From Mustelus asterias (taxonomy: Eukaryota): a DNA stretch of 64,000 nt. Numbering within the stretch: position 1 is the first letter of the stretch; each line of letters begins with the position of its first letter. Made by a program: the position numbers and the translations under genes. Under the pieces are notes generated by a model. That model was not told where the DNA came from. It did no database searches and saw only the letters and a list, made by a program, of their open reading frames with translations. The stretch is taken from positions 28,334,001 to 28,398,000 of the forward strand of contig NC_135812.1 in assembly GCF_964213995.1 (NCBI RefSeq), read 5' to 3'. Shown piece by piece: positions 1 to 64,000 of this stretch.

Positions 1-443
1 GTCTCCATCAGTATCCTTGAATCTGACCTGTATATGGTAAATGTGTAGTTTGAAGGGCAGGAGAGAGTAATGCACTTTTATTTGTATTCAGCAAATAATT
101 TTGATTTATTATATTCAGTAGAAGATGGCATCAAATAATGTTCTTTCTTAAAGATATACCATGTCCAAAAATAAGCTACTGTAGTATTTTTGGTAACTTG
201 AAAGGTTATTTGGTGTAATGGTGCTGGTAAGCCAGTAACTTATTCTCATGTACCTTTAATAGTTCTTTAAAGAAATTCTGATTTAACGTGCATTTCTTAT
301 TGTTCCCTCATTGATTAAAGAATTCAGTAAAAATATTTATGAGTTGCTTTTTTGTATCACCCTGTTATGCTTAGTAAAGCCACCTACTGGACATGCCTAG
401 ATAACACACCTCTGTAGGAATTACAATGTCTCAGAAAGACAAA

Positions 444-1733
444 GGCCCTGATTTTACCATTTTCATTCTAAGTGCTGAATCTGGGCGTAATGCAGATCCG
501 ACTTAGAAATCTGCTTTCAGGCGCCCCCATACGCTCTCAGCCACCTCCAGTCCCATTCGCGCTGTGGGCAGGGCTTAGCGCGGCCAAAACGATCAGAGCT
601 CTGAACTGCGCATGCGCAGTTAGAAATAAATTTGAAAAAGTGCGCCCGTATCCATCCCCCCCCCCCACTACCCACACACATCACTGACCCCCTTATCCAC
701 CCCCCCCACTACCCAGACCGATCGCCACCACTGCCCCCTTCCCTCCCCACCGATCGTCCGCAGAGTGGCAGCAGACCCCCCGCCCCCCCACCAGAGATCC
801 ATCTCCCCCCCCCCCCCCACGCAGAGTGGCAGCGGACCCCCCGCCCCCCACCAGCGATCCATCTGCCCCCCCCACTAGAGATCCAAGTGCCCCCCCACCA
901 GAGATCCATCTGCCCCCCCCCACCATAGATCCATCTACCCCCCCCCCCCCACCCAACCAGAGATCCATCTGCCCCCCCACCAGTGAGCGATCAGGCCTCC
1001 CCCACCCCGAGATACATTTTACCCGCCTCCCCCCCCCACCCCCCCCCCCCCCACCCCCCCCCCCCCCCCCCCCCCCCCCCCACCTCCCCGCCCTCCCAAG
1101 ACAAGGATCTGGCCTCATCATCCCCCCCCCCAGAGAATAGTCTGGCCTCACTCCCCCTCCAGAGGAACATCTGACCCGCATCCTCCCTCCCCACCAGACA
1201 ACGATCAGCCCTCCCCACCACCACCAGACAACGATCTCCCTCTCGCCCCCCCCCTCCTCCGCCAGAGATACATCTGACCCGCCGCCGCCTCCTCCCCACC
1301 CCCCCCAATCAGACAACGATCTGACCTCACTCCCCTCCTCCCCCCCCCCCCCCCCCCCAACCAGAGAATGATCCGACCCGCCTCCCTCCTCCCCCTCCAC
1401 CACTGATCTGAGCCAGAGAGCCGTTGGAAGCTCTGAACGCGCTCTTCAGAAGCTGGAGCGCCCGATTCAGACTTTTATTTAGCAGGTCCATTACGGCGCG
1501 GTTCCGGATTGGCGAACGCGGTGGTAAAGGGGCAAATGCTGATAAAGTTGGGCGGGCAGTTCATTAATTCAATTTATATGCATGCAAATGCATTTAAATC
1601 GTTGTTGTGCCCGTTTTGGGCGTGAAGCGGATCGCCGCCATTCCCGGGTTTCGGTAAAGTGGCAATCTGCGCGGGTGCGGATCGCGTTAATGGCCTCTCA
1701 CCTGACTTTACCACGTTTGGTAAAATAGGGCCC
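444..1733. mobile_element. Non-autonomous TIR element, probably PIF/Harbinger-derived, with an internal C-rich tandem array
   Basis: Ends GGCCCTGATTTTACCA and TGGTAAAATAGGGCCC are inverted; CpG-rich body; C-rich GATC-containing repeats at about 655-1405. Confidence 0.65.
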
Positions 1734-2166
1734 AATGAGACCCATTTCAGTCAACACCCAGATCCTGGAACCATCTAGAACTGAATTCCTGGTTTGAATG
1801 GGTCTTTTCAGAAACAAAAAAAATAATGGTCTCAAAACCATAGGGGGCTAGAAACAATAACCCAGGATTAGGTTCATTAAAGTAATGCCAATACCATAAT
1901 TTGAAGGGAGTTGCAAGCAGCCACATGGTGAGACAGCCATATTTTTAGGCTGCCACCTTTCGTTCAAACAGGCAGCCTGTAGAAAATACCATAGGAGACA
2001 GCAGCTGCAACAAAAGGTTGTATTTGTTTTGCCTTTAAAGAACTGGAGGCCATAATTTTAAAAGAACCGCCTAGCCTGATTCCATCTGTAAGAAAATTTG
2101 ACCTCCTGATATGAAAACCTCAAGTGCCGAGCTTTGTGATCTGCTGAACATTAATCTCATGACAAT

Positions 2167-2463
2167 TCATAGAGTCATAGAGATTTACAGCATGGAAACA
2201 GGCCCTTCGGCCCAACTTGTCCATGCCGCCCCTTTTTTTTTAAACCCCGAAGCTAGTCCCAATAGCCCACGTTTGGCCCAGATCCCTCGATACCCATCTT
2301 ATCCATGTAACTGTCTAAATGCTTTCCAAAAGACAAAATTGTACCCGCCTCTACTACTACCTCTGGCAGCTTGTTCCAGACACTCACCACCCTCTGTGTG
2401 AAAAAATTGCCCCTCTGGACACTTTTGTATCTCTCCCCTCTCACCTTAAACCTGTGCCCTCTA
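2167..2463 (-). mobile_element. CR1 3' end
   Basis: TRGHRFKVRGE..NFFTQRVVSVWN; CATAGAGT tail; same family as 55595-56200. Confidence 0.85.
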
Positions 2464-3743
2464 GTTATCATCATAAGCACTGGAGTATTAGAAAGGATGG
2501 TCTAAAGGTTCTCAGTTATCGATGCCTATTCTGGAAGAATTCACTTGAAGAATCTGCATGTCCTGACACATTACGAATGGCTGTCATGGAGATTCTACCA
2601 GCCACCCATGGCCAATGATTAATACTGAAAATATGGATTTACTGCTTTTCAATTCATAGAGTACTGTTAAGGATTGTGCTGGGGCAATTTTTTCACACAT
2701 GGTGGTGAGCGTCTGGAACAATCTACCAAAGGTGGTAGTAGAGGCGGGTACAATTTTGCCTTTTAAAAAGCATTTAGACAGTAACATTTTGAAGGCGAAC
2801 GTGCTAACTACAGACAGGAATTTCTGGTCCCTGCCGCCCAAAGTCAATGGATTTTTGGCCGCCTCTCCAGATTTTCTGTCCCGCCCGTGCCGAATCCTGC
2901 CAAGACAGGAAAATTTCGGCCTGCAGTTGTAGCCCAACTCCCAGTCATAGAATTATAGAATCCCTACAGTACATCCCTACAAGCTAATTGAATCTGAACG
3001 ACTCTCCGAAAGAGCATCCCACCCAGGCCCACCCCATCCCCACTTATCCTCCTAAACTACACATCTTGGGACACTCGGGGGCAATTTAGCGTGACCAATC
3101 CACCTAACATAGCTCAGATATCTGACTTCAGTTATTTTAACGCATCTGAACTACAATTCAAGAATGGAAAGACCTCTTTCGTTATTGGTCCCGCAGTGAC
3201 CGTTCTACTACAAAACCAACATGTGAACTGGGAACTATTCTTTTGGTTTACAACTTGTAAAAGTATACTAGTTTCTTTAATGTATGTTTCTTGTGTGTGG
3301 CGGGGTGCTGAGTGATTGACAGGACATTTAGAATTTCAGAATGAATGTATGAATAAATAATCCTCTCTATTTAAACCTACAAAAGCTTGCTGCTGTTACG
3401 AACATTGACTCCATACTTGAGGGAGCTTAGGTGCACACCCCTCTTTTCCAAAATTACACTGATTATAGACAGTAAGGAAAGGGAAGTGGGGGATTTCAGT
3501 TTATCTCTGCTACCTTGTCTGTAACAACCATCAAAAACAGAGTCAATGGCATGGTTCTGTGTATATGAATAAATAATCACAGCATAGCACCACTATTAAC
3601 ATTCTAAGTCTTTGAGCATTGTACTAAGTTCCAATATTCAATGGGTTATGGTTACAAGCTTTTCTGTTCACACTACTGTGGCCAATTTGCGAACAAATGG
3701 ACCATTTTATACATTGTAAGTCACTACGTTCTTTCTGCATTAG

Positions 3744-3884
3744 GATCCTGTCCCATCAGAGCTGGTGCAGTTGTTACAGAATTCTCAGGATGCCTTGCTG
3801 AAGGAACTATTTCCTGTTGAAAAGAAAGAACAGAATGATAATAAAGCTCAGAACAAAGCAGCTACTGTGGTCTCCAAATTTAAG
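3744..3884 (+). CDS. MYO19: MYO19 exon ([12 protein letters not shown]...TVVSKFK)
   Basis: ttag|GAT acceptor and AAG|gtctgt donor; 141 bp open frame. Confidence 0.93.
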
Positions 3885-6800
3885 GTCTGTTTTAACACTG
3901 CATTTCTATACCTGACACATACAAAATGAGTCTCTTGTAGTTCTGTCCTGCAATATTTCTCCACCTTTTCCTTCTCCTTTAGGGATCACTGGAAAGACTA
4001 ATGTGTATATTGAACAACACCACACCTCACTACATCAGATGCATCAAACCTAACATGGACTGCAAACCACTCCTTTTCAAATCAGAAGAGGTACTGTCAT
4101 AGAATAAGAAAAATTGCTCAAGTTGATGAGGTTATAAGCAATAAACTAGTTTTGGCTATTCAAATTATGCTGATAAAAATTGATTTAGATTGGTAATGTT
4201 AACGTGTCTCCTTTCAGAGGCTGTAAAATAGTGTTTTGGTTGAAAAATGTTCTAGTTAGCTTTACCTTTTTAGGTACATTATTTCAGTTAGTGCTGGCAG
4301 TTTAAACAATTGTTTTAGTCTACAGTTTCAAAATATCATTGTTAAATGGAGTTTTATTTTTGGAAGCTTCAGGTATTGTGTAATCACCTTCAGCAAAGTG
4401 GTATTTCAGAGTGTAAAATGTTTAATTTCTGCAACTAAATTATTTCCCAACATTTTGAATCGATGCTTTGGCTGTATACAATTTTACTGCAGAAGCACCA
4501 TGCTTTTGTCCACTAAAGCTAACCAGAAAGAAATTTACCTCAAACGTTTGAGAGTACTTAAGCTTTTTTTCACAAAGTAATCTGTTTGCTTTAGATTCTC
4601 AGCCAACTAGAAGCTTGTGGTATAGTTGAAACAATCAACATCAGTGCAGCTGGATTCCCTATTAGGTACGTTAGACGATTACCATGTTAGCTTTTTCAAA
4701 TGGTAAAAACTCATGGCTCCTTGTGTGCCATGTATTAATTACCTGAGTGGAATAAAGGAACTTGAGCTCATAGATCTTGACGTATGCCTAAAACTTAATG
4801 GAACATTATGTATAATAATTATGGCCTATTTGTTCCTTATGGGCTATGAATAACTAATTGTGGAAAGCACACACTAAAGAAGCTACAAATCAGTCAGAGA
4901 ATACTGATTGACTTGATGGATGGTTCCTTTGGGGAAGATATAGCAGTGTGAAATTTGCATTCCATTTGACTTGGATTAAAAACTGACTGTTTTGATTTGA
5001 CTTATTATTGTCACGTATTATCATACAGTGAAAAGTATTGTTTCTTGCGCACTATACGGACAAAACATACTGTTCATAGAGAAGGAAACGAGAGAGTGCA
5101 GAATGTAGTGTTACAGTTATAGCTAGGGTGTTGAGAAAGACCAACTTAATGCGAGGTCTGACAGCAGCATAGAAGAAGCTGTTCTTGAGTCGGTTGGTAC
5201 ATGACTCAGACTTCTGTATTTTTTTTCCTGAAGGAAGAAGCTGGAAGAGAGAATGTCTGGGGTGCATGGGGTCCTTAATTATGCTGGCTGCTTTGCCGAG
5301 GCAGCGGGAAGTGTAGATAGAGTCCATGGATGGGAGGCTGGTTTGTGTGATGGATTGGGCTACACTCATGACCTTTTGTAGATCCTTGCGGTCTTGGGCA
5401 GAGCAGGAGCTCTGCTCTGCATTATAAGTTATGCTTCATAAACTACATTTTTGTTCACATATGGTGACTAACAGTACTTTGCAATTTAGGGTCCCATACC
5501 AGCATTTTCTGGAGCGCTACGGACTTCTGAGAACGTATTGGCAACTGGATTTAAAAACTGCAGCTAGGTTTAATGGATGCTCTCCTGCCAAAAAGAGGAA
5601 AAGTTAGTCATATTTATTCTGTTGGTAATTTTAAGAGAAACGTTTATAACATAAACTTTGTGTAAACTCAGTGAAATATTCACAGTTTTAGTACTGGATT
5701 GATAACCTTATTTAGAGTAAAATAACTTTTTTAATATACTGGTTAAGTTTAATGTTGCATTTTTATAATTGGTACTATATTAAATTCATCCTCTTAATTT
5801 TCTCTCCTTTTTCCTTTGTTGTTTTTTTCTCTGTCTTTCTCCTTCCAGTTTCTGTCGATTTGAGTTCACCAATTCCTACATTTTCTGTCTGCTGCCTTCA
5901 ACTTGCTAATTGCCTCGACTTTGTTATGGTATCTCTGCCTTCTCACATCTGCCTATACTGAAGATGCTGTTGCCATGGAAATGGATATCGTTTGCCTTTG
6001 CAGGTTCATCATCAGCAGATGGCAGCACTGAGGCTTTGCAGTTCACTGCACGGGACATTCTCACGAATGTACTAGCTGGCCAAAATGTCACATCATCCTG
6101 TAAGCCAGCTGAGAACAGGTCATGTAACTCATTGGTACATTGTGGCAAAACAAAAGTGTTCATGACTCATAGTATGGTAAGTTGCCTAAATTATCTTGAA
6201 AAATTCTCTTTCCGGTTATGGATCTGATTTTTCATTTAGAAAAGGAGTAGGCTATTCAAACCCCCCAAACCATTCAAAGCATGCAAAACAGCCATGATCT
6301 CAAACTCCATCCACCTGCCCTGGTCTCATATGACTTCAGTAAGAAGTTTCACAACACCAGGTTAAAGTCCAACAGGTTTATTTGGTAGCAAATACCATAA
6401 GCTTTCGGAGCACTGCTCCTTCGTCAGATGGAGTGGAAATTTCCACATCGAGATTTCCACTCCATCTGACGAAGGAGCAGTGCTCCGAAAGCTTATGGTA
6501 TTTGCTACCAAATAAACCTGTTGGACTTTAACCTGGTGTTGTGAGACTTCTCACTGTGTTCACCCCAGTCCAACGCCGGCATCTCCACATCATGACTCAT
6601 ATGACTTAACATCCTTGGCTAACAAAAGTCTATCAATCTCAACCTTAGAATGATTAACTGAGCTAGTGTCTATTGGTTCTTGTGGAAGAGAATTACACAC
6701 TTATACCTGTTTTCTAACCTCTTTTGTGAATGCCCTGGCTCGAATTTTAAGATGACATCCTCTTCATAGAATCATACAATCTACAGTGCAGAAAGAGGCC

Positions 6801-9800
6801 ATCGTGCCTGCACCGACAACAATCCTATTGAGGTCCCACCGGGTTTCTTCCGGGTGCTCCAGTTTCCTCCCACGGTCCAAAGATGTGCGGGTTAGGTTGA
6901 TTGGCCACGATAAATTGTCCCTTAATATCGGGGGGGGGGGGAAGGTGTTTAGGAGGGCAAATATGTGTGGTTACAGGGACAGGACCTGGGTGGGATTGTT
7001 GTTGGTGCAGGCACGATGGGCCAATTGTTGTCGGTGCAGACACGGGGAGAATGTGCAAACTCTACACGTACAGTCACCTGAGGCTGGAATTGAATGCGGG
7101 TCCCTAGCACTGTGAGACAGCAGTGCTAACCACTGTGCCATTGTGCTGCCCCTATGTCTAAGGGGCTTGTCAAAGTCTATGTCTTGTCTAAGACATGCCC
7201 ACCAGCAGAAGAAATTTGTAAATTTCTTTGAGAATCCAAAAAACATAAAATTAAAAAAATTACAAGGATACATTGATACATTAAGCAAAAGGGGTAAAAC
7301 TGTGGCAGATGGATTTCAACATCGGCAAGTGTGAGACCATCCATGTTGTACCATAAAATAGTAGATCAAGTATTTATTTTTAATGGTATGAAGACATCCA
7401 TAGTGAAGGCCCAAAAGAGATTTAGGGGTCAACGTTTCTCAATCAAATCATCCCTTAGTCTTTTTTATTCCAGGAAGTGCAAGGCATTATGTCATCTCTC
7501 CTTGCAATCTAACCGTAGAACCCTGGTACCCTTCTGGCCAAATTATGCTGCATTGTTCCTAAAGCCAATGTAACATTTCTAAGGTGCATAACCCAAAACT
7601 GTATATAATACTCTAGATATGGCATAAGAAGGGCTTTGTATAGTTGTAACAATACCTCTTGCCCTTCATATTCTAGCTCTCTAGCAATGTATGTTCGCGC
7701 TTTTGATGTTTGGTTATACCTGACCCCTAAATCTCTTTGGACTTTCACTATGGCTTTACACCATTTAAAATAAATACTAAGTTTACACCATTTAAAAAAA
7801 TACTTGATCTGTATTTTATGGTGTAACATGGATGGTCTCACACTTGCCTATGTTGAAATCCATCTGCCACAGTTTTGCCCATTCACTTAAAGTATCAATG
7901 TATCTTTATAATTTTTAAATTTCATGCTTGCTTCATTCAAGAGATGTGGACTTCACTGGCTAGGCCAGCATTTATTGCCTATCCCTAATTCCCCTTGAGA
8001 AGGTGGTGGTGACCTGCCTTCTTGAGCCACTACAGTCCATGTAGAGTAGGTATATCCATAGTGCTGTTCAGAAAGGAATTCCAGGATTTTTACTCGGCGA
8101 CAGTGAAGGAATGGTAATATATTTCCAAGTCAGGATGGTGAGTGGCTTGGAGGGACACTTGCAGGTGGTGGTGTTCCCATGCACCTGCTGTCCTTGTCCT
8201 TCAAGATGTGGGTTTGGAAGATGATGTCTAAGGAGCCTTGGTGAGTTCCTGCTGTACTTCTTGTAGATGGTACACGCTGTGCCACTGTGCATTTGTGGTG
8301 GAGGGGGTGAATGTGCCAGTCAAGTGGGCTGCTTTGTCCTGGATGGTGTCAAGCTTCTTGAGTGTTGTTGGAGCTACATTCATCCAGACAAGTGGAGAGT
8401 ATTCCATCACACTCTTGTCTATTCTTCCACCAACTTTGTGTCATTGGCAAACTTGGGAATATGGCTTTCTATTTAACTCATTACTAAGTATAATGAAATA
8501 GTTGGGGCAGCACAGTGGTTAGCACTGCTCCCTCACAGCGCAGGGGCCTGGTTTCGATTCCCAGCTTGGGTCACTGTCTGTGCGGAGTTTGCACATTCGC
8601 CCCGTGTCTGCGTGGGTTTCCTCCGGGTGCTCCGGTTTCCTCCCACAGTCCGAAAGACGTGTTGGTTAGGTACATTGGCCATGCTAAATTCACCCTCAAT
8701 GTACTCAAACAGGTGCCTGAGTGTGGCGACTAGAGGATTTTCACAGTAACTTTATTGCAGTGTTAATGTAAGCCTACTTCTGACACTAATAATTAAATTT
8801 TAAACCATGCAGGTAAATGATTTGCCTTCAATTTCATGAGCTTTAATTTTTAGCTGATTATCTTTTTATTTGAAACTTTATCCAACATCTTTAAGTCCAT
8901 ATAAACCACATTCACAGACATTCCTTTGCCTCCTACTTTTGAAGTGTAGTCATTATTGCAAAGCAGATTATGAAAGGATGCAAATATTTTAAAGGGTCAG
9001 TAAATGTTTACATTATTAAATCCCTTTTAGCTCGAGTTGCTTGAAAGTGCAAGGAGTCAAACACTTTCCAAGAAAGCACTTTGTATTCAATGTAGTTGGA
9101 GAAGATATCGTCGGAGAAAATTAGCACGATTGAGGCGAGCAGCAACTATCATTCAAGCAGGCAAGTGTTACACCCTCTCAGGTCATCTTCTAAGGGATCT
9201 TCGTGTTGAAATGAAACACAATTCACTCCAGGGATTAGTGTTTGCCTCAAGCATTCCTATCACAGGTTTATCAGGAAATCTCCCTCTGCTGTCTAACAAG
9301 TTGCCTGAACTCAGCCTTGGAAGCATTGAATTATTGTGACATTAGTTATTTTTCTCAGTTCCTCATTAACTTTTGGAATTTCCCAGTTAGCTTTAAATTA
9401 GGAAAATAACGCAAGTGTTTTAGTGCCACAAAGAGCTGAATTGATGATCCCTTTGCATACAACATTGGGCCCAAATTTGCAACCTAAATCCAAGAGAATA
9501 TTGGAACAGTTACAGGCCATTAAGCACCTCATGCCTGTTCCACTATTCAGTAGATCAGAGATGACCTGTACTTCAACTCCATTTATCTGCCTTTGATCCA
9601 GACTCCTTGATTTCCCTTTATCTAATGAAAATAGGTCTACGTTGAAAATTTAAGTTGAAGCAGCAATCGCAACCTTTTTGGAGAGTGAGTTCCATATTTC
9701 CATTACTGGTGATCGAGAGTAGACTGATGGGGTGGTAATTAGTTGGGTTGGATTTGTTCTGTTTGTTGTGTACAGGACATACCTAGGCAATTTTCCACAT

Positions 9801-12800
9801 TCCACAGATGCCAGGGTTGTAGCTGTACTGGAACAGCTTGGCCAGGGGCAGGGCAAGTTGTGGAACACAAGTCTTCAGTACTATTGCCAGACTCTTGTCA
9901 AACCAATAGCCTTTGCAGTATCCAGTGCTTTCAGCTTTTCTTGATAACGTGTGGAATGAATTGAATTGGCTGAAGGCTGACATATGTGATGCTGGGGACC
10001 TCTGGAGGAGGCTAAGATGGATCATCCACTTGGCACTTCTGGCTGAAGGTTGTTGCGAATGTTTCAGCCTTGTCTTTTGCAACAATGTACTGGGCTGCTC
10101 CATAATTGGGGATGGTTAAATTTTGTGGACCTTCCTCCTTCAGTGAGTTGTTTAATTGTGCATCACCATTCATGGCTTGGTGTGGCAGGATTACAGAGCT
10201 TCGATCTGATCTGATGGTTATGAAATTGCTTAGCTCTGTCTATTACTTGCTGGTTTTGCTGTTTGGCAGGCAAGTAGTCCTATGTTGTAGCTTCACCAGG
10301 TTGACACCTCATTTTTAGATACCATGTCCTCCTGCACTCTTCATTGAACCCAGGGTTGAACCCCTAGCTTGGTGGTAATAGTAGAATGGGGAATATGCCA
10401 GGCCATGAGGTTACAGATTGTGGTCGAGTACAATCCTGCTGCTGCTCATGGCCACAGTGCCTCAAGGATTTCTACTATCTGAGGATGCTGGAATCGGAAA
10501 CAAAAACAGAAAATGCTGGAAAATCTCAGCAGGTCAGATGGCCTCTGGGGAGGGAGAATGGAGCCTACTTTGCGAGTTTGTAGCTCTGATGAAGGGTCAC
10601 CCAGACTCAACATTGGCTCCATTCTCTCTCCACAGATGTTGTCAGACCTGCTGAGATTTTGAATTAAGTGTTGCTGTTATACAACTGTTCTCCAGTGCTT
10701 ATATTAAAAGAGAAGCAAGAGAAAGACATTAAGTAATTCAATCTGGTTCCTAAGCTATCTGTTCCGGCTGTTCAGACCAAAAAACCATGTGCACAGCTGT
10801 CCATATTAGATGCTTGATATGTTTGTTTCCCTCACCTCCCCTGTCCCAACCTCAAGTTTAATTTTTATTCTCCCCCTGCCCGACCTGCCAATCCTGGCTT
10901 CCAGTGTCAGACTCACTTCAGCTACCCTCACCACCTAACCCAGCTCCACCATCCCTAACTCAATTCAAAATTTTGACAGTCGGTTCTGCACGTCACAGAC
11001 CTAATGACAAACATCAAGATACATAAGTTCTGGCCGACTTATCAACAAGCTGACTGGCTAAAAATATGTCATGCATAAGGTGTGGAGTTCCTGTAACACA
11101 TTGGGACGTGATAGACTCCCAAAATAATTTTCTAAGTGACTCTTGCCAAATGTAACACTTGCTCTTCATTTTTAATTTGCCAGAAAATTGGTAGTAGCAG
11201 CTATTAATCATTCTGCAAATGTTCCTTGTCCAGCCAAGTCTGCTACCTCCCACATACATGCTGACATATGCACAAATGGGCCTCTCAACTTCAGTTTCCA
11301 ACTGAATACAGGCAAACTTATTTCGTATTAAATTATGTAGGACAAAAGGCCTATCAGTTGGTTTAAAGTTTTATATTGATGTAGGTTGTAGCAATTCATT
11401 GCCTGTTTTTACAACCAGTGCATTCTTGCAAGTTTACAGTTAATTTATTTGTTTCTCTGCAGCTATTAGATCGTGGTTGACCAGTCGATGGATTAAAAAG
11501 CTCCATCATTCTGCCATGGTGCTGCAACGAGCATGGAAAACCTGGAAAGTGAGTTGCAACATTGAAATTAAAAATGCTGCTGTATCTAACTTAACTGAAT
11601 ACCGGAATGCAGTTCAAAATTAATTTTTTAAGTTACTGAAACTGCCTTTCTGAAGAGCTAAATTTTATCAAATTTTAAAATTTACTTACATACACGTTTT
11701 GATCCCAAAGTCTGGCATGACAGTGGATATTGCATCAGCAGCATGGTGGCACAGTGATTAGCACTGCTGCCTCACAGCGCCCGGGACCTGGGTTCGATTC
11801 CCGGTTTGGATCACGTTCTCCCCGTGTCTGCATGGGTTTCCTCTGGGTGCTCTGGTTTCCTCCCACTCTCCAAGGATGTGTGAGTTAGGTGGATTGGCCA
11901 TGTTAAATTGCCCTTAGTGTCAGGGGTCTAGCTAGGGTTATGGGGATAGGGTCTGGGTTGGTTTGTGGTCAGTGTAGACTCGATGGGCCAAGTGGCCTCC
12001 TCCTGCACTCTGATTCTATGAGACTTCTGTAAAATGAATAAATCCCATTTTTTTGTGGTACCAATGTAAATTCCAATATATTGAAGTTTTGAGTTTCTTT
12101 GAGTAATCAGCTGCAAAATAAAAAATCCTGGCATTCATTCAGCATGAATTGCTGCAGTGTAAGTTTCTGAATCCATATATTTCTTTAGCGTGTACTGAAC
12201 GATAGAAAGAAAAATAAAATTAATTTTTATTTTAAATAACCTTTTATTATATCTTTGAGCTGTCCCATGGATCTTTCACATTAGTGAATTATTTTGGAGT
12301 GTAGTCACTTGTTCAGGGGAAAGAAGCATGTGATTTATCTCATACACAAGTGTAATTAGGGAACAGTTGATCTATATTTTGGTTGTGATGGTTGATTGTG
12401 GAATGTTGGCCAGGATGCCGTGAGAACTTCCAGTTCCCTTTTCCTACATAACAATGGGTCTACTACAAAACAAAAACCTTTAGTTGTAAAGTGTGTTGTG
12501 ACATGCTAAGAACATTATTTGTTATATAAATGCAATATTGTTCTTTCCTTTCTCTTTTAATGGAGCCATTGCACCTTTATTGCATTCACTGGATACTTTT
12601 TAAATGCCTATTCGAAAAGACAGCATCTCTGACAGTAGTGCACTGCGACGTTAGCTTATATTATGTATTCAGGTCCTGGAATGGGGCAAACTCACAACCT
12701 TTCTGACTCTGAGTTACCAAATGAGCCAAGCAGGCACATAAACTCAGCTATTCAACTAATCTCTTCTTTTTAATTGCTAAAATCTTTAGATTAAAATGGA

Positions 12801-13372
12801 AGCCTTGGCAGCAGAAGAATTGGATGAAAGCACAGATTTTAAAGAAATGGAATTGGTTGCAGGTTCTCCTGTTTGCTCTCCATTACATGATTCATCGAAT
12901 AAGCTTTCCCAAGGTACTCCATTTCAAAGTCTAAAGTTGTCCTGCTGGCCCCTGGATCTAATCCTGTCGTCTTTTTGCGTTACTGGAATGACTCCATCCG
13001 TATCTGGAACACTTAAGGCCTTTACTCGACGGGCTGCCTTGAAGGTAAAATGGAGAAGTAACCATAAGGTGGAACGTAATCAGTCGGATCAAGGTATTGC
13101 TTCAATCAGAGCTTTACCTCAGGTAAGGAATTTTGTTTTGTGTAAATTTAATGGTATTTGTATTCACATTACTCTTAAATGTGGCATCGCTATTTCCTAA
13201 TGTGCTAGGTGGTAATACTTTAATGCATGTAACTTAATTTTGTTTACTTTTTTTCCAGGTACAAGTAAAGTTCCATTGCAGACGATCTCCATTGCTTTTT
13301 GCTGATATTTATCCAGAACACCCAAAATGCACAATCATTGGCTTTAACCAGATTTTATTGGAAAAGATGTAA
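3744..13372 (+). CDS. MYO19: Unconventional myosin XIX, 3' part; join(3744-3884,3983-4090,4595-4665,5490-5602,6004-6176,9031-9160,11463-11548,12790-13122,13259-13372); 5' exons lie upstream of the window
   Basis: Nine exons splice in frame. Translation gives motor-domain motifs ([56 protein letters not shown]), IQ motifs, and the MYO19 tail (WPL..., [24 protein letters not shown]). It lies tail-to-tail with ZNHIT3, as in other vertebrates. Confidence 0.96.
3983..4090 (+). CDS. MYO19: MYO19 exon ([24 protein letters not shown]...EE)
   Basis: Polypyrimidine tract and ag acceptor, GAG|gtactg donor; myosin [10 protein letters not shown] motif. Confidence 0.95.
4595..4665 (+). CDS. MYO19: MYO19 exon ([24 protein letters not shown])
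   Basis: ttag|ATT and AG|gtacg; SH1/SH2 helix region of the myosin motor. Confidence 0.95.
4990..5410 (-). mobile_element. Rex1/Babar-type 3' end
   Basis: ORF 5052..5369 matches the 54.4-55.2 kb copy. Confidence 0.85.
5490..5602 (+). CDS. MYO19: MYO19 exon ([14 protein letters not shown]...KKRK)
   Basis: ttag|G acceptor in phase 2; FLERY motif; the A|gttagt donor gives the phase needed by the next exon (3' end less certain). Confidence 0.85.
6004..6176 (+). CDS. MYO19: MYO19 exon (...[15 protein letters not shown])
   Basis: ttgcag|GT acceptor and ATG|gtaagt donor; converter motif GKTKVF. Confidence 0.92.
6337..6595 (+). mobile_element. Palindromic Penelope-derived mini-element with a 12-bp TSD
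   Basis: 104-bp inverted arms at 6337-6440 and 6453-6556; TSD CTCATATGACTT at 6325-6336 and 6596-6607. Confidence 0.85.
6462..6498 (+). ncRNA. Minimal type I hammerhead ribozyme motif (mirror copy on the minus strand at 6395-6431)
   Basis: CCAU-CUGACGA-A-GGAGC agu GCUCC-GAAA-GC-UU-AUGG: intact core, stems I and II, and palindromic AGCU in place of stem III. Confidence 0.8.
6766..7150 (-). mobile_element. HE1-like SINE with an internal inversion
   Basis: Tail and head on the minus strand, core (about 6841-7033) on the plus strand. Confidence 0.8.
7250..7920. mobile_element. Old CR1 fragment (-) with an inverted duplication
   Basis: ORF 7509..7841 ([14 protein letters not shown]); 7250-7430 is the inverted copy of about 7720-7915. 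Confidence 0.75.
7930..8420 (-). mobile_element. Same older LINE family, 3' end
   Basis: [19 protein letters not shown]; shared tail. Confidence 0.8.
8505..8803 (+). mobile_element. V-SINE subfamily with an alternative tail (...GTGTTAATGTAAGCCTACTTGTGACACTAATAAA)
   Basis: Same head and core as the HE1-like copies, different 3' tail. Confidence 0.88.
9031..9160 (+). CDS. MYO19: MYO19 IQ exon (LELLESAR...CIQCSWRR...AATIIQA)
   Basis: ttttag|CTC acceptor; IQ motifs; ends at a non-canonical CAG|gcaagt donor. Confidence 0.92.
9706..10470 (-). mobile_element. Same older LINE family, internal ORF2 fragment
   Basis: [26 protein letters not shown] remnant. Confidence 0.75.
10480..10660. mobile_element. 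Degenerate Penelope-derived inverted repeat with a decayed hammerhead motif (about 10582-10618, +)
   Basis: Arms AAAATCTCAGCAGGTC... and ...GACCTGCTGAGATTTT; AGCT-CTGATGA-A-GGGTC..GACTC present but GAAA partly deleted. Confidence 0.6.
11463..11548 (+). CDS. MYO19: MYO19 IQ exon ([29 protein letters not shown])
   Basis: ctgcag|CT acceptor and AAA|gtgagt donor; matches the MYO19 AIRSWLT..RAW segment. Confidence 0.93.
11741..12022 (+). mobile_element. HE1-like SINE
   Basis: tRNA-like head, V core and ATTCTATG tail. Confidence 0.88.
12230..12735 (-). mobile_element. Ancient DeuSINE (SacSINE1-like), decayed
   Basis: GAAAAGACAGCATCTCTGACAGT...CACAACCTTTCTGACTC resembles the reverse complement of the Deu domain and head (from memory of the consensus). 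Confidence 0.55.
12790..13122 (+). CDS. MYO19: MYO19 tail exon ([12 protein letters not shown]...SIRALPQ), mitochondrial-association domain
   Basis: ttag|ATT and CAG|gtaagg; inside ORF 12796..13200. Confidence 0.93.
13259..13372 (+). CDS. MYO19: MYO19 last coding exon ([20 protein letters not shown]...[10 protein letters not shown])
   Basis: ttttccag|GTA acceptor; TAA stop at 13370-13372. Confidence 0.94.
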
Positions 13373-14774
13373 AGTTAACCATGCTCCTGTCAACCTTTAT
13401 ATAGAAACACTACTACAACCCTCTTGCGAGAACTTCTCTGATGCTAGTAGAAGCCAGAGCTAGAAATGTCAATCAACCCTTTATATAGTCCCTGATCTAC
13501 ATTACTGATGGATTGTGAAGAGGTTTGGATACAACAAAATTGTATTGCAAGAACATAGATTTGGTATTTTCACTAGCATTTCTTAAAAGTCTGAGCTTTA
13601 TTGTTCAACAAAATGACATTTTTAAGAAAACAAAACCTAAATGGTGCATTACTGCAATTGTCTCCAGAATCTCAACATGAGGTGGAGGCTTTTACCCATG
13701 TACTGCCTTTTACTGTACACTACACTTTCTAATATCAATCCAAATTATCATAGTTCATTACTATTTCATTATACATGTATAAATCCATGTTACACAAATA
13801 AGTGCCTTATCTCAGGACAGTTGATTTGAACAAAATCCTACAATTAATGTGTATTCATAGGAACACTATAGTTAAAATCTAGGATGTCTTGAAGTTGAAG
13901 AAACTTCAAATAGTTTCTTATTTTTCTCTAATTGTGAGACACATTTTGAACCTGTCTGTTAGCTCGGGAAACTTTGACAGTTTTGCCTAGCTATTTGTTT
14001 TTTTGCAGCTTTTACTAACTGAATTAAATAACACAGTTGTTTTGTTCAGTTAGGAACATGATTAGAGCTATGACATTCTTTGGGACCAGACCAAGGAAAA
14101 CAATTTTACTGACTTCTCAATGTTGAGTGCTGATTGTACTTAAGTTCAGATTACTTTCTTGCACAACATTGATACTTTTGGGTATTGTGTAAAGACCTGG
14201 CTATCTTGTCTTGATAAATCCCTAAAGAGATACAGGACACTCACATTGTATAACACACTAAATATTTCTGGATTAGTCTTTCCAGATAGCTATGAGATGA
14301 GAATTTTGGACAAAAATATAGGCTGTATAGCACTGCCACATTCTGCCATCTATACTCCTGTGCAGTCCCTATTTAAGTAGGGTATATGTCAACTGAATGG
14401 AGGTCCACGTCAACAGAAAAACAGATTGACTGGAAGTTAATGGTGCTCAATCTATCAAGCCAAATGGAATGAAGTAGCAACCTGCTTCCTTTGAGAGCTG
14501 AACAAGTATTTGGGATCAATCCCGTCACTTCCCCATGTCAGTCCAAGTTAAGAGTATTAGATTCTGCATCCTCCAATTTGCTGCTAAGCTCTGTATCACT
14601 TGAGTTGCTACATGTACAATCCTTTGTTGAAACTACAAACAGGGACTAATTGACTTGTCATCTCAATTCATCACAACACTATATTCAACTGTCATTCTTG
14701 AAATTACTAAAAATATATGTGCAAAATGAACAGTCTTGATAGTATGATGAGGGCTGCAAATGTTTTAACTGGAC

Positions 14775-14780
14775 AATAAA
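14775..14780 (+). terminator. Candidate MYO19 polyadenylation signal
   Basis: AATAAA about 1.4 kb after the stop in AT-rich, repeat-poor sequence; ATTAAA alternatives exist nearby. Confidence 0.35.
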
Positions 14781-15379
14781 TTTGCACTAAGTATTAACCT
14801 TATGGATTATTGTAAGTTTAAAAAATGGTTAGTTTTAAATATATATTTTGCCAAATTGGTATTTTTCATTTTAAAAAATCCATGTTGTTGAACTGTGTTA
14901 CTGATGGAAGGTAATTACAGGGGAATGGAAACTTCTATATTCCTGTCAGTCCATGACAATGGGGCTGTAGTGGCATTATAAAACATCCCTATGGTACAAA
15001 TCTTTGGGTGCTGGCTCGTATTAGAATACTTTTATTTCTTGTGCAGTACAATGCAGGCAGAAATTTCTTAATTTCTCTTCTGTAATTACTTCAAATCAAG
15101 TGGCTGTTAAACAAAAAACATGGGATTGATGAAATTTGCTTCTTTCAAAATCGTATGACTGATGATTGATTTAAATATTTATATATGGTTATGTATCGTA
15201 TGAAAGTGAACTGTATGTACAAATGAGAAAGTGATTTATGCAGCATTAAACATATACCCCTAAACATTTTGGCATTCATGGTTTTAAATAGGTTAAGGGA
15301 AAACTTTAAGGTATGATGCTTATCTCTTCTTGTATTTTCTTGTGGATTCTTGATCTAACTTTTCACAATTGTGATTTCT

Positions 15380-16225
15380 GCCCATTCAATTGCATAGCTT
15401 TAAAGTCAGGAAGTTTGCTGTCCAGTCTGACTTTGCAAAAAAAAAATTGCTGCCAGGCCAATTTCCTAGGCTTTATCATCTTCAGCTGCATCATTAATAA
15501 CCTTTCCAAAGTGGGGATGATTGCTGATGCTATTCAGTTCCATTCACAACTTCCCATAAAAGAACCAGTCTGTTCCCACGTAGCAAGAGCTAAACAACAT
15601 TGAGGCTTGGGTTGGTTAAGTGGTAAGTTACGTTAAAACCACACTGTCTAGGCCATTTCCAACAAGAGAGAATCAAACTATTCAATAATCAATGTACTAT
15701 TATTGCTGAATTCCCCCACTATCAATGTTTTGGGGTTACTGTTGACCAAAAGTCTAACAATGTAGTTACAAGGCCAGAGCAGAGGCTGGGAATTATCTGG
15801 TGCATAACTCACCTGACTTCCTAAAGGCTGTCCACTGTCTACAAAGCACAAGTCAGAAGTGTAATGGAATATTCCCCACTTATCTGGATGTGTGTTGCTT
15901 TATCACTCAGGACAAAGAAGCCCACTTGATTGGTATTCTCTCCTCCAGTGCACAATGGCCACAGGGCAAAATGGACAACATCAGCTTCTCTGACAGTACC
16001 TCCCAAACCCATGATCTCTACCAATTAGAACAAGGCCAGCAGGCACATCCTACAAATTCCCCAGTCACCCACCATTCTAAGTTGGAAATGTATTGCTGTC
16101 CCTTCAGTTACACCATTAAAATCCTGGAGGTCCCTTAACAGCAATATAAGGGTATACAACATGGATTGCAACTCACCAAGCAGTAAATGCCAGGTTTGTT
16201 AGGCACATCTCACAAATAAAAGAAA
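15380..16225 (+). mobile_element. Same older LINE family, decayed 3' part
   Basis: Colinear nucleotide similarity to 43740-45095. Confidence 0.65.
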
Positions 16226-16339
16226 CAAATCAATCTGTTTTTGTCTTTTGGTGCTAATTAAAATTGGCTGAGATTGAGGCACCATTCTAGTTCTTTAGTA
16301 GTGGTTTCGTATCCCACTAGGATCTATGCTTCAACGTAT

Positions 16340-19195
16340 TAACAAAGAACAAAACAGCACAGGAACAGGCCCTTTGGCCCTCCAAGCCCGTGCCGCTCCC
16401 TGGTCCAAACTAGACCATTCTTTTGTATCCCTCCATTCCCACTCCGTTCATGTGGCTATCTAGATAAGTCTTAAACGTTCCCAGTGTGTCCGCCTCCACC
16501 ACCTTGCCCGGCAGCACATTCCAGGCACCCACCACCCTCTGTGTAAAATATGTCCTTCTGATATCCGTGTTAAACCTCCTCCCCGCCCCCCTCACCTTGA
16601 ACCTATGACCCCTCGTGAACATCACCACCGACCTGGGAAAAAGCTTCCCACCGTTCACATCCTGGTAAACCTCCTCCGCACTCTCTATAAAGCCTCCACG
16701 TCCTTCTGGTAGTGTGGCGACCAGAACTGGGCGCAGTATTCCAAATGCGGCCGAACCAACGTTCTATACAACTGCAACATCAGACCCCAACTTTTATACT
16801 CTATGCCTCGTCCTATAAAGGCAAGCATGCCATATGCCTTCTTCACCACCTTCTCCACCTGTGACGTCACCTTCAAGGATCTGTGGACTTGCACACCCAG
16901 GTCCCTCTGCGTATCTACACCCTTTATGGTTCTGCCATTTATCGTATAGCTCCCCCCTACATTAGTTCTACCAAAATGCATCACTTTGCATTTATCTGGA
17001 TTGAACTCCATCTGCCATTTCTTTGCCCAAATTTCCAACCTATCTATATCCTTCTGTAGCCTCTGACAATGTTCCTCACTATCTGCAAGTCCAGCCATTT
17101 TCATGTCGTCCTCAAACTTACTGATCACCCCAGTTACACCTTCTTCCAGATCATTTATATAAATCACAAACAGCAGAGGTCCCAATACAGAGCCCTGCAG
17201 AACACCACTAGTCACAGGCCTCCAGCCGGAAAAAGACCCTTCCACTACCACCCTCTGTCTTCTGTGACCAAGCCAGTTCTCCACCCATCTAGCCACCTCC
17301 CCCTTTATCCCATGAGATCCAACCTTTTGCACCAACCTACCATGAGGGACTTTAGTAAAGCGTTTGACAAAGTCCATATAGACGACATCCACGGCCCTTC
17401 CCTCGTCAACCATTCTAGTCACTTCAAAAAACTCCACCAGGTTAGTGAGGCATGACCTCCCTCTCACAAAACCAAGCTGACTATCGTTAATGAGTTTATT
17501 CCTTTCTAAATGCGCATACAACCTATCTCTAAGAATCTTCTCCAACAACTTCCCCACCACGGACGTCAAGCTCACCGGCCTATAATTACCCAGGTTATCC
17601 TTCCTACCCTTCTTAAATAATGGGACCACATTAGCTATCCTCCAATCCTCTGGGACCTCACCTGTGTCCAGTGACAAGACAAAGATTTGCGTCAGAGGCC
17701 CAGCGATTTCATCTCTCGTCTCCCTGAGCAGCCTGGGATAGATTCCATCAGGCCCTGGGGATTTGTCAGTCTTTATATTCCCTAAAAAACCTAACACTTC
17801 CTCCCTTGGAATGGAGTTTTCTCTAACGGGTCAACACTCCCCTCCGAGACACTCCCAGTCAACACATCCCTCTCCTTTGTGAATACCAACGCAAAGTATT
17901 AATTTAGGATCTCCCCTACTTCTTTGGACTCTAAGCATAATTCCCCACTTTTGTCCCTGAGAGGTCCGATTTTTTCCCTAACAACCCTTTTGTTCCTAAC
18001 GTATGAATAAAATGCCTTGGGATTCTCCTTAATCCTGTCTGCCAAGGACATTTCGTGACCCCTTTTTGCCCTTCTAATTCCTCGTTTGAGTTCTTTCCTA
18101 CTTTCTTTGTATTCCTCCAGAGCTCCCTCCGCTTTTAGCTGCCTGGACCTAACGTACGCCACTCTTTTCTTTTTGACCAATCCCTCAATTTCCCTGATTA
18201 TCCACAGTTCTCGAATCCCTTCCTATCCTTTTTTACAGGCACATGCCTATCCTGCAGCCCTAACAACTGTTCCTTAAAAGACTCCCACATGCCAGATGTT
18301 GATTTACCCTCAATCAGCCTCTCCCAATCAACAGCTGCCAATTTCTGCCTAATCCCATTAAAGTTAGCCTTCCCCCAATCCAACACCTCACCCTTGGGAC
18401 ACCACTCATCCTTTTCCATCACTATCCTAAAGCTAACAGAATTGTGGTCACTATTTGCCACATGTTCCCCTACCGAAACTTTGAAGACCTGACCGGGCTC
18501 ATTCCCCAGTACTAGGTCCAGTATAGCCCCCTCTCTAGTCGGGCTGTCTACATATTGTTCCAAAGAACCTTCCTGTATGCATTTTACAAATGCCTCCCCA
18601 TTCAGACTCCCAGCCCTACGTGATTTCCGGTCTATACCAGGGAAATTGAAGTCTCCCACTACAACAACCCTATTTTTCCTGCACCTATCCATTATCTCCT
18701 GACATATCCGTTCTTCCACTTCCCTTGGGCTGTTGGGGGGCCTGTAGTATACCCCCAACATAGTGACTGCGCCCTTCCTGTTTCTGAGCTCCACCCACAG
18801 TGACTCGTTACACGAACCCTCTGAATTGTCCTCCCTCTGCACCACTGTAATATGCTCTCTAATACTGCTACTCCCCCACCTCTTTTGGCCCCTCCTCCGT
18901 CTTGCCTAAAACACTTGTACCCCGGAATATTCAGCTGCCAGTCCTGTCCCTCTTTCAACCAAGTCTCTGTCACCGCAACCACATCCAAATTCCTCGTAAG
19001 CATTAAGGCCCTAAGTTCGTCTGTCTTACCTGCTACGCTCCTTGCATTAAAGAAGATGCACTCCAGACCTCCAGGCCCAGTGAGGTCATCCTCCCCCAGA
19101 GTGCTGCTCTTCTTTGCCAGCCTTGTCCTGGCCCCAAGCTCATCCCCAGCCTCTACACTTGTAGACCTAATTTTTTGATCCCCACCCTCCTGCCA
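16340..19195 (-). mobile_element. CR1 LINE, most of ORF2 (APE endonuclease and RT), frameshifted, with an internal deletion near 16660
   Basis: ORFs 18692-19225 (FFNARS, VAVTETWL), 18198-18845 (YRPP, GDFN, SDH) and 16685-17797 (QGSVLGPLLF). Confidence 0.95.
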
Positions 19196-19888
19196 TATTG
19201 ATGCACCATCAATGATATTGTCCACAAAACACCCAGTTCACCATTCATATGGAAGGACAGGCTTTTAAACAAGCTTCCACCAGTAACTTATCTTGCACCC
19301 AGACAGTCCAAAATCTCAAGCATGTTCCCCTATAGTATTTAATAATATAAACATTTAAAGGCATGAACTGATCTGTTACACCCACATGGAATGTGTTATG
19401 GCCAAGTTGTGCTCAACTAATGAGTTTAAGGAAAACCAAAGTCAAGACAGCATTTGATAACGTTACAAAAATTTATGAAGTATTTAAATTTACATCTTTA
19501 AGGGGACAGGTAATGATAACTTGATTTTTTTGGGGGGGGGACGGGAGAGAGACTGGTGACAGATGACATTTCAGAGTACTTTTCCAATTATAATTGTACT
19601 GAACCAAGAGAAATGAAGCTCTGACATCAAATGAGAGAAAATGTTAACCAGGTAAAATACAGAAGATTAGAGCAGACATTGATTGTTCAAGTGGCCAGTA
19701 CCTGAAAATAAGTATTACAATTAGAAAAAAGACAAAAATAGAGTGGAGCAACAGATCTTTAAGAATGGGGGTACAAGAGATTGAGAAATTGGATCATCTC
19801 TTAGTTGGTCATGGTATACAAAGGCAAGACAATGAATTTGTTTCCAGCCATTGGTTCGGTTCAGCAATGTTGTTTTAAGAAAAATAAT

Positions 19889-19894
19889 TTTATT
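19889..19894 (-). terminator. Candidate ZNHIT3 polyadenylation signal
   Basis: AATAAA on the minus strand about 180 nt after the stop. Confidence 0.5.
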
Positions 19895-20072
19895 GTAACA
19901 GTTTATAAGCCAAACTTTGGAAAACAATATTTCAAAGTCTTTGGCATCACAGCACGTCAGTAAGTTGCTGAGTACCGAAGCTGTTTTGCTTTTTGTTTAA
20001 ATTAAAATCAGCGATCCATTTTACAAAATAATTACAAAAATTAATTGGCTCAAGGATTAAACAGTTTATATT

Positions 20073-20266
20073 CTAGGAGGCAAAAATGTCATTTTCTTGC
20101 TCTGGGGGTTCAACTATTTGTAAACACTGATCTGCAAATTCCACAAAAATTGGTTCCTGCATGACTGTCTTCATGATGCTTTCTTTATCCTCTGCCTTGT
20201 CTACTGTTAATAGCAACTGTTTAAGGTGAGGGTTGCAAAGTAGATTCTTCAACTCGTTGGATTCTG
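20073..20266 (-). CDS. ZNHIT3: ZNHIT3 exon 5 (ESNELKNLLCNPHL...EPPEQENDIFAS*)
   Basis: NAGNAG acceptor; NPHL and MQEP.FVEFAD.CL.IVEP motifs; TAG at 20075-20073. Confidence 0.95.
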
Positions 20267-23200
20267 CTGTTGGAATAACAGAAATGAAATGAACAGACGT
20301 AATATCACATTTAACACTGAAGCTTTAATGCCTGAAGCCCATTACCTTCCACCCACCTTGGGCCTACTCCCAAATTCTAGGGAACGTGGTCAGCAGTTAG
20401 TATCTGTAAGGGTATTTCAGAGGCACTTGCCCTGGTTCCATGAGGAGGAAAACCACAATACTGATAGTAATACCATGAGTAGGGGCTAAATTAAAAAGCA
20501 GAACCATAAAGCTAATCTCTGGATAACTACCTGAGTCATGAAGAAATTGGCACAGGATAAACAAGTGGGTCAAAGATTGGTATGGGAGAAATGGGTTTGA
20601 CGTCCGTGGTAGGGAAGTTGTTGGAGAGGATTCTTAGAGACAGGATGTATGCACATTTAGAACAGAACAATCTCATTAGTGACAGACAGCATGGTTTTGT
20701 AAGAGGGAGGTCGTGCCGTACAAATTTGGTGGAGTTTTTTGAGGAAGTGACAAAAACGGTTGATGAAGGAAGGGCCGTGGATGTCGTCTATATGGATTTC
20801 AGTAAGGCATTTGACAAAGTCCCTCATGGCAGGTTGGTTAAGAAGGTTAAGGCTCATGGAATACAAGGAGAGGTGGCTAGATGGGTAGAGAACTGGCTTG
20901 GCCACAGGAGACAGAGGGTAACAGTCCAAGAGTCTTTTTCTGGCTGGAGGTCTGTGACCAGTGGTGTTCCGCAGGGCTCTGTACTGGGACCTCTGCTATT
21001 TGTGATATATATAAATGATTTGGAAGAAGGTGTAACTGGTGTTATCAGCAAGTTTGCGGATAGCGATGAACATTGTCGGACAATACAGCAGGATATAGAT
21101 AGGCTGGAAAATTGGGCGGAGAAATGGCAGATGGAATTTAATCCAGATAAATGTGAAGTGATGCATTTTGGAAGAACTAATGTAGAGGGGAGTTATACAA
21201 TAAATGGCAGAGCCATCAAGAGTATAGAAACACAGGGACCTAGGTGTGCAAGTCCACAAATTCTTGAAGGTGGCAGCACAGGTGGAGGTGGTGGTGAAGA
21301 AGGCATATCATAGAAATCATAGAAACCCTACAGCGCAGAAGGAGCCATTATGCCCATCGAGTCTGCATCGACCACAATCCCACCCAGGCCCTACCCCCAC
21401 ATATTTACCCGCTAATTCCTCTAACCTACTCATCGCAGGACTCCAAGGCGCAATTTTTTAACCTGGCCAATCAACCTAACCCGCACATCTTTGGACTGTG
21501 GGGGGAAACCGGAGCACCCGGAGGAAACCCACGCAGACACGAGGAGAATGTGCAAACTCCACACAGACAGTGACCCAAGCCGGGAATCGAACCCAGGTCC
21601 CTGGACCTGTGAAGCAGCAGTGTTAACCACTGTGCTACCGTGGCACCCATACCATGAAGCCATTGCCTTCCCATTGCATATGGTATGCTTGCCTTTATAG
21701 GATGGGGTATAGAGTATAAAAGCTGGAGTCTGATGTTGCAGCTATATAGAACGCTGGTTAGGCCACATTTGGAGTATTGCGTCCAGTTCTGGTCGCCGCA
21801 CTACCAGAAGGACGTGGAGGCTTTAGAGAGAGTGCAGAGAAGGTTTACCAGGATGTTGCCTGGTATGGAGGGTCTTAGCTATGAGGAGAGATTTGGTAAA
21901 CTGGGCTTGTTCTCCCTGGAAAGACGGAGAATGAGGGGAGACCTAATAGAGGTGTACAAAATTATGAAGGGTATAGATAGGGTGAACAGTGGGAGTCTTT
22001 TTCCCAGGTCGGAGGTGACGATCACAAGGGGTCACGGGCTCAAGGTGAGAGGTATAACTCAGATATCAGAGGGACGTTTTTTACACAGAGTGGTGGGGGC
22101 CTGGAATGCGCTGCCAAGTAGGGTGGTGGAGGCAGACATGCTGGCATCGTTTAAGACTTACCTGGATAGTCACATGAGCATTCTGGGAATGGAGGGATAC
22201 AAACGAATGGTCCAGTTGGACCAATGAGCGGCACAGGCTTGGAGGGCCGAAGGGCCTGCTTCCTGTGCTGTACTGTTCTTTGTTTGTTTATTCACTGGTA
22301 CCAGTACTGGGGAAAGTGGTAGCTGTACTGATGGAATGGTCTTCACCTGAACCGTGCTGGATCTGATGTTTTGGCAGTAGACAGGGTTTTTAAAGCAAAT
22401 GGGGTGGATGGGATCAAGGCAAATAGGTGGTAAAACAGGACATGGCAATAGTACAGGGCCGCGGCATAGGTAATGAAAGAGCATAAACTTAAAAGTACAC
22501 TAGCAGATTAGGCCAGAGTTTGCAAAAATAGTAAAAGACAGAGCTAAAGGCTCTGCATCTGAACGAATATATCATTCATAACAAAACAGATGAACTGTTA
22601 GCTCAAGTGGAAATAAATATGTATAACCCGAATGCCATTAAGAGACATGGCTGCAAGGTGACCAAGGCTGGCAGCTGAATATTCAAGTGTATTTGACATT
22701 TCAGAAGGGCAGGAAACTTGGAAAAGGTGATGGGATAGCTCTTAAACAAGGATGGCATGAGTCCAATTGTTTTTTGTTCTGCATACCCAACAGTCTCAGT
22801 TTCTCCAGGGGGACCCGATCAGATTCTTCATCATCATCATCAAAGATATCATCTGTGGAGTGGTGTCCTGTTAACAATTTTAAAAAGTTTTCAACACAAC
22901 TTATTGACAGAACTAGAGGCTTGTTTACAAAGTAAAACTCATTATTGATCTTTTAAGGGAGCCCAATAAGTGATTCGTATCTCTGTAGAAATACATTTAA
23001 AACTTCAGACGCTCAAAATCAAACTCAATCCTAGGAAATACTGCAAAGCATTCCACTTTAAAATGAGAACTGGATGCATGTGTAGAGTAGATGAGTTGAA
23101 ACTTTAATCCATTCCTTCAAATGCTTCCCATGTCAATTTTTATCCCTCCCTCTCCTGACCACTCAGTGGTGCTTCTGCATTTTGACCCAGCCCTGTTCTC

Positions 23201-26200
23201 GATTATGTACTTCGCAGAAGAGCATTGCACAGTTTGAGACCCAAGCAAAAAAAAAGTGCAATTCAAGTATCATCAGAATAATGGAAGCTGAAGAGGTTAT
23301 ATTTGCACTAGCTGATAACAAAAGTAATGTCTTGCGTTGGCTGCATTTTGCAAGTGCCATATATTTGCATTAGCTTGATGTGACGACAGTAAAACTCATT
23401 AATCTGAACTCCCCATGTTTGTGCCCACACAAAATTGGGAGTCCAAAACAGTTTGCAAAATTGTTGTAGCATCTGAACTCAAAGACAATTATAGCCTTGT
23501 AGATATTTCTCTTTGAGCCATCGTGGTAAAAGTTATACTTTACCGTTGCCATTTTGCTGTATTTCCTTCAAAGATGGATACGGTTCTGAAATTGTTGAAA
23601 CGGAATCAGTCGCCCGTGGTTTACAATCATCTAGTAAAACACAGCAATGATTATAGTTATTTTACAGAAAGTTCACACAAAAAAATCAGTTAAGAACACA
23701 GACTGGTCAGAAACTTCAAGATTCCATACTACACAACTATAGCTATAATTTAGACAGTGGAAAAGCCAAGCTTTCAATCTCAGTTGTGCAGGTGGGAGAT
23801 AGGGTGGTATATCCAAAGGCAGATTTTAATTTGGCCTTGCAATTCATTGCCCATGGAAATTGCAAGCCCTACCTCACAAATGAAGGGAAATACGATACCT
23901 CTGTCTCACTTTGTTCTGATCTTAAACAAAGAATGTTTAAAGGATGAAAGGTGAAAGAAAGCTTTCCATTCACTACCTTGTTTTAACAATGCAGGCCATG
24001 GATAACAATTATCCTGGCACCTGCATTTCTGAAATTCCAGCCTGTAGACCTCCAATCCAATAGTTATTGCACATCATTCCTCCATCAAAGGAAAATTAAT
24101 TTCGAGCATTACAATCTACTCTTCAAACACAACGTGGGTTTAAAGCTTCCTTTGGAAATTTGGATATTTCTCTACAACCAATCAACTTAATTTCAGCTAG
24201 AATAAAACGAGCAAAACTGTTATTCATATTCAACAACTTTAATGCGCCACTAAGAACTATCCATACCTTTGTGTTTCTTGTAACATCCTACAGAGCAACT
24301 GAAAATAAACAAAACCAGAATTATAATTAAGTTGACAAAATACTTAAAATGTTACTAAGAGTATCACCAACATTCACTTTAAAAATTTAGCTGCTGGGTA
24401 CATTTCCAGTGCACTGTTCTTCATTTTAAAAAAAGAGACTAGGCACAAGGCTTGCATGGTAACCTTTTGACTGAGCAGCCACATAACTTGGCAGGAACAT
24501 TGGATATTACATGACAAGGTGTCAAAATTCAAGGCCATGTGATTAAAGGGACAGTGGCAATCACCAATTTTAAAAATGACCGAGGGACAGAAAGCACAAC
24601 TGTATTGGGCTCTGGTTGCTTATGGAATGCTCTCCTTAATTGGAGAGGTATAGAATACAAAAGGATATAATGTTGGAATTCTATCAAACACTGGTGAGGC
24701 CACAACTAGAGTATTCCATGCAGTTCTGGTCACCATATTACAGGAAGGACATAATTGCTTTGGAGAGTGTGCAGAGGAGGTTAACAAGAGTGTTGCAAGG
24801 GCTAAAAAAAAGTGTAGCTATGAGGAGAGATTGGATAGGTTGGGGTTCTTTTTCTTGGAACAAAGAAAGCTGAGGTAAAAGCAAATTACTGCAGGTGCTG
24901 GAATCTGAAACCAAAAGAAAAAGTGCAGAAAAATCTCAGCAGGCCTGGCAGCATCTGTAGGGAGAGAAAAGAGCTGATGTTTCGAGTCCAGCTGACCCTT
25001 TGTCAAAGCTAAAAGGCATAGAAAGTGGGAGATATTTATATTGCAGGGGAAGGGAATAAAAGATGAGTCATAGTCATAGAAACCAGGGCGAAAAAACTGC
25101 TAATAGCTGTCCAGAGAGAGAATAAAGGGTGTGAATGGCCAGACAGCAGAGAAGCTGTAAGCTGTGACACATGGGGATTCGGGGAGGGGGAGTAGACAGG
25201 GGTAGACAGTAGAAAAGGTAACGGGGGTGGGGGGGGCCTGAAGGAAAGGGGGTGGGGGGGGGCCCGAAGGAAAGGGGGTGGGAGGGGGGCCCGAAGGAAA
25301 GGGGGTGGGGCCCGAAGGAAAGGGGGTGGGGGGGGGGGCCCGAAGGAAAGGGGGTGGGGGGGGGGCCCGAAGGAAAGGGGGTGGGGGGGGGGGGCCCGAA
25401 GGAAAGGGGGGGGGGGGGCCCGAAGGAAAGGGGGGGGGGGGGCCGAAGGAAAGGGGGTGGGGGGGCCCGAAGGAAATAGGGGGGTGGGTGCCGAAGGAAA
25501 GGGGGTGGGGGGGCCCGAAGGAAAGTGGGGGGGCCCGAAGGAAAAAGGGAGGGACCCGAAGGAAAAATGAAGAAAGACCAGAAAGAAATAAAAGGTAGAG
25601 AACAGAAAAATTAAAATAGAATGAAAATAAAGGGGGCCGAGGTGGGGAAGAGCAAATCATCTGAAGTTGTTGAATTCGATGTTGAGGCCGGCGGATGAGA
25701 TGCTGTTCCTCCAGTTTGTGTTGAGCTTCACTAGAACAATGCAGCAAGTCAAGGACAAATTGTGGGCATGGGAGCAGGATTAAAAGCAGTGTTAAAATGG
25801 CAAGCAACCGGAAGGTCAGGGTCCTGATTGTGCACAGACCGAAGGTGCTCAGCAAAGCGATCACCCAGTCTACGCTTGGTCTCTCCGATATAGAGGAGAC
25901 CACATTGGGAGCAGCGAATACAATTCACCAAATTGGAAGAGGTGCGAGTGAAACACTGCTTAACCTGGAATGAGTGTTTTGGATCTTGGATGGTGGGCAT
26001 AGAAGAGGTAAAGGGACAGGTGTTACACCTTCTGCAATTGCATGGGGAGGTGGCATGAATGACAGGAGGTGTTGGAGGAGTGGACTAGGTTATCCCGGAG
26101 GGAACGGTTTCTGTGGAGTGCTGACAGAGAGAGTGATGGGAAGATGTGTTTGGGGGTGGCATCACGCTGGAGTTGGCGAAAATGGCAGAGGATTATGCTT

Positions 26201-28171
26201 TGCACGCGGAGGCTGGCGGGGTGAAATGTGAGAACAAGGGGGACTCTATCCTTGCTCTGGGAGAGGGGGGAGGGGTGAGGGCCGTGACGCGGAAGAAGGA
26301 CTGCACGCTGTTGAGGGTCCTGTCGATAACTGTAGATGGGAATCCACGGTTGAGGAAAAAGGAGCACATATTAGAAGCACCACTTTGGAAATTGGCATCA
26401 TCGGAACAAATCTGACGGAGACAAAGGAGCTGAGAAAAAGGGATGGAGTCCTTACAGGATGTGGGGTGTGAAGAGCTGTAGTCCGGACAGCTGTGGGAAT
26501 CAGTGGGCTTTTAATGGATATTGGTAGATAGCCTATTGCCAGAAATGCAGACAGAAAGGTCAAGGAAGGGAAGTGTTTGAGATGGACCAGGTGAAGGCGA
26601 TGGAGGGGTGGAAACTGGATGCAAAGTTGATGAATTTTGAGAGATCTGGACGAGAGCATGAAGCGGCACCAAAATAGTCATTGATGTACTGGTAAAGGAG
26701 TTGTCCCGGTCCCCTCCCACAAAGAAAGCTGAGGGGTGACTTGATAGAGCTGTACAAAATTATGAGGGCAAGGATAGAGTTGATAGGATAACACTGTTTC
26801 CCTTGGTGGCGAATTCTAGAACCAGGGGACATAGATTCAAAATAAGTGGCAGTAGGGGACATGATTAAGAACTTTCTTTATGGAAAGGGTGGTGGGTATC
26901 TGGAATTCATTGCTTGAATTGGTGGTGGAGGCAGAGAACCGAAACTCTTTTAAAAAGTACCTACTTCTGCACCTTAAGTGCTGTAAGCTACAGGGCTATG
27001 GGCCAGTGCAGCAAGATGGGATTAGAATGGGCACCCGAGTGTCCTCAGGCTGGCAGGGCAAGATGGACCAAATGGCCACCGTGTGTTCGAACTTTTCTAT
27101 GATTGTTCCTCAGACCAGAGAGAAGTAACCAGTGGCTAGTGTTGGGAGCTCTACACTCGATCAATATATGTTGATTACTTGGACTTGGGTATACAGGGCA
27201 TAAAGTCAGACTGTACAAAACTCAAATGGGATGGCGCAGTGGTTAGCACTGCTGCCTCAGTGCCAGGGATCCAGGTTCAATTCCCAGCTTGTGTCACTGT
27301 CTGTATGGAGTCTGCATGTTCTCCGTGTCTGCGTGGGTTTCCTCCGGGTGCTCTGATTTCCTCCCACAGTCCAGAAGGCGTGCTGGTTAGGCACATTGGC
27401 CATGCTAAATTCTCCCTCAATGTACCCGAACAAGCACTGGAGTGTGGCGACAAGGGGATTTTCACAGTAACTTCATTGCAGTGTTAATGTAATCCTACTT
27501 GTGACAATAATAAACTTCAATTTAATTATTCAATAGGGAGAAGAATAGTAACAGACTTCAGGAGGTCATAAACAGCCAAGCGAATGAATTAGAACAAACT
27601 TTATAAGTGTAGAAGGTTCAATTAACCATAAACACCACAGAAAGAAGGTTATTAGCAAAAGGTACCAAGGATTTTTACAAAAAGGTGCACCAATTTATAA
27701 TGATCTGTCTGAAAGGCTGCTGGGAACAGACTGATTAGAAACTTTCCAAAGGGGAGTGATGAATATTTACCCCAGCTGCAGAATGTGCTCCAGTAATTGG
27801 ACTCAACCCAGCGCTGGGGCTCAGAGTGAGACACTGACTGACACCTGGGTCAGTAACTCGGCTCTTCAACCGGGAGGGTCTCACAGCGGAGCCAGGCCCC
27901 GGCCAGAGCCCCCCGCGGCCCCGGCCAGAGCCCCCCCCCCCCTCCTCCCTCCTTCCCCCGCCACGATCCAGGTCAGGCGGGCGGGTTGGAAGCGGGGCCC
28001 GGTTACCAGGCCCGAGCTCCCGTCTCTGTGAGCAGCGGGCCTAAGCTGGGCCGGTGCGGCCGCGGATTCGAGTTGTAACCGATTGGGGCCGGGTTGTACT
28101 CACTAGCGCAGCTCACAGCGCGGACACCGGTATTTGGGCGGCTGCTCCCCGCACACGCGGCACATCCTCAT
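20073..28171 (-). CDS. ZNHIT3: Zinc finger HIT domain protein 3 (box C/D snoRNP assembly factor), 153 aa; complement join(28171-28104,24298-24267,23630-23544,22867-22787,20266-20073)
   Basis: Exons of 68+32+87+81+194 = 462 bp form one frame: [33 protein letters not shown] (zf-HIT) ... DEESDRVPLEKLRLLAESNELKNLLCNPHLKQLL ... MQEPIFVEFADQCLQIVEP. All introns are GT-AG. Confidence 0.97.
20595..22282 (+). mobile_element. CR1 LINE 3' part (same family as 16340-19195), interrupted by a SINE
   Basis: RT ORFs 20582..21313 and 21685..22227; 3' end matches 16340-16400 in reverse. Confidence 0.95.
21309..21645 (-). mobile_element. HE1-like SINE nested in CR1 (TSD GCATAT)
   Basis: Full head, core and tail; GCATAT at 21303-21308 and 21676-21681. 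Confidence 0.92.
22787..22867 (-). CDS. ZNHIT3: ZNHIT3 exon 4 (HHSTDDIFDDDDEESDRVPLEKLRLL)
   Basis: aacag|GA ... G|gtatgc; acidic stretch followed by DRV motif. Confidence 0.93.
23544..23630 (-). CDS. ZNHIT3: ZNHIT3 exon 3 (DCKPRATDSV...QQNGN)
   Basis: ttactag|AT ... G|gtaaag; phase 1-1; 87 bp open. Confidence 0.85.
24267..24298 (-). CDS. ZNHIT3: ZNHIT3 exon 2 ([10 protein letters not shown])
   Basis: 32 bp, ttttcag|T ... G|gtatgg. Confidence 0.93.
24972..25010 (-). ncRNA. Minimal hammerhead motif, U3-A8 core variant
   Basis: AGCU-UUGACAA-A-GGGUC agcug GACUC-GAAA-CA-UC-AGCU at the 3' end of the Penelope element. Confidence 0.65.
25225..25565. repeat. G-rich minisatellite (GGGGGGCCCGAAGGAAAGGGGGT)n inside the Penelope 3' region
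   Basis: About a dozen units with variable G-run length. Confidence 0.9.
27228..27520 (+). mobile_element. V-SINE, alternative tail
   Basis: As 8505-8803. Confidence 0.85.
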
Positions 28172-28400
28172 CCAGCCTGAGAGCGGCTCCCGGACCAGAG
28201 ACTCCGCCCCCATTTCCCCAGGCCCCGCCCCCATTTCCCCAGGCCCCGCCCCATCTCCTCAGGTCCCGCCCCCATCTCGCGGGCCACGCCCCATCTCCCC
28301 AGGCCCCGCCCCCACCTCCCCAGGCCCCGCCCCATCTCACCAGCCCCTGGCCCCGCCCCATTTCCCCCACCCATAACCCCTTCCCGGGGCCGCCCCCCAA
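27870..28400 (-). promoter_or_regulatory. ZNHIT3 CpG-island promoter with tandem GC boxes
   Basis: CpG-rich region around exon 1; repeated CCCCGCCCC (Sp/KLF-type) in about 21-bp units at 28200-28400. Confidence 0.75.
28104..28171 (-). CDS. ZNHIT3: ZNHIT3 coding exon 1 (alternative ATG at 28165)
   Basis: CxxC..KYRCPxC in a CpG island; TA|gtgagt donor. Confidence 0.93.
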
Positions 28401-28645
28401 TTCTTACAACTCCGCCCCTACTCCCAATAGCCCCACCCCCCATTGCCCCACTCCCCTTAACCCCACTTCCACTCCCCATAGCCCCACTCCCTTTACTCCC
28501 ATTCCCCCACCCCTCTTACCCCCACTCCCCTTACTCCCATTCCCCATAGCCCCACTCCCCCTACCCCTCTTACCCCCACTCCCCTTACTCCCATTCCCCA
28601 TAGACCCGCTCCTCTTTCTCCCACTTCCCATAGCCCCCACCCCAT
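28400..28645. repeat. C-rich minisatellite (cccactcccc/ttactcccattccccatagc-like units)
   Basis: Imperfect tandem units visible directly. Confidence 0.75.
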
Positions 28646-28969
28646 AAAAAAGTTATCGATCCTTGTGTTAAAGAGAAAAAATACATTTATTGCACGAAAT
28701 TTAAAGAGTCAATTAAACGAAATGTCATAGTGCAGCTGCTAAAGTAAAATGTTTATTTAAATGTTACATGGTATCAAAGTTTTGTGTTTATAACGTTATT
28801 TTTGTTCATATATGTTTTCCATTAAACTTTACAAAATCCTACTAATGCTTTACTGAAACATCACAACACAACATTTAAATATGAAATTCCACAAATGCTT
28901 TATTTAAACATCAAAACACAACAGTTAAATATGAGACAATTATAATTGAAGTAAACAAGGCAGATATAA

Positions 28970-29102
28970 ACACAGGTGGTTTAGATTTTTCACGGCCTAA
29001 AATGTGAACTTTCCTTTGTTCAGCCTCATGCAATAAGGTATCCAAATCATGGTCCGAGAAGTTCTGACTTCTCTTCTTCCCAGTTACATTTTCAATTTCC
29101 AT
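28970..29102 (-). pseudogene. Fragment of a Myb/SANT-like DNA-binding ORF (Harbinger ORF1/MSANTD-like)
   Basis: MEIENVTGKKRSQNFSDHDLDTLLHEAEQRKVHILGREKSKPP fits the KR..NFS...L..LL.......L.G pattern; similarity is lost afterwards. Confidence 0.45.
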
Positions 29103-29579
29103 ATTCTTAATTAAAACTTGCCAACACTTATAAGCATGCCACACATAAAGTTATTCAATAATATAATGCAGATTTTAATGGTAGTTTCATAGATTTGAAA
29201 GAAATAACAAAACCTATGTTCATTTATCCATGTTAAATAATACTCATCTTCAATCATAAAAATAAAAGTGAAATTGCATTTTTTTTAAATGAAAGAGAAT
29301 TCAACATACCTTTATTATAGTAGGAAATCCTTTTGATCACTTTGCCTTCACTTTAAAACAGCTATGTCAAAGCTAGCCCCATTCCCAAACTGACTCTTAT
29401 CATAAGGTGGGGGGCATGGCTAGCATCATACCGCGCCGTGCTGGGGCCTACGGAGATTGTCCTGCTGAGGGCTCAAGGCCGTTGCTCCCATCGGAATTTG
29501 GTTGCGATTTTTCATCGCAGGTAGGTTCGCAATGAATTGAATTATTTTTGGTGGCCCATGGCTTTCCGCCACTATTTGG

Positions 29580-30390
29580 AAGTTATGAGCCATTATGATT
29601 TCCTCATTAATGAATTTCAGCATTTTCTCAATTGGCCTGTTTTTCTCTCCTCCTATCTTGAACAGTGATGTTACATCTTCTAACTTCCAATCCACTGGGA
29701 CTATATCTCGGGAATTCTGATGATCATAAGATTGCATCCACTGTCTCTACAGCTGCATCTTTTAGAATCTTTGGATTTAGGTCATCAGGGAATTGACAGC
29801 TTTTAGTCCAATTAATCTTACCAGTACTTTTTCTTTTTTTAACATTAACTACTTTAAGCTAATTAATTCCATTATATCCTTGTTCCCTGGTATATATTTT
29901 TTGTCTTCTACACTGACGATAAGCACAAAATTTGTTTAAAGTCTCTTTGTCCCCAGGATAATTTCTCTGAATGTCTAATGAGCCAATGTTTACTTTCACT
30001 ATGTTCTTAATTTTTACAGATTTTTAGAAGCTCTTTTTTGATACTTCTTGCTGGTTTACTCATATCTTATTTTCTTCCTCTTTGTCAATTTTTGGTCACC
30101 AGTTGCTGGTTTCCAAAAGAACTATCCCAATCCTCAGCCTTACAACTCTTTTTAGCATATTATAAATCTCCTTTTAAAAATCTAAAACTAACCTTAACTT
30201 CTTCAGTTAGCCACTATTGGATTGCTTTTCTTGTGGAGTATTTATTTCTTGGTAGAATGCATATTGTTGAGAATATGAAATGTGTATTTTAATGCTTACC
30301 ACTGCTTTCCTAACAACATACCTTTTAATTTAATTTCTCAATCCACATTAGCCAACTCACACCTATGCAATTAGCTTTATTCAGTAATCT
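29580..30390 (-). mobile_element. Old CR1 fragment
   Basis: IVPVDWKLEDVTSLFKIG remnant; heavily decayed. Confidence 0.6.
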
Positions 30391-30777
30391 AATCTTGGAT
30401 TTAAAGGAATCATAAAAATGGATTGCTGTATATTACTCTTAAACTAGAGGAGGTCTCGTGGTACAGTGGTGGTGTTCTTACCTCTGGGCCAGAGGCTCTG
30501 CGTTCAAGTTTCATGCAATGATTTGTTGACCATGAAAGCAGCATTCATGGTGTAGTTCAATGGATTGATTAGCTAGGAATCCTTCCATCACCTCCCCACT
30601 ATTCCCCAAAAGGAAACAAGTACGTGTTGAAGCAACGCTTAAAAAAACCCTTTAACTCAACATGAAATTCATATTATGGCCACTCTTGCTGAGAAGATTC
30701 ATTACTATGAAGTTACTTTTGAACTCTGTCTCATCAGTACACATGGCAAGATCTGCTTATGTCCAACCATACTGTGT

Positions 30778-31087
30778 GGCATGGTGGCACAGTGGTTAAC
30801 ACTGCTGCCTCACAGCACCAGGGACCCGGGTTTGATTCCAGCCTTGATTGACTGTCTGTGTGGAGTTTGCACGTTCTCCCTGTGTCTGCATGGGTTTTCT
30901 CTGGGTGCTCCCGTTTCCTCCCACAGTCCAAAGATGTGTTGGTTAGGTTGATTGGCCATGCTAAATTGCCCCTTAGTGTCATGGGGATTAGCAGGGTAAA
31001 AATGTGGGACTACTGGATGGGATTATTGCTGGTGCAGGCTTAATGAGCTGAATGGCCTTCTTCTACACTGTATGGATTTTATTTCCT
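30778..31087 (+). mobile_element. HE1-like SINE
   Basis: Head, core and tail as in the other copies. Confidence 0.88.
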
Positions 31088-31254
31088 ATTCTTCTTACCC
31101 TTATGTCATCCTTTATTATCAGGGCTACCCAATCTCCTTTTCCATTTTATCTGTCTTTCCAAAATGTCATGTAACCTGGACTAAAAACAGAAAGTGCTGG
31201 AAATACTCAGTTGGTCTGAGCAGCATCTGTGGGGAGAGAAAAAGAGTTAATCAT

Positions 31255-31430
31255 GGGCAGATTTTCTTCCCCCTGGGGCGTATTTCGCGGCGGCGGGAGG
31301 TGGCACGTGCTTGCTGGTGGCGGGACCTCATGGTCCTGCTATTATCAGTGGGGTTTCCCATTGAACACACCCCTCGCCACCGGGAAACCCCTAGCAGGGG
31401 TGCACCGTCAAGGGCCCAGAAAATCCTGCC
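31255..31430. mobile_element. Small MITE
   Basis: TIR-like GGCAGATTTTC and GAAAATCCTGCC; related fragments near 59300-59350 and 59655-59840. Confidence 0.5.
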
Positions 31431-31679
31431 AATATCAACAGCAGCAAAAATGTGACTATTGAGTCGAATATTCTTCTTCTTCAGAACGTGTCCTGGTATC
31501 TGTGCCTCATGAATGAAAATGCTGCTCTCCCTCCCCATTCTCCGAGCCATGTATTCAACTCTTTAATCTATTTAACCCTATGCTAGTTGGCAGGTGGCTA
31601 AAGTTGTAACCCAAGTTCTGCTTATTAATTTGGGTCCCAGCTCCTCAAAATTCTTCAGCAGAAATTCATTGCTCATGAA

Positions 31680-32005
31680 TCATAGCATTCCTATAGTGCA
31701 GAAGAAGGCCATTTGGCCCATTGAGTCTGCACCAACAATAATCCCACCCAGGCCCCATCCCTGTAACCCCACATATTTATCCTACTAACCCCCCCTGAGT
31801 CTAAGGGGCAATTCAGCACGGCCAATCAACCTAACCTGCACATTTTTGGACAGTGGGAGGAAACCGGAGCACATGGGAGAATATGCAAACTCCGCACAGA
31901 CAGTGACCCAAGCTGGGAATCGAACCCGGGTCCCGGCACTGTGAGGCAGCAATGCTAACCACTGTGCCACTGTGCCGCCCATACCAGTGTGCCACCGTGC
32001 TGCCC
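31680..32005 (-). mobile_element. HE1-like SINE with a short duplicated head
   Basis: Head, core and tail; second TGTGCCACCGTGCTGCC at about 31988-32004. Confidence 0.85.
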
Positions 32006-33500
32006 GTGCTTCCTATGTTGTTGGTTCTTGCATGGACCATGACAATTGGATCACCCCTTACCCACTTTTCAGTTATTATCCAACTGTGAGGACATGTCCT
32101 TAATCCTGGCACTGGGCAGTCAACGCAACTTTTGGAATTCCCAATCATGATTGCAGAAAACAGTATCTATCCCCTGACTATTCTGTTCCTTTACACTCCC
32201 CTCATTGAGGAGGGGAGATTGAGGAGACTGACCCTATATTCTTGAGAGTTTAGAAGAAGGGGCTGGGCCTGAACACACCGGTAACATCAGCTGCTCTGAG
32301 ATGGGGAGGGGATTTTTTTAAAGGATGCTCCAAATTAGATCACATTTATAACCTATCCCCACCCCACCAAGGAGATCTTAGGGGCTCCCCCTTGCCCCTC
32401 TCTGATCAATGCCGTATCTCTCTCCCCCCCTCATCAACACTGGAGTCTCTCCCCCCCCACTCATCAATGGCAGCATCTCTCTCCCCCCCGCCACCTCATC
32501 AACACTGGCAGCTCCCTCCCCCACTCTCCCCCCCACCCCCAGCCTTTCCCCTCCCCATCGACAACAGGATCTCTCTCTCCTCCCACCAATGCTGGCATCT
32601 CCACCCCACCCCCCTCCATAAACAGTGGCATCTCTCTCTTCCCCCATCAGGGCTGACATCTCTCTCCCGCTCCCACCAACGCTGGTCTTAGAGCTGCTCT
32701 TCTCTCCCTCAAACCAAATGCAAAATTTAATCATATTATGATCACTGCTGCCTAGGACTGCCTTCACTGAGAGGTCATTAATTAATCCTATCTCGTTTCA
32801 CAACACCAGGTCTAATATAGCCTGCTCTCTGGTTGGCTCCAGAACATGCTGTTCTAAGAAATTATCCCAAAAACATTCTATGAATTCCTCATCTCTGTCA
32901 GGTTTCCAATCTATATCATCCTGCAGCCATGTCTCTGTGACAGTCATTAGATCGTACTTATTTATCTCAATTTGCAATCTATTTTACTTTGGATGCTACA
33001 GATACAGAGCCTTAAGTGTTGTTATTTTATTATTTTTGTAACATCTAGCCTTATCTGCTGATTTACTCTTAGATTTGTACTCTCTGTCCCTTACTGTCAC
33101 GGTATGTTTATCATTTCTCATATTAATATCTTTCTGTCTTGCCCTGTTCAATGTATCACATTCTCCCAGTTTTGATCATTTGTCTCACTGTTTAGTTTTA
33201 AACCCTCTCAACTTCCTTAGACATGCAGTTCTCTTGAACATAGGTCTCAGCATGGTTCAGGTGTGGACTGTCTCAGTGGTATTGCCCCCATTTTCCCAGT
33301 ACTGGTATCAGTGCTCCATGAACCAGAAACCACTTCTCCCACACCAATCTTTGAACCATGCATTCATCCCTCTAATCTTATTTGCCCTATGCCAATTTGC
33401 ATGTGGCTCAGTTAATAATCCAGAGATTATTACCTTTGAGGGTCTGCTTCTTAATTTGGTTCCTATCTCCTCATACTGATTATGCAGAACCACTTTCCTT
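32000..33500 (-). mobile_element. Old CR1 fragments including the ORF1 esterase-like domain and ORF2 start, with a C-rich insert at 32385-32680
   Basis: KVIISGLL..NAWFKDWCGRSGFWFMEH, VHARTNNIG and LGSSDHNMIKF remnants. Confidence 0.7.
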
Positions 33501-33755
33501 TCACGTAGAGGATTTCCTCTCTCAATTACAGCTCAGCTAACACAAAGACTTGCAGAGATAAAAATTCTGATAAAAAACATTTCTTTATTTTCCAAGCTTA
33601 GTCAACGTAAGAAGAAGAGAGATTTGGGACAGTTCAAATTCTACTCTGAAATTACATCATTCTCAGTAGGACAATTATACAATTTTCGAAAGTCATTTGC
33701 CCACCCCTTGCTCACCCCAGCTGGGTATGAGTCAATTATTATTAGTATAGATTAC

Positions 33756-33988
33756 TGTGGTAAACCACTGTTATCTTATTACCTGTATATGTGACATGCC
33801 TGGACACATCCCTGCCAGCCCTACCCGAGACTCCTCCCCCCCCGGTCCAGATATAAAGGCGACTGCTCCCCACCCCCCTGCCTCAGTCTGGACCAGTTCA
33901 TCAGCATGGATGTGTCCAAGTCTTTTGCTAATAAAAGCCTATTTGTTCTTGCATACAAACTAGTCTTTGCTCGATTGATGGTGCATCA
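33756..33988 (+). mobile_element. Solo LTR (233 bp) with a 5-bp TSD
   Basis: TG...CA ends; ATTAC at 33751-33755 and 33989-33993; TATAAA at 33852-33857 and AATAAA at 33930-33935. Confidence 0.85.
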
Positions 33989-34499
33989 ATTACTTACCTT
34001 GGCCAATAACACTTACCCTCTGACAGTATGGGACTACGTGATCAGTTCGTGGACTTTGAAAGTCTTTTTCACAGTCACCTGACACTTTCCAGACCCTCTT
34101 ACCTGGTGCAATGTATATCCTATTCATTAGAACTGTCTGGAAGCCCTGGTGTGTCCTTGGTTAGTGAATATTCTATTCATTAGGACTGACTAGAGACACT
34201 GATAAGAGTTGCTCTTCCCTTCACTTAGTAGCTGCATTGTTCGGAGGAATGTGGTTCTTTTTACTTGGCTACGTCCCATCATGCCTGAGAGTGTTGTGTC
34301 ATTAGCCAATGTATATGGTTTTAGTACAGAATATGATTTCAAAAATACATGTCTAAATTCTCTAACAGTAGTTATAGGTGCCCCAATGCAAACAGTATTT
34401 TTCGGGCACTTTGTAACTTCTCTATACTCTATTCACTCTGATCTAATCTACCCTGGTACAAAGTGTCCAAGTATTTCTCACACTCCTTGCTAGTCTTTA

Positions 34500-35010
34500 A
34501 TCCCAAGTTATTCTAAATTCCCTCTGACATTTGTCCTATCTATGTTGTTGCTACTTACATGGACTGGATCCTCTCTCCCCCTCCCACTGTATGTTCCTCT
34601 CCAGCCCTGAGCAGATGTCCTGAACCCTGGAACTGGGCAGGCAACACAGCGTTCTGAACATTCGCTCTTTGCTGCAGAGAACAGTATCAATCCCCCTCAC
34701 TATTCTATCCCTTACTACCACTACATTCCCTTTTGCTCCCCTCACTTGAATGGCTTCCTGTACCCATGGTGCCATGATCAGTCTGGTTATCAACCCTAAA
34801 GATCTTGCTTCCATCCACACAGGCTGTGAGCACCTCAAACCTGTTTGACAATTGCAAACTCTGAGGCTCCTCCACTAATGTCTGCTCAGTCTGCCTCACT
34901 TACGATCACATCCTCTTGCCATTCACCAATGACCAAAACAGACAAACCTATTCTATGAGGTGTGATCATCTTCTGGTACAAAGTGTCCAAATATTTCTCA
35001 CACTCCTTGA
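34500..35010 (-). mobile_element. CR1 ORF1 (esterase-like) fragment
   Basis: LSNRFEVL and VVVRDRIVRGID..CCLPSSRVQDI remnants. Confidence 0.7.
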
Positions 35011-35272
35011 TGTTGGGCCATGAATTTGGAGAATAGTGAACCAGGCTTGTGGAGCCGAATGGTCTTCTATTTCCCTGTTTACTCAAATGACCTGCAGTAC
35101 TATAGTTCCATGATCAGTTTTCTGACCTCCCTGCAGACTCCACACTTATCCACGTAGGCAGTAAGAACACAAACTCTTTTGAACAAGGACAATAGCCAAA
35201 ACTCCTTCAACAGTACACGTGCAGTTCCCCCATGTCCCTGATGTCCTATGTCTCTATGTCAATCACACCCTT

Positions 35273-37190
35273 CATAGAACCATAGAAAATTACAGCTCAG
35301 AAACAGGCCTTTTGGCCCTTCTTGTCTGTGCCGAACCATTTTATGCCTAGTCCCACTGACCTGCACTTGGACCATATCCCTCCACACCCCTCTCATCCAT
35401 GAACCCGTCCACGTTTTTCTTAAATGTTAAAAGTGACCCCGCATTTACCACTTTATCCGACAGCTCATTCCACACTCTCACCACTCTCTGCGTGAAGAAG
35501 CCCCCCCTAATATTCCCTTTAAACTTTTCTCCTTTCACCCTTAACCCATGCCCTCTGGTTTTTTTCTCCCCTAGCCTCAGCAGAAAAAGCCTGCTCGGAT
35601 TCACTCTATCTATACCCATCAAAATCTTATACACCTCTATCAAATCTCCCCTCAGTCTTCTACGCTCCAGGGAATAAAGTCCCAACCTATTCAATCTCTC
35701 TCTGTAACTCAGCTTCTCAAGTCCCGGCAACATCCTTGTGAACCTTCTCTGCACTCTTTCAATCTTATTTACATCCTTCCTGTAACTAGGTGACCAAAAC
35801 TGTACACAATACTCCAAATTCGGCCTCACCAATGCCTTATATAACCTTACCATAACACTCCAACTTTTATACTCGATACTCCGATTTATAAAGGCCAATG
35901 TACCAAAGGCACTCTTTACGACCCTATCCACCTGTGATGTCACTTTTAGGGAATTCTGTACCTGTATTCCCAGATCCCTCTGTTCAACTGCACTCTTCAG
36001 AGTCCTACCATTTACCCTGTATGGTCTTCTTTGGTTTGTCCTTCCAAAGTGCAATATCTCACACTTGTCTGCGTTAAATTCCATTTGCCATTTTTCAGCC
36101 CATTTTTCTAGTTGGTCCAAATCCCTCTGCAAGCTTTGAAAACCTTCCTCACTGTCCACTACACCTCCAATCTTTGTATCATCAGCAAACTTGCTGATCC
36201 AATTTACCACATTATCATCCAGATCATTGATATAGATGACAAACAACAATGGACCCAACACCGATCCCTGCGGCACACCAATAGTCACAGGCCTCCACTC
36301 AGAGAAGCAATCCTCCACAACCACTCTCTGGCTTCTTCCATTGAGCCAGTGTCTTATCCAATTTACTACCTCCCCATGTATACGTAGCGACTGAACCTTC
36401 CTAACTAACCTCCCATGAGGGACCTTGTCAAAGGCCTTGCTGAAATCCAGGTAGACAACATCCACCGCCTTCCCTTCATCCACTTTCCTGGTAACCTCCT
36501 CGAAAAACTCTAATAGATTGGTCAAACATGACCTACCACGCACAAAGCCATGTTGACTCTCCCTAATAAGTCCCAAATATTTGTAGATCCTATCCCTTAT
36601 CACACCTTCCAATAACTTGCCCACCACCGACGTCAAACTTACTGGCCGATAATTTCCCGGATTTCTTTTGGAACCTTTTTTAAACAACAGAACAACATAA
36701 GCCACCCTCCAATCATCCGGCACCTCCCCCGTGAATACTGACATTTTAAATATGTCTGCCAGGGCCCCTGCAAGTTCAACACTAGCTTCCCTCAAGGTCC
36801 GTGGGAATACCCTGTCCGGTCCTGGGGATTTATCAACTCTGATTTGCCTCAAGACAGCGAGCACCTCCTCCCCTTTAATCTGTAAAGGTTCCATGGCCTC
36901 CCTACCAGTTTGCCCTATTTCCGTAGACTCCATGCCCGTTTCCTCAGTAAATATGGATGCAAAAAAACCATTTAGTATCTCCCCCATCTCTTTTGGTTCC
37001 ATACACAGTGTACCACTCTGGTCTTCAAGAGGACCAATTTTATCCCTCACTATCCTTTTGCTCCTAACATACCTATAGAAGCTCTTTGGATTTTCCTTCA
37101 CTCTGTCTGCCAAAGCAACCTCATGTCTTCTTTTAGCCCTCCTGATTTCCCTCTTAAGTAGCTTCTTGCACTTTTTATACTCCTCGAGCA
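35273..37190 (-). mobile_element. Young 5'-truncated CR1 LINE with an uninterrupted RT ORF of about 610 aa
   Basis: ORF 35347..37206 with PQGSVLGP and FADD; TTCTATGG-type 3' tail. Confidence 0.96.
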
Positions 37191-37507
37191 ATCTCCTTCC
37201 TGACAACTAATCAGGCATGTACCACTTCCTAACCTAATGGGTGTGACTGTTCCTGGATCAAAGTATCCAGGTAACTCTCCTTATCCTGATGCCCTCCGAT
37301 ATCTGAACTTGGGCTCCAGTCCAACAACTAAGCTGAGTTTTCTTGTATGCAGACACTTACTAGTTGTGGTTGTCTTGGATCACAATGCTTTTCACAAGCC
37401 TCCACATGCTACTCTGCATTTATTTAATTAAATAAATCCTATGAGTATAATCAACTTAATTTATAGACTTTTTCATAATGAATTGATTTCATTTAAGTTA
37501 AAGATAG

Positions 37508-37770
37508 ATGGCACAGTGATTATTAGTGCTGCTGTCTCATTGCTCCAGAGACCCAGGTTCAATTCTGGCCTCAGGTCACTATCTGAGTAGAATCTGCATG
37601 TTCTCCCCATGTCTGCATGGGTTTGCTCCCACAGTCCAAAGATATGCAGGTTAGGTTGATCGACCATGCTAAATTGCCTCTAAGTGTCAGGGGGACTAGC
37701 AAGGTGAATGTGTGGGGTTATAGGGATAAGGCCTGGGTGGGATTGTTGTCAGTGAAGGCTCGATGGCCAA
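37508..37770 (+). mobile_element. HE1-like SINE (diverged)
   Basis: Head and core recognisable. Confidence 0.8.
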
Positions 37771-38204
37771 ATGTGCCACTGCCAGTTTCTGTTAAGCATT
37801 GGCTAACTTGCAGTTTCTTATACAGTTTTTAAATTCCTAAGTTGAATTTAAAACGTTAAACTAAACTTCAGTTTGAGGCAACTCAGTCATGACTGACCAG
37901 AGAGTTCCACTCTCACCAAGTTCTCACCTTTTACACTCCATTTATAAAAATCTCCATTTTGGGCCTCTTTCTGTAGACCGTTCCCTCTATGCTGTGTGGT
38001 GAAGTTGACCATCAAAGTGGCAAGAGAGCCAAAATGCAAATTGATTCAGAGCAACAGTTCCTCTCCCAGGGGTGAAGTGTTTGAATCTTGACAAGGATTG
38101 AAGGTTGTTTATTGAGTTGGAGTTGCTGGTTCCCTCCTCTGACATTGTCAGAACATCTGAGTTAGTTTCTGAAAGGAACACAGCCGAGAATGGAGAAGTG
38201 GAAG

Positions 38205-39259
38205 AGGCAATTAATTTAAAAATTCTAAGTGCTGAATTGGTGGGAAAAATTGTGTAATTCACGATTTTCTTCAGTGGGAGTTCAGACTCGAATCTCCCAC
38301 ACTTTGTGCAATGCAGAGGTCACAATCGCGAATATCATTAAAAGCTCAGGGGGGGCGGGGCCTATTCACGCATGCGCAGTGGCTCCGAACTGTCAGACTA
38401 TATCGTTTGCTGGCCAGCTCGATCGCTGGCCAGTCCAGTATCCTCGCCCCTCCAGCTCCCCCCAAGGCCCGATCGCAGCCCCTCGTCCACTCGCGGGCCA
38501 GCCCTGACCCTTCTTCCATCCCAGAGCACCACAATCTCCAGTCCCCCCCTCTCCCAGCAGTGATGATCCCCCCCCCCCCCCCCGACTCTCCCCCAGGAGG
38601 CAGACCCCCCTTGGCAGATCACATCCCGATCGCTGGCCTCCCTCCATCCCAGACCGATCCCCATGCAGAGTGGTAGTGGGACCCACCACCCTCACCAATC
38701 ACCCTAGGCCCTGCCCACAATAGGCCCTGCCTCAAGACCCCGCCCAAGGTCCCACCCATGATAGGCCCTGCCCCTTGGCACCACCCCCTTAGCACCACCT
38801 GATGCCCAGTGGACATGGGCACTTTTCCCCTTGGCAGTGCCAAGGGGCACAGGCTGGCATTATCAGGGTGCCCAGACCCAGGGGGCACCACACCGCAGCC
38901 GCCTGACCCCCAGGGGGCCACGATTGCCATCCCCTTCACTCCGGCGAGGTCTCCCGCTAGTTCCCCACAAGTGGGGATCTACTCTAAACCCCGCTGGAGT
39001 GAAATACTCCTGGCGGGGTGGGAGATGCTATCGGGCTTGGAGAATTCTGTGCCAGGCTCGATAATGACATTTAAATAAGATTAAAAATAGATTTAAATCA
39101 CGTTCCTCTCTTCCCGCCAGTTTTTAGCGCCTGCTCTCCAGCTGTGGGAGACGCGCATGTGTTGGGAACGCATGCACGAATCCCGCAAAATGGCCAACAC
39201 GCACATCTCCCAACCCAATGCGCCAAAAAACGTGTGCGTCGGGATGGGAGAACGGGCCC
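38205..39259. mobile_element. Related non-autonomous Harbinger-like element (left end degraded)
   Basis: Shares ATTCTAAGTGCTGAAT, GCATGCGCAG, AGAGTGG.AG.GG and ATTTAAAT motifs with 444-1733; ends in GGGCCC. Confidence 0.5.
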
Positions 39260-39782
39260 ATTGTTTCTTGTGCGCTATACAGACAAAGCATATTGTACAT
39301 AGGAAACTAAAGGAGACGGTGCAGAATGTAGTGTTATAGTCATAGCCAGGGTGTAGAGAAAGATCATATGAGGTAGGTACACCTTAAAAGTCTGAGGGCA
39401 GCAGGGAAGAAGTTTTTCTTGAGTCGGTTGGTGTGTGATCTCAGACTTTTGTATCTTTTTCCTGACGGAAGAAGGTGGAAGAGTGTTTGTCCTGGGTGCG
39501 TGGGGTCCTTAATTATGCTGGCTGCTTTTCTGAGGCAGCGGGAAGTGTAGACAGAGTCAATGGGTGGGAGGCGGTTTGCGTGATGGACTGGGCTTCATTC
39601 ACAATCCTTTGTAGTTTCTTGCAGCCTTGGACAGCAATGTCAAGCTGTGATACAACCAGACAGGATGCTTTCTATAGTGCATCTGTATAAGTTGGTAAGA
39701 GTTGTAGTGGACATGCCAAATTTCCTTAGTCTCTTGAGAAAGTAGCGGCGTTGGTGGGCTTTCTTAACTATAGCATCGGCGT
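39260..39782 (-). mobile_element. Rex1/Babar-type 3' part
   Basis: Reverse-strand match to 54640-55170. Confidence 0.82.
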
Positions 39783-40039
39783 TAACAAATTAACAATGCA
39801 AGAAAGATTACAGTGATAGTAAGTAACGAGGAAGCAGAGACAAACCAAGAAACCCAAGTAAATATGTCCCAAAACAGTAACCCATCTTTGCTTTAGTACT
39901 GACCACTCTCTTCCAGCCTCACTGTCTAGTGCATTGGCTCTAATCCAAGGCCATTCTCATTAACATGAAAACATAGTATGTTTTTAAAAATCTTAACCAT
40001 TGAATTTTGCCAATAAAACATGTTCCCATTAAGCAACCT

Positions 40040-42510
40040 GCATATTGATTGGCTGACTCAAGTTGGAAGGGGTGGGATGGAGGAAGAGTTCTTAGAATGC
40101 TGTCGGGATAGTTACCTTGAACAGTATGTTACAGAACCGACGAGGGAACGAGTTATCTTAGATCTGGTAATGTGTAATGAGGTAGGTAGAGTTAAGGATG
40201 TTCTTGTGAAGGACCCTCTTGGGTCAAGTGATCACAATATGGTCGAATTTCTGATACAAATGGAAGAGGAGAAAGTAGGGTCCCATACCACTGTCCTCTG
40301 TTTGAACAGAGGGAAGTACGATAGGATGAGGGCTGAATTGGCTAAGGTGGACTGGGAGAGCAGACTGGTAGGTAGGACAGCTGAGGAACAGTGGAGGATT
40401 TTTAAGGAGATCCCTTTCAGTACTCAGCAACAATATATTCCGGTGATAAAGAAGGGTTGTAAGAAAAGGGATAACCAGCCGTGGATAACGAAGGAAATTA
40501 AGGAGAGTATTAAATTAAAGACCGATGCGTACAGAGTGGCCAAAAATAGTGGAGAATCGGAAGATTGGGAAAACTTTAAGAAACAACAAAGAACGACTAA
40601 GAAAGCGATAAAGAAAGGAAAGATAGGTTATGAAGCTAGGCTAGCTCTAAATATAAAAAATGATAGTAAAAGCTTTTACAAATATATAAAAAGGAATAGA
40701 GTGGCAAGAGTGAATGTTGGACCCTTGGAGGACGAGAGGGGGGATTTAATAGTGTGAAATGAGGAAATGGCTGAAACTTTAAATAAATTTTTTGTGTCGG
40801 TCTTCACGGTGGAAGACACAATTAGTTTACCGAATATTAACGATAGAGGGTTGGTAGGAGGAGAGGTACTCGATACAATTAATGTTACCAGGGAGGCAGT
40901 GCTTGGTAGACTGACGGGACTGAAGGTGGACAAGTCCCCGGGCCCAGATGGAATGCATCCCAGGGTACTGAAAGAAATGTCAGAGGTAATAGCGGATGCG
41001 TTAGTGGTTATTTATTAAAATTCGTTGGATTCTGGGGTAGTGCCGGCGGATTGGAAAACGGCTAATGTTACGCCGCTGTTTAAAAAAGGAAATAGACAAA
41101 AGGCGGGTAACTACAGGCTGGTTAGCTTAACGTCTGTAGTTGGGAAAATGCTGGAATCCATCATTTAAAGAAGAGCAGGCCATCTGGATAAGAATGGTTC
41201 GATTAAGCAGACGCAGCATGGATTCATGAGGGGAAAGTCGTGCTTGACGAACTTGTTGGATTTTTATGAAGATGTGACTAGTGCGGTTGATGGAGGGGAA
41301 CCGGTGGATGCGGTGTTTTTGGATTTCCAAAAGGCGTTTGATAAAATGCCTCACAAAAGGTTGCTGAAGAAGATTGGGTCACACGGAGTTGGGGTTAGGG
41401 TGTTAGCGTGGATTGGGGATTGGCTATCCGACAGGAAGCAGAGAGTCGGAATAAATGGGTGCTTTTCTGGTTGGCAGATGGTAACTAGTGGCGTGCCGCA
41501 GGGATCGGTACTGGGGCCTCAACTATTTACCATTTATATAGACGATCTGGAGGAGGGGACTGAGTGTAGGGTAACAAAGTTTGCAGACGACACAAAGATA
41601 AGTGGAAAAGTGAATCGTGTGGAGGGCGTAGAAGGTCTGCAGAGAGATTTGGACAGGCTGAGTGAGTGGGCGAGGATCTGGCAGATGGAGTATAACGTTG
41701 ACAAATGTGAGGTTATTCACTTTGGAAGAAATAATAGCAAATTGGATTATTATCTAAATGGAAAGAAATTACAACATGCTGCTGTGCAGAGGGACCTGGG
41801 GGTCCTTGTGCATGAGATGCAAAAACCCAGTCTGCAGGTGCAACAGGTGATCAAGAAGGCAAATGGGATGTTGGCCTATATCGCAAGGGGGATAGAATAT
41901 AAAAGCAGAGATGTCTTGCTGCATCTGTACAGGGCATTGGTGAGGCCGCAGCTGGAATACTGTGTGCAGTATTGGTCCCTTTATTTGCAGAAGGATATAT
42001 TGGCCTTGGAGGGAGTGCAGAGAAGGTTCACCAGGTTGATACCAGAGATGAGGGGTGTTGATTATGAGGAGAGACTGAGCAGATTGGGTTTGTATTCATT
42101 GGAATTTAGAAGGCTGAGGGGGGATCTTATAGAGACCTATAAGATAATGAAGGGGCTGGATAGGGTAGAGGTGGAGAGATTCTTTCCACTTAGAAAGGAA
42201 ACGAGAACTAGAGGGCACAGCCTCAAAATAAAGGGGGGTCAGTTTAGGACAGAGTTGAGGAGGAACTTCTTCTCTCAGAGGGTGGTGAATCTCTGGAATT
42301 CTCTGCCCACTGAAGTGGTGGAGGCTACCTCGTTGAATATGTTTAAATCATGGATAGATGGATTCCTGATCGGTAAGGGAATTAGGGGTTATAGGGATCA
42401 GGCGGGTAAGTGGAACTGATCCACTTCAGATCAGCCATGATCTTATTGAATGGCGGGGCAGGCTCGAGGGGCTAGATGGCCTACTCCTGCTCCTATTTCT
42501 TATGTTCTTA
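40040..42510 (+). mobile_element. CR1 LINE (endonuclease C-terminus and RT), few disablements
   Basis: ORFs 40020..40757, 40767..41018 and 41226..42419 (FADD); TCTTATGTTCTTA tail. Confidence 0.95.
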
Positions 42511-43599
42511 AATGACATTTTCAGCATAATATTTAATGATCACATCTTGATTCCAAAACATCTTTATCTCACAAAATTCTATTTACGCTTTATCTATAAA
42601 CTGTTTTGGAGTTGGCGTAACATTTGCAACTCTTTAACAATGTTTGAGAGGTTGCTATTTGATTTAACTAATTGCTAAATATTTTAGTTGCCAAATGTCT
42701 ATAATAACTGAGAACACTTAAATCCCTTTTATGTAATCTTTGTTCCAAAGCATGAACACATTGATTCGATTTTTCAAGTGTTATTTTTTTAATGATAAAA
42801 GCAGCTGCATTAAATGTGCCATGTCATCTTTGAACCTTTAATCAAATATCCATAATTTGGGGAGAATTTTTAAATGTAGGGCAGTGGAAGTCATTGAAAA
42901 ACAAATAGTTTTATGACGGTTTTCCTTAGTAACATCGTGTTATCGTGTTGCCTTTGATGAGTAATTTCCTGAAAGCTAATGGCATCATGTGGCTTTATCT
43001 AAAGATGAAAAATGTTTTACAGATGTGACCTAGCTCTAAATTAGTATGCAAATTTTGTTTTGCTGATCTGTCTTCACTGTATTTAAGTTGCAACGGCTGA
43101 TTTTTGATCAAGGTGCTGTCTGCATATAGAACGCCGTGTGTATTTGGGCTGCATATTTATATAAGGACCTTTGCTTTTCTCTTTTCTTTCCAGTAAAATT
43201 GTGATGTGTACTTAATTAACATTCAAATAAACATAACATCTACAAAGGACATGAATGCCTAACCTTCACTCATCATTGGAAATGATATAATGTTGTGTAA
43301 GTTGTGCATCCTAGTTATTAATGTAATGTTAGGGACCACCGCCCTCCTCCCAAATTAAAAGTTCAGATTTTGACTCAGTAAGGTGATTTTCAAGTTACTG
43401 AACTGTGAAGGGGGCCTGAAGCATCTCTCTCTTTTTTTTACAGACAATCAGAGTTATTTGCCACCCATAAGTATGATTAATTTCAATGAATCCTCTTTTA
43501 AAATAAAATATCTCCTTTAGAAAACTTTGGAACATGGGAGTTGTTTGACCATGATGTATACTTTAATGTCAATAAGGAATTTTTAAGAGAGAATTTTGT

Positions 43600-45100
43600 G
43601 AGAGTTATGGCCCTTTGCATCAAGACAGCATTTGATTAAGTGTGGTATGAAGAAGCCCTAGCCAAACTGGAGATAGTGGAAACTGGGGGAATCATACCCG
43701 GCACAAAGGAAGATAGTTGCGGTTGTTGGAGGTCAATCATCTCAGTACCAGGACATCACTGCAGGGGTTCCTCAGGGTAATGTCCTAGGCTCAACCGTCT
43801 TCAACTGCTTCATCAATGGCTTTCCTTCCATCATAAGGTCAAAAGTGAGGATGTTCACAGATGATTGCACAATATTCAGCATTGCCTGCGACTTCTCATA
43901 GAAGAAACCCTACAGTACAGAAAGAGGCCATTCGGCCCATCGAGTCTGCACCGACCACAATCCCACCCAGGCCCTACCCCCATATCCCTACATATTTTAC
44001 CTGCTAATCCCTCTAATCTACGCATCCCAGGACACTAAGGGGCAATTTTAGCATGGCCAATCAACCTAACCCGCACATCTTTTGGACTGTGGGAGGAAAC
44101 CGGAGCACCCGGAGGAAACCCACGCAGACACGAGGAGAATGTGCAAACTCCACACAGACAGTGACCCAAGCCGGGAATCGAACCCAGGTCCCTGGAGCTG
44201 TGAAGCAGCAGTGCTAACCACTGTGCTACCGTGCCGCCCTTCTCAGATACTGAAGCAGCCCATGTCCAAATGCAACAAGACCTGGACAATATTCAGGATT
44301 GAGCTGACAAATGGCAAGTAAGACTCATGCCGTACAAATGCTAGGCAATGACCATCTTCAACAAGAGATAATTTAACCGTCACCCCTTGACATTCAATGG
44401 CATTCCCATTGCTGACTCACCTGTTATCAACATCCCAGGGGTTACCATTGACCAGAAACAGAACTGGGCTAGCCATCTAAATGCTGTGGCTACAAGAGCA
44501 GCTCAGAGACTAGGAATCCTGCAGTGGATAACTCACCCACAGACTCCTGAAAGCCTGTCCACAATTGGCAAGGCACAAGGCAGGAGTGTAATAGAATACT
44601 CTCCACTCGCCTGGATAGGTGCAACTCCAACAATACTCAAGAAGCTTGACGTCATCCAGGACAAAGCAGCCTCGCTTGATTGCCATCTCATCCACAAACA
44701 TCCATTCCCTCCGCCACCGATGCTCAGTAGCAGCAGTGTGTACTTTTTACAAATGCACTGCAGGAACTCACAAAGACTTCTTAGACAGCAGCTTCCAAAC
44801 CCATGACCACCACTGTCTAGAAGACCATGAGCAGAAAATGCATGGGAACCCACTAACTGGAGGTTCCCACTCAAGCCACACATCGTCCTGACTTGGAAAC
44901 ATATCACTGTTCCTTCACTGTTGCTGGGTCAAAATCCTGGAACTCCCTCCTAACAGTACACATGGCTGTATCTCCACCACATGGATTGCGGTGGTTCAAG
45001 AAGGCAGCTCATGACCACCTCCTCAATGGCAATTACAGATAGACAATAAATGCTGGCCTAGCCAGCAATGCCCACAGCTCACAAATGAATAAAACAAAAT
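43600..45100 (+). mobile_element. Older CR1/L2-group LINE 3' part (tail AAATGCTGGCCTAGCCAGC...GAATAAAA), interrupted by a SINE
   Basis: ORF 44387..44806 (GVTIDQK..IEYSPLAW..LDVIQDKA). Confidence 0.85.
43899..44238 (-). mobile_element. HE1-like tRNA-derived V-SINE with TSD CTTCTCA
   Basis: A/B-box head (GCACAGTGGTTAGC..GGTTCGATTCCC), V core GGGTTTCCTCCGGGTGCTCCGGTTTCCTCCCAC, CR1-like tail; TSD at 43892-43898 and 44239-44245. Confidence 0.92.
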
Positions 45101-45805
45101 TCAGCTGTCAGTTTGCTACTTGTCACCATGTTAACCTCTAATTTCACCCACGGACCAAACATATACTGAAATGTTCAAAAAGGACTTTTTAAAGACAGGA
45201 AAAGACAGTGATGTCAGGAAAATAAGAGTTTTAAGATTCTTTCTTTTGTAATTATCACTGCCATATTCTCATATACTGGAAACAAGCGTGTGGGAGTGTG
45301 ACTGCTTTAATTGGATCAGAGACAGAAAGACTACAAAAGTCAAATAACAATGAGAAGGGTGTGAAGACAGTTGGTTTGATATGGTGATGAACTGAGGAAC
45401 CAGGAGAAATTGAATAAAAATTTACATAAGGCAACAAAAGATGTGGCTTGAAGATGGCTGTTGTATTTCAAAGGGGAACATATGCAAATTGGAAACTTGT
45501 TGGTAGATGATGCAAAGATAGTGTAAGTTTACTTTAAAAATATAATATCCATTAAGTTAAAATGGGGAGTTGATCAATTCTGAGAAAAGGGAACTTTTAA
45601 AGGATTATAGGAAACAATAGATTTAATAAACCAATGAAAACTGTTTGTGGGTGGCAGGTGATGAGATCTTAAAGAAGACACGGTCGTAACTGACTAGATT
45701 TGAAAGATGTATTGTGGAAAAGGCTCATACCTGGAGAACAAGTTTGCTGTCACCCTCAGAGACCAAGATTTAAAATCCCTTGATTGGCTTGGAATTGGTG
45801 AATTT

Positions 45806-46052
45806 AAAGTTTGTGTGGAGTTTGTACATTCTCTCCATGTCTGCATGTGGTTTCCTTTGGGTGCTCCGGTTTCCTCCCACAATCCAAAGATGTGCTGGTT
45901 AGGTTGATTAGCCATGCTAAATTGCCCCTTAGTGTCAGGGGGGGATTAGCAGGGTAAATAAGTGGGGTTATGGGGATAGGGCCTGTTGGGATTGTCATTG
46001 GTGCATGCTCAATGGGCCAAATGGCCTCCTTCTGCACTGTCAGGAATCTATG
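45806..46052 (+). mobile_element. HE1-like SINE, 5'-truncated
   Basis: Core and tail present. Confidence 0.82.
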
Positions 46053-46119
46053 AAGAGTGAGGAGAATACGGAACTCAGGAGTGGTATTGTGAGATACCAC
46101 TCACAAGTGGGAGACTACA

Positions 46120-47000
46120 AAATGGCTTTGGCAATTGCTGAGACTTTTCTGGGTGTAGAATATATAACTGTGGGTGGTTTACAAAAGATGAATAAAGGTA
46201 AGTTAACTGAATTGATGCATAATTAGAATTATCTGCAGGGGTAAGGAAATCAGACATAACTGAAGGAATAGCACAGCATTTGAAGTTGGAAGAAATACCC
46301 TACAGATCCAATTCCACAAAGGGTGAGGCACTTGAATCAACTAAGATTCAGTTACAAATGAAAAAAAAATTGAATTTGAAGAAGAAAGAAAACAAAGAGG
46401 AAGAGACGATAGAGACAGAGATAGAGAAAGGGAGGAAAGAGACTAAGCATTTTAGAGAGAACAGTCAGAAAGGGCAGAAGAAAAGGCAAGAGACCGAGAC
46501 AAAAGAAGACAGGAAAGGGAACTGGAGCAGGTTAAGTTAGAAAAAGAAGAACAAGAAAAGAAGAGAGACAAATAATTCCAGCTTAAAAGGACGATAATTA
46601 AAGGAGAGGTACCAGAAGGTCGAGAGGAACTTATTTCTAGATCAGAACCCAGTGGAGAGATGTTTAAATTTGTACAATCTCTTCTAAAGGGAGGAGATGT
46701 GGAAGCATCCTTTATCTCATTTGATAAGATAGCTAAACAGGTAAAATGGCCAAATGAAATCTGGACATTGCTCCTACAGAGTAAATTGGTAGGTAGAACT
46801 CATGAGGTATGTGCATCACTGTCAGAAGGAGTATCTGGGAATACAATACTGTAAGAAAGGCTGTTCCGAGTGCATGTGAGTTGGTTCTGGAGGTGTATAG
46901 ACAGCAATTTTGAAATGTAAGAAAACAGCCTGGACAGACTTATATTGAGTTTAATAGAGTGAAACAAAGTAATATCACTGGTGGAAAGGGCACTAAAAAT
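46120..47000 (+). mobile_element. Decayed Gypsy-type gag
   Basis: K/E-rich coiled coil, then DVEASFISFDKIAKQVKWPNEIWTLLLQSKLVGR, which resembles vertebrate Gypsy gag; several stops and frameshifts. Confidence 0.7.
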
Positions 47001-47437
47001 AGAGGTAACTAATAGAGGAGTAGACCAGAATTGCAGCACTCAAATTAATTTATTAAGTACACAAATTTGCCAATGCAATTCCCATTACAACAGTGATTTG
47101 AAAAATGAGTATAATAATCACAATGAGTTTTGAAATGCACAGTGAAAATCTATATAGTTCTCAAGATTAATATCGTCAAGCACCAATTGATCTTTAACTA
47201 ATAGAACATAATGGCATCTAATAGTTGATATGGAAACAGGGGTTTGGTAACAACAAACTGCTAGTGCTCTGAATTACAGCATAACAGAGAAGAGAAAACA
47301 GCCAGACAAGTTAATTCAACCGATTGAATATCAAATATTGGGTAAAGACTGCAAAATCTTCACCACGGATAATTCAGCTATGCCTAGTGCATTTTGGTTG
47401 CAAAGTGCAAACTGCTTTGTACAAGAGACTAGAGCTG

Positions 47438-47797
47438 CCATATACCAATCACTGACAGTATAACCATGTACCAATCACTCACACTATAACCATATACCAA
47501 TCACTCAACTAAAAAAAAATCTGGAATTCAGAATCTGCTGGTGACCATGAAACCATTGTCGATTGTCAGAAAAACCCATCTGGTTCACTAATCTCCTTTA
47601 GGGAATGGAAATCTGCTGTCCTTATCTGGTCTGGCCTACATGTGACTCCAGACCCATAGCAGTGTGGTTGACTCTCAACTGCCTGCCCAGGGTAACTAGG
47701 GATGGGCTATAAATGCTGGCTAGCCAGCGACGCCCATGTCCCACGAATGAATAAAAGAAAATTCACACTTATACCAATATACCAATCACTGACTGTA
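47438..47797. repeat. 26-bp tandem repeat (CCATATACCAATCACTGACAGTATAA) split by the SINE
   Basis: About three units at 47438-47507 and one further unit at about 47772-47797. Confidence 0.75.
47511..47760 (+). mobile_element. 5'-truncated SINE sharing its 3' tail with the LINE at 43600-45100
   Basis: Ends AAATGCTGGCTAGCCAGCGACGCCCATGTCCCACGAATGAATAAAA. Confidence 0.7.
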
Positions 47798-47927
47798 CAA
47801 TTTTCAGATACAATCCTTCACCCATGTATACTCTCATGTCAGACGTTCCTGGATAATTTTTGACCATTGAGAAATGTCCTTCACTTCAGGTAGATTGCAG
47901 ACAGGATAAACTAGGAGCGAAGTTATA

Positions 47928-48897
47928 GGGCGGAATTTTACAAGAAAAATTCTAAGTGTCCAACTAGCGTGCAAATGGGAAAGCTGTCAGGCCTCTGTGG
48001 TTACAGCCGTCCTCAACGACCCCCCCCCGCCCCCCCAAAACTAGTGTGGAGGCCCATGGCCAATCGCAAGCCCCACACCACCACAGCCACCTGAAAATGT
48101 AGCCTTGCCACCTCCCTGCCACCCAGGCGATTCACTTCCTCCCCCCACTAATCACAGCCAGAGCGATAGTGGGCCTCCCCTCCTGCCCTCCACCAATCAC
48201 AGGCAGAGGGGCGGCGGGCACCCTCAACCGATCACAAGCAGAGTGGCAGTGGGCCCCCCTTCCCTCCCTCCACTGATCACAGGCAGAGCGGCAGCAGCCC
48301 CCTTCCTCCCTCCCCCACTAATCACAGCTGCAGATTGCACAGCGGGCCCCACTCCCTGGCTCAGCCTGGCCCCGCCCCTTGTAGGCCCTGCCCCTGTAGG
48401 CCCTGCCAACTCCAGGCCCCATCCCACATAGGCCCCACTCGCTTCACATCCCACCCCTGGCACTGCCTGGTGGACAGTGCCTTGGTTCCTGGTGGGCATT
48501 GTCAAGGCTAGCATGGCCAGGGTGGCACTGCCCAAGGGGCAACCCCTTGCTTTCAGCCTCCCCAAGGGCCTTAATGGCCTCCTGTTCAACTAGCAAGGGC
48601 AACATGACTATTCCCCATATATGGGAAGCAGGTGCTTTCCTCAGCTGGAGAGAACCTCTCCCCGTGAGTCTGCAAAGGCAAGTGAGCCTTTGACAATTGA
48701 CCAGGCTCACTAAAGACATGTAAATCAACATTTCCATAAATTTAAATAATTTATTCAGCCTCTCGCTGGAAATCCGGTCCCAGTAAGATTGTGAGAGGCT
48801 GAGAAAGCGGGCGTGATCCTGATTTCTTGACTCTTGCGCTATTTTACTGGCTTGTTCCACCCATCGATGGGCGGGGTCAACCAGTAAAATCGCAGCC
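47928..48897. mobile_element. Related non-autonomous Harbinger-like element
   Basis: Ends GGGCGGAATTTTAC and GTAAAATCGCAGCC; subterminal ATTCTAAGTG; internal C-rich repeats. Confidence 0.55.
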
Positions 48898-48977
48898 ACA
48901 GTGTGGGTATATACATAAACAGATTCAATGGAAAATGTGGGGGTGGAGGTGGGGGATAGTTCACAACTGCACAACAA

Positions 48978-49113
48978 TAAAGGCAAAAAACTGTGGATGC
49001 TGGAATCTGAAACAAAAACAGAAAATGCTGGGTAATCTCAGCAGGTCTGATAACGTCTGTGGAGAGAGGACAGAGCTAATGTTTCGAGTCTGGATGATTC
49101 TTCGTCAGAGCTG
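48978..49113 (-). mobile_element. Penelope 3'-terminal fragment
   Basis: Same GCTGGAATCTGAAAC...AAATGCTG...ATCTCAGCAGG terminus as 24876-25010. Confidence 0.75.
49074..49112 (-). ncRNA. Minimal hammerhead motif with an intact core
   Basis: AGCU-CUGACGA-A-GAAUC aucca GACUC-GAAA-CA-UU-AGCU; one mismatch in stem II. Confidence 0.65.
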
Positions 49114-49428
49114 TAAAAGGGGGACTGTTTTAAGATTTGGGGATTTGGATTATCTAGCTGAGCTAACCTGTGGATTCTTTGTTTATTGGAACCAGGTTAA
49201 TTACTGTTCGTACATCCTCCGCTGTCAGTAGAAACCAGCCATAATAGATACAATAGTAAAAGTACTGTGGATGCTGGAAATCTGAAATAAAACAGAAAAT
49301 GGTGGAAGTACAGTACCAGCCCAGTAATATCTACATGTGAAGAGAGGAGTTAAAGTTTGAGGTTGATGCTATTCCAGCCATATTGAGTATAGTGTAATTT
49401 GTCGCTGTCCACTGGTGCTGAAATGTAG

Positions 49429-49546
49429 TCATGATGTGGAGATGCCGGCGTTGGACTGGGGTAAACACAGTAAGAAGTTTAACAACACCAGGTTAAAGTC
49501 CAACTAATAAACCTGTTGGACTTTAACCTGGTGTAGTTAAACTTCT
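49429..49546 (-). mobile_element. Short palindromic Penelope-derived element (family of 6337-6595) with a 13-bp TSD and no ribozyme
   Basis: TSD TGCTGAAATGTAG at 49416-49428 and 49547-49559; short inverted arms. Confidence 0.8.
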
Positions 49547-49582
49547 TGCTGAAATGTAGCCTGGGTTGCTTCCAATGCGTTT

Positions 49583-49885
49583 TTTAAAGTTTATTTATTA
49601 ATGTCACCACCGAGTAGGCTTACATTAACACTGCAATGAAGTTACTGTGAAAATCACCTAGTCGCCACACTCCGTGTGTGGGTAGACTGAGAGAGAATTT
49701 AGCATGACCAATGCACCTAACCAGCACGTCTTTCAGACTGTGGGAGGAAACTGGAGCACCCGGAGGAAACCCACACAGACACGGGGAGGACGTGCAGACT
49801 CCGCACAGACCCAAGCCGGGAATTGAACCCGGGTCCCTGGCGCAGTGAGGCAGCAGTGCTAACCACTGTGCTATCGTGCTGCCCC
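49583..49885 (-). mobile_element. V-SINE, alternative tail, just 3' of the GPCR stop
   Basis: As 8505-8803, reverse strand. Confidence 0.88.
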
Positions 49886-49940
49886 CTTTACATCTCTCTT
49901 CTTTTTCTCCACATTCAGATAAGGGGTACATGCAGGAAAT

Positions 49941-50921
49941 TCAGGGATTATTTGCTGTTTGGATGTGGACCTTGTTGTTAAAAGGACATCGGCAGGAACC
50001 GATGGCGTTTCCCAAGCCCTTTAATTTGTGGGTATAGACTATGGGATTAACTAAAGAGTTTAGCGTTATCATTATCGCGGTGAAGTTTCTGAAAACATAG
50101 ATGTGGATATGAAGGTCTCTGAGGGGAGAGTGATCGAATGCATCCCAGAGAACGCCGGAGAAGAATGGGGCATAGGAGACAACAGTCATTACCCAAATAG
50201 TCACACTTATCTTTGCTACATGTGCTTCGGCCAGTCTGTAACTGTTACTATCATGTCCTTGTGTTGCAATGATGCACTTCTGTCTCTTTAGAATGACAAT
50301 GATGGCAATGTAAGTGAACATTAAGCAAGAGAAAGTCACCACACAGTTAGGGATGGTAATAAAGATCAAGTAATCGAGGCACAGAGGCCGGTAGAGAGCA
50401 GAAGATGCTCCGTCTCCTTTGCCCAAGCAATTCCAACCCATCAGAGGCAGTCCACCAAAGATGCCGGCCAGAAACCAGCTGGCCCCAGCTGCCAGCCAGG
50501 TCTGGCAATGGGAGATGCGGTATCTGGGTCTCAAACAGTCAGCCACTGTGAGGTATCGCTCAACGCCAATGCTCATCAGGTTGTAGACGGTCGAGAGGAT
50601 GGAGATGGCGAGGATGGCGTAGGCATGCAGCAGCTCCGGCGAGCCGTACACCGTGTCCTCCGGCTCGGCGAGGAAGAGCAGCGCGATCCAAAAGGAAGAG
50701 GAGCTGGAGAGGAGGTCGGACAAGGCCAGGCTGCCAAAGAGGATGAAGATGGGTTTGTGCTGGTGCCTTGCAGAGACGATGGCGAGGATCACCGCACTGT
50801 TGCAGATGATGGAAATGACATTGATGACCAACTGCGGGATTGCCAGCGACAGAACTAAGCTGGAGCTCCAAGTGACAGAGTTGTTGGGGTGTCCCAGAGA
50901 GCCGTTTGACACGCGGTTCAT
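49941..50921 (-). CDS. Single-exon class A GPCR, lipid/MECA group (S1P/LPA/cannabinoid/GPR3-6-12/melanocortin-related orphan), 326 aa
   Basis: Open ORF from the ATG at 50921 (MNRVSNGS..., N-glycosylation sequons) with seven hydrophobic segments; motifs HKPIF..SLALSDLL, ERY, GWNC, SYAP, NSLVNPIVY. Confidence 0.92.
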   Translation of the reverse strand: MNRVSNGSLGHPNNSVTWSSSLVLSLAIPQLVINVISIICNSAVILAIVSARHQHKPIFILFGSLALSDLLSSSSSFWIALLFLAEPEDTVYGSPELLHAYAILAISILSTVYNLMSIGVERYLTVADCLRPRYRISHCQTWLAAGASWFLAGIFGGLPLMGWNCLGKGDGASSALYRPLCLDYLIFITIPNCVVTFSCLMFTYIAIIVILKRQKCIIATQGHDSNSYRLAEAHVAKISVTIWVMTVVSYAPFFSGVLWDAFDHSPLRDLHIHIYVFRNFTAIMITLNSLVNPIVYTHKLKGLGNAIGSCRCPFNNKVHIQTANNP

Positions 50922-51249
50922 CTTGTTGAATGTGCAGGGGGGGTGTCCCCGAATATAAATCCAGATTAAAATCAAACAGGTATCCTCTCTGCAAACTTCA
51001 CCGCGAAGGTTTAGTGGACAAACGCTCCCAGTTCCTGGTCGGTCTGACGCTGTTATAGAGTAGAAGTGCCCTCACTCGGTTTCCTTCCCAGTGGGACAGA
51101 TTCAATAATCGCCTTATCTTTATGTAGACGGAGGAGGCTAAATATATATTTGAGTTGCAGAGTCACTACACAGCAAATTAATATAACCTCCCCGTCACTG
51201 GCAATATCGGGGCAGCACAGTAATGCGAACAGCACCATATCAGGAGTGA

Positions 51250-51390
51250 CTTGATTTATTATTGTCACATGTATTGGGATACAGAGAAAACTAATGTTTC
51301 TTGTACACTAGGCAGACAAAGCTTACCGTTCATAGAGTACAAAGGGGAGAAGGAAAGTAGAGGGTGCAGAATATAATGCTACAGTCAAAG
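51250..51390 (-). mobile_element. Rex1/Babar-type tail fragment
   Basis: TTGATTTATTATTGTCACATGTATT... matches the tail of the other copies. Confidence 0.7.
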
Positions 51391-51539
51391 CGAATGCTAT
51401 AAAATTGGGAGTAGTTGGGATTCTACAAGGCAGGGGAAATATTTCTTTGATGAAGCAATGGGGAGGCTGGATGAGTGTAATGCAGGTAATGAATTATTTA
51501 AAAAATGCTAAAGTACCACATGACAAGTGCATGATAAAA

Positions 51540-52820
51540 TAGGACTGAGTCAGTGCTGCATTCGTCAAGGGGAGGTCATGTCTGACAAATCTGTTAGAGT
51601 TCTTTGAGGAGGTAAGAAGGAAGTTAGATAAAGGAGAACTAGTGGACGTAATTTACTTAGATTTCCAAAAGGACTTTGACAAGGTGCCGCATAGGAGACT
51701 GTTAAATGTTAAGAGCCCATGGTGTAAAGGGTAAGATCCTGGCATGGATAGAGGATTGGCTGACTGGCAGAAGGCAGAGAGTGGGGATAAAGGAGTCTTT
51801 CTCAGGATGGCAGCCGGGTGACTAGTGGTGTGCCTCAGGGATCGGTGCTGGAACCACAGCTTTTCACAATATACATTTACAATTTGGAAAAAGGAACTGA
51901 AGGCACTGTTGCTAAGTCTGCAGATGATACAAAGATATGTAGAAGGACAGGTAGTATTGAGGAAGCGTGGGGCTGTAGAAGGACTTGGACAGGTTAGGAG
52001 GGGGCAAAGAAGTGACAGATGGAATACAATGTGGAAAAGTGTGAGGTTATGCAATTTGGAAGGAGGAATGGAGGCATAGACTATTTTCTAAATGGGGAAA
52101 TGCTTAGGAAATCAGAAACACAAAGGGACTTGGGAGTCCTTGTTCAAGATTCTCTTAAGGTTAATGTGCAGGTTAATGTCAGCAGTTAGGAAGGCAAATG
52201 CAATGTTAGCATTCATATTGAGAGGGCTAGACTACAAGAGCAGGGATGTACTTCTGAGGCTGTATAACGCTCTGTCAGACCCCTTTTGGAGTATTGTGAG
52301 CAGTTTTCGGCCCCGTATCTAAGGAAGGATGTGCTGGCCTTGGAAAGGGTCCAGAGGAGGTTCACAAGAATGATCCCTGGAATGAAGAGCTTGTCATATG
52401 AGGAACTGTTGGGGATTCTGGGTCTGTACTCGTTGGAGTTTAGAAGGATGAAACTTATAGGATACTGCGAGGCCTAGATAGAGTGGATGTGGAGAGGATG
52501 TTTCCACTAGTAGGAAAAACTAGAACCAGAGGCCACAACCTCAGGCTAATGGGACGATCCTTTAAAACAGAGATGAGGAGGAATTTCTTCAGCCAGAGAG
52601 TGGTGAATCTGTGGAACTCTTTGCTGCAGAGGCTGTGGAGGCCAGGCCATTGAGTGTCTCTAAGATAGAGATAGATAGGTTCTTGATTAATAAGGGGATC
52701 AGGGGTTATGGGGAAAAGGCAGGAGAATGGGGACGAGAAAAATATCAGCCATGATTGAATGGCAGAGCAGACTCGATGGGCCGAGTAGCCTAATTCTGCT
52801 CCTATGTCTTATGGTTTTAT
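51540..52820 (+). mobile_element. Degenerate CR1 LINE 3' part
   Basis: Frameshifted RT pieces (LERVQRRFTRMIPG); TCTTATGG tail. Confidence 0.88.
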
Positions 52821-53639
52821 GATGAATCTGTCAGCAAAAATGAAGCCAATGGGAAGAAATGGGCGATGGTTGTGTGGATATGAAATTGGTCAAATCAGAG
52901 AGTAGAGTTGAATGGTTGCTTTTCAGAATGGAGAGAATTACAAAGTTGTATTCCCTAAGGGCCAGTAATAGACCCACTGCTCTTTTTGTTATATAATGTG
53001 ATCTGGACTTGGGTACACAGGTTTGCAGCTGATACAGAATCATAGAATGGCTACAGCACAAAAGGAGACCATTCGCTCCATCATATCCATGCTGAGTCTT
53101 TGTAAGAACAATTCACTTGATGCCACTCCCCAATCTTTTCCCCCTAGCCTTGCAAATGTTGCCTCTACAGATAACTATCCAATCCTCTCAATAAATATTT
53201 GGAGGGATAATATTTGCAGCGTTATGAGGAGGGGGTGTGATGGGGGGGGCGGGGCTGCTGCTAGTGACTAAAAGAATGGGCACAGGAACAAAGGGCTGAA
53301 TGGTCTCCTTTCATACTATACTATTTTATAACTCTGTGAAACGATGGATGGGGTGTTTTATGTTATTCACTTTTGAGTGCTTCATGAAGTTAAGAAAGTA
53401 CCATTGAGATATTCTGACTCCTTTATTTTCATTGTATTATTATTGTTTTCACCCCCATTGAACTAAAAATAACAAAATTGCCTTGGAGCAATTATTTTGG
53501 ATTCTATGTTGCAGGGATCATACCAGGGACTGAAGACAATTCCTGAGTTGGAGGAAATTTCTACTCTTCTTCCATTATCCTGCCATCTTCAACAATTTAT
53601 GCAGATATGTCCATTAGTTTCTTTGTTGCTGTAACTCCT

Positions 53640-54440
53640 TTAGAACCACACACTTTATTTATATTGTATTTCTTCAGTCTTTCTGCCAAAATATACCACT
53701 TCATGTAGGCCTGCATTAAATGTCATCTGCCCATTCCACCACTTTGTTTTTATCCCTTGAAGTCCATCACTATCATCCTCACAGTTCATGATAGTTTTAA
53801 GTTTTGTGACATCTGCAAATTTTGAAATTGTTCCCTGGAGATTATTCGAGATTATTAATATATTTCAAGAAAGGCATTAGTCCTTGTATTGAAACCTGGG
53901 GAATCTCACTGTATACATATTGAGGATCCCACTGTACATCTACCTCCAGACTGAAAAACAACCATTCACCACCATTCAGTTTCCTGTCACTCAGCCAACT
54001 TCAGACCCATGCTGCCATTGTCCTTTTCAGTCTCTAGCCTTCAACTTTTTGGGAAGCCGATATTGTGGCACTTTATCAAACATCATTGTTAAAGTCCATT
54101 TTTATACCACATCAACTCTATTATCCTTCTCAACTCTCACTGTTACCTCATCAAGAATTCAGTCAAGTCAGTTAAACATGATTTATCTTTCCTTAATTAA
54201 TCCATACTTGTCTGAGTAATTATTAATTTTGTCCAAGATTATAAATTCTAAAAGCTTTTGGACACCAGGGTAAATTTACTATAACTGCTGAGTTTAACCT
54301 CTCACCTGCTTTACAACCAAGATCTAACATTGGCAATTCACCAGTTCTCTGGCACCACATCCTTATATAAAGAGGATTAGAACATCATGGCCAATACTTC
54401 CACAAATTCACCCTTACTTTCTTCAGCATCCTATCTGGGT
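53640..54440 (-). mobile_element. Highly decayed CR1 RT fragment
   Basis: Recognisable RT nucleotide remnants (e.g. tgacatctgcaaat, ggcactttatcaaa). Confidence 0.5.
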
Positions 54441-54446
54441 TGGGTA

Positions 54447-55227
54447 CAGGAATGAGATAGAGAACCTGGTGAACTGGTGCGGCAACAATGTCAACAAAAC
54501 GGAGGAGATTGTTATCGACTTCAGGAAGCGTAAAGGAGAACATGCCCCTGTCTACATCAACAGGGACGAAGTAGAAAGGATTGAGAGCTTCACGTTTTTA
54601 GGTGTCCAGATCACCAACAACCTGTCCCTGTCCCCCCATGCTGACACTATTGTTAAGAAAGCCCACCAACGCCTCCACTTTCTCAGAAGACTAAAGAAAT
54701 TTGGCATGTCAGTTACAACTCTCACCAACTTTTACAGATGCACCATAAAAAGCATTCTTTCTGGTTGTATCACAGCTTGGTATGTCTCCTGTTCTGCCCA
54801 AGACCGCAAAGAACTACAAAAGTTCATGAATGTAGCCCAATCCATCACACAAACCGGCCTCCCATCCAGTGACTCTGTCTACACTTCCCGCTGCCTCGGC
54901 AAAGCAGCCAGCAAAGTTAAGGACCTCACGCATCCCGGACATTCTCTCTTCCACCTTCTTCCTTCGGGAAAAAAATACACAAGCCTGAGGTCGTGTACCA
55001 ACTGACTCAAGAACAGCTTCTTCCCTGTTGCTGTCAGACTTTTGAATGGATTTACCTTGCATTAAGTTGATCTTTCTCTATACCCTAGCTATGACTGTAA
55101 CACTACATTCTGCACTCTCTTGCTTCCTTCTCTATGAACGGTATGTTTTGTCTGTAAAGCGCGCAAGAAACAATACTGTTCACTGTATGTTAATACATGT
55201 GACAATAATAAATCAAATCAAATCAAA
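54447..55227 (+). mobile_element. Rex1/Babar-type LINE 3' end
   Basis: ORF 54469..55005 (NVNKTEEIVIDFRK, FLGVQIT, KKAHQRLHFLRRLKKF); (TCAAA)n tail. Confidence 0.88.
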
Positions 55228-55594
55228 ACTTATCAACTTTTAAGGAATGCTACTATTCAGGAGTTGACAAAAGTTGATAGTAATATTTATTTACATCCTG
55301 CCATTTGAACTCAAATCCCATTCCAGGTTCATATACTGGATGGAATCTGTCAGAACCCTTCCTGCTGAAATATTTTTCCTTCAGTAGTTAAAGCAACGAT
55401 TTGATCCAGGAAAATGTAAACTCTACGTGATCCCATTGAGTGAGGTTGATGAGGTGAATAGCTTTCTCTTGTTTCATACCTTTGTCTGTTTTGGTAGCTT
55501 GGCTTCAATATTCAGCAGCAGTTGGTGTAGGAAATAGGATTAGAATTTTTCAACATCTGAATAATTTCCAGTTTGAAAAGTAAAACAACTAATA

Positions 55595-56200
55595 ATAACA
55601 GAACATTGAATACAGGAGTTGGGATGTCTTGTTGAAATTGTAAGGCCACACTTGGAATACTGTGTACAGTTCTGGGCACCCTATTATAGAAAGGATATTA
55701 TTAAACGAGAAAGAGTGCAGTAAAGATTTAGATGTTACCGGGATTTGATGGTTTGAGTTATAAGGAAAGGCTGGATAGACTGGGACTTTTTTCTCTGGAG
55801 CGTAGGAGGCTTAGGGATGATCTTATAGAGGTCTATAAAATAATGAAGGGCATAGATCAGCTGGTTGTCAGCATATTTTCCCAAAGGTAGGGGAGTTTAA
55901 AACTAGAGGCATAGGTTTAAGGTGAGAGGGGAGAGATACAAAAGGGTCCAGAGGGGCAATGTTTTCACATAGAGGGTGGTGAATGTCTGGAACAAGCTGC
56001 CAGAAGTAGTAGTAGAGGCAGGTACAATTTTGTCTTTTAAAAAGCATTTAGACAATTACATAGGTAAGATGGCTATAGAGGGATATGGGCCAAACGTGGG
56101 CGATTGAGACTAGCTTCGTGGTTAAAAAAAAGGGTGGCATGGACAAGTTGGGCCGAAGGGCCTGTTTCCATGCTGTAATCCTCCATGACTCTATGACTCC
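55595..56200 (+). mobile_element. CR1 3' end
   Basis: RT C-terminal remnants and ATGACTCTATGACTC tail. Confidence 0.85.
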
Positions 56201-56863
56201 ATAAATATGATTTTGTTTTAAAAATCCATGGGAGTAAAGTCATAATTCAGAACAGATTGTACTGTTGTTTTAAAATATATCGAGTTGGTGTTTACAGTCC
56301 AGAAATCAACTAAAATTAAGATTTTAATGTTTAGCTTTTAATGTTTTAGATTTAATAACATATTTTGAACATTATATACAGAGTAGATGGAATGTCATGG
56401 GATGCTATTATATAATCCAACTAAAGGTGAAGATGGAAATATGCTGTGTAATATTATCATATGAAGTCATTTCACATATATCACATTACAATTCTAATGG
56501 AGATGTTAACACATGTAATAAATCACAGTCGATAATATAGACAACAGAGGAATTTCATCAGAGCGCATTGTGATGTCTCAAAACGCATTTTCCAAGATCA
56601 CAACTCAGCTCTCTCCTGTTTAGTTCAGACATTCATGGGTAAATTGTCCTGCTCCCAGAGACAGAGGTGTCACCAAACAGTGCCCAAGCAACTTGTAATA
56701 TTCCACACTTTCAATTCAGCCGGATGGGAATTTCTAAAATATAAACTGAAATTATTTTGATTTCAAAGTTAGAATCCGGGGGCTGTCAGTTTAGATTTTA
56801 GGAAATAGCAGAACTCAGGTTATGAATAAACTTCCCACCCGCTCAGCAGCTGCTGACCTCTCT

Positions 56864-57583
56864 CTGCTCTGCTCTGCCCAAGACTGCAAGAAACTACAAA
56901 AGGTCGCGAATGTAGCCCAGTCCATCGTGCAAACCAGCCTCTCATCCATTGACTCTGTCTACACTTCCCGCTGCCTCGGCAAAGCAGCCAGCATAATTAA
57001 AGACTCCACACACCCTGGACAGTCTCTCTCCCACCTTCTTCCGTCGGGAAAAAGATACAAAAGGTCACGTTTAAAGTTTATTAAAAAGTTTATTTATTAG
57101 TCACAAGTAAAGCTTACATTAACACTGCAATGAAGTTACTTTGAAATTCCTCTCGTCGCCACACTCTTTGTGCCTGTTTGGGCCAATTCACCAAAACCAG
57201 CATGTCTTTTGGACTGTGGGAGGAAACCAGAGCACCCAGAGGAAACTCATGCAAACACGAGGAGAACATGCAAACTCCATATAGGCAGTGGCCCAAGGTG
57301 GGAATCGAACCCGGATCCCTGGCACTGTGGGGCAGCAGTGCTATCCACTGTGCCACCGTGCCCGCCCAACTCAAGAACAGCTTCTTCCCTGCTACCATCA
57401 GACTTTTGAATGGACCTATCATGCTTTAACTTGATCTTTCTCTACACCCTAGCTATGACTGTAACACTACATTCTGCACTCTCTCGTTTCCTTCTCTATG
57501 AACTGTATGCTTTGTCTGCATAGCACGCAAGAAACAATACTTTCCACTGTACACTAACATAATAATAAATCAAATAAAAAATC
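56864..57583 (+). mobile_element. Rex1/Babar-type 3' end interrupted by a SINE
   Basis: [21 protein letters not shown]; resumes at about 57367 after the SINE. Confidence 0.85.
57070..57366 (-). mobile_element. V-SINE, alternative tail, nested in a Rex element
   Basis: As 8505-8803, reverse strand. Confidence 0.85.
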
Positions 57584-57587
57584 AAAA

Positions 57588-57677
57588 GTCTTCCCTCCTC
57601 CCTTTCTCTCTCCCCTCCTTCCCTCTCTCCCTCCTTCCCTCTCTCCCCCCTTCCCTCCTCCTTCCCTCTTCCTCTTT
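57588..57677. repeat. Polypyrimidine (CT-rich) tract
   Basis: About 90 bp of C and T only. Confidence 0.85.
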
Positions 57678-58059
57678 GCACTGGGTGTGAAATGGCAATT
57701 TCAGTCCCGGCGCAATTTGCGATGCAAAAGAGAGCATTGTTTTGGTTTTGTTACGCATTTTCACAGGTCATGGCCGCCAAACCCCCAGATTATCCTTGCT
57801 ACGCATCTCGGCGGCTTATAGTTTAGCCATCATTTCAATTTTATTTCGTTATTTTATTCATTTTGTCTATTTTAAAAGCAAGCGTGAACAGCGGGGCGGG
57901 AAAATCAGCATTGATAGGATGCAACCAGGCAGGGGGCTGCATCTCTGACATTGAACCTGCAATTGGCAGCTGCTGCTGATCTCTGCAAGCATCCTTTTCC
58001 AAATCGCTGCTGGGGACAGAGTGAGGAAACATATCCCAATGTGAAATTGCTCTCATTCC

Positions 58060-58315
58060 AGCCCCTCGAGCCGCTGTCCCGGAACTAAGAGCATCCAGGA
58101 TCCCAGCTCCTCCCGCATTGCGCCCTGTAGCCGGCTCCATTGGGAAGGGATGTGCTGAGAGGTGGTGCCAGGGGGTGGAGCCTGGTCTTCCTGCCGCGGG
58201 TCTGAGTGTCCCCGGGCAGAAATAAAAAGGAGCCACCTCTCAGTTGATGCAACATCTCTGCTCCCGTCAATTTACACCCCAGAGGAACGGAGAGGGGGAG
58301 AACAGGGCCAAGAGA
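58060..58315 (+). promoter_or_regulatory. Probable CA4 promoter/5' UTR
   Basis: GC-rich stretch with GGGGGTGGAG at 58171-58180 and TATA-like AATAAAAA at 58221-58228, about 90 bp before the ATG. Confidence 0.5.
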
Positions 58316-58373
58316 ATGCACCCATTTACCTTCTTACTCCTCAGCTCTTTGCCCTTCCTGACTTCGGAAGCTG
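58316..58373 (+). CDS. CA4: CA4-like exon 1 (signal peptide)
   Basis: AGAATGC start, hydrophobic core, consensus gtaagt donor. Confidence 0.8.
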
Positions 58374-61300
58374 GTAAGTCTCCAGTTAAAGGTGACGTTT
58401 AAATTCATTAAATTTGCTCCAGTTTCCTTTGCAGTCTTGTTTCATTGTAAAAAAGCGGGATAAAGCCGCCTTGAACTGTTTCGAATGATTTCTGCTACTG
58501 ATCTGTCGCGCAGAAGCGACTGCTAAGCAGGGGGACTGAGACTGGGTTTAATATTGCACTGCAGGAACTCAGCAAAGTTCCTTAGCACCTTCCAAACCCC
58601 GGACCATCTACCAGGACAAGATGTGGAGATGCTGGCGTTGAACTGGGATGGGCACAGTAAGAAGTCTCACAACACCAGGTTAAAGTCTGACAGGTTTATT
58701 TAGTATCACGAGCTTTTGGAGCGCTGCTCCTTCCTCAGGTGAGTGGAGAGTTGGGTTCACAAACACGACATATATAGACAGTCACAATTGCAAGATAATA
58801 CCTGTAAAGACTTGCAATTGTGTCCCTGTGACCGATTTCTGGATTGGGTCACTGTCTGTGTGGAGTTTGCATGTTCTTCCCGTGTCTGCGTGGGTTTCCT
58901 CTGATGCTCCAGTTTCCTCCCACATTCTGAAAGACGTGCTGGTTACAATGAAACAAGATTGCATTGACCCGAACAGGTGCCGGAGTGTGGCGACTAGGGG
59001 AATTTCACAGTAACTTGATTGCAATGTTAATGTAAGCTTACTTGTGACTAATAAATAAACTTTTTTTACTTTTAGAGGTTCCTGCTCAGGCTCAGCCAGA
59101 ACCTGCAGAAGGCAGTGACAAATCTTATCAGTACCTTGCCAAGCATAACCATGGGCCAACATGTATTTGTCAATGCCCTCTCAGGTCGTGGTACCTGAAG
59201 AGAGAGAGCGCATATTGACATACTTTGTGTGATTCTCTGCTCCCTCCCCACACTCCCCATGGCATGTTTCTTGGTGGTGGGAGATAGCCCACCGTTGGCT
59301 GGCAGCAGGATTTTCTGGTCCCACCGTTGTCACTGTCAATGGGACTTCCCATTGAGTCCACCCCATAGCCATTGATTTTAATCTATTACTAATGGATCTT
59401 CAGTGAAGTTACTCCTGATAAGTCACATGGCATTGCCTCTTATCAAGAGTGCTACAACATAATGTGCAAAGCATTATTCCATTGGTAATATGCAGCAATA
59501 TCTTTTTAAGGAACACAACCGGGATTTCTGTGTAACAACGGGCTCTGGACCTTTCAGAATTGTTTTTTGGTCAGCTGGCTTCAAATTATAAATAAAATCA
59601 GAAAAGGTTGCAAATACTTGGTAGTTGTGGCAGCATCTATGGAGAGAGAAACAGAGGGCAGGTCTTTCCAGCCCCACTGCAGCATATTTTCCAGTGGTGG
59701 AGGCAGCATGCCATTGCCTGCTGGAGAGACCTTATGGTCTCGCCGATATGTACACCGTTTTATGTGGTTTGCTTATCCCACCGCCGGGGAACCTGCCACC
59801 TGGGGGGTCACCTTCGATGGGACCAGAAGATCTCACTGAAAGGCCTATCCAGAGTTACCATGTCAGGTTGATGTCCTTTCCCAAGCACCAATAGTATTTT
59901 GCTTTCAACTTGAAATTAGTATGTGCTCATCTGTTTGATACCGCAATTCACACGCTTACAATTTTACATGAACAACAAGGTAGCAAACCTACAACATGAT
60001 ATCTGTGCACATTACTGTTCCATTTTAATGCACTTTGAGTATTCAGTCAATTCTTTGTACGAATTTAACACTACACTTTGTATGAACACTACAAGCGTCA
60101 TGTTCGTGGGAAGTGGTTCAAAAAAATGCTAAATGCCACATGTGCACATCTAGGATATAACACTGAGATCCTCAGTTGTGCCTGACCTAACAAGGTACAA
60201 ACAACCAGCATTTATGATCAAATAGAATTTGTTAAGCAAGACGTTATTTATGCATTACAAAAATGCAGCAAATTCAGCGTGGAAGTTTCGTACCCTGCAA
60301 GGCCCTAGGATTCCTTGAAAGCTGCCAATGCAGGCAATGCTTCTCTTCAGTTTCTGAAGTTAATGTCCAACTGTGTCACAGAAGAATTGCACCACAGGAG
60401 TGTTGGTAAAATTGTGCCAACGAAGACTGAGTTTTCAACTTTTATCCCTAATTTTGACTGTCTCATTCCTATTAGGAAATAACCCCTACCATTGGCTACC
60501 CATGAGGGTCAACTGAGGTCACCCCACCTCGGTAATTAGTCATGTAAGGCTGAGGCAAATGTCCATCTCCTATTTCCTTTAGGCCCTAGAGTTTAATTCC
60601 AGTGTGAACAAATGATGCATCCTTTGTAGACACAAAGTGGTTGTACAACCAATCTTGCACCCTCTTCTCAATAATACAATAATACAAATTATTGTAAAAC
60701 CATTTATATGCTAACCTATTCCTATGGATGGGGAGGAAATTAAGAACATATGTTATTAATTCCTAGTATAATATCAGGAAATAACTACAAGTGTTCTGCT
60801 CTACAGATATGGTTAATCGATTAAGGCATTAGCAAACCCAAGTCTAATTCAAAGATGTGATGGTTCTTGTTTAGTGATGAGGTGTCGTACTAAGTTCAAG
60901 CCACTGAATTCAAACTGTTCGCACATTTCTCTGAAGCTGAAATAGATGCGTTGAATTGCACACAGTATAATTGAAACAAATTTGGTGGCTGTTTTGAACC
61001 AGGTAAACAGACACCCAGACAGCTGCTCTGATTGTTTTCCACCTTCTAACTGTTTAATGGCCAAACCCAGCAGACAGAAATTGAAACTGGACTACTTAAT
61101 GCCTAAGGCCGAATCCTAAAACATTACCTCAAACCAATATTGAATTCTAACGTTTGTAGTATTCTCAAAACCTGAATTGATTCTTGCCAGAAGTGAAGTG
61201 AAGGGAGTCGCACACAGCATCACCCAAGAGTTAAATTAACCTGAACTCTGAATTTATATTATACATTCTTAGCCATGATCCAAAATGAAACTGCTTGGCA

Positions 61301-61811
61301 TCAACATTAGTGCAAGTGCAGCATTTCTCCATTTTGTTTATATATTTAAATAAAGAACAGAGGGTAAAGTAGCTGTGAGTTGATAATTTCTTGGCGGATT
61401 GGGTGAAATAAGATAAAAATTCAACAAAATAAACCATGTTCTTAAAGAATGACAGAATAAGTCAATAAGAACAATTCTGCATGTGCTTGACTCTGTTAAC
61501 TGATAACAATCAATATAATGAGTCCAGAACATTGTACTTTAATAATGCAGGTAGGTTAAATTTGTATGCAAGCCCCACAATATTACTGAAACTAGACTTT
61601 ATTTGAAGATTATTGTAAATTTGCTTAGGTATCCAGTGTACACTTGGGGGCAGGTAGTTAAGGATAGCTTTAGATTAAAGGCAAAGAAGCCCCTGACAAA
61701 CTAATAACTATAGAATCTTTTGGAATCATTGGGGAAATTTAAGAAATTAACTAACTTTGTTTTGTTTTTGTCCAGGAGACTGGTGCTATGATATTCAGGA
61801 CGCTAAATGTG
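58316..61811 (+). CDS. CA4: Carbonic anhydrase 4-like, first two coding exons; join(58316-58373,61776-61811); gene continues beyond the window
   Basis: Exon 1 encodes signal peptide MHPFTFLLLSSLPFLTSEA with a G|gtaagt donor (58 bp, phase 1). Exon 2 reads ccag|GDWCYDIQDAKC-G|gtaagg, with the WCY motif of extracellular alpha-CAs. Car4 neighbours Znhit3 in mouse (recalled synteny). The paralogue assignment (CA4 vs CA15-like) rests on that synteny. Confidence 0.82.
58620..58800 (-). mobile_element. Penelope-derived terminus (family of 6337-6595) with a hammerhead motif at 58706-58742 (G12A decayed)
   Basis: UCAC-CUGAGGA-A-GGAGC agc GCUCC-AAAA-GC-UC-GUGA on the minus strand, followed by the shared terminus. 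Confidence 0.75.
58843..59070 (+). mobile_element. V-SINE, alternative tail, 5'-truncated
   Basis: Core and tail present. Confidence 0.82.
61776..61811 (+). CDS. CA4: CA4-like exon 2 (DWCYDIQDAKC)
   Basis: Branch-point-like ctaac, T-rich tract and cag acceptor; gtaagg donor; phase 1-1. Confidence 0.85.
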
Positions 61812-61957
61812 GTAAGGAGCTAAAGTCACTGTATTTGGTGACAGTCTGTATGCCGGGGCACAGTGTCTTTACCATCATAAACATGTTAAATGTTCTTGCA
61901 GTAACAGACCATAAAGACATTTTCAGATTATTATCATAGGGAAAATATAGACAGCAA

Positions 61958-63570
61958 TCTTGAGGCAAATCAGAGTGGATAAATCCCCAGGACCAGACAG
62001 GGTATTCCCACGGACCTTGAGGGAAGCTAGTGTTGAACTTGCAGACATCTCTTGCGGACAATAGTGTTGAACCCTGGCAGACGTACTTATAATGTCAGTA
62101 TTCATGGGGGAGGTGCCGGATGATTGGAGGGTGGCTCATGTTGTTCCGTTGTTTAAAAAAGGTTCCAAAAGATATCCGGGAAATTATAGGCCAGTAAGTT
62201 TGACGTCGGTGGTGGGCAAGTTATTGGAAGGTGTGATAAGGGATAGGATCTACAAATATTTGGATAGACAGGGACTTATTAGGGAGAGTCAACATGGCTT
62301 TGTGCGTGGTAGGTCATGTTTGACCAATCTATTAGAGTTTTTCGAGGAGGTTACCAGGAAAGTGGATGAAGGGAAGGCGGTGGATGTTGTCTACCTGGAT
62401 TTCAGCAAGGCCTTTGACAAGGTCCCTCATGGGAGGTTAGTTAGGAAGGTTCAGTCGCTACGTATACATGGGGAGGTAGTAAATTGGATTAGACACTGGC
62501 TCAATGGAAGAAGCCAGAGAGTGGTTGTGGAAGATTGCTTCTCTGAGTGGAGGCCTGTGACTAGTGGTGTGCCGCAGGGATCGGTGTTGGGTCCATTGTT
62601 GTTTGTCATCTATATTGATGATCTGGATGATAATGTGGTAAATTGGATCAGCAAGTTTGCTGATGATACAAAGATTGGAGGTGTATTGGACAGTGAGGAA
62701 GGTTTTCAAAGCTTGCAGAGGGATTTGGACCAACTAGAAAAATGGGCTGAAAAATGGCAAATGGAATTTAATGCAGACAAGTGTGAGATATTGCACATTG
62801 GAAGAACAAACCAAAGTAGAACGTACAGGGTAAATGGTAGGACTCTGAAGAGTGCACTTGAACAGAGGGATCGGGGAATACAGGTACAGAATTCCCTAAA
62901 AGTGACGTCACAGGTGGATAGGGTCGTAAAGAGTGCCTTTGGTACATTGGCCTTTATAAATCGGAGTATCGAGTATAAAAGTTGGAGTGTTATGGTAAGG
63001 TTATATAAGGCATTGGTGAGGCCGAATTTGGAGTATTGTGTACAGTTTTGGTCACCTAGTTACAGGAAGGATGTAAATAAGGTTGAAAGAGTGCAGAGAA
63101 GGTTCACAAGGATGTTGCCAGGACTTGAGAAGCTGAGTTACAGAGAGAGATTGAATAGGTTGGGACTTTATTCCCTGGAGCGTAGAAGATTGAGGGGAGA
63201 TTTGATAGAGGTGTATAAGATTTTGATGGGTATAGATAGAGTGAATGCAAGCAGGCTTTTTCTGCTGAGGCTAGGGGAGAAAAAAAACCAGAGGGCATGG
63301 GTTAAGGGTGAAAGGAGAAAAGTTTAAAGGGAATATTAGGGGGGGCTTCTTCACACAGAGAGTGTGGGAGTGTGGAATGAGCTGCCGGATAAAGTGGTAA
63401 ATGCTTTTAACATTTAAGAAAAATTTGGACGGGTTCATGGATGAGAGGGGTGTGGAAGGATATGGTCCAAGTGCAGGTCAGTGGGACTAGGCAAAAAATG
63501 GTTCGGCACAGACAAGAAGGGCCAAAAGGCCTGTTTCTGAGCTGTAATTTTCTATGGTTCTATGGTTCTA
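61958..63570 (+). mobile_element. Young CR1 LINE, near-identical to 35273-36855, in CA4 intron 2
   Basis: ORF 62092..63327; tail TCTATGGTTCTATGGTTCTA. Confidence 0.96.
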
Positions 63571-64000
63571 ATCTCACAAAGTTTGAACTGAAAAGCTGGT
63601 TTAAATCACAATAGTCACTTACTGTGCTACTGTTGTTTATTTAGCGATGTAATTATTTTTAGTATCATCTAAGCTTATTAAAACTTCATCAATGAGAAAA
63701 ATAAATAAATCTTTACTCCATTCACAGACAATGTGATAGATTATGATGTGGATGTAGACTCTGTCTTTATTAAGAAGTGTTTTAATTGACTAGTTCAGAA
63801 GATTTTATTACCCACTTATTCTCTTCCTAGATTAGTCAAACTACCTCTACTTTGCATATGTTTTGGCTTCACCAGCCCATTTTGCTTTGTTCTGTCATAA
63901 GACTCTGATTTATAATACAGCAATCAATTTAATCCAGCATGATCATCCATGTTTCCACTGCTTCTAAACTCAACTGTTCCAATGTCCTTTTGGCTGGTCT

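Follow-up and report, generated by a model that had tools for sequence, protein, structure and literature searches.

A palindromic insertion with two hammerhead motifs in a shark MYO19 intron: a probable short, twin-primed insertion of a Penelope-like element

How did a 259-bp insert that is almost entirely one hairpin, with a hammerhead ribozyme motif in each arm, come to lie in an intron of MYO19 in the shark Mustelus asterias, and does it belong to a ribozyme-bearing family of its own? The window, meaning the whole 64,000-nucleotide stretch analysed here (NC_135812.1, positions 28,334,001 to 28,398,000), is numbered from its first letter. An earlier note on this sequence had described the insert, and its coordinates were recomputed and all hold: the 12-bp target-site duplication (TSD) on both sides, the two 104-bp arms with their 12-nt spacer, and the same 37-nt hammerhead string once on each strand (Table 1). 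The arms differ at two mismatch pairs (6341/6552 and 6348/6545). The hairpin scores −207.9 kcal/mol (z = −29.6; 0 of 200 shuffles were equally stable), and its RNA form closes to a 6-nt loop. The locus is one inverted pair, with no tandem array. Beyond the right arm the insert continues as an unpaired 3′ extension, which the earlier note had passed over and which is the diagnostic Penelope 'tail'. The centre junction shares an 11-nt near-repeat with positions 6581-6591 and looks like filler templated by nearby element sequence.

Table 1. Features of the insert and its host intron, in window positions.
Feature	Position	Strand	Remarks
Host MYO19 intron	6177-9030	+	Likely GT donor (6177) and AG acceptor (last base 9030)
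Insert	6337-6595		259 bp
TSD, left copy	6325-6336		CTCATATGACTT, 12 bp
TSD, right copy	6596-6607		CTCATATGACTT; first 2 nt also match the element template (microhomology)
Tailless arm	6337-6440	−	The element's pLTR end, inverted; outer boundary on the proximal (inner) RT start site
Hammerhead, left arm	6395-6431	−	Minimal type I motif
Centre junction	6441-6452		Unique to the locus (1 exact match in the genome)
Tail-bearing arm	6453-6556	+	Sense copy of the pLTR end
Hammerhead, right arm	6462-6498	+	Minimal type I motif; predicted cut after 6494
Element's AATAAA	6511-6516	+ (MYO19 sense)	Inside the hairpin stem; candidate signal by sequence
Unpaired 39-nt tail	6557-6595	+	Runs to the ATG that opens the ORF (6592-6594); marks the distal (outer) RT start site

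The insert does lie inside MYO19. An exon at 3744-3926 matches shark myosin-XIX proteins (six of six matches so named), and tblastn placed further exons at 6006-~6176 and 9031-9162 on the plus strand. The boundaries of the host intron were set by protein alignment together with the GT/AG dinucleotides, rather than by transcripts, and the insert begins ~160 nt past the likely donor. The same intron holds a 38-nt inverted repeat (6799-6836 and 6982-7019; 87% complementary).

The motif itself has the make-up of a minimal type I hammerhead: a core of CUGANGA and GAAA, stems I and II, an NUH triplet and a palindromic 15.2-16.2 pair in place of a longer stem III. The identification made earlier stands, and variants elsewhere in the genome agree with it. 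The core was invariant across 16 recurring variants except at N7 and H17, and H17 was G in 0 of 272 copies. All 128 stem cells of these variants were paired, 10 of them after changes on both sides, and 0 of 500 shuffles paired as well; only two pairs covaried, a level that 244 of 500 shuffles reached, and the sequences are related. Stem I switches from U-A to C-G between subfamilies, and the 3′ UTRs of two subfamilies are 81% identical. An exact search with the 36-nt ribozyme core returned 4,446 matches in the genome, and its reversed control returned 0. Stem pairing across variants thus favours conservation of a putative ribozyme in a way that is supportive rather than strong. A search with Rfam covariance models, which the earlier note had suggested, returned no hammerhead at E ≤ 5 for the insert and none at E ≤ 10 for a single arm. 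Rfam microRNA matches to the insert were set aside as generic hairpin matches that fell under the gathering scores.

Minimal hammerheads of this kind were reported in the Neptune and Poseidon Penelope-like elements (PLEs) of fish by Cervera and de la Pena (2014, PMC4209133), where they are likewise type I without a stem III beyond the palindromic 15.2-16.2 pair. As in that account, as far as its available text goes, the shark motif has an extra base between 9 and 10.1, a G10.1-C11.1 pair and a short stem I; the word 'shark' is absent from the main text of that paper. The published ribozymes failed to cleave in monomeric form, and their dimers did so weakly (PMC4209133). Here, unlike in those elements, two copies face outward in one hairpin, so that a tandem dimer is impossible.

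The arms were traced to a parent element, which bears out the Penelope origin that had been suggested. Each arm is identified by its sequence as the ribozyme-bearing end (pLTR) of an autonomous PLE. The tailless arm is identical at 102 of 104 nt to the pLTR of an ORF-linked copy (L158), and the right arm with its tail and the 2 nt of microhomology matches the same copy at 142 of 145 nt, stopping at the ATG of the ORF. Upstream of the ribozyme, most copies, which are non-palindromic, continue into a 3′ UTR and then into sequence coding for reverse transcriptase (RT) and a GIY-YIG endonuclease; the tail continues into the ORF's start in 328 copies. The ORF was checked at 50 loci: at one (L160) it is intact, with 883 aa, and at three it remained open up to the edge of the DNA examined. 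L160 has the order pLTR-ORF-pLTR plus tail, and the end of our insert corresponds to the start of that ORF. Its 883-aa product gave a Pfam RVT_1 match (E 4e-10) and carries the motifs DKG (288), YIDD (524), VVY (782) and YIG (797), with two cysteines between. Pfam called no GIY-YIG domain on the protein itself; some homologues carry PF01541. A CX4CxxC linker lies at residue 745. The Neptune and Nematis clades are described as having a CX2-5CxxC motif before the endonuclease (PMC8557442, in the text available), and by this linker motif alone, rather than by an RT tree, the shark ORF would fit that description.

The element also has the other properties of canonical endonuclease-bearing (EN+) PLEs: a single ORF with RT plus a GIY-YIG endonuclease at the C terminus, pLTRs arising from partial tandems (L160; tandem units of 2,991 bp), 5′-truncated copies arranged as inverted pairs, and a 30-40-nt tail at one end only (39 nt here; one-sided in 155 of 173 pairs). 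At one locus (L141, G000:C4:69468500-69478400), full-length units lie head to tail with a period of 2,991 bp, and the units read are frameshifted. At two others (L058 and L061), the insertion targeted the element's own sequence just upstream of the ribozyme. In four contig sets from four organisms or samples, the depth of the ribozyme-to-tail stretch (L158 540-675) was ~100x that of the ORF; judging from contigs, short stumps appear to dominate in other genomes too.

Related sequences occur elsewhere in the window. A second palindromic insertion (49429-49551), from another subfamily of the same element, has short arms, a one-sided tail and a 12-bp TSD, with no ribozyme. An older, diverged copy (58617-58755, minus strand; ~82% identical) consists of one arm with a variant ribozyme and a tail. 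A further CUGANGA...GAAA motif with another stem II (~49076-49108, minus strand) is perhaps the minimal hammerhead of an unrelated element, and a distant RT-coding stretch (25794-26579, minus strand) has 27% identity to the element's PLE protein over 280 aa.

The copies in the genome were used to ask whether the 259-bp hairpin is itself a unit of transposition. The earlier note had suggested that it may represent a non-autonomous, ribozyme-bearing family, taken here as one transcribed and copied as a unit, perhaps through its ribozymes, and had proposed looking for copies with identical ends and individual TSDs. A search with the insert gave 1,472 candidates, and all 40 that were scored matched nearly end to end (92-100%) with separate flanks; TSDs were present in 28 of the 30 best matches. 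Two centres recurred, in 8 and 5 of these 30, and an arm-asymmetric variant occurred in 3 of them (L001, L016, L018), as copying of the unit would predict; the 30 had been chosen for their likeness to the query, and junctions can also recur by microhomology. The centre of this locus, in contrast, has a single exact match in the genome, its own. Palindromes centred just upstream of the ribozyme numbered at least 1,545, and in the first 50 listed, 43 centres were singletons by eye, with the remaining seven falling on two perfect palindromic centres. A further 4,531 palindromes of the same build, the window's own at 49429-49551 among them, were centred near or beyond the cut site, too far downstream for two whole ribozymes, and a 34-mer just downstream of the ribozyme core had 140,369 exact matches. 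Head-to-head pairs span ~30 bp to 3.9 kb, a continuum that reaches up to near-full-length elements. The same build recurs in every subfamily, also without ribozymes, the fixed outer ends are accounted for by RT start sites (below), the ribozymes are predicted not to fold within the hairpin, and there is no tandem array. We therefore regard a family copied as a unit as highly improbable; rare re-mobilised units may exist. The locus is ordinary in this respect, one of thousands of stumps.

The preferred reading, to which we give a probability of roughly 0.7, is that the insert is a short, non-coding insertion of the autonomous PLE, made by twin priming at two start sites with end-joining of the two cDNAs. 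A 12-bp staggered cut would let each target strand prime reverse transcription, and we infer that in vivo each strand would take one of two start sites ~37 nt apart on the RNA. Both cDNAs would usually stop at the same 5′ end of uncut RNA from one source; here the stop would lie just upstream of the ribozyme, perhaps at the transcription start, and a near-perfect palindrome would result once the two ends were joined by microhomology-type repair. The identity of the arms, the TSD, the one-sided tail, the unique centre and the parent ORF are read directly from the sequence, and the shared stopping point of the two cDNAs is the part that we infer. Since both arms span the cut site, the template RNA at this locus would have been uncut.

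The evidence from the outer ends came from 173 head-to-head pairs, a set that excludes the 30 best matches to the insert. One tail-bearing and one tailless arm made up 155 of them, where about half would be expected (p 1e-28), and the outer ends fell into two clusters ~37 nt apart. Short-arm ends across the family cluster where the tailless arm of our insert has its outer end. By eye, the other 18 pairs comprised nine that also combine the two arm types but are obscured by indels or by short ends of somewhat greater length, five with an arm running into the ORF and four lacking a tail on either side. A TSD could be assigned in 170 pairs, with a mode of 12-13 bp and often 1-4 nt of template overlap at either end. 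The samples consist of the first loci on two or three contigs, and symmetric palindromes were selected for in several of the searches. The 76 tail arms comprised 49 with a TSD call, one tandem and 26 for which the DNA examined held no TSD; the start of a partner cDNA was found automatically in 40 of the 49 and by eye in two more, one TSD was false, and six (6/48) had no second arm. Of 98 tailless arms, 58 had a TSD call, with a tail-side start in 48 and none in 10 (10/58). The lone arms of both types, together with the four tailless pairs among the 173, mean that twin priming was not obligatory or was not always retained.

A long arm may face a stub of only 7-15 nt, and the stub may be of either type (L160; L064, L182, L220). 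Sixty pairs were taken without regard to symmetry: the tail arm was the one extending further in, by more than 10 nt, in 14 of them, and the tailless arm in 13, with some extents underestimated at alignment breaks and no rows dropped. Folding back of a single cDNA cannot account for both directions of inequality. The biochemistry of an anole Poseidon protein agrees with two starts: in vitro, both strands were cut and extended, and two RT start sites on the RNA bounded the tail, with uncut RNA as template (Frangieh et al. 2024, PMC11167929). Against the model, that study saw no difference between the strands in where RT started; a rule of one site per strand was not examined there.

Self-priming on an antisense RNA has been proposed for the same architecture in rotifers: priming at palindromes would give the inverted copy, and the endonuclease would trim one end and leave the tail (PMC3846280, PMC8557442, as far as their available text goes). 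Such a process explains the head-to-head polarity and the palindromic centres. It predicts neither the stubs of either type nor the 14:13 split in arm length, however; centres lie at many non-palindromic positions and contain filler, and the two ends of the tail have since been mapped as RT start sites on sense RNA (PMC11167929). We hold it to be very unlikely at this locus.

The arms and their inner ends point to one source for the two cDNAs of a pair. Both arms were of the same subfamily in 158 of 160 classifiable pairs. In 72 pairs, the arms differed at 2.4 of 91 nt within a pair and at 5.3 between pairs; rare variants were shared 32 times against 1.3 expected, with 116 unshared, and later gene conversion could also have produced the shared ones. 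Inner ends were correlated (rho 0.83), and 33 of 60 pairs ended within 10 nt of each other against 8.6 when shuffled (maximum 18). The centres had overlaps mostly of 1-5 nt, or inserted filler. The simplest reading of these sequences is that both cDNAs would have run off the same RNA 5′ end and then been end-joined.

Correlated inner ends also fit a snap-back, in which both target ends are primed, one cDNA folds on and copies itself, and the product anneals to the short cDNA of the other end. This alternative would explain the strength of the correlation and the rare variants common to both arms, and the many centres with short fillers could be its loops. Loop-free centres on self-complementary dinucleotides are nevertheless common (three and four of the first 50 listed), and 13 loop-free pairs were counted by eye among the first 100 rows of the per-arm listing. 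Those centred on AT or GC recur and need two separate ends; at least these cases are impossible by folding one strand on the known template. Many pairs are also very unequal, in both directions. Snap-back is accordingly judged unlikely, and we retain end-joining of two separately primed cDNAs.

Where the inner ends fall may also bear on the 5′ ends of the template RNA. Among 112 unbiased arms, the interval 31-60 nt upstream of the cut held 30 junctions, against 13 for the 30 nt that follow it downstream; this broad cluster, into which our locus falls, may mark transcription starts. Nearer the cut, 95 palindromes (two sets of 50, duplicates removed) were compared. The further-reaching arm ended at 0/−1 in 34 of them and over −2 to −9 in 25, and the excess occurred in three different cut-site sequences. 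The observed share at 0/−1 was 0.57-0.58, against 0.11-0.45 in simulated nulls (microhomology or random filler; main subfamilies); under the highest null, the focal subfamily gave p 0.002 in one set and 0.07 in the other. Junctions with inserted bases divided 13 vs. 16. Genome-wide counts per arm had no spike, with 238 at the cut, 247 two bases upstream and 51 two bases downstream. The patterns behind these counts differ in stringency (about 0.28, 0.42 and 0.28), and indel variants, as well as palindromes ending at the cut, contaminate both upstream classes. By eye, 97 arms with near-cut junctions were broadly spread, and flat in the ATGG subfamilies, and only ~4 true junctions of the 112 unbiased arms lay at 0 to +4. 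A modest enrichment at the predicted cut is thus suggestive only as a trace of cutting, and an RT that stalled on the folded core would leave an identical pattern.

A broader proposal follows the same lines and is offered tentatively, at somewhat less than even odds: the centres could be a fossil map of template RNA 5′ ends, laid down by a dimeric complex using two sites, with some templates already cut by the hammerhead and the cDNAs stopping at the scissile bond. If true, it would provide genomic evidence of germline cutting by a vertebrate minimal hammerhead, and one mechanism would yield the tail, the inverted repeats and the TSD together.

For the insert itself, folding predictions agree with the idea put forward earlier that its ribozyme is locked off. 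For stems I and II, the predicted pairing probability was 0.94-1.0 in the isolated motif and 0.39-0.54 in one arm plus tail, and it fell to 0.0 once the whole insert was folded, whichever strand was taken. Lock-off is sound as a prediction because the antisense arm is transcribed first on both strands, and the ribozyme at this locus is predicted to be base-paired to its own antisense copy and inert. The stem III duplex of the dimeric fold gave, by itself, −4.3 kcal/mol (ViennaRNA). The ribozyme would work, if at all, for the parent element.

The insert's place in MYO19 raises the possibility that this copy was retained to regulate the gene or as a source of small RNAs. The earlier note had also proposed the hairpin as a candidate substrate for ADAR or Dicer. 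Its nearness to the splice donor, the dsRNA of more than 100 bp that would form, and the AATAAA and acceptor-like stretch on the MYO19 sense strand speak for it, and inverted Penelope copies gave siRNAs in transgenic Drosophila (PMC3681739, in the text available), which makes dsRNA processing plausible for this class of insertion. The insert is young, however, being 98% identical to an ORF-linked copy; it is one among thousands and bears no mark of selection. Retention is the least probable of the readings considered, and the locus is likely without a function of its own. On the plus strand, 6498-6568 has a GT close behind the ribozyme cut, a CTCAC resembling a branch point, and a stretch of pyrimidines leading up to CAG. 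Judged from these signals, it could serve the element as an intron of 71 nt within its 5′ UTR, or act as a cryptic MYO19-sense acceptor. No matching joint was present in the four contig sets, which are uninformative on splicing.

The locus is mainly useful as a record of a likely mode of PLE insertion. Young, very abundant and with an intact ORF, the family is suited to testing the origin of the inverted repeat and the one-sided tail, and to asking whether minimal hammerheads cut in vivo; the rule of one site per end is a sharp prediction for an existing in vitro assay. Thousands of near-perfect hairpins, some of them intronic, could place a large dsRNA load on shark transcriptomes. In annotation, such stumps could be mistaken for MITEs, microRNA hairpins or retrozymes. 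A literature set with few subscription papers and without Repbase yielded nothing on the shark family itself, nothing that traces PLE palindromes to priming at one site per strand, and nothing about junctions that coincide with a hammerhead cut.

The architecture is already described for PLEs, with other mechanisms proposed. As far as the accessible text of those accounts goes, canonical EN+ PLE insertions (Arkhipova et al. 2013, PMC3846280; Craig et al. 2021, PMC8557442) have the same head-to-head inverted 5′-truncated copy, 30-40-nt tail at one end, TSD, palindromic inverted junction and pLTR hammerhead, and the inverted structure is explained there by antisense self-priming or by endonuclease resolution. 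The shark unit differs in being cut down to two pLTR stumps that lack any ORF, and it is present thousands of times. Poseidon PAc of Anolis carolinensis (PMC11167929) shares a pair of neighbouring internal RT start sites flanking the tail, cutting and extension of both strands, the uncut ribozyme RNA as template and a predicted dimer. Its distal start site lies 111-118 nt into the ORF, whereas that of the shark element is at the ATG, and it lacks the CX4CxxC linker of the shark ORF. One site per end, seen in the shark genomic pairs, is not reported in the available text of PMC11167929, a study that also found none of its reads at the site where the ribozyme would cut.

Metazoan non-LTR retrozymes (Cervera and de la Pena 2020, PMC7229834) are likewise small, non-coding and hammerhead-bearing, and are probably served by PLE enzymes. 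According to the available text, their monomers of 150-450 bp carry canonical type I ribozymes and are repeated head to tail, whereas the insert combines two inverted copies, each with a minimal ribozyme, and has a TSD. We rejected the classification of the insert as a retrozyme, as it is a single inverted pair and not head-to-tail monomers. In LINE-1 twin priming, both target strands prime and two different parts of one RNA are copied, which results in an inversion, and both this process and polymerase-theta end-joining leave junctions with microhomology or templated filler. The shark element would likewise be primed from two strands, with the difference that the same part is copied twice from two fixed sites, which gives a palindrome.

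What the first reader, a model, noticed from the sequence alone, without database searches (positions are those of the whole stretch)
49941..50921. Intact orphan lipid-type GPCR between ZNHIT3 and CA4
Seen: a 326-aa intronless 7TM ORF with GWNC after TM4 and no Cys at 3.25, as in the S1P/LPA/cannabinoid/GPR3-6-12/melanocortin group. It has A3.28-Y3.29 instead of the R-E/R-Q pair that S1P and LPA1-3 receptors use for lipid phosphate binding, SYAP instead of CWxP in TM6, and lacks the usual second ECL2 Cys (GWNCLGKGDGASSALYRPLC). Recalled: Myo19, Znhit3 and Car4 are neighbours in mouse with no GPCR between them. Inference: an old receptor lineage kept in cartilaginous fish and lost in mammals, with unknown ligand and possibly constitutive activity.
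Basis: partly seen in the sequence, partly recalled or inferred. Interest (0 to 1): 0.72.

Follow-up and report, generated by a model that had tools for sequence, protein, structure and literature searches.

The report
Unnamed lipid-type receptor absent from placentals
This shark gene encodes an intact, unstudied cell-surface receptor related to the lipid-sensing LPA, S1P and cannabinoid receptors; it is kept as one copy from sharks to birds and marsupials, was not found in placental mammals, is mislabelled in databases as an LPA receptor, and probably senses a different lipid.

Summary
The ORF is real: 326 aa, intronless, minus strand. Leu3.25, Ala3.28-Tyr3.29, GWNC and SYAP are as described. 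Two corrections. (1) The second ECL2 cysteine is shifted, not missing: C181 is present in 124 of 124 named relatives. (2) The gene is not specific to cartilaginous fish or lost in all mammals: orthologues occur in coelacanth, characiform and gymnotiform fish, amphibians, reptiles, birds and marsupials, and their tree follows the species tree. No placental or monotreme member appeared. It is no orthologue of a solved receptor: best score 77 bits, against 524 for a chimaera S1P1 control; family profiles rank LPA1 first. The activation motifs are intact, and Glu6.30 opposite Arg3.50 is invariant, which argues against constitutive activity. Arg/Lys7.35 is invariant while Arg3.28 is absent. Best reading: a ligand-gated receptor for a single-chain lipid other than LPA or S1P. 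Ligand, G protein, expression and exact branching are untested. Databases hold it as 'LPAR-like' or 'LPAR1'; ten literature searches found no description.

The parts
49941..50921 (-). Single-exon coding sequence of the 326-aa class A lipid-type orphan GPCR
   Evidence: orthologues
50619..50624 (-). Ala3.28-Tyr3.29, in place of the Arg-Gln/Glu pair of LPA1 and S1P receptors
   Evidence: 3.28 is Pro 82, Ala 34, Val 6, Leu 2 of 124, never basic; Tyr3.29 in 124 of 124
50379..50438 (-). ECL2, GWNC...S.LY.PLC, with C165 and C181 (inferred intra-loop disulfide)
   Evidence: C181 124 of 124; C165 121 of 124; the three marsupials that lack it have a Cys five residues later
50226..50228 (-). Glu6.30 (E232), inferred ionic-lock partner of Arg3.50
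   Evidence: 124 of 124; lock role is inferred from general class A knowledge
50166..50177 (-). TM6 SYAP (Tyr6.48 instead of the Trp toggle)
   Evidence: Tyr6.48 and Pro6.50 in 124 of 124; 6.47 Ser 119, Ala 5
50142..50144 (-). Asp6.58 (D260), shared with LPA1, S1P1, S1P2 and CB1
   Evidence: 123 of 124; aligned Asp seen
50085..50090 (-). Arg7.35-Asn7.36 at the top of TM7, the only conserved basic pocket residue
   Evidence: Arg 118 + Lys 6 of 124; Asn 123 of 124
50034..50048 (-). NPxxY motif (NPIVY)
   Evidence: Tyr7.53 124 of 124, Pro7.50 123 of 124
28104..28171 (-). First coding exon of a HIT zinc-finger gene (ZNHIT3 by synteny), 21.8 kb downstream of the receptor
   Evidence: Pfam zf-HIT E 6.3e-08, above cut-off; donor GT seen
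4595..11548 (+). Exons of a myosin gene (MYO19 by synteny): 4595-4665, 6004-6176, 11463-11548
   Evidence: exon scan; myosin Va match E 2.3e-4; Myosin_head and IQ E 0.006, below cut-off; the middle exon had no myosin hit
58316..58373 (+). Signal-peptide-like first exon of a probable membrane carbonic anhydrase gene (CA4-type), divergent from the receptor, 7.4 kb between start codons
   Evidence: sequence and donor site; no database match; identity inferred
61776..61811 (+). 36-base second exon reading DWCYDIQDAKC, phase-compatible with the first
   Evidence: no PDB or Pfam match; WCY motif recalled for CA4/CA15-type enzymes

Best explanation
A functional, single-copy class A GPCR forming its own orthogroup within the EDG/cannabinoid lipid-receptor cluster, nearest to LPA1-type receptors. 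It predates the shark/bony-fish split and was lost on the placental line. Shown: intact ORF, orthogroup, taxon spread, residue conservation. Inferred: it rests inactive (Arg3.50-Glu6.30 lock, Asp2.50); a single-chain amphipathic lipid other than LPA or S1P, most likely with a small carboxylate or neutral head (fatty acid, N-acyl amide or monoacylglycerol type), places its head near Tyr3.29, Asp6.58, Arg7.35 and Asn7.36 under a disulfide-tied ECL2 and its tail in the hydrophobic TM3/5/6 core; Tyr6.48 stands in for the Trp toggle; Tyr5.58 and Tyr7.53 relay activation to a G protein, most likely Gi/o or G12/13 as in the nearest relatives.
For: Sharp score gap: 47 of 72 hits at E 1.5e-45 or better, then S1P1-type proteins at 1e-17 or worse. 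Family is one side of a 100/100 branch against 8 S1P1 rows, and its inner branches follow vertebrate groups. Profiles rank LPA1 127.7, S1P1 100.6, CB1 92.7, GPR3 78.5, MC5R 76.3 bits; a second, fish-weighted profile gives the same order. Shared cluster marks: no Cys3.25, GWNC, Y-L-x-F at the start of TM5, Asp6.58. Signalling residues in 124 named rows: D2.50 124, E3.49 124, R3.50 123, Y5.58 124, E6.30 124, P6.50 124, Y7.53 124. R3.28A abolishes LPA1 calcium signalling and K7.36A lowers it (PMC4542628, passages). No placental or monotreme name among the 72, 46 and 120 listed rows, the last with a marsupial-weighted query.
Against: No ligand, coupling or expression data. The single protein scores S1P2/S1P1 (76.7, 75.9) above LPA1 (65.7); the TM6-7 piece matches CB1 and vasopressin V2 about equally and insignificantly; the fold comparison ties GPR6, CB2 and adenosine A1 at Z 28; so 'nearest LPA1' is a ranking, not a resolved branch. 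The tree had only S1P1 as outgroup. Asp6.58 and Arg7.35 may pair with each other and not with a ligand. The word-based search misses real members (only 39 family rows) and 19 of 139 hits were not listed, so absence from placentals is not proven.
Confidence: 0.6

Rival explanations
1. A divergent but true LPA (or S1P) receptor that holds the phosphate with Arg7.35 and Tyr3.29, so the database names are roughly right.
For: LPA1 is the best characterised match to both family profiles; the basic residue at 7.35 is invariant and lies one position from LPA1 K7.36, a head-group contact.
Against: Position 3.28 is non-basic in 124 of 124 and R3.28A silences LPA1; the short N-terminus has no conserved Lys; scores are far below those between S1P and LPA receptors (239 bits).
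Confidence: 0.15
2. A constitutively active, Gs-coupled receptor working like GPR3/6/12 or GPR185, with activity set by expression or a permanently bound membrane lipid.
For: Intronless, short N-terminus, no Trp6.48; GPR6 is among the tied top fold matches (Z 28.4, rmsd 3.6, 275 aligned).
Against: GPR3 and GPR6 score 77-78 bits against 128 for LPA1; Glu6.30 invariant; the fold ranking does not separate class A receptors.
Confidence: 0.15
3. The rebuilt pocket serves a non-lipid agonist (small polar metabolite, ion or short peptide).
For: Many pocket positions differ from all solved relatives (Y3.29, Y6.48, P191, R7.35-N7.36); melanocortin and adenosine receptors show such switches in this group (recalled).
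Against: Top sequence matches are all lipid receptors; the deep pocket is hydrophobic (I3.36, L3.37, F6.51, F6.52, V6.55); the His residues of the shark ECL3 are not conserved.
Confidence: 0.1
4. The clade has already been catalogued under another provisional name, such as GPR148B/GPR209 of Rinne et al. 2019.
For: GPR148B is listed for gar, fish, coelacanth, reptile, birds and a marsupial, a similar spread.
Against: That clade is placed next to GPR148 among 'other families' and has no amphibian; this family matches EDG/cannabinoid receptors. The MECA table lists no clade with this spread except GPR185, described as near GPR3.
Confidence: 0.07

Closest known systems
LPA1 (LPAR1; EDG-type LPA receptors LPA1-3)
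   Same: Best match to the family profile (127.7 bits); W..LV.GLG start of TM1, GWNC, Y-L-x-F-x-x-I-x-N in TM5, Asp6.58, basic residue at the top of TM7, no Cys3.25.
   Different: About 22% identity; no Arg3.28 or Gln3.29; SYxP for CWTP; second ECL2 Cys moved seven residues on; one ECL3 Cys or none instead of a pair; coding exon is intronless (LPA1-3 have a coding intron, recalled).
S1P1-S1P5
   Same: Best single-sequence matches (S1P2 76.7, S1P1 75.9 bits); GWNC, Asp6.58, intronless coding region (recalled).
   Different: No Arg3.28-Glu3.29; separate 100/100 branch from S1P1; a real chimaera S1P1 scores 524 bits against S1P1.
Cannabinoid receptors CB1/CB2
   Same: GWNC, Asp6.58 and the AK start of TM6 align; acidic 6.30 as in CB1 (recalled); 92.7 bits to the profile.
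   Different: No Trp6.48, short N-terminus, 19-24% identity.
GPR3/GPR6/GPR12 and the non-placental orphans GPR185/GPR186
   Same: Orphan, intronless members of the same group; GPR185 has a similar spread including a marsupial (PMC6504862).
NCBI/UniRef automatic entries 'lysophosphatidic acid receptor 1-A/1-B/3-like', 'LPAR1 protein, partial'
   Same: These are this gene's orthologues.
   Different: The names are similarity labels and vary by species (LPAR1-, LPAR2-, LPAR3-, S1P1-, S1P2-, GPR6-, MC5R-like); 49 of 120 listed rows are bird entries named LPAR1/LPAR3, partial.

Membership tests
Class A (rhodopsin-like) GPCR | 7tm_1 match above cut-off; seven helices; N1.50, D2.50, E/DRY, W4.50, P6.50, NPxxY | tested here: met
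   85.9 bits vs cut-off 30.5; model; motif counts
EDG/cannabinoid/GPR3-6-12/melanocortin lipid-type cluster (MECA) | No Cys3.25; GWNC after TM4 | tested here: met
   No Cys at 3.25 in 124 of 124; GWNC at 162-165
EDG/cannabinoid/GPR3-6-12/melanocortin lipid-type cluster (MECA) | Closest characterised relatives lie in this cluster | tested here: met
   All 60 rows listed are S1P, LPA, GPR3/6/12, CB or MC5 receptors; add only adenosine receptors at the bottom
EDG/cannabinoid/GPR3-6-12/melanocortin lipid-type cluster (MECA) | Nested in the cluster in a rooted tree with all subfamilies | not testable with these tools
   Only S1P1 was on hand as a named outgroup
LPA1-3 | Arg3.28 and Gln3.29 head-group pair | tested here: not met
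   Ala100-Tyr101; never basic at 3.28 in 124 rows
LPA1-3 | Basic residue at the top of TM7 (LPA1 K7.36) | tested here: inconclusive
   Arg/Lys at 7.35 in 124 of 124, one position off by simple count
LPA1-3 | Orthologue-level similarity | tested here: not met
   65.7 bits to LPA1, whereas even a chimaera S1P1 scores 239 to LPA1; LPA3 was not among the listed solved sequences
LPA1-3 | Activation by LPA | not testable with these tools
   needs an assay
S1P1-5 | Arg3.28-Glu3.29 | tested here: not met
S1P1-5 | Orthologue-level similarity and grouping with S1P1 | tested here: not met
   76.7 bits at best vs 324-524 for the control; separate branch
GPR3/6/12 | Closest sequence relationship to GPR3/6/12 | tested here: not met
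   77-78 bits, below LPA1, S1P1 and CB1
GPR3/6/12 | High constitutive Gs activity | not testable with these tools
   invariant Glu6.30 argues against it but is no measurement
Cannabinoid receptors | CWxP with Trp6.48 and orthologue-level similarity | tested here: not met
   Tyr6.48 in 124 of 124; 42-47 bits to CB1/CB2
GPR148B/GPR209 (Rinne et al. 2019) | Sequence identity with the listed Ensembl proteins | not testable with these tools
   only identifiers and counts are given

The most novel reading that the evidence does not exclude
An undescribed further branch of the vertebrate lipid-receptor cluster, kept for the whole history of jawed vertebrates down to marsupials and lost in placentals, that reads a lipid mediator which none of the LPA, S1P, cannabinoid or GPR3/6/12 receptors serves. 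It would mark a lipid signalling axis that placentals dropped, hidden until now under wrong LPAR names.
Probability: 0.35. Interest if true: 0.72.

Novelty: new variant of a known kind. Interest (0 to 1): 0.5.

Why it matters
It is a ready-made deorphanisation target, present in Xenopus, anole, opossum, cavefish and many birds, with a pocket that differs from LPA and S1P receptors at the known head-group positions; its ligand would show how this receptor cluster changes specificity. It adds a receptor to the genes lost on the placental line. It also flags an annotation error: entries named LPAR1/LPAR3 in dozens of bird genomes are this gene, which can distort comparative or expression work on LPA signalling. 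Tempering this, non-human orphan GPCR clades are common (28 likely new orphans in PMC6504862, abstract) and nothing functional is shown here.

Tried and rejected
Pseudogene or chance ORF: rejected; 124 named relatives with conserved motifs, invariant sites confined to helices and ECL1/ECL2. dN/dS was not computed because no orthologous coding DNA was on hand. Second copy in the window: none. Atlas search: generic class A clusters at 0.96-0.97, uninformative. Fold searches: the model fits class A receptors broadly; Foldseek ranks S1P1, LPA1 and CB1 first and the VIA re-alignment ties GPR6, CB2 and A1, so neither places the family. TM6-7 alone: nothing significant (best E 0.03). Carbonic anhydrase catalytic exons: motif scans found none, so the gene probably runs off the window; exon 2 gave no hit. 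Proton sensing, suggested by the neighbouring carbonic anhydrase and three His in the shark ECL3: rejected, the His are not conserved. tRNA and Rfam scans: 0 and 0. Literature: ten searches gave no paper on this clade; the database names themselves occur in 0 papers. The chicken and Xenopus GPCR surveys mention no extra EDG-type receptor in the passages seen; their supplements were not read, nor parts 1 and 3 of the Rinne supplement, and most subscription papers are outside the library. Cluster membership of the exact protein, the identity of the unnamed profile hits, and the viral and metagenome collections stayed unchecked. No complex prediction was sent.

Full report
Observation. The window is repeat-rich vertebrate DNA; most long ORFs look like LINE reverse transcriptase or endonuclease pieces (recognised by eye). 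One ORF at 49941-50921 on the minus strand encodes 326 aa without interruption. It matches Pfam 7tm_1 (E 4.2e-24) and folds as seven helices plus helix 8 (pLDDT 78, pTM 0.77, 47-row alignment). It is single-copy in the window. Its nearest relative is from the catshark Scyliorhinus torazame (84%), so the window is shark DNA. Numbering from R122 (3.50), P252 (6.50) and P293 (7.50) confirms Leu3.25, Ala3.28-Tyr3.29 and SYAP.

Neighbourhood. A HIT zinc-finger exon starts at 28171 on the minus strand (E 6.3e-08). Myosin exons lie on the plus strand at 4595-4665 (myosin Va E 2.3e-4), 6004-6176 (no myosin hit) and 11463-11548 (IQ, E 0.006). At 58316-58373 and 61776-61811 on the plus strand are a signal-peptide-like exon and a short WCYD..C exon with matching phase; no database confirmed them, and they could be CA4 or a related membrane carbonic anhydrase. 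A dog gene list gives CA4, PSMG4, ZNHIT3, MYO19 in order with no receptor (PMC6668854, one passage). Synteny in other carriers of the gene could not be examined.

Relatives. The single-protein search gave 72 hits: 47 (self included) at E 1.5e-45 or better and 25 S1P1-type proteins at 1e-17 or worse. A family profile added gymnotiform and characiform fish (39 family rows of 46). A marsupial-weighted profile gave 139 hits, 120 listed, mostly birds, with turtles, crocodilian, squamates, amphibians including both Xenopus species, coelacanth and three named marsupials. No listed row is named from a placental or a monotreme. The index-free library search found five representatives above 200 bits, then 139 and 126.5 bits, of 8430 at E 0.001; that library has no names, so these stay unidentified. 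A tree of 28 family members and 8 S1P1 sequences splits the two at 100/100 and recovers cartilaginous fish (97/95), the four teleosts (100/100), amphibians (97/96), marsupials (100/100) and archosaurs (96/90). That is the pattern of a single orthogroup. Teleost members are on a long branch (33-36% identity). I used 28 of 124 named rows for the tree, chosen for taxon spread.

Not a known receptor's orthologue. The window protein scores at most 76.7 bits against solved receptors. The control, chimaera S1P1, scores 524 to S1P1, 324 to S1P2, 239 to LPA1, 117 to GPR3 and 108 to CB1. So this protein is further from every solved lipid receptor than S1P1 is from GPR3 or CB1. Family profiles rank LPA1 (127.7), S1P1 (100.6), CB1 (92.7), LPA2 (88.8, partial), GPR3 (78.5), MC5R (76.3), with the same top order. 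Against a firm LPA1 link: the single sequence prefers S1P2/S1P1, and fold comparison does not discriminate. Receptors without a solved structure were not covered by this test.

Anatomy. In 124 named rows (19 unnamed rows left out) the signalling core is intact: D2.50 124, E3.49 124, R3.50 123, W4.50 123, Y5.58 124, E6.30 124, P6.50 124, P7.50 123, Y7.53 124. Family-specific invariants are Y3.29, S174, Y177, C181, Y184, P191, W6.41 and Y6.48 (124 each), with D6.58 123, R/K7.35 124 and N7.36 123. Position 3.28 is never basic. In LPA1, R3.28, Q3.29 and K7.36 contact the head group; R3.28A gives no calcium response and K7.36A a weaker one (PMC4542628, passages). Hence LPA or S1P is unlikely to be the main agonist, although one basic anchor remains.

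Cysteines. ECL2 holds two cysteines in 123 of 124 rows and three in one. The three marsupials that lose the GWNC cysteine gain one five residues later, which suggests a preserved intra-loop bond to C181. An N-terminal and an ECL3 cysteine occur together in 58 of 68 rows with a full N-terminus, are both absent in 9 (seven cartilaginous fish including the window, two lizards), and disagree in 1 (a tinamou); 56 rows lacked an N-terminus. The Fisher value (2e-10) is inflated by kinship: there are two or three independent events, the two lizards are related and have doubtful N-termini, and a third skink keeps a shifted ECL3 cysteine. An N-terminus-ECL3 disulfide in bony vertebrates, absent in sharks, is a fair inference, not a result.

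Mechanism. Shown: a constrained class A receptor of the lipid-type cluster with a changed head-group site. Inferred, about 0.6: activation by a single-chain lipid other than LPA or S1P; low basal activity from the Arg3.50-Glu6.30 lock; coupling to Gi/o or G12/13 by analogy with LPA1, S1P and CB1 (the weakest step, about even odds). Rivals: atypical LPA receptor 0.15, constitutive Gs receptor 0.15, non-lipid ligand 0.1.

Prior description. The proteins are in public databases under inconsistent automatic names; 49 of the 120 rows are bird entries called LPAR1 or LPAR3, partial. Rinne et al. 2019 (PMC6504862; abstract, passages, sections 11 and 45, supplement parts 2 and 4 of 4) list S1PR6, S1PR7, GPR185, GPR186, GPR119B and GPR187A/B as non-human MECA clades; none is described as LPA-like with this spread, but I could not compare sequences, so GPR185 and GPR148B/GPR209 are excluded only by their stated placement. 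The chicken survey states one-to-one EDG orthologues (PMC1472694, passages); the Xenopus survey did not subdivide the group (PMC2709155, one passage). Ten searches found no paper on the clade; the library lacks most subscription journals, and unread supplements may list it.

Verdict. Interest 0.5, because it is a clean, testable orphan with a correctable annotation error, but one of many non-human orphan clades and without functional data.

Noticed in passing
library protein P0077: An unnamed 310-aa protein scores 139 bits to the family profile, above LPA1 (127.7); it may be a sister lineage or a fragment of a known receptor.
   Followed up: no
window 50501-51200: The 5' half of the receptor ORF has the highest CpG observed/expected ratio (0.72) of the 500-base bins from 44 to 64 kb; a TATA-like run lies near 51140-51150 on the minus strand and no ATG occurs in the 180 bases before the start. 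An AG directly before the ATG could also be a splice acceptor.
   Followed up: partly
window 50921-58316: The receptor and the probable carbonic anhydrase gene are head to head, 7.4 kb apart; a TATA-like AATAAAAAG lies about 95 bases before the carbonic anhydrase start. Shared regulation is possible.
   Followed up: no
P0038, P0042, P0044 (marsupials): The GWNC cysteine is lost and a new cysteine appears five residues later; the marsupial branch is long (0.75), which may mark relaxation or change before the placental loss.
   Followed up: partly
P0047, P0074, P0222-P0225: Among ray-finned fish only characiform and gymnotiform members were found, on a long branch; none named from zebrafish, gar, bichir or acanthomorphs in three searches.
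   Followed up: partly
bird rows: 49 bird entries named LPAR1/LPAR3, partial (mostly 281 aa) are this gene; chromosome-scale bird contigs carrying it are about 11-20 Mb, microchromosome size.
   Followed up: partly
window 61776-61811: The WCYD..KC exon resembles, from recall, CA15-type as much as CA4-type sequences; the paralogue identity is open.
   Followed up: partly
window 16685-22227, 35347-37002, 40020-42419, 62092-63327: Several long LINE reverse-transcriptase or endonuclease-like ORFs up to 551 aa, suggesting recent CR1-type copies; 32% of the window is repeated within itself.
   Followed up: no
window 49620-49885: A SINE-like repeat sits about 55 bases past the receptor stop codon, within the likely 3' untranslated region.
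   Followed up: no
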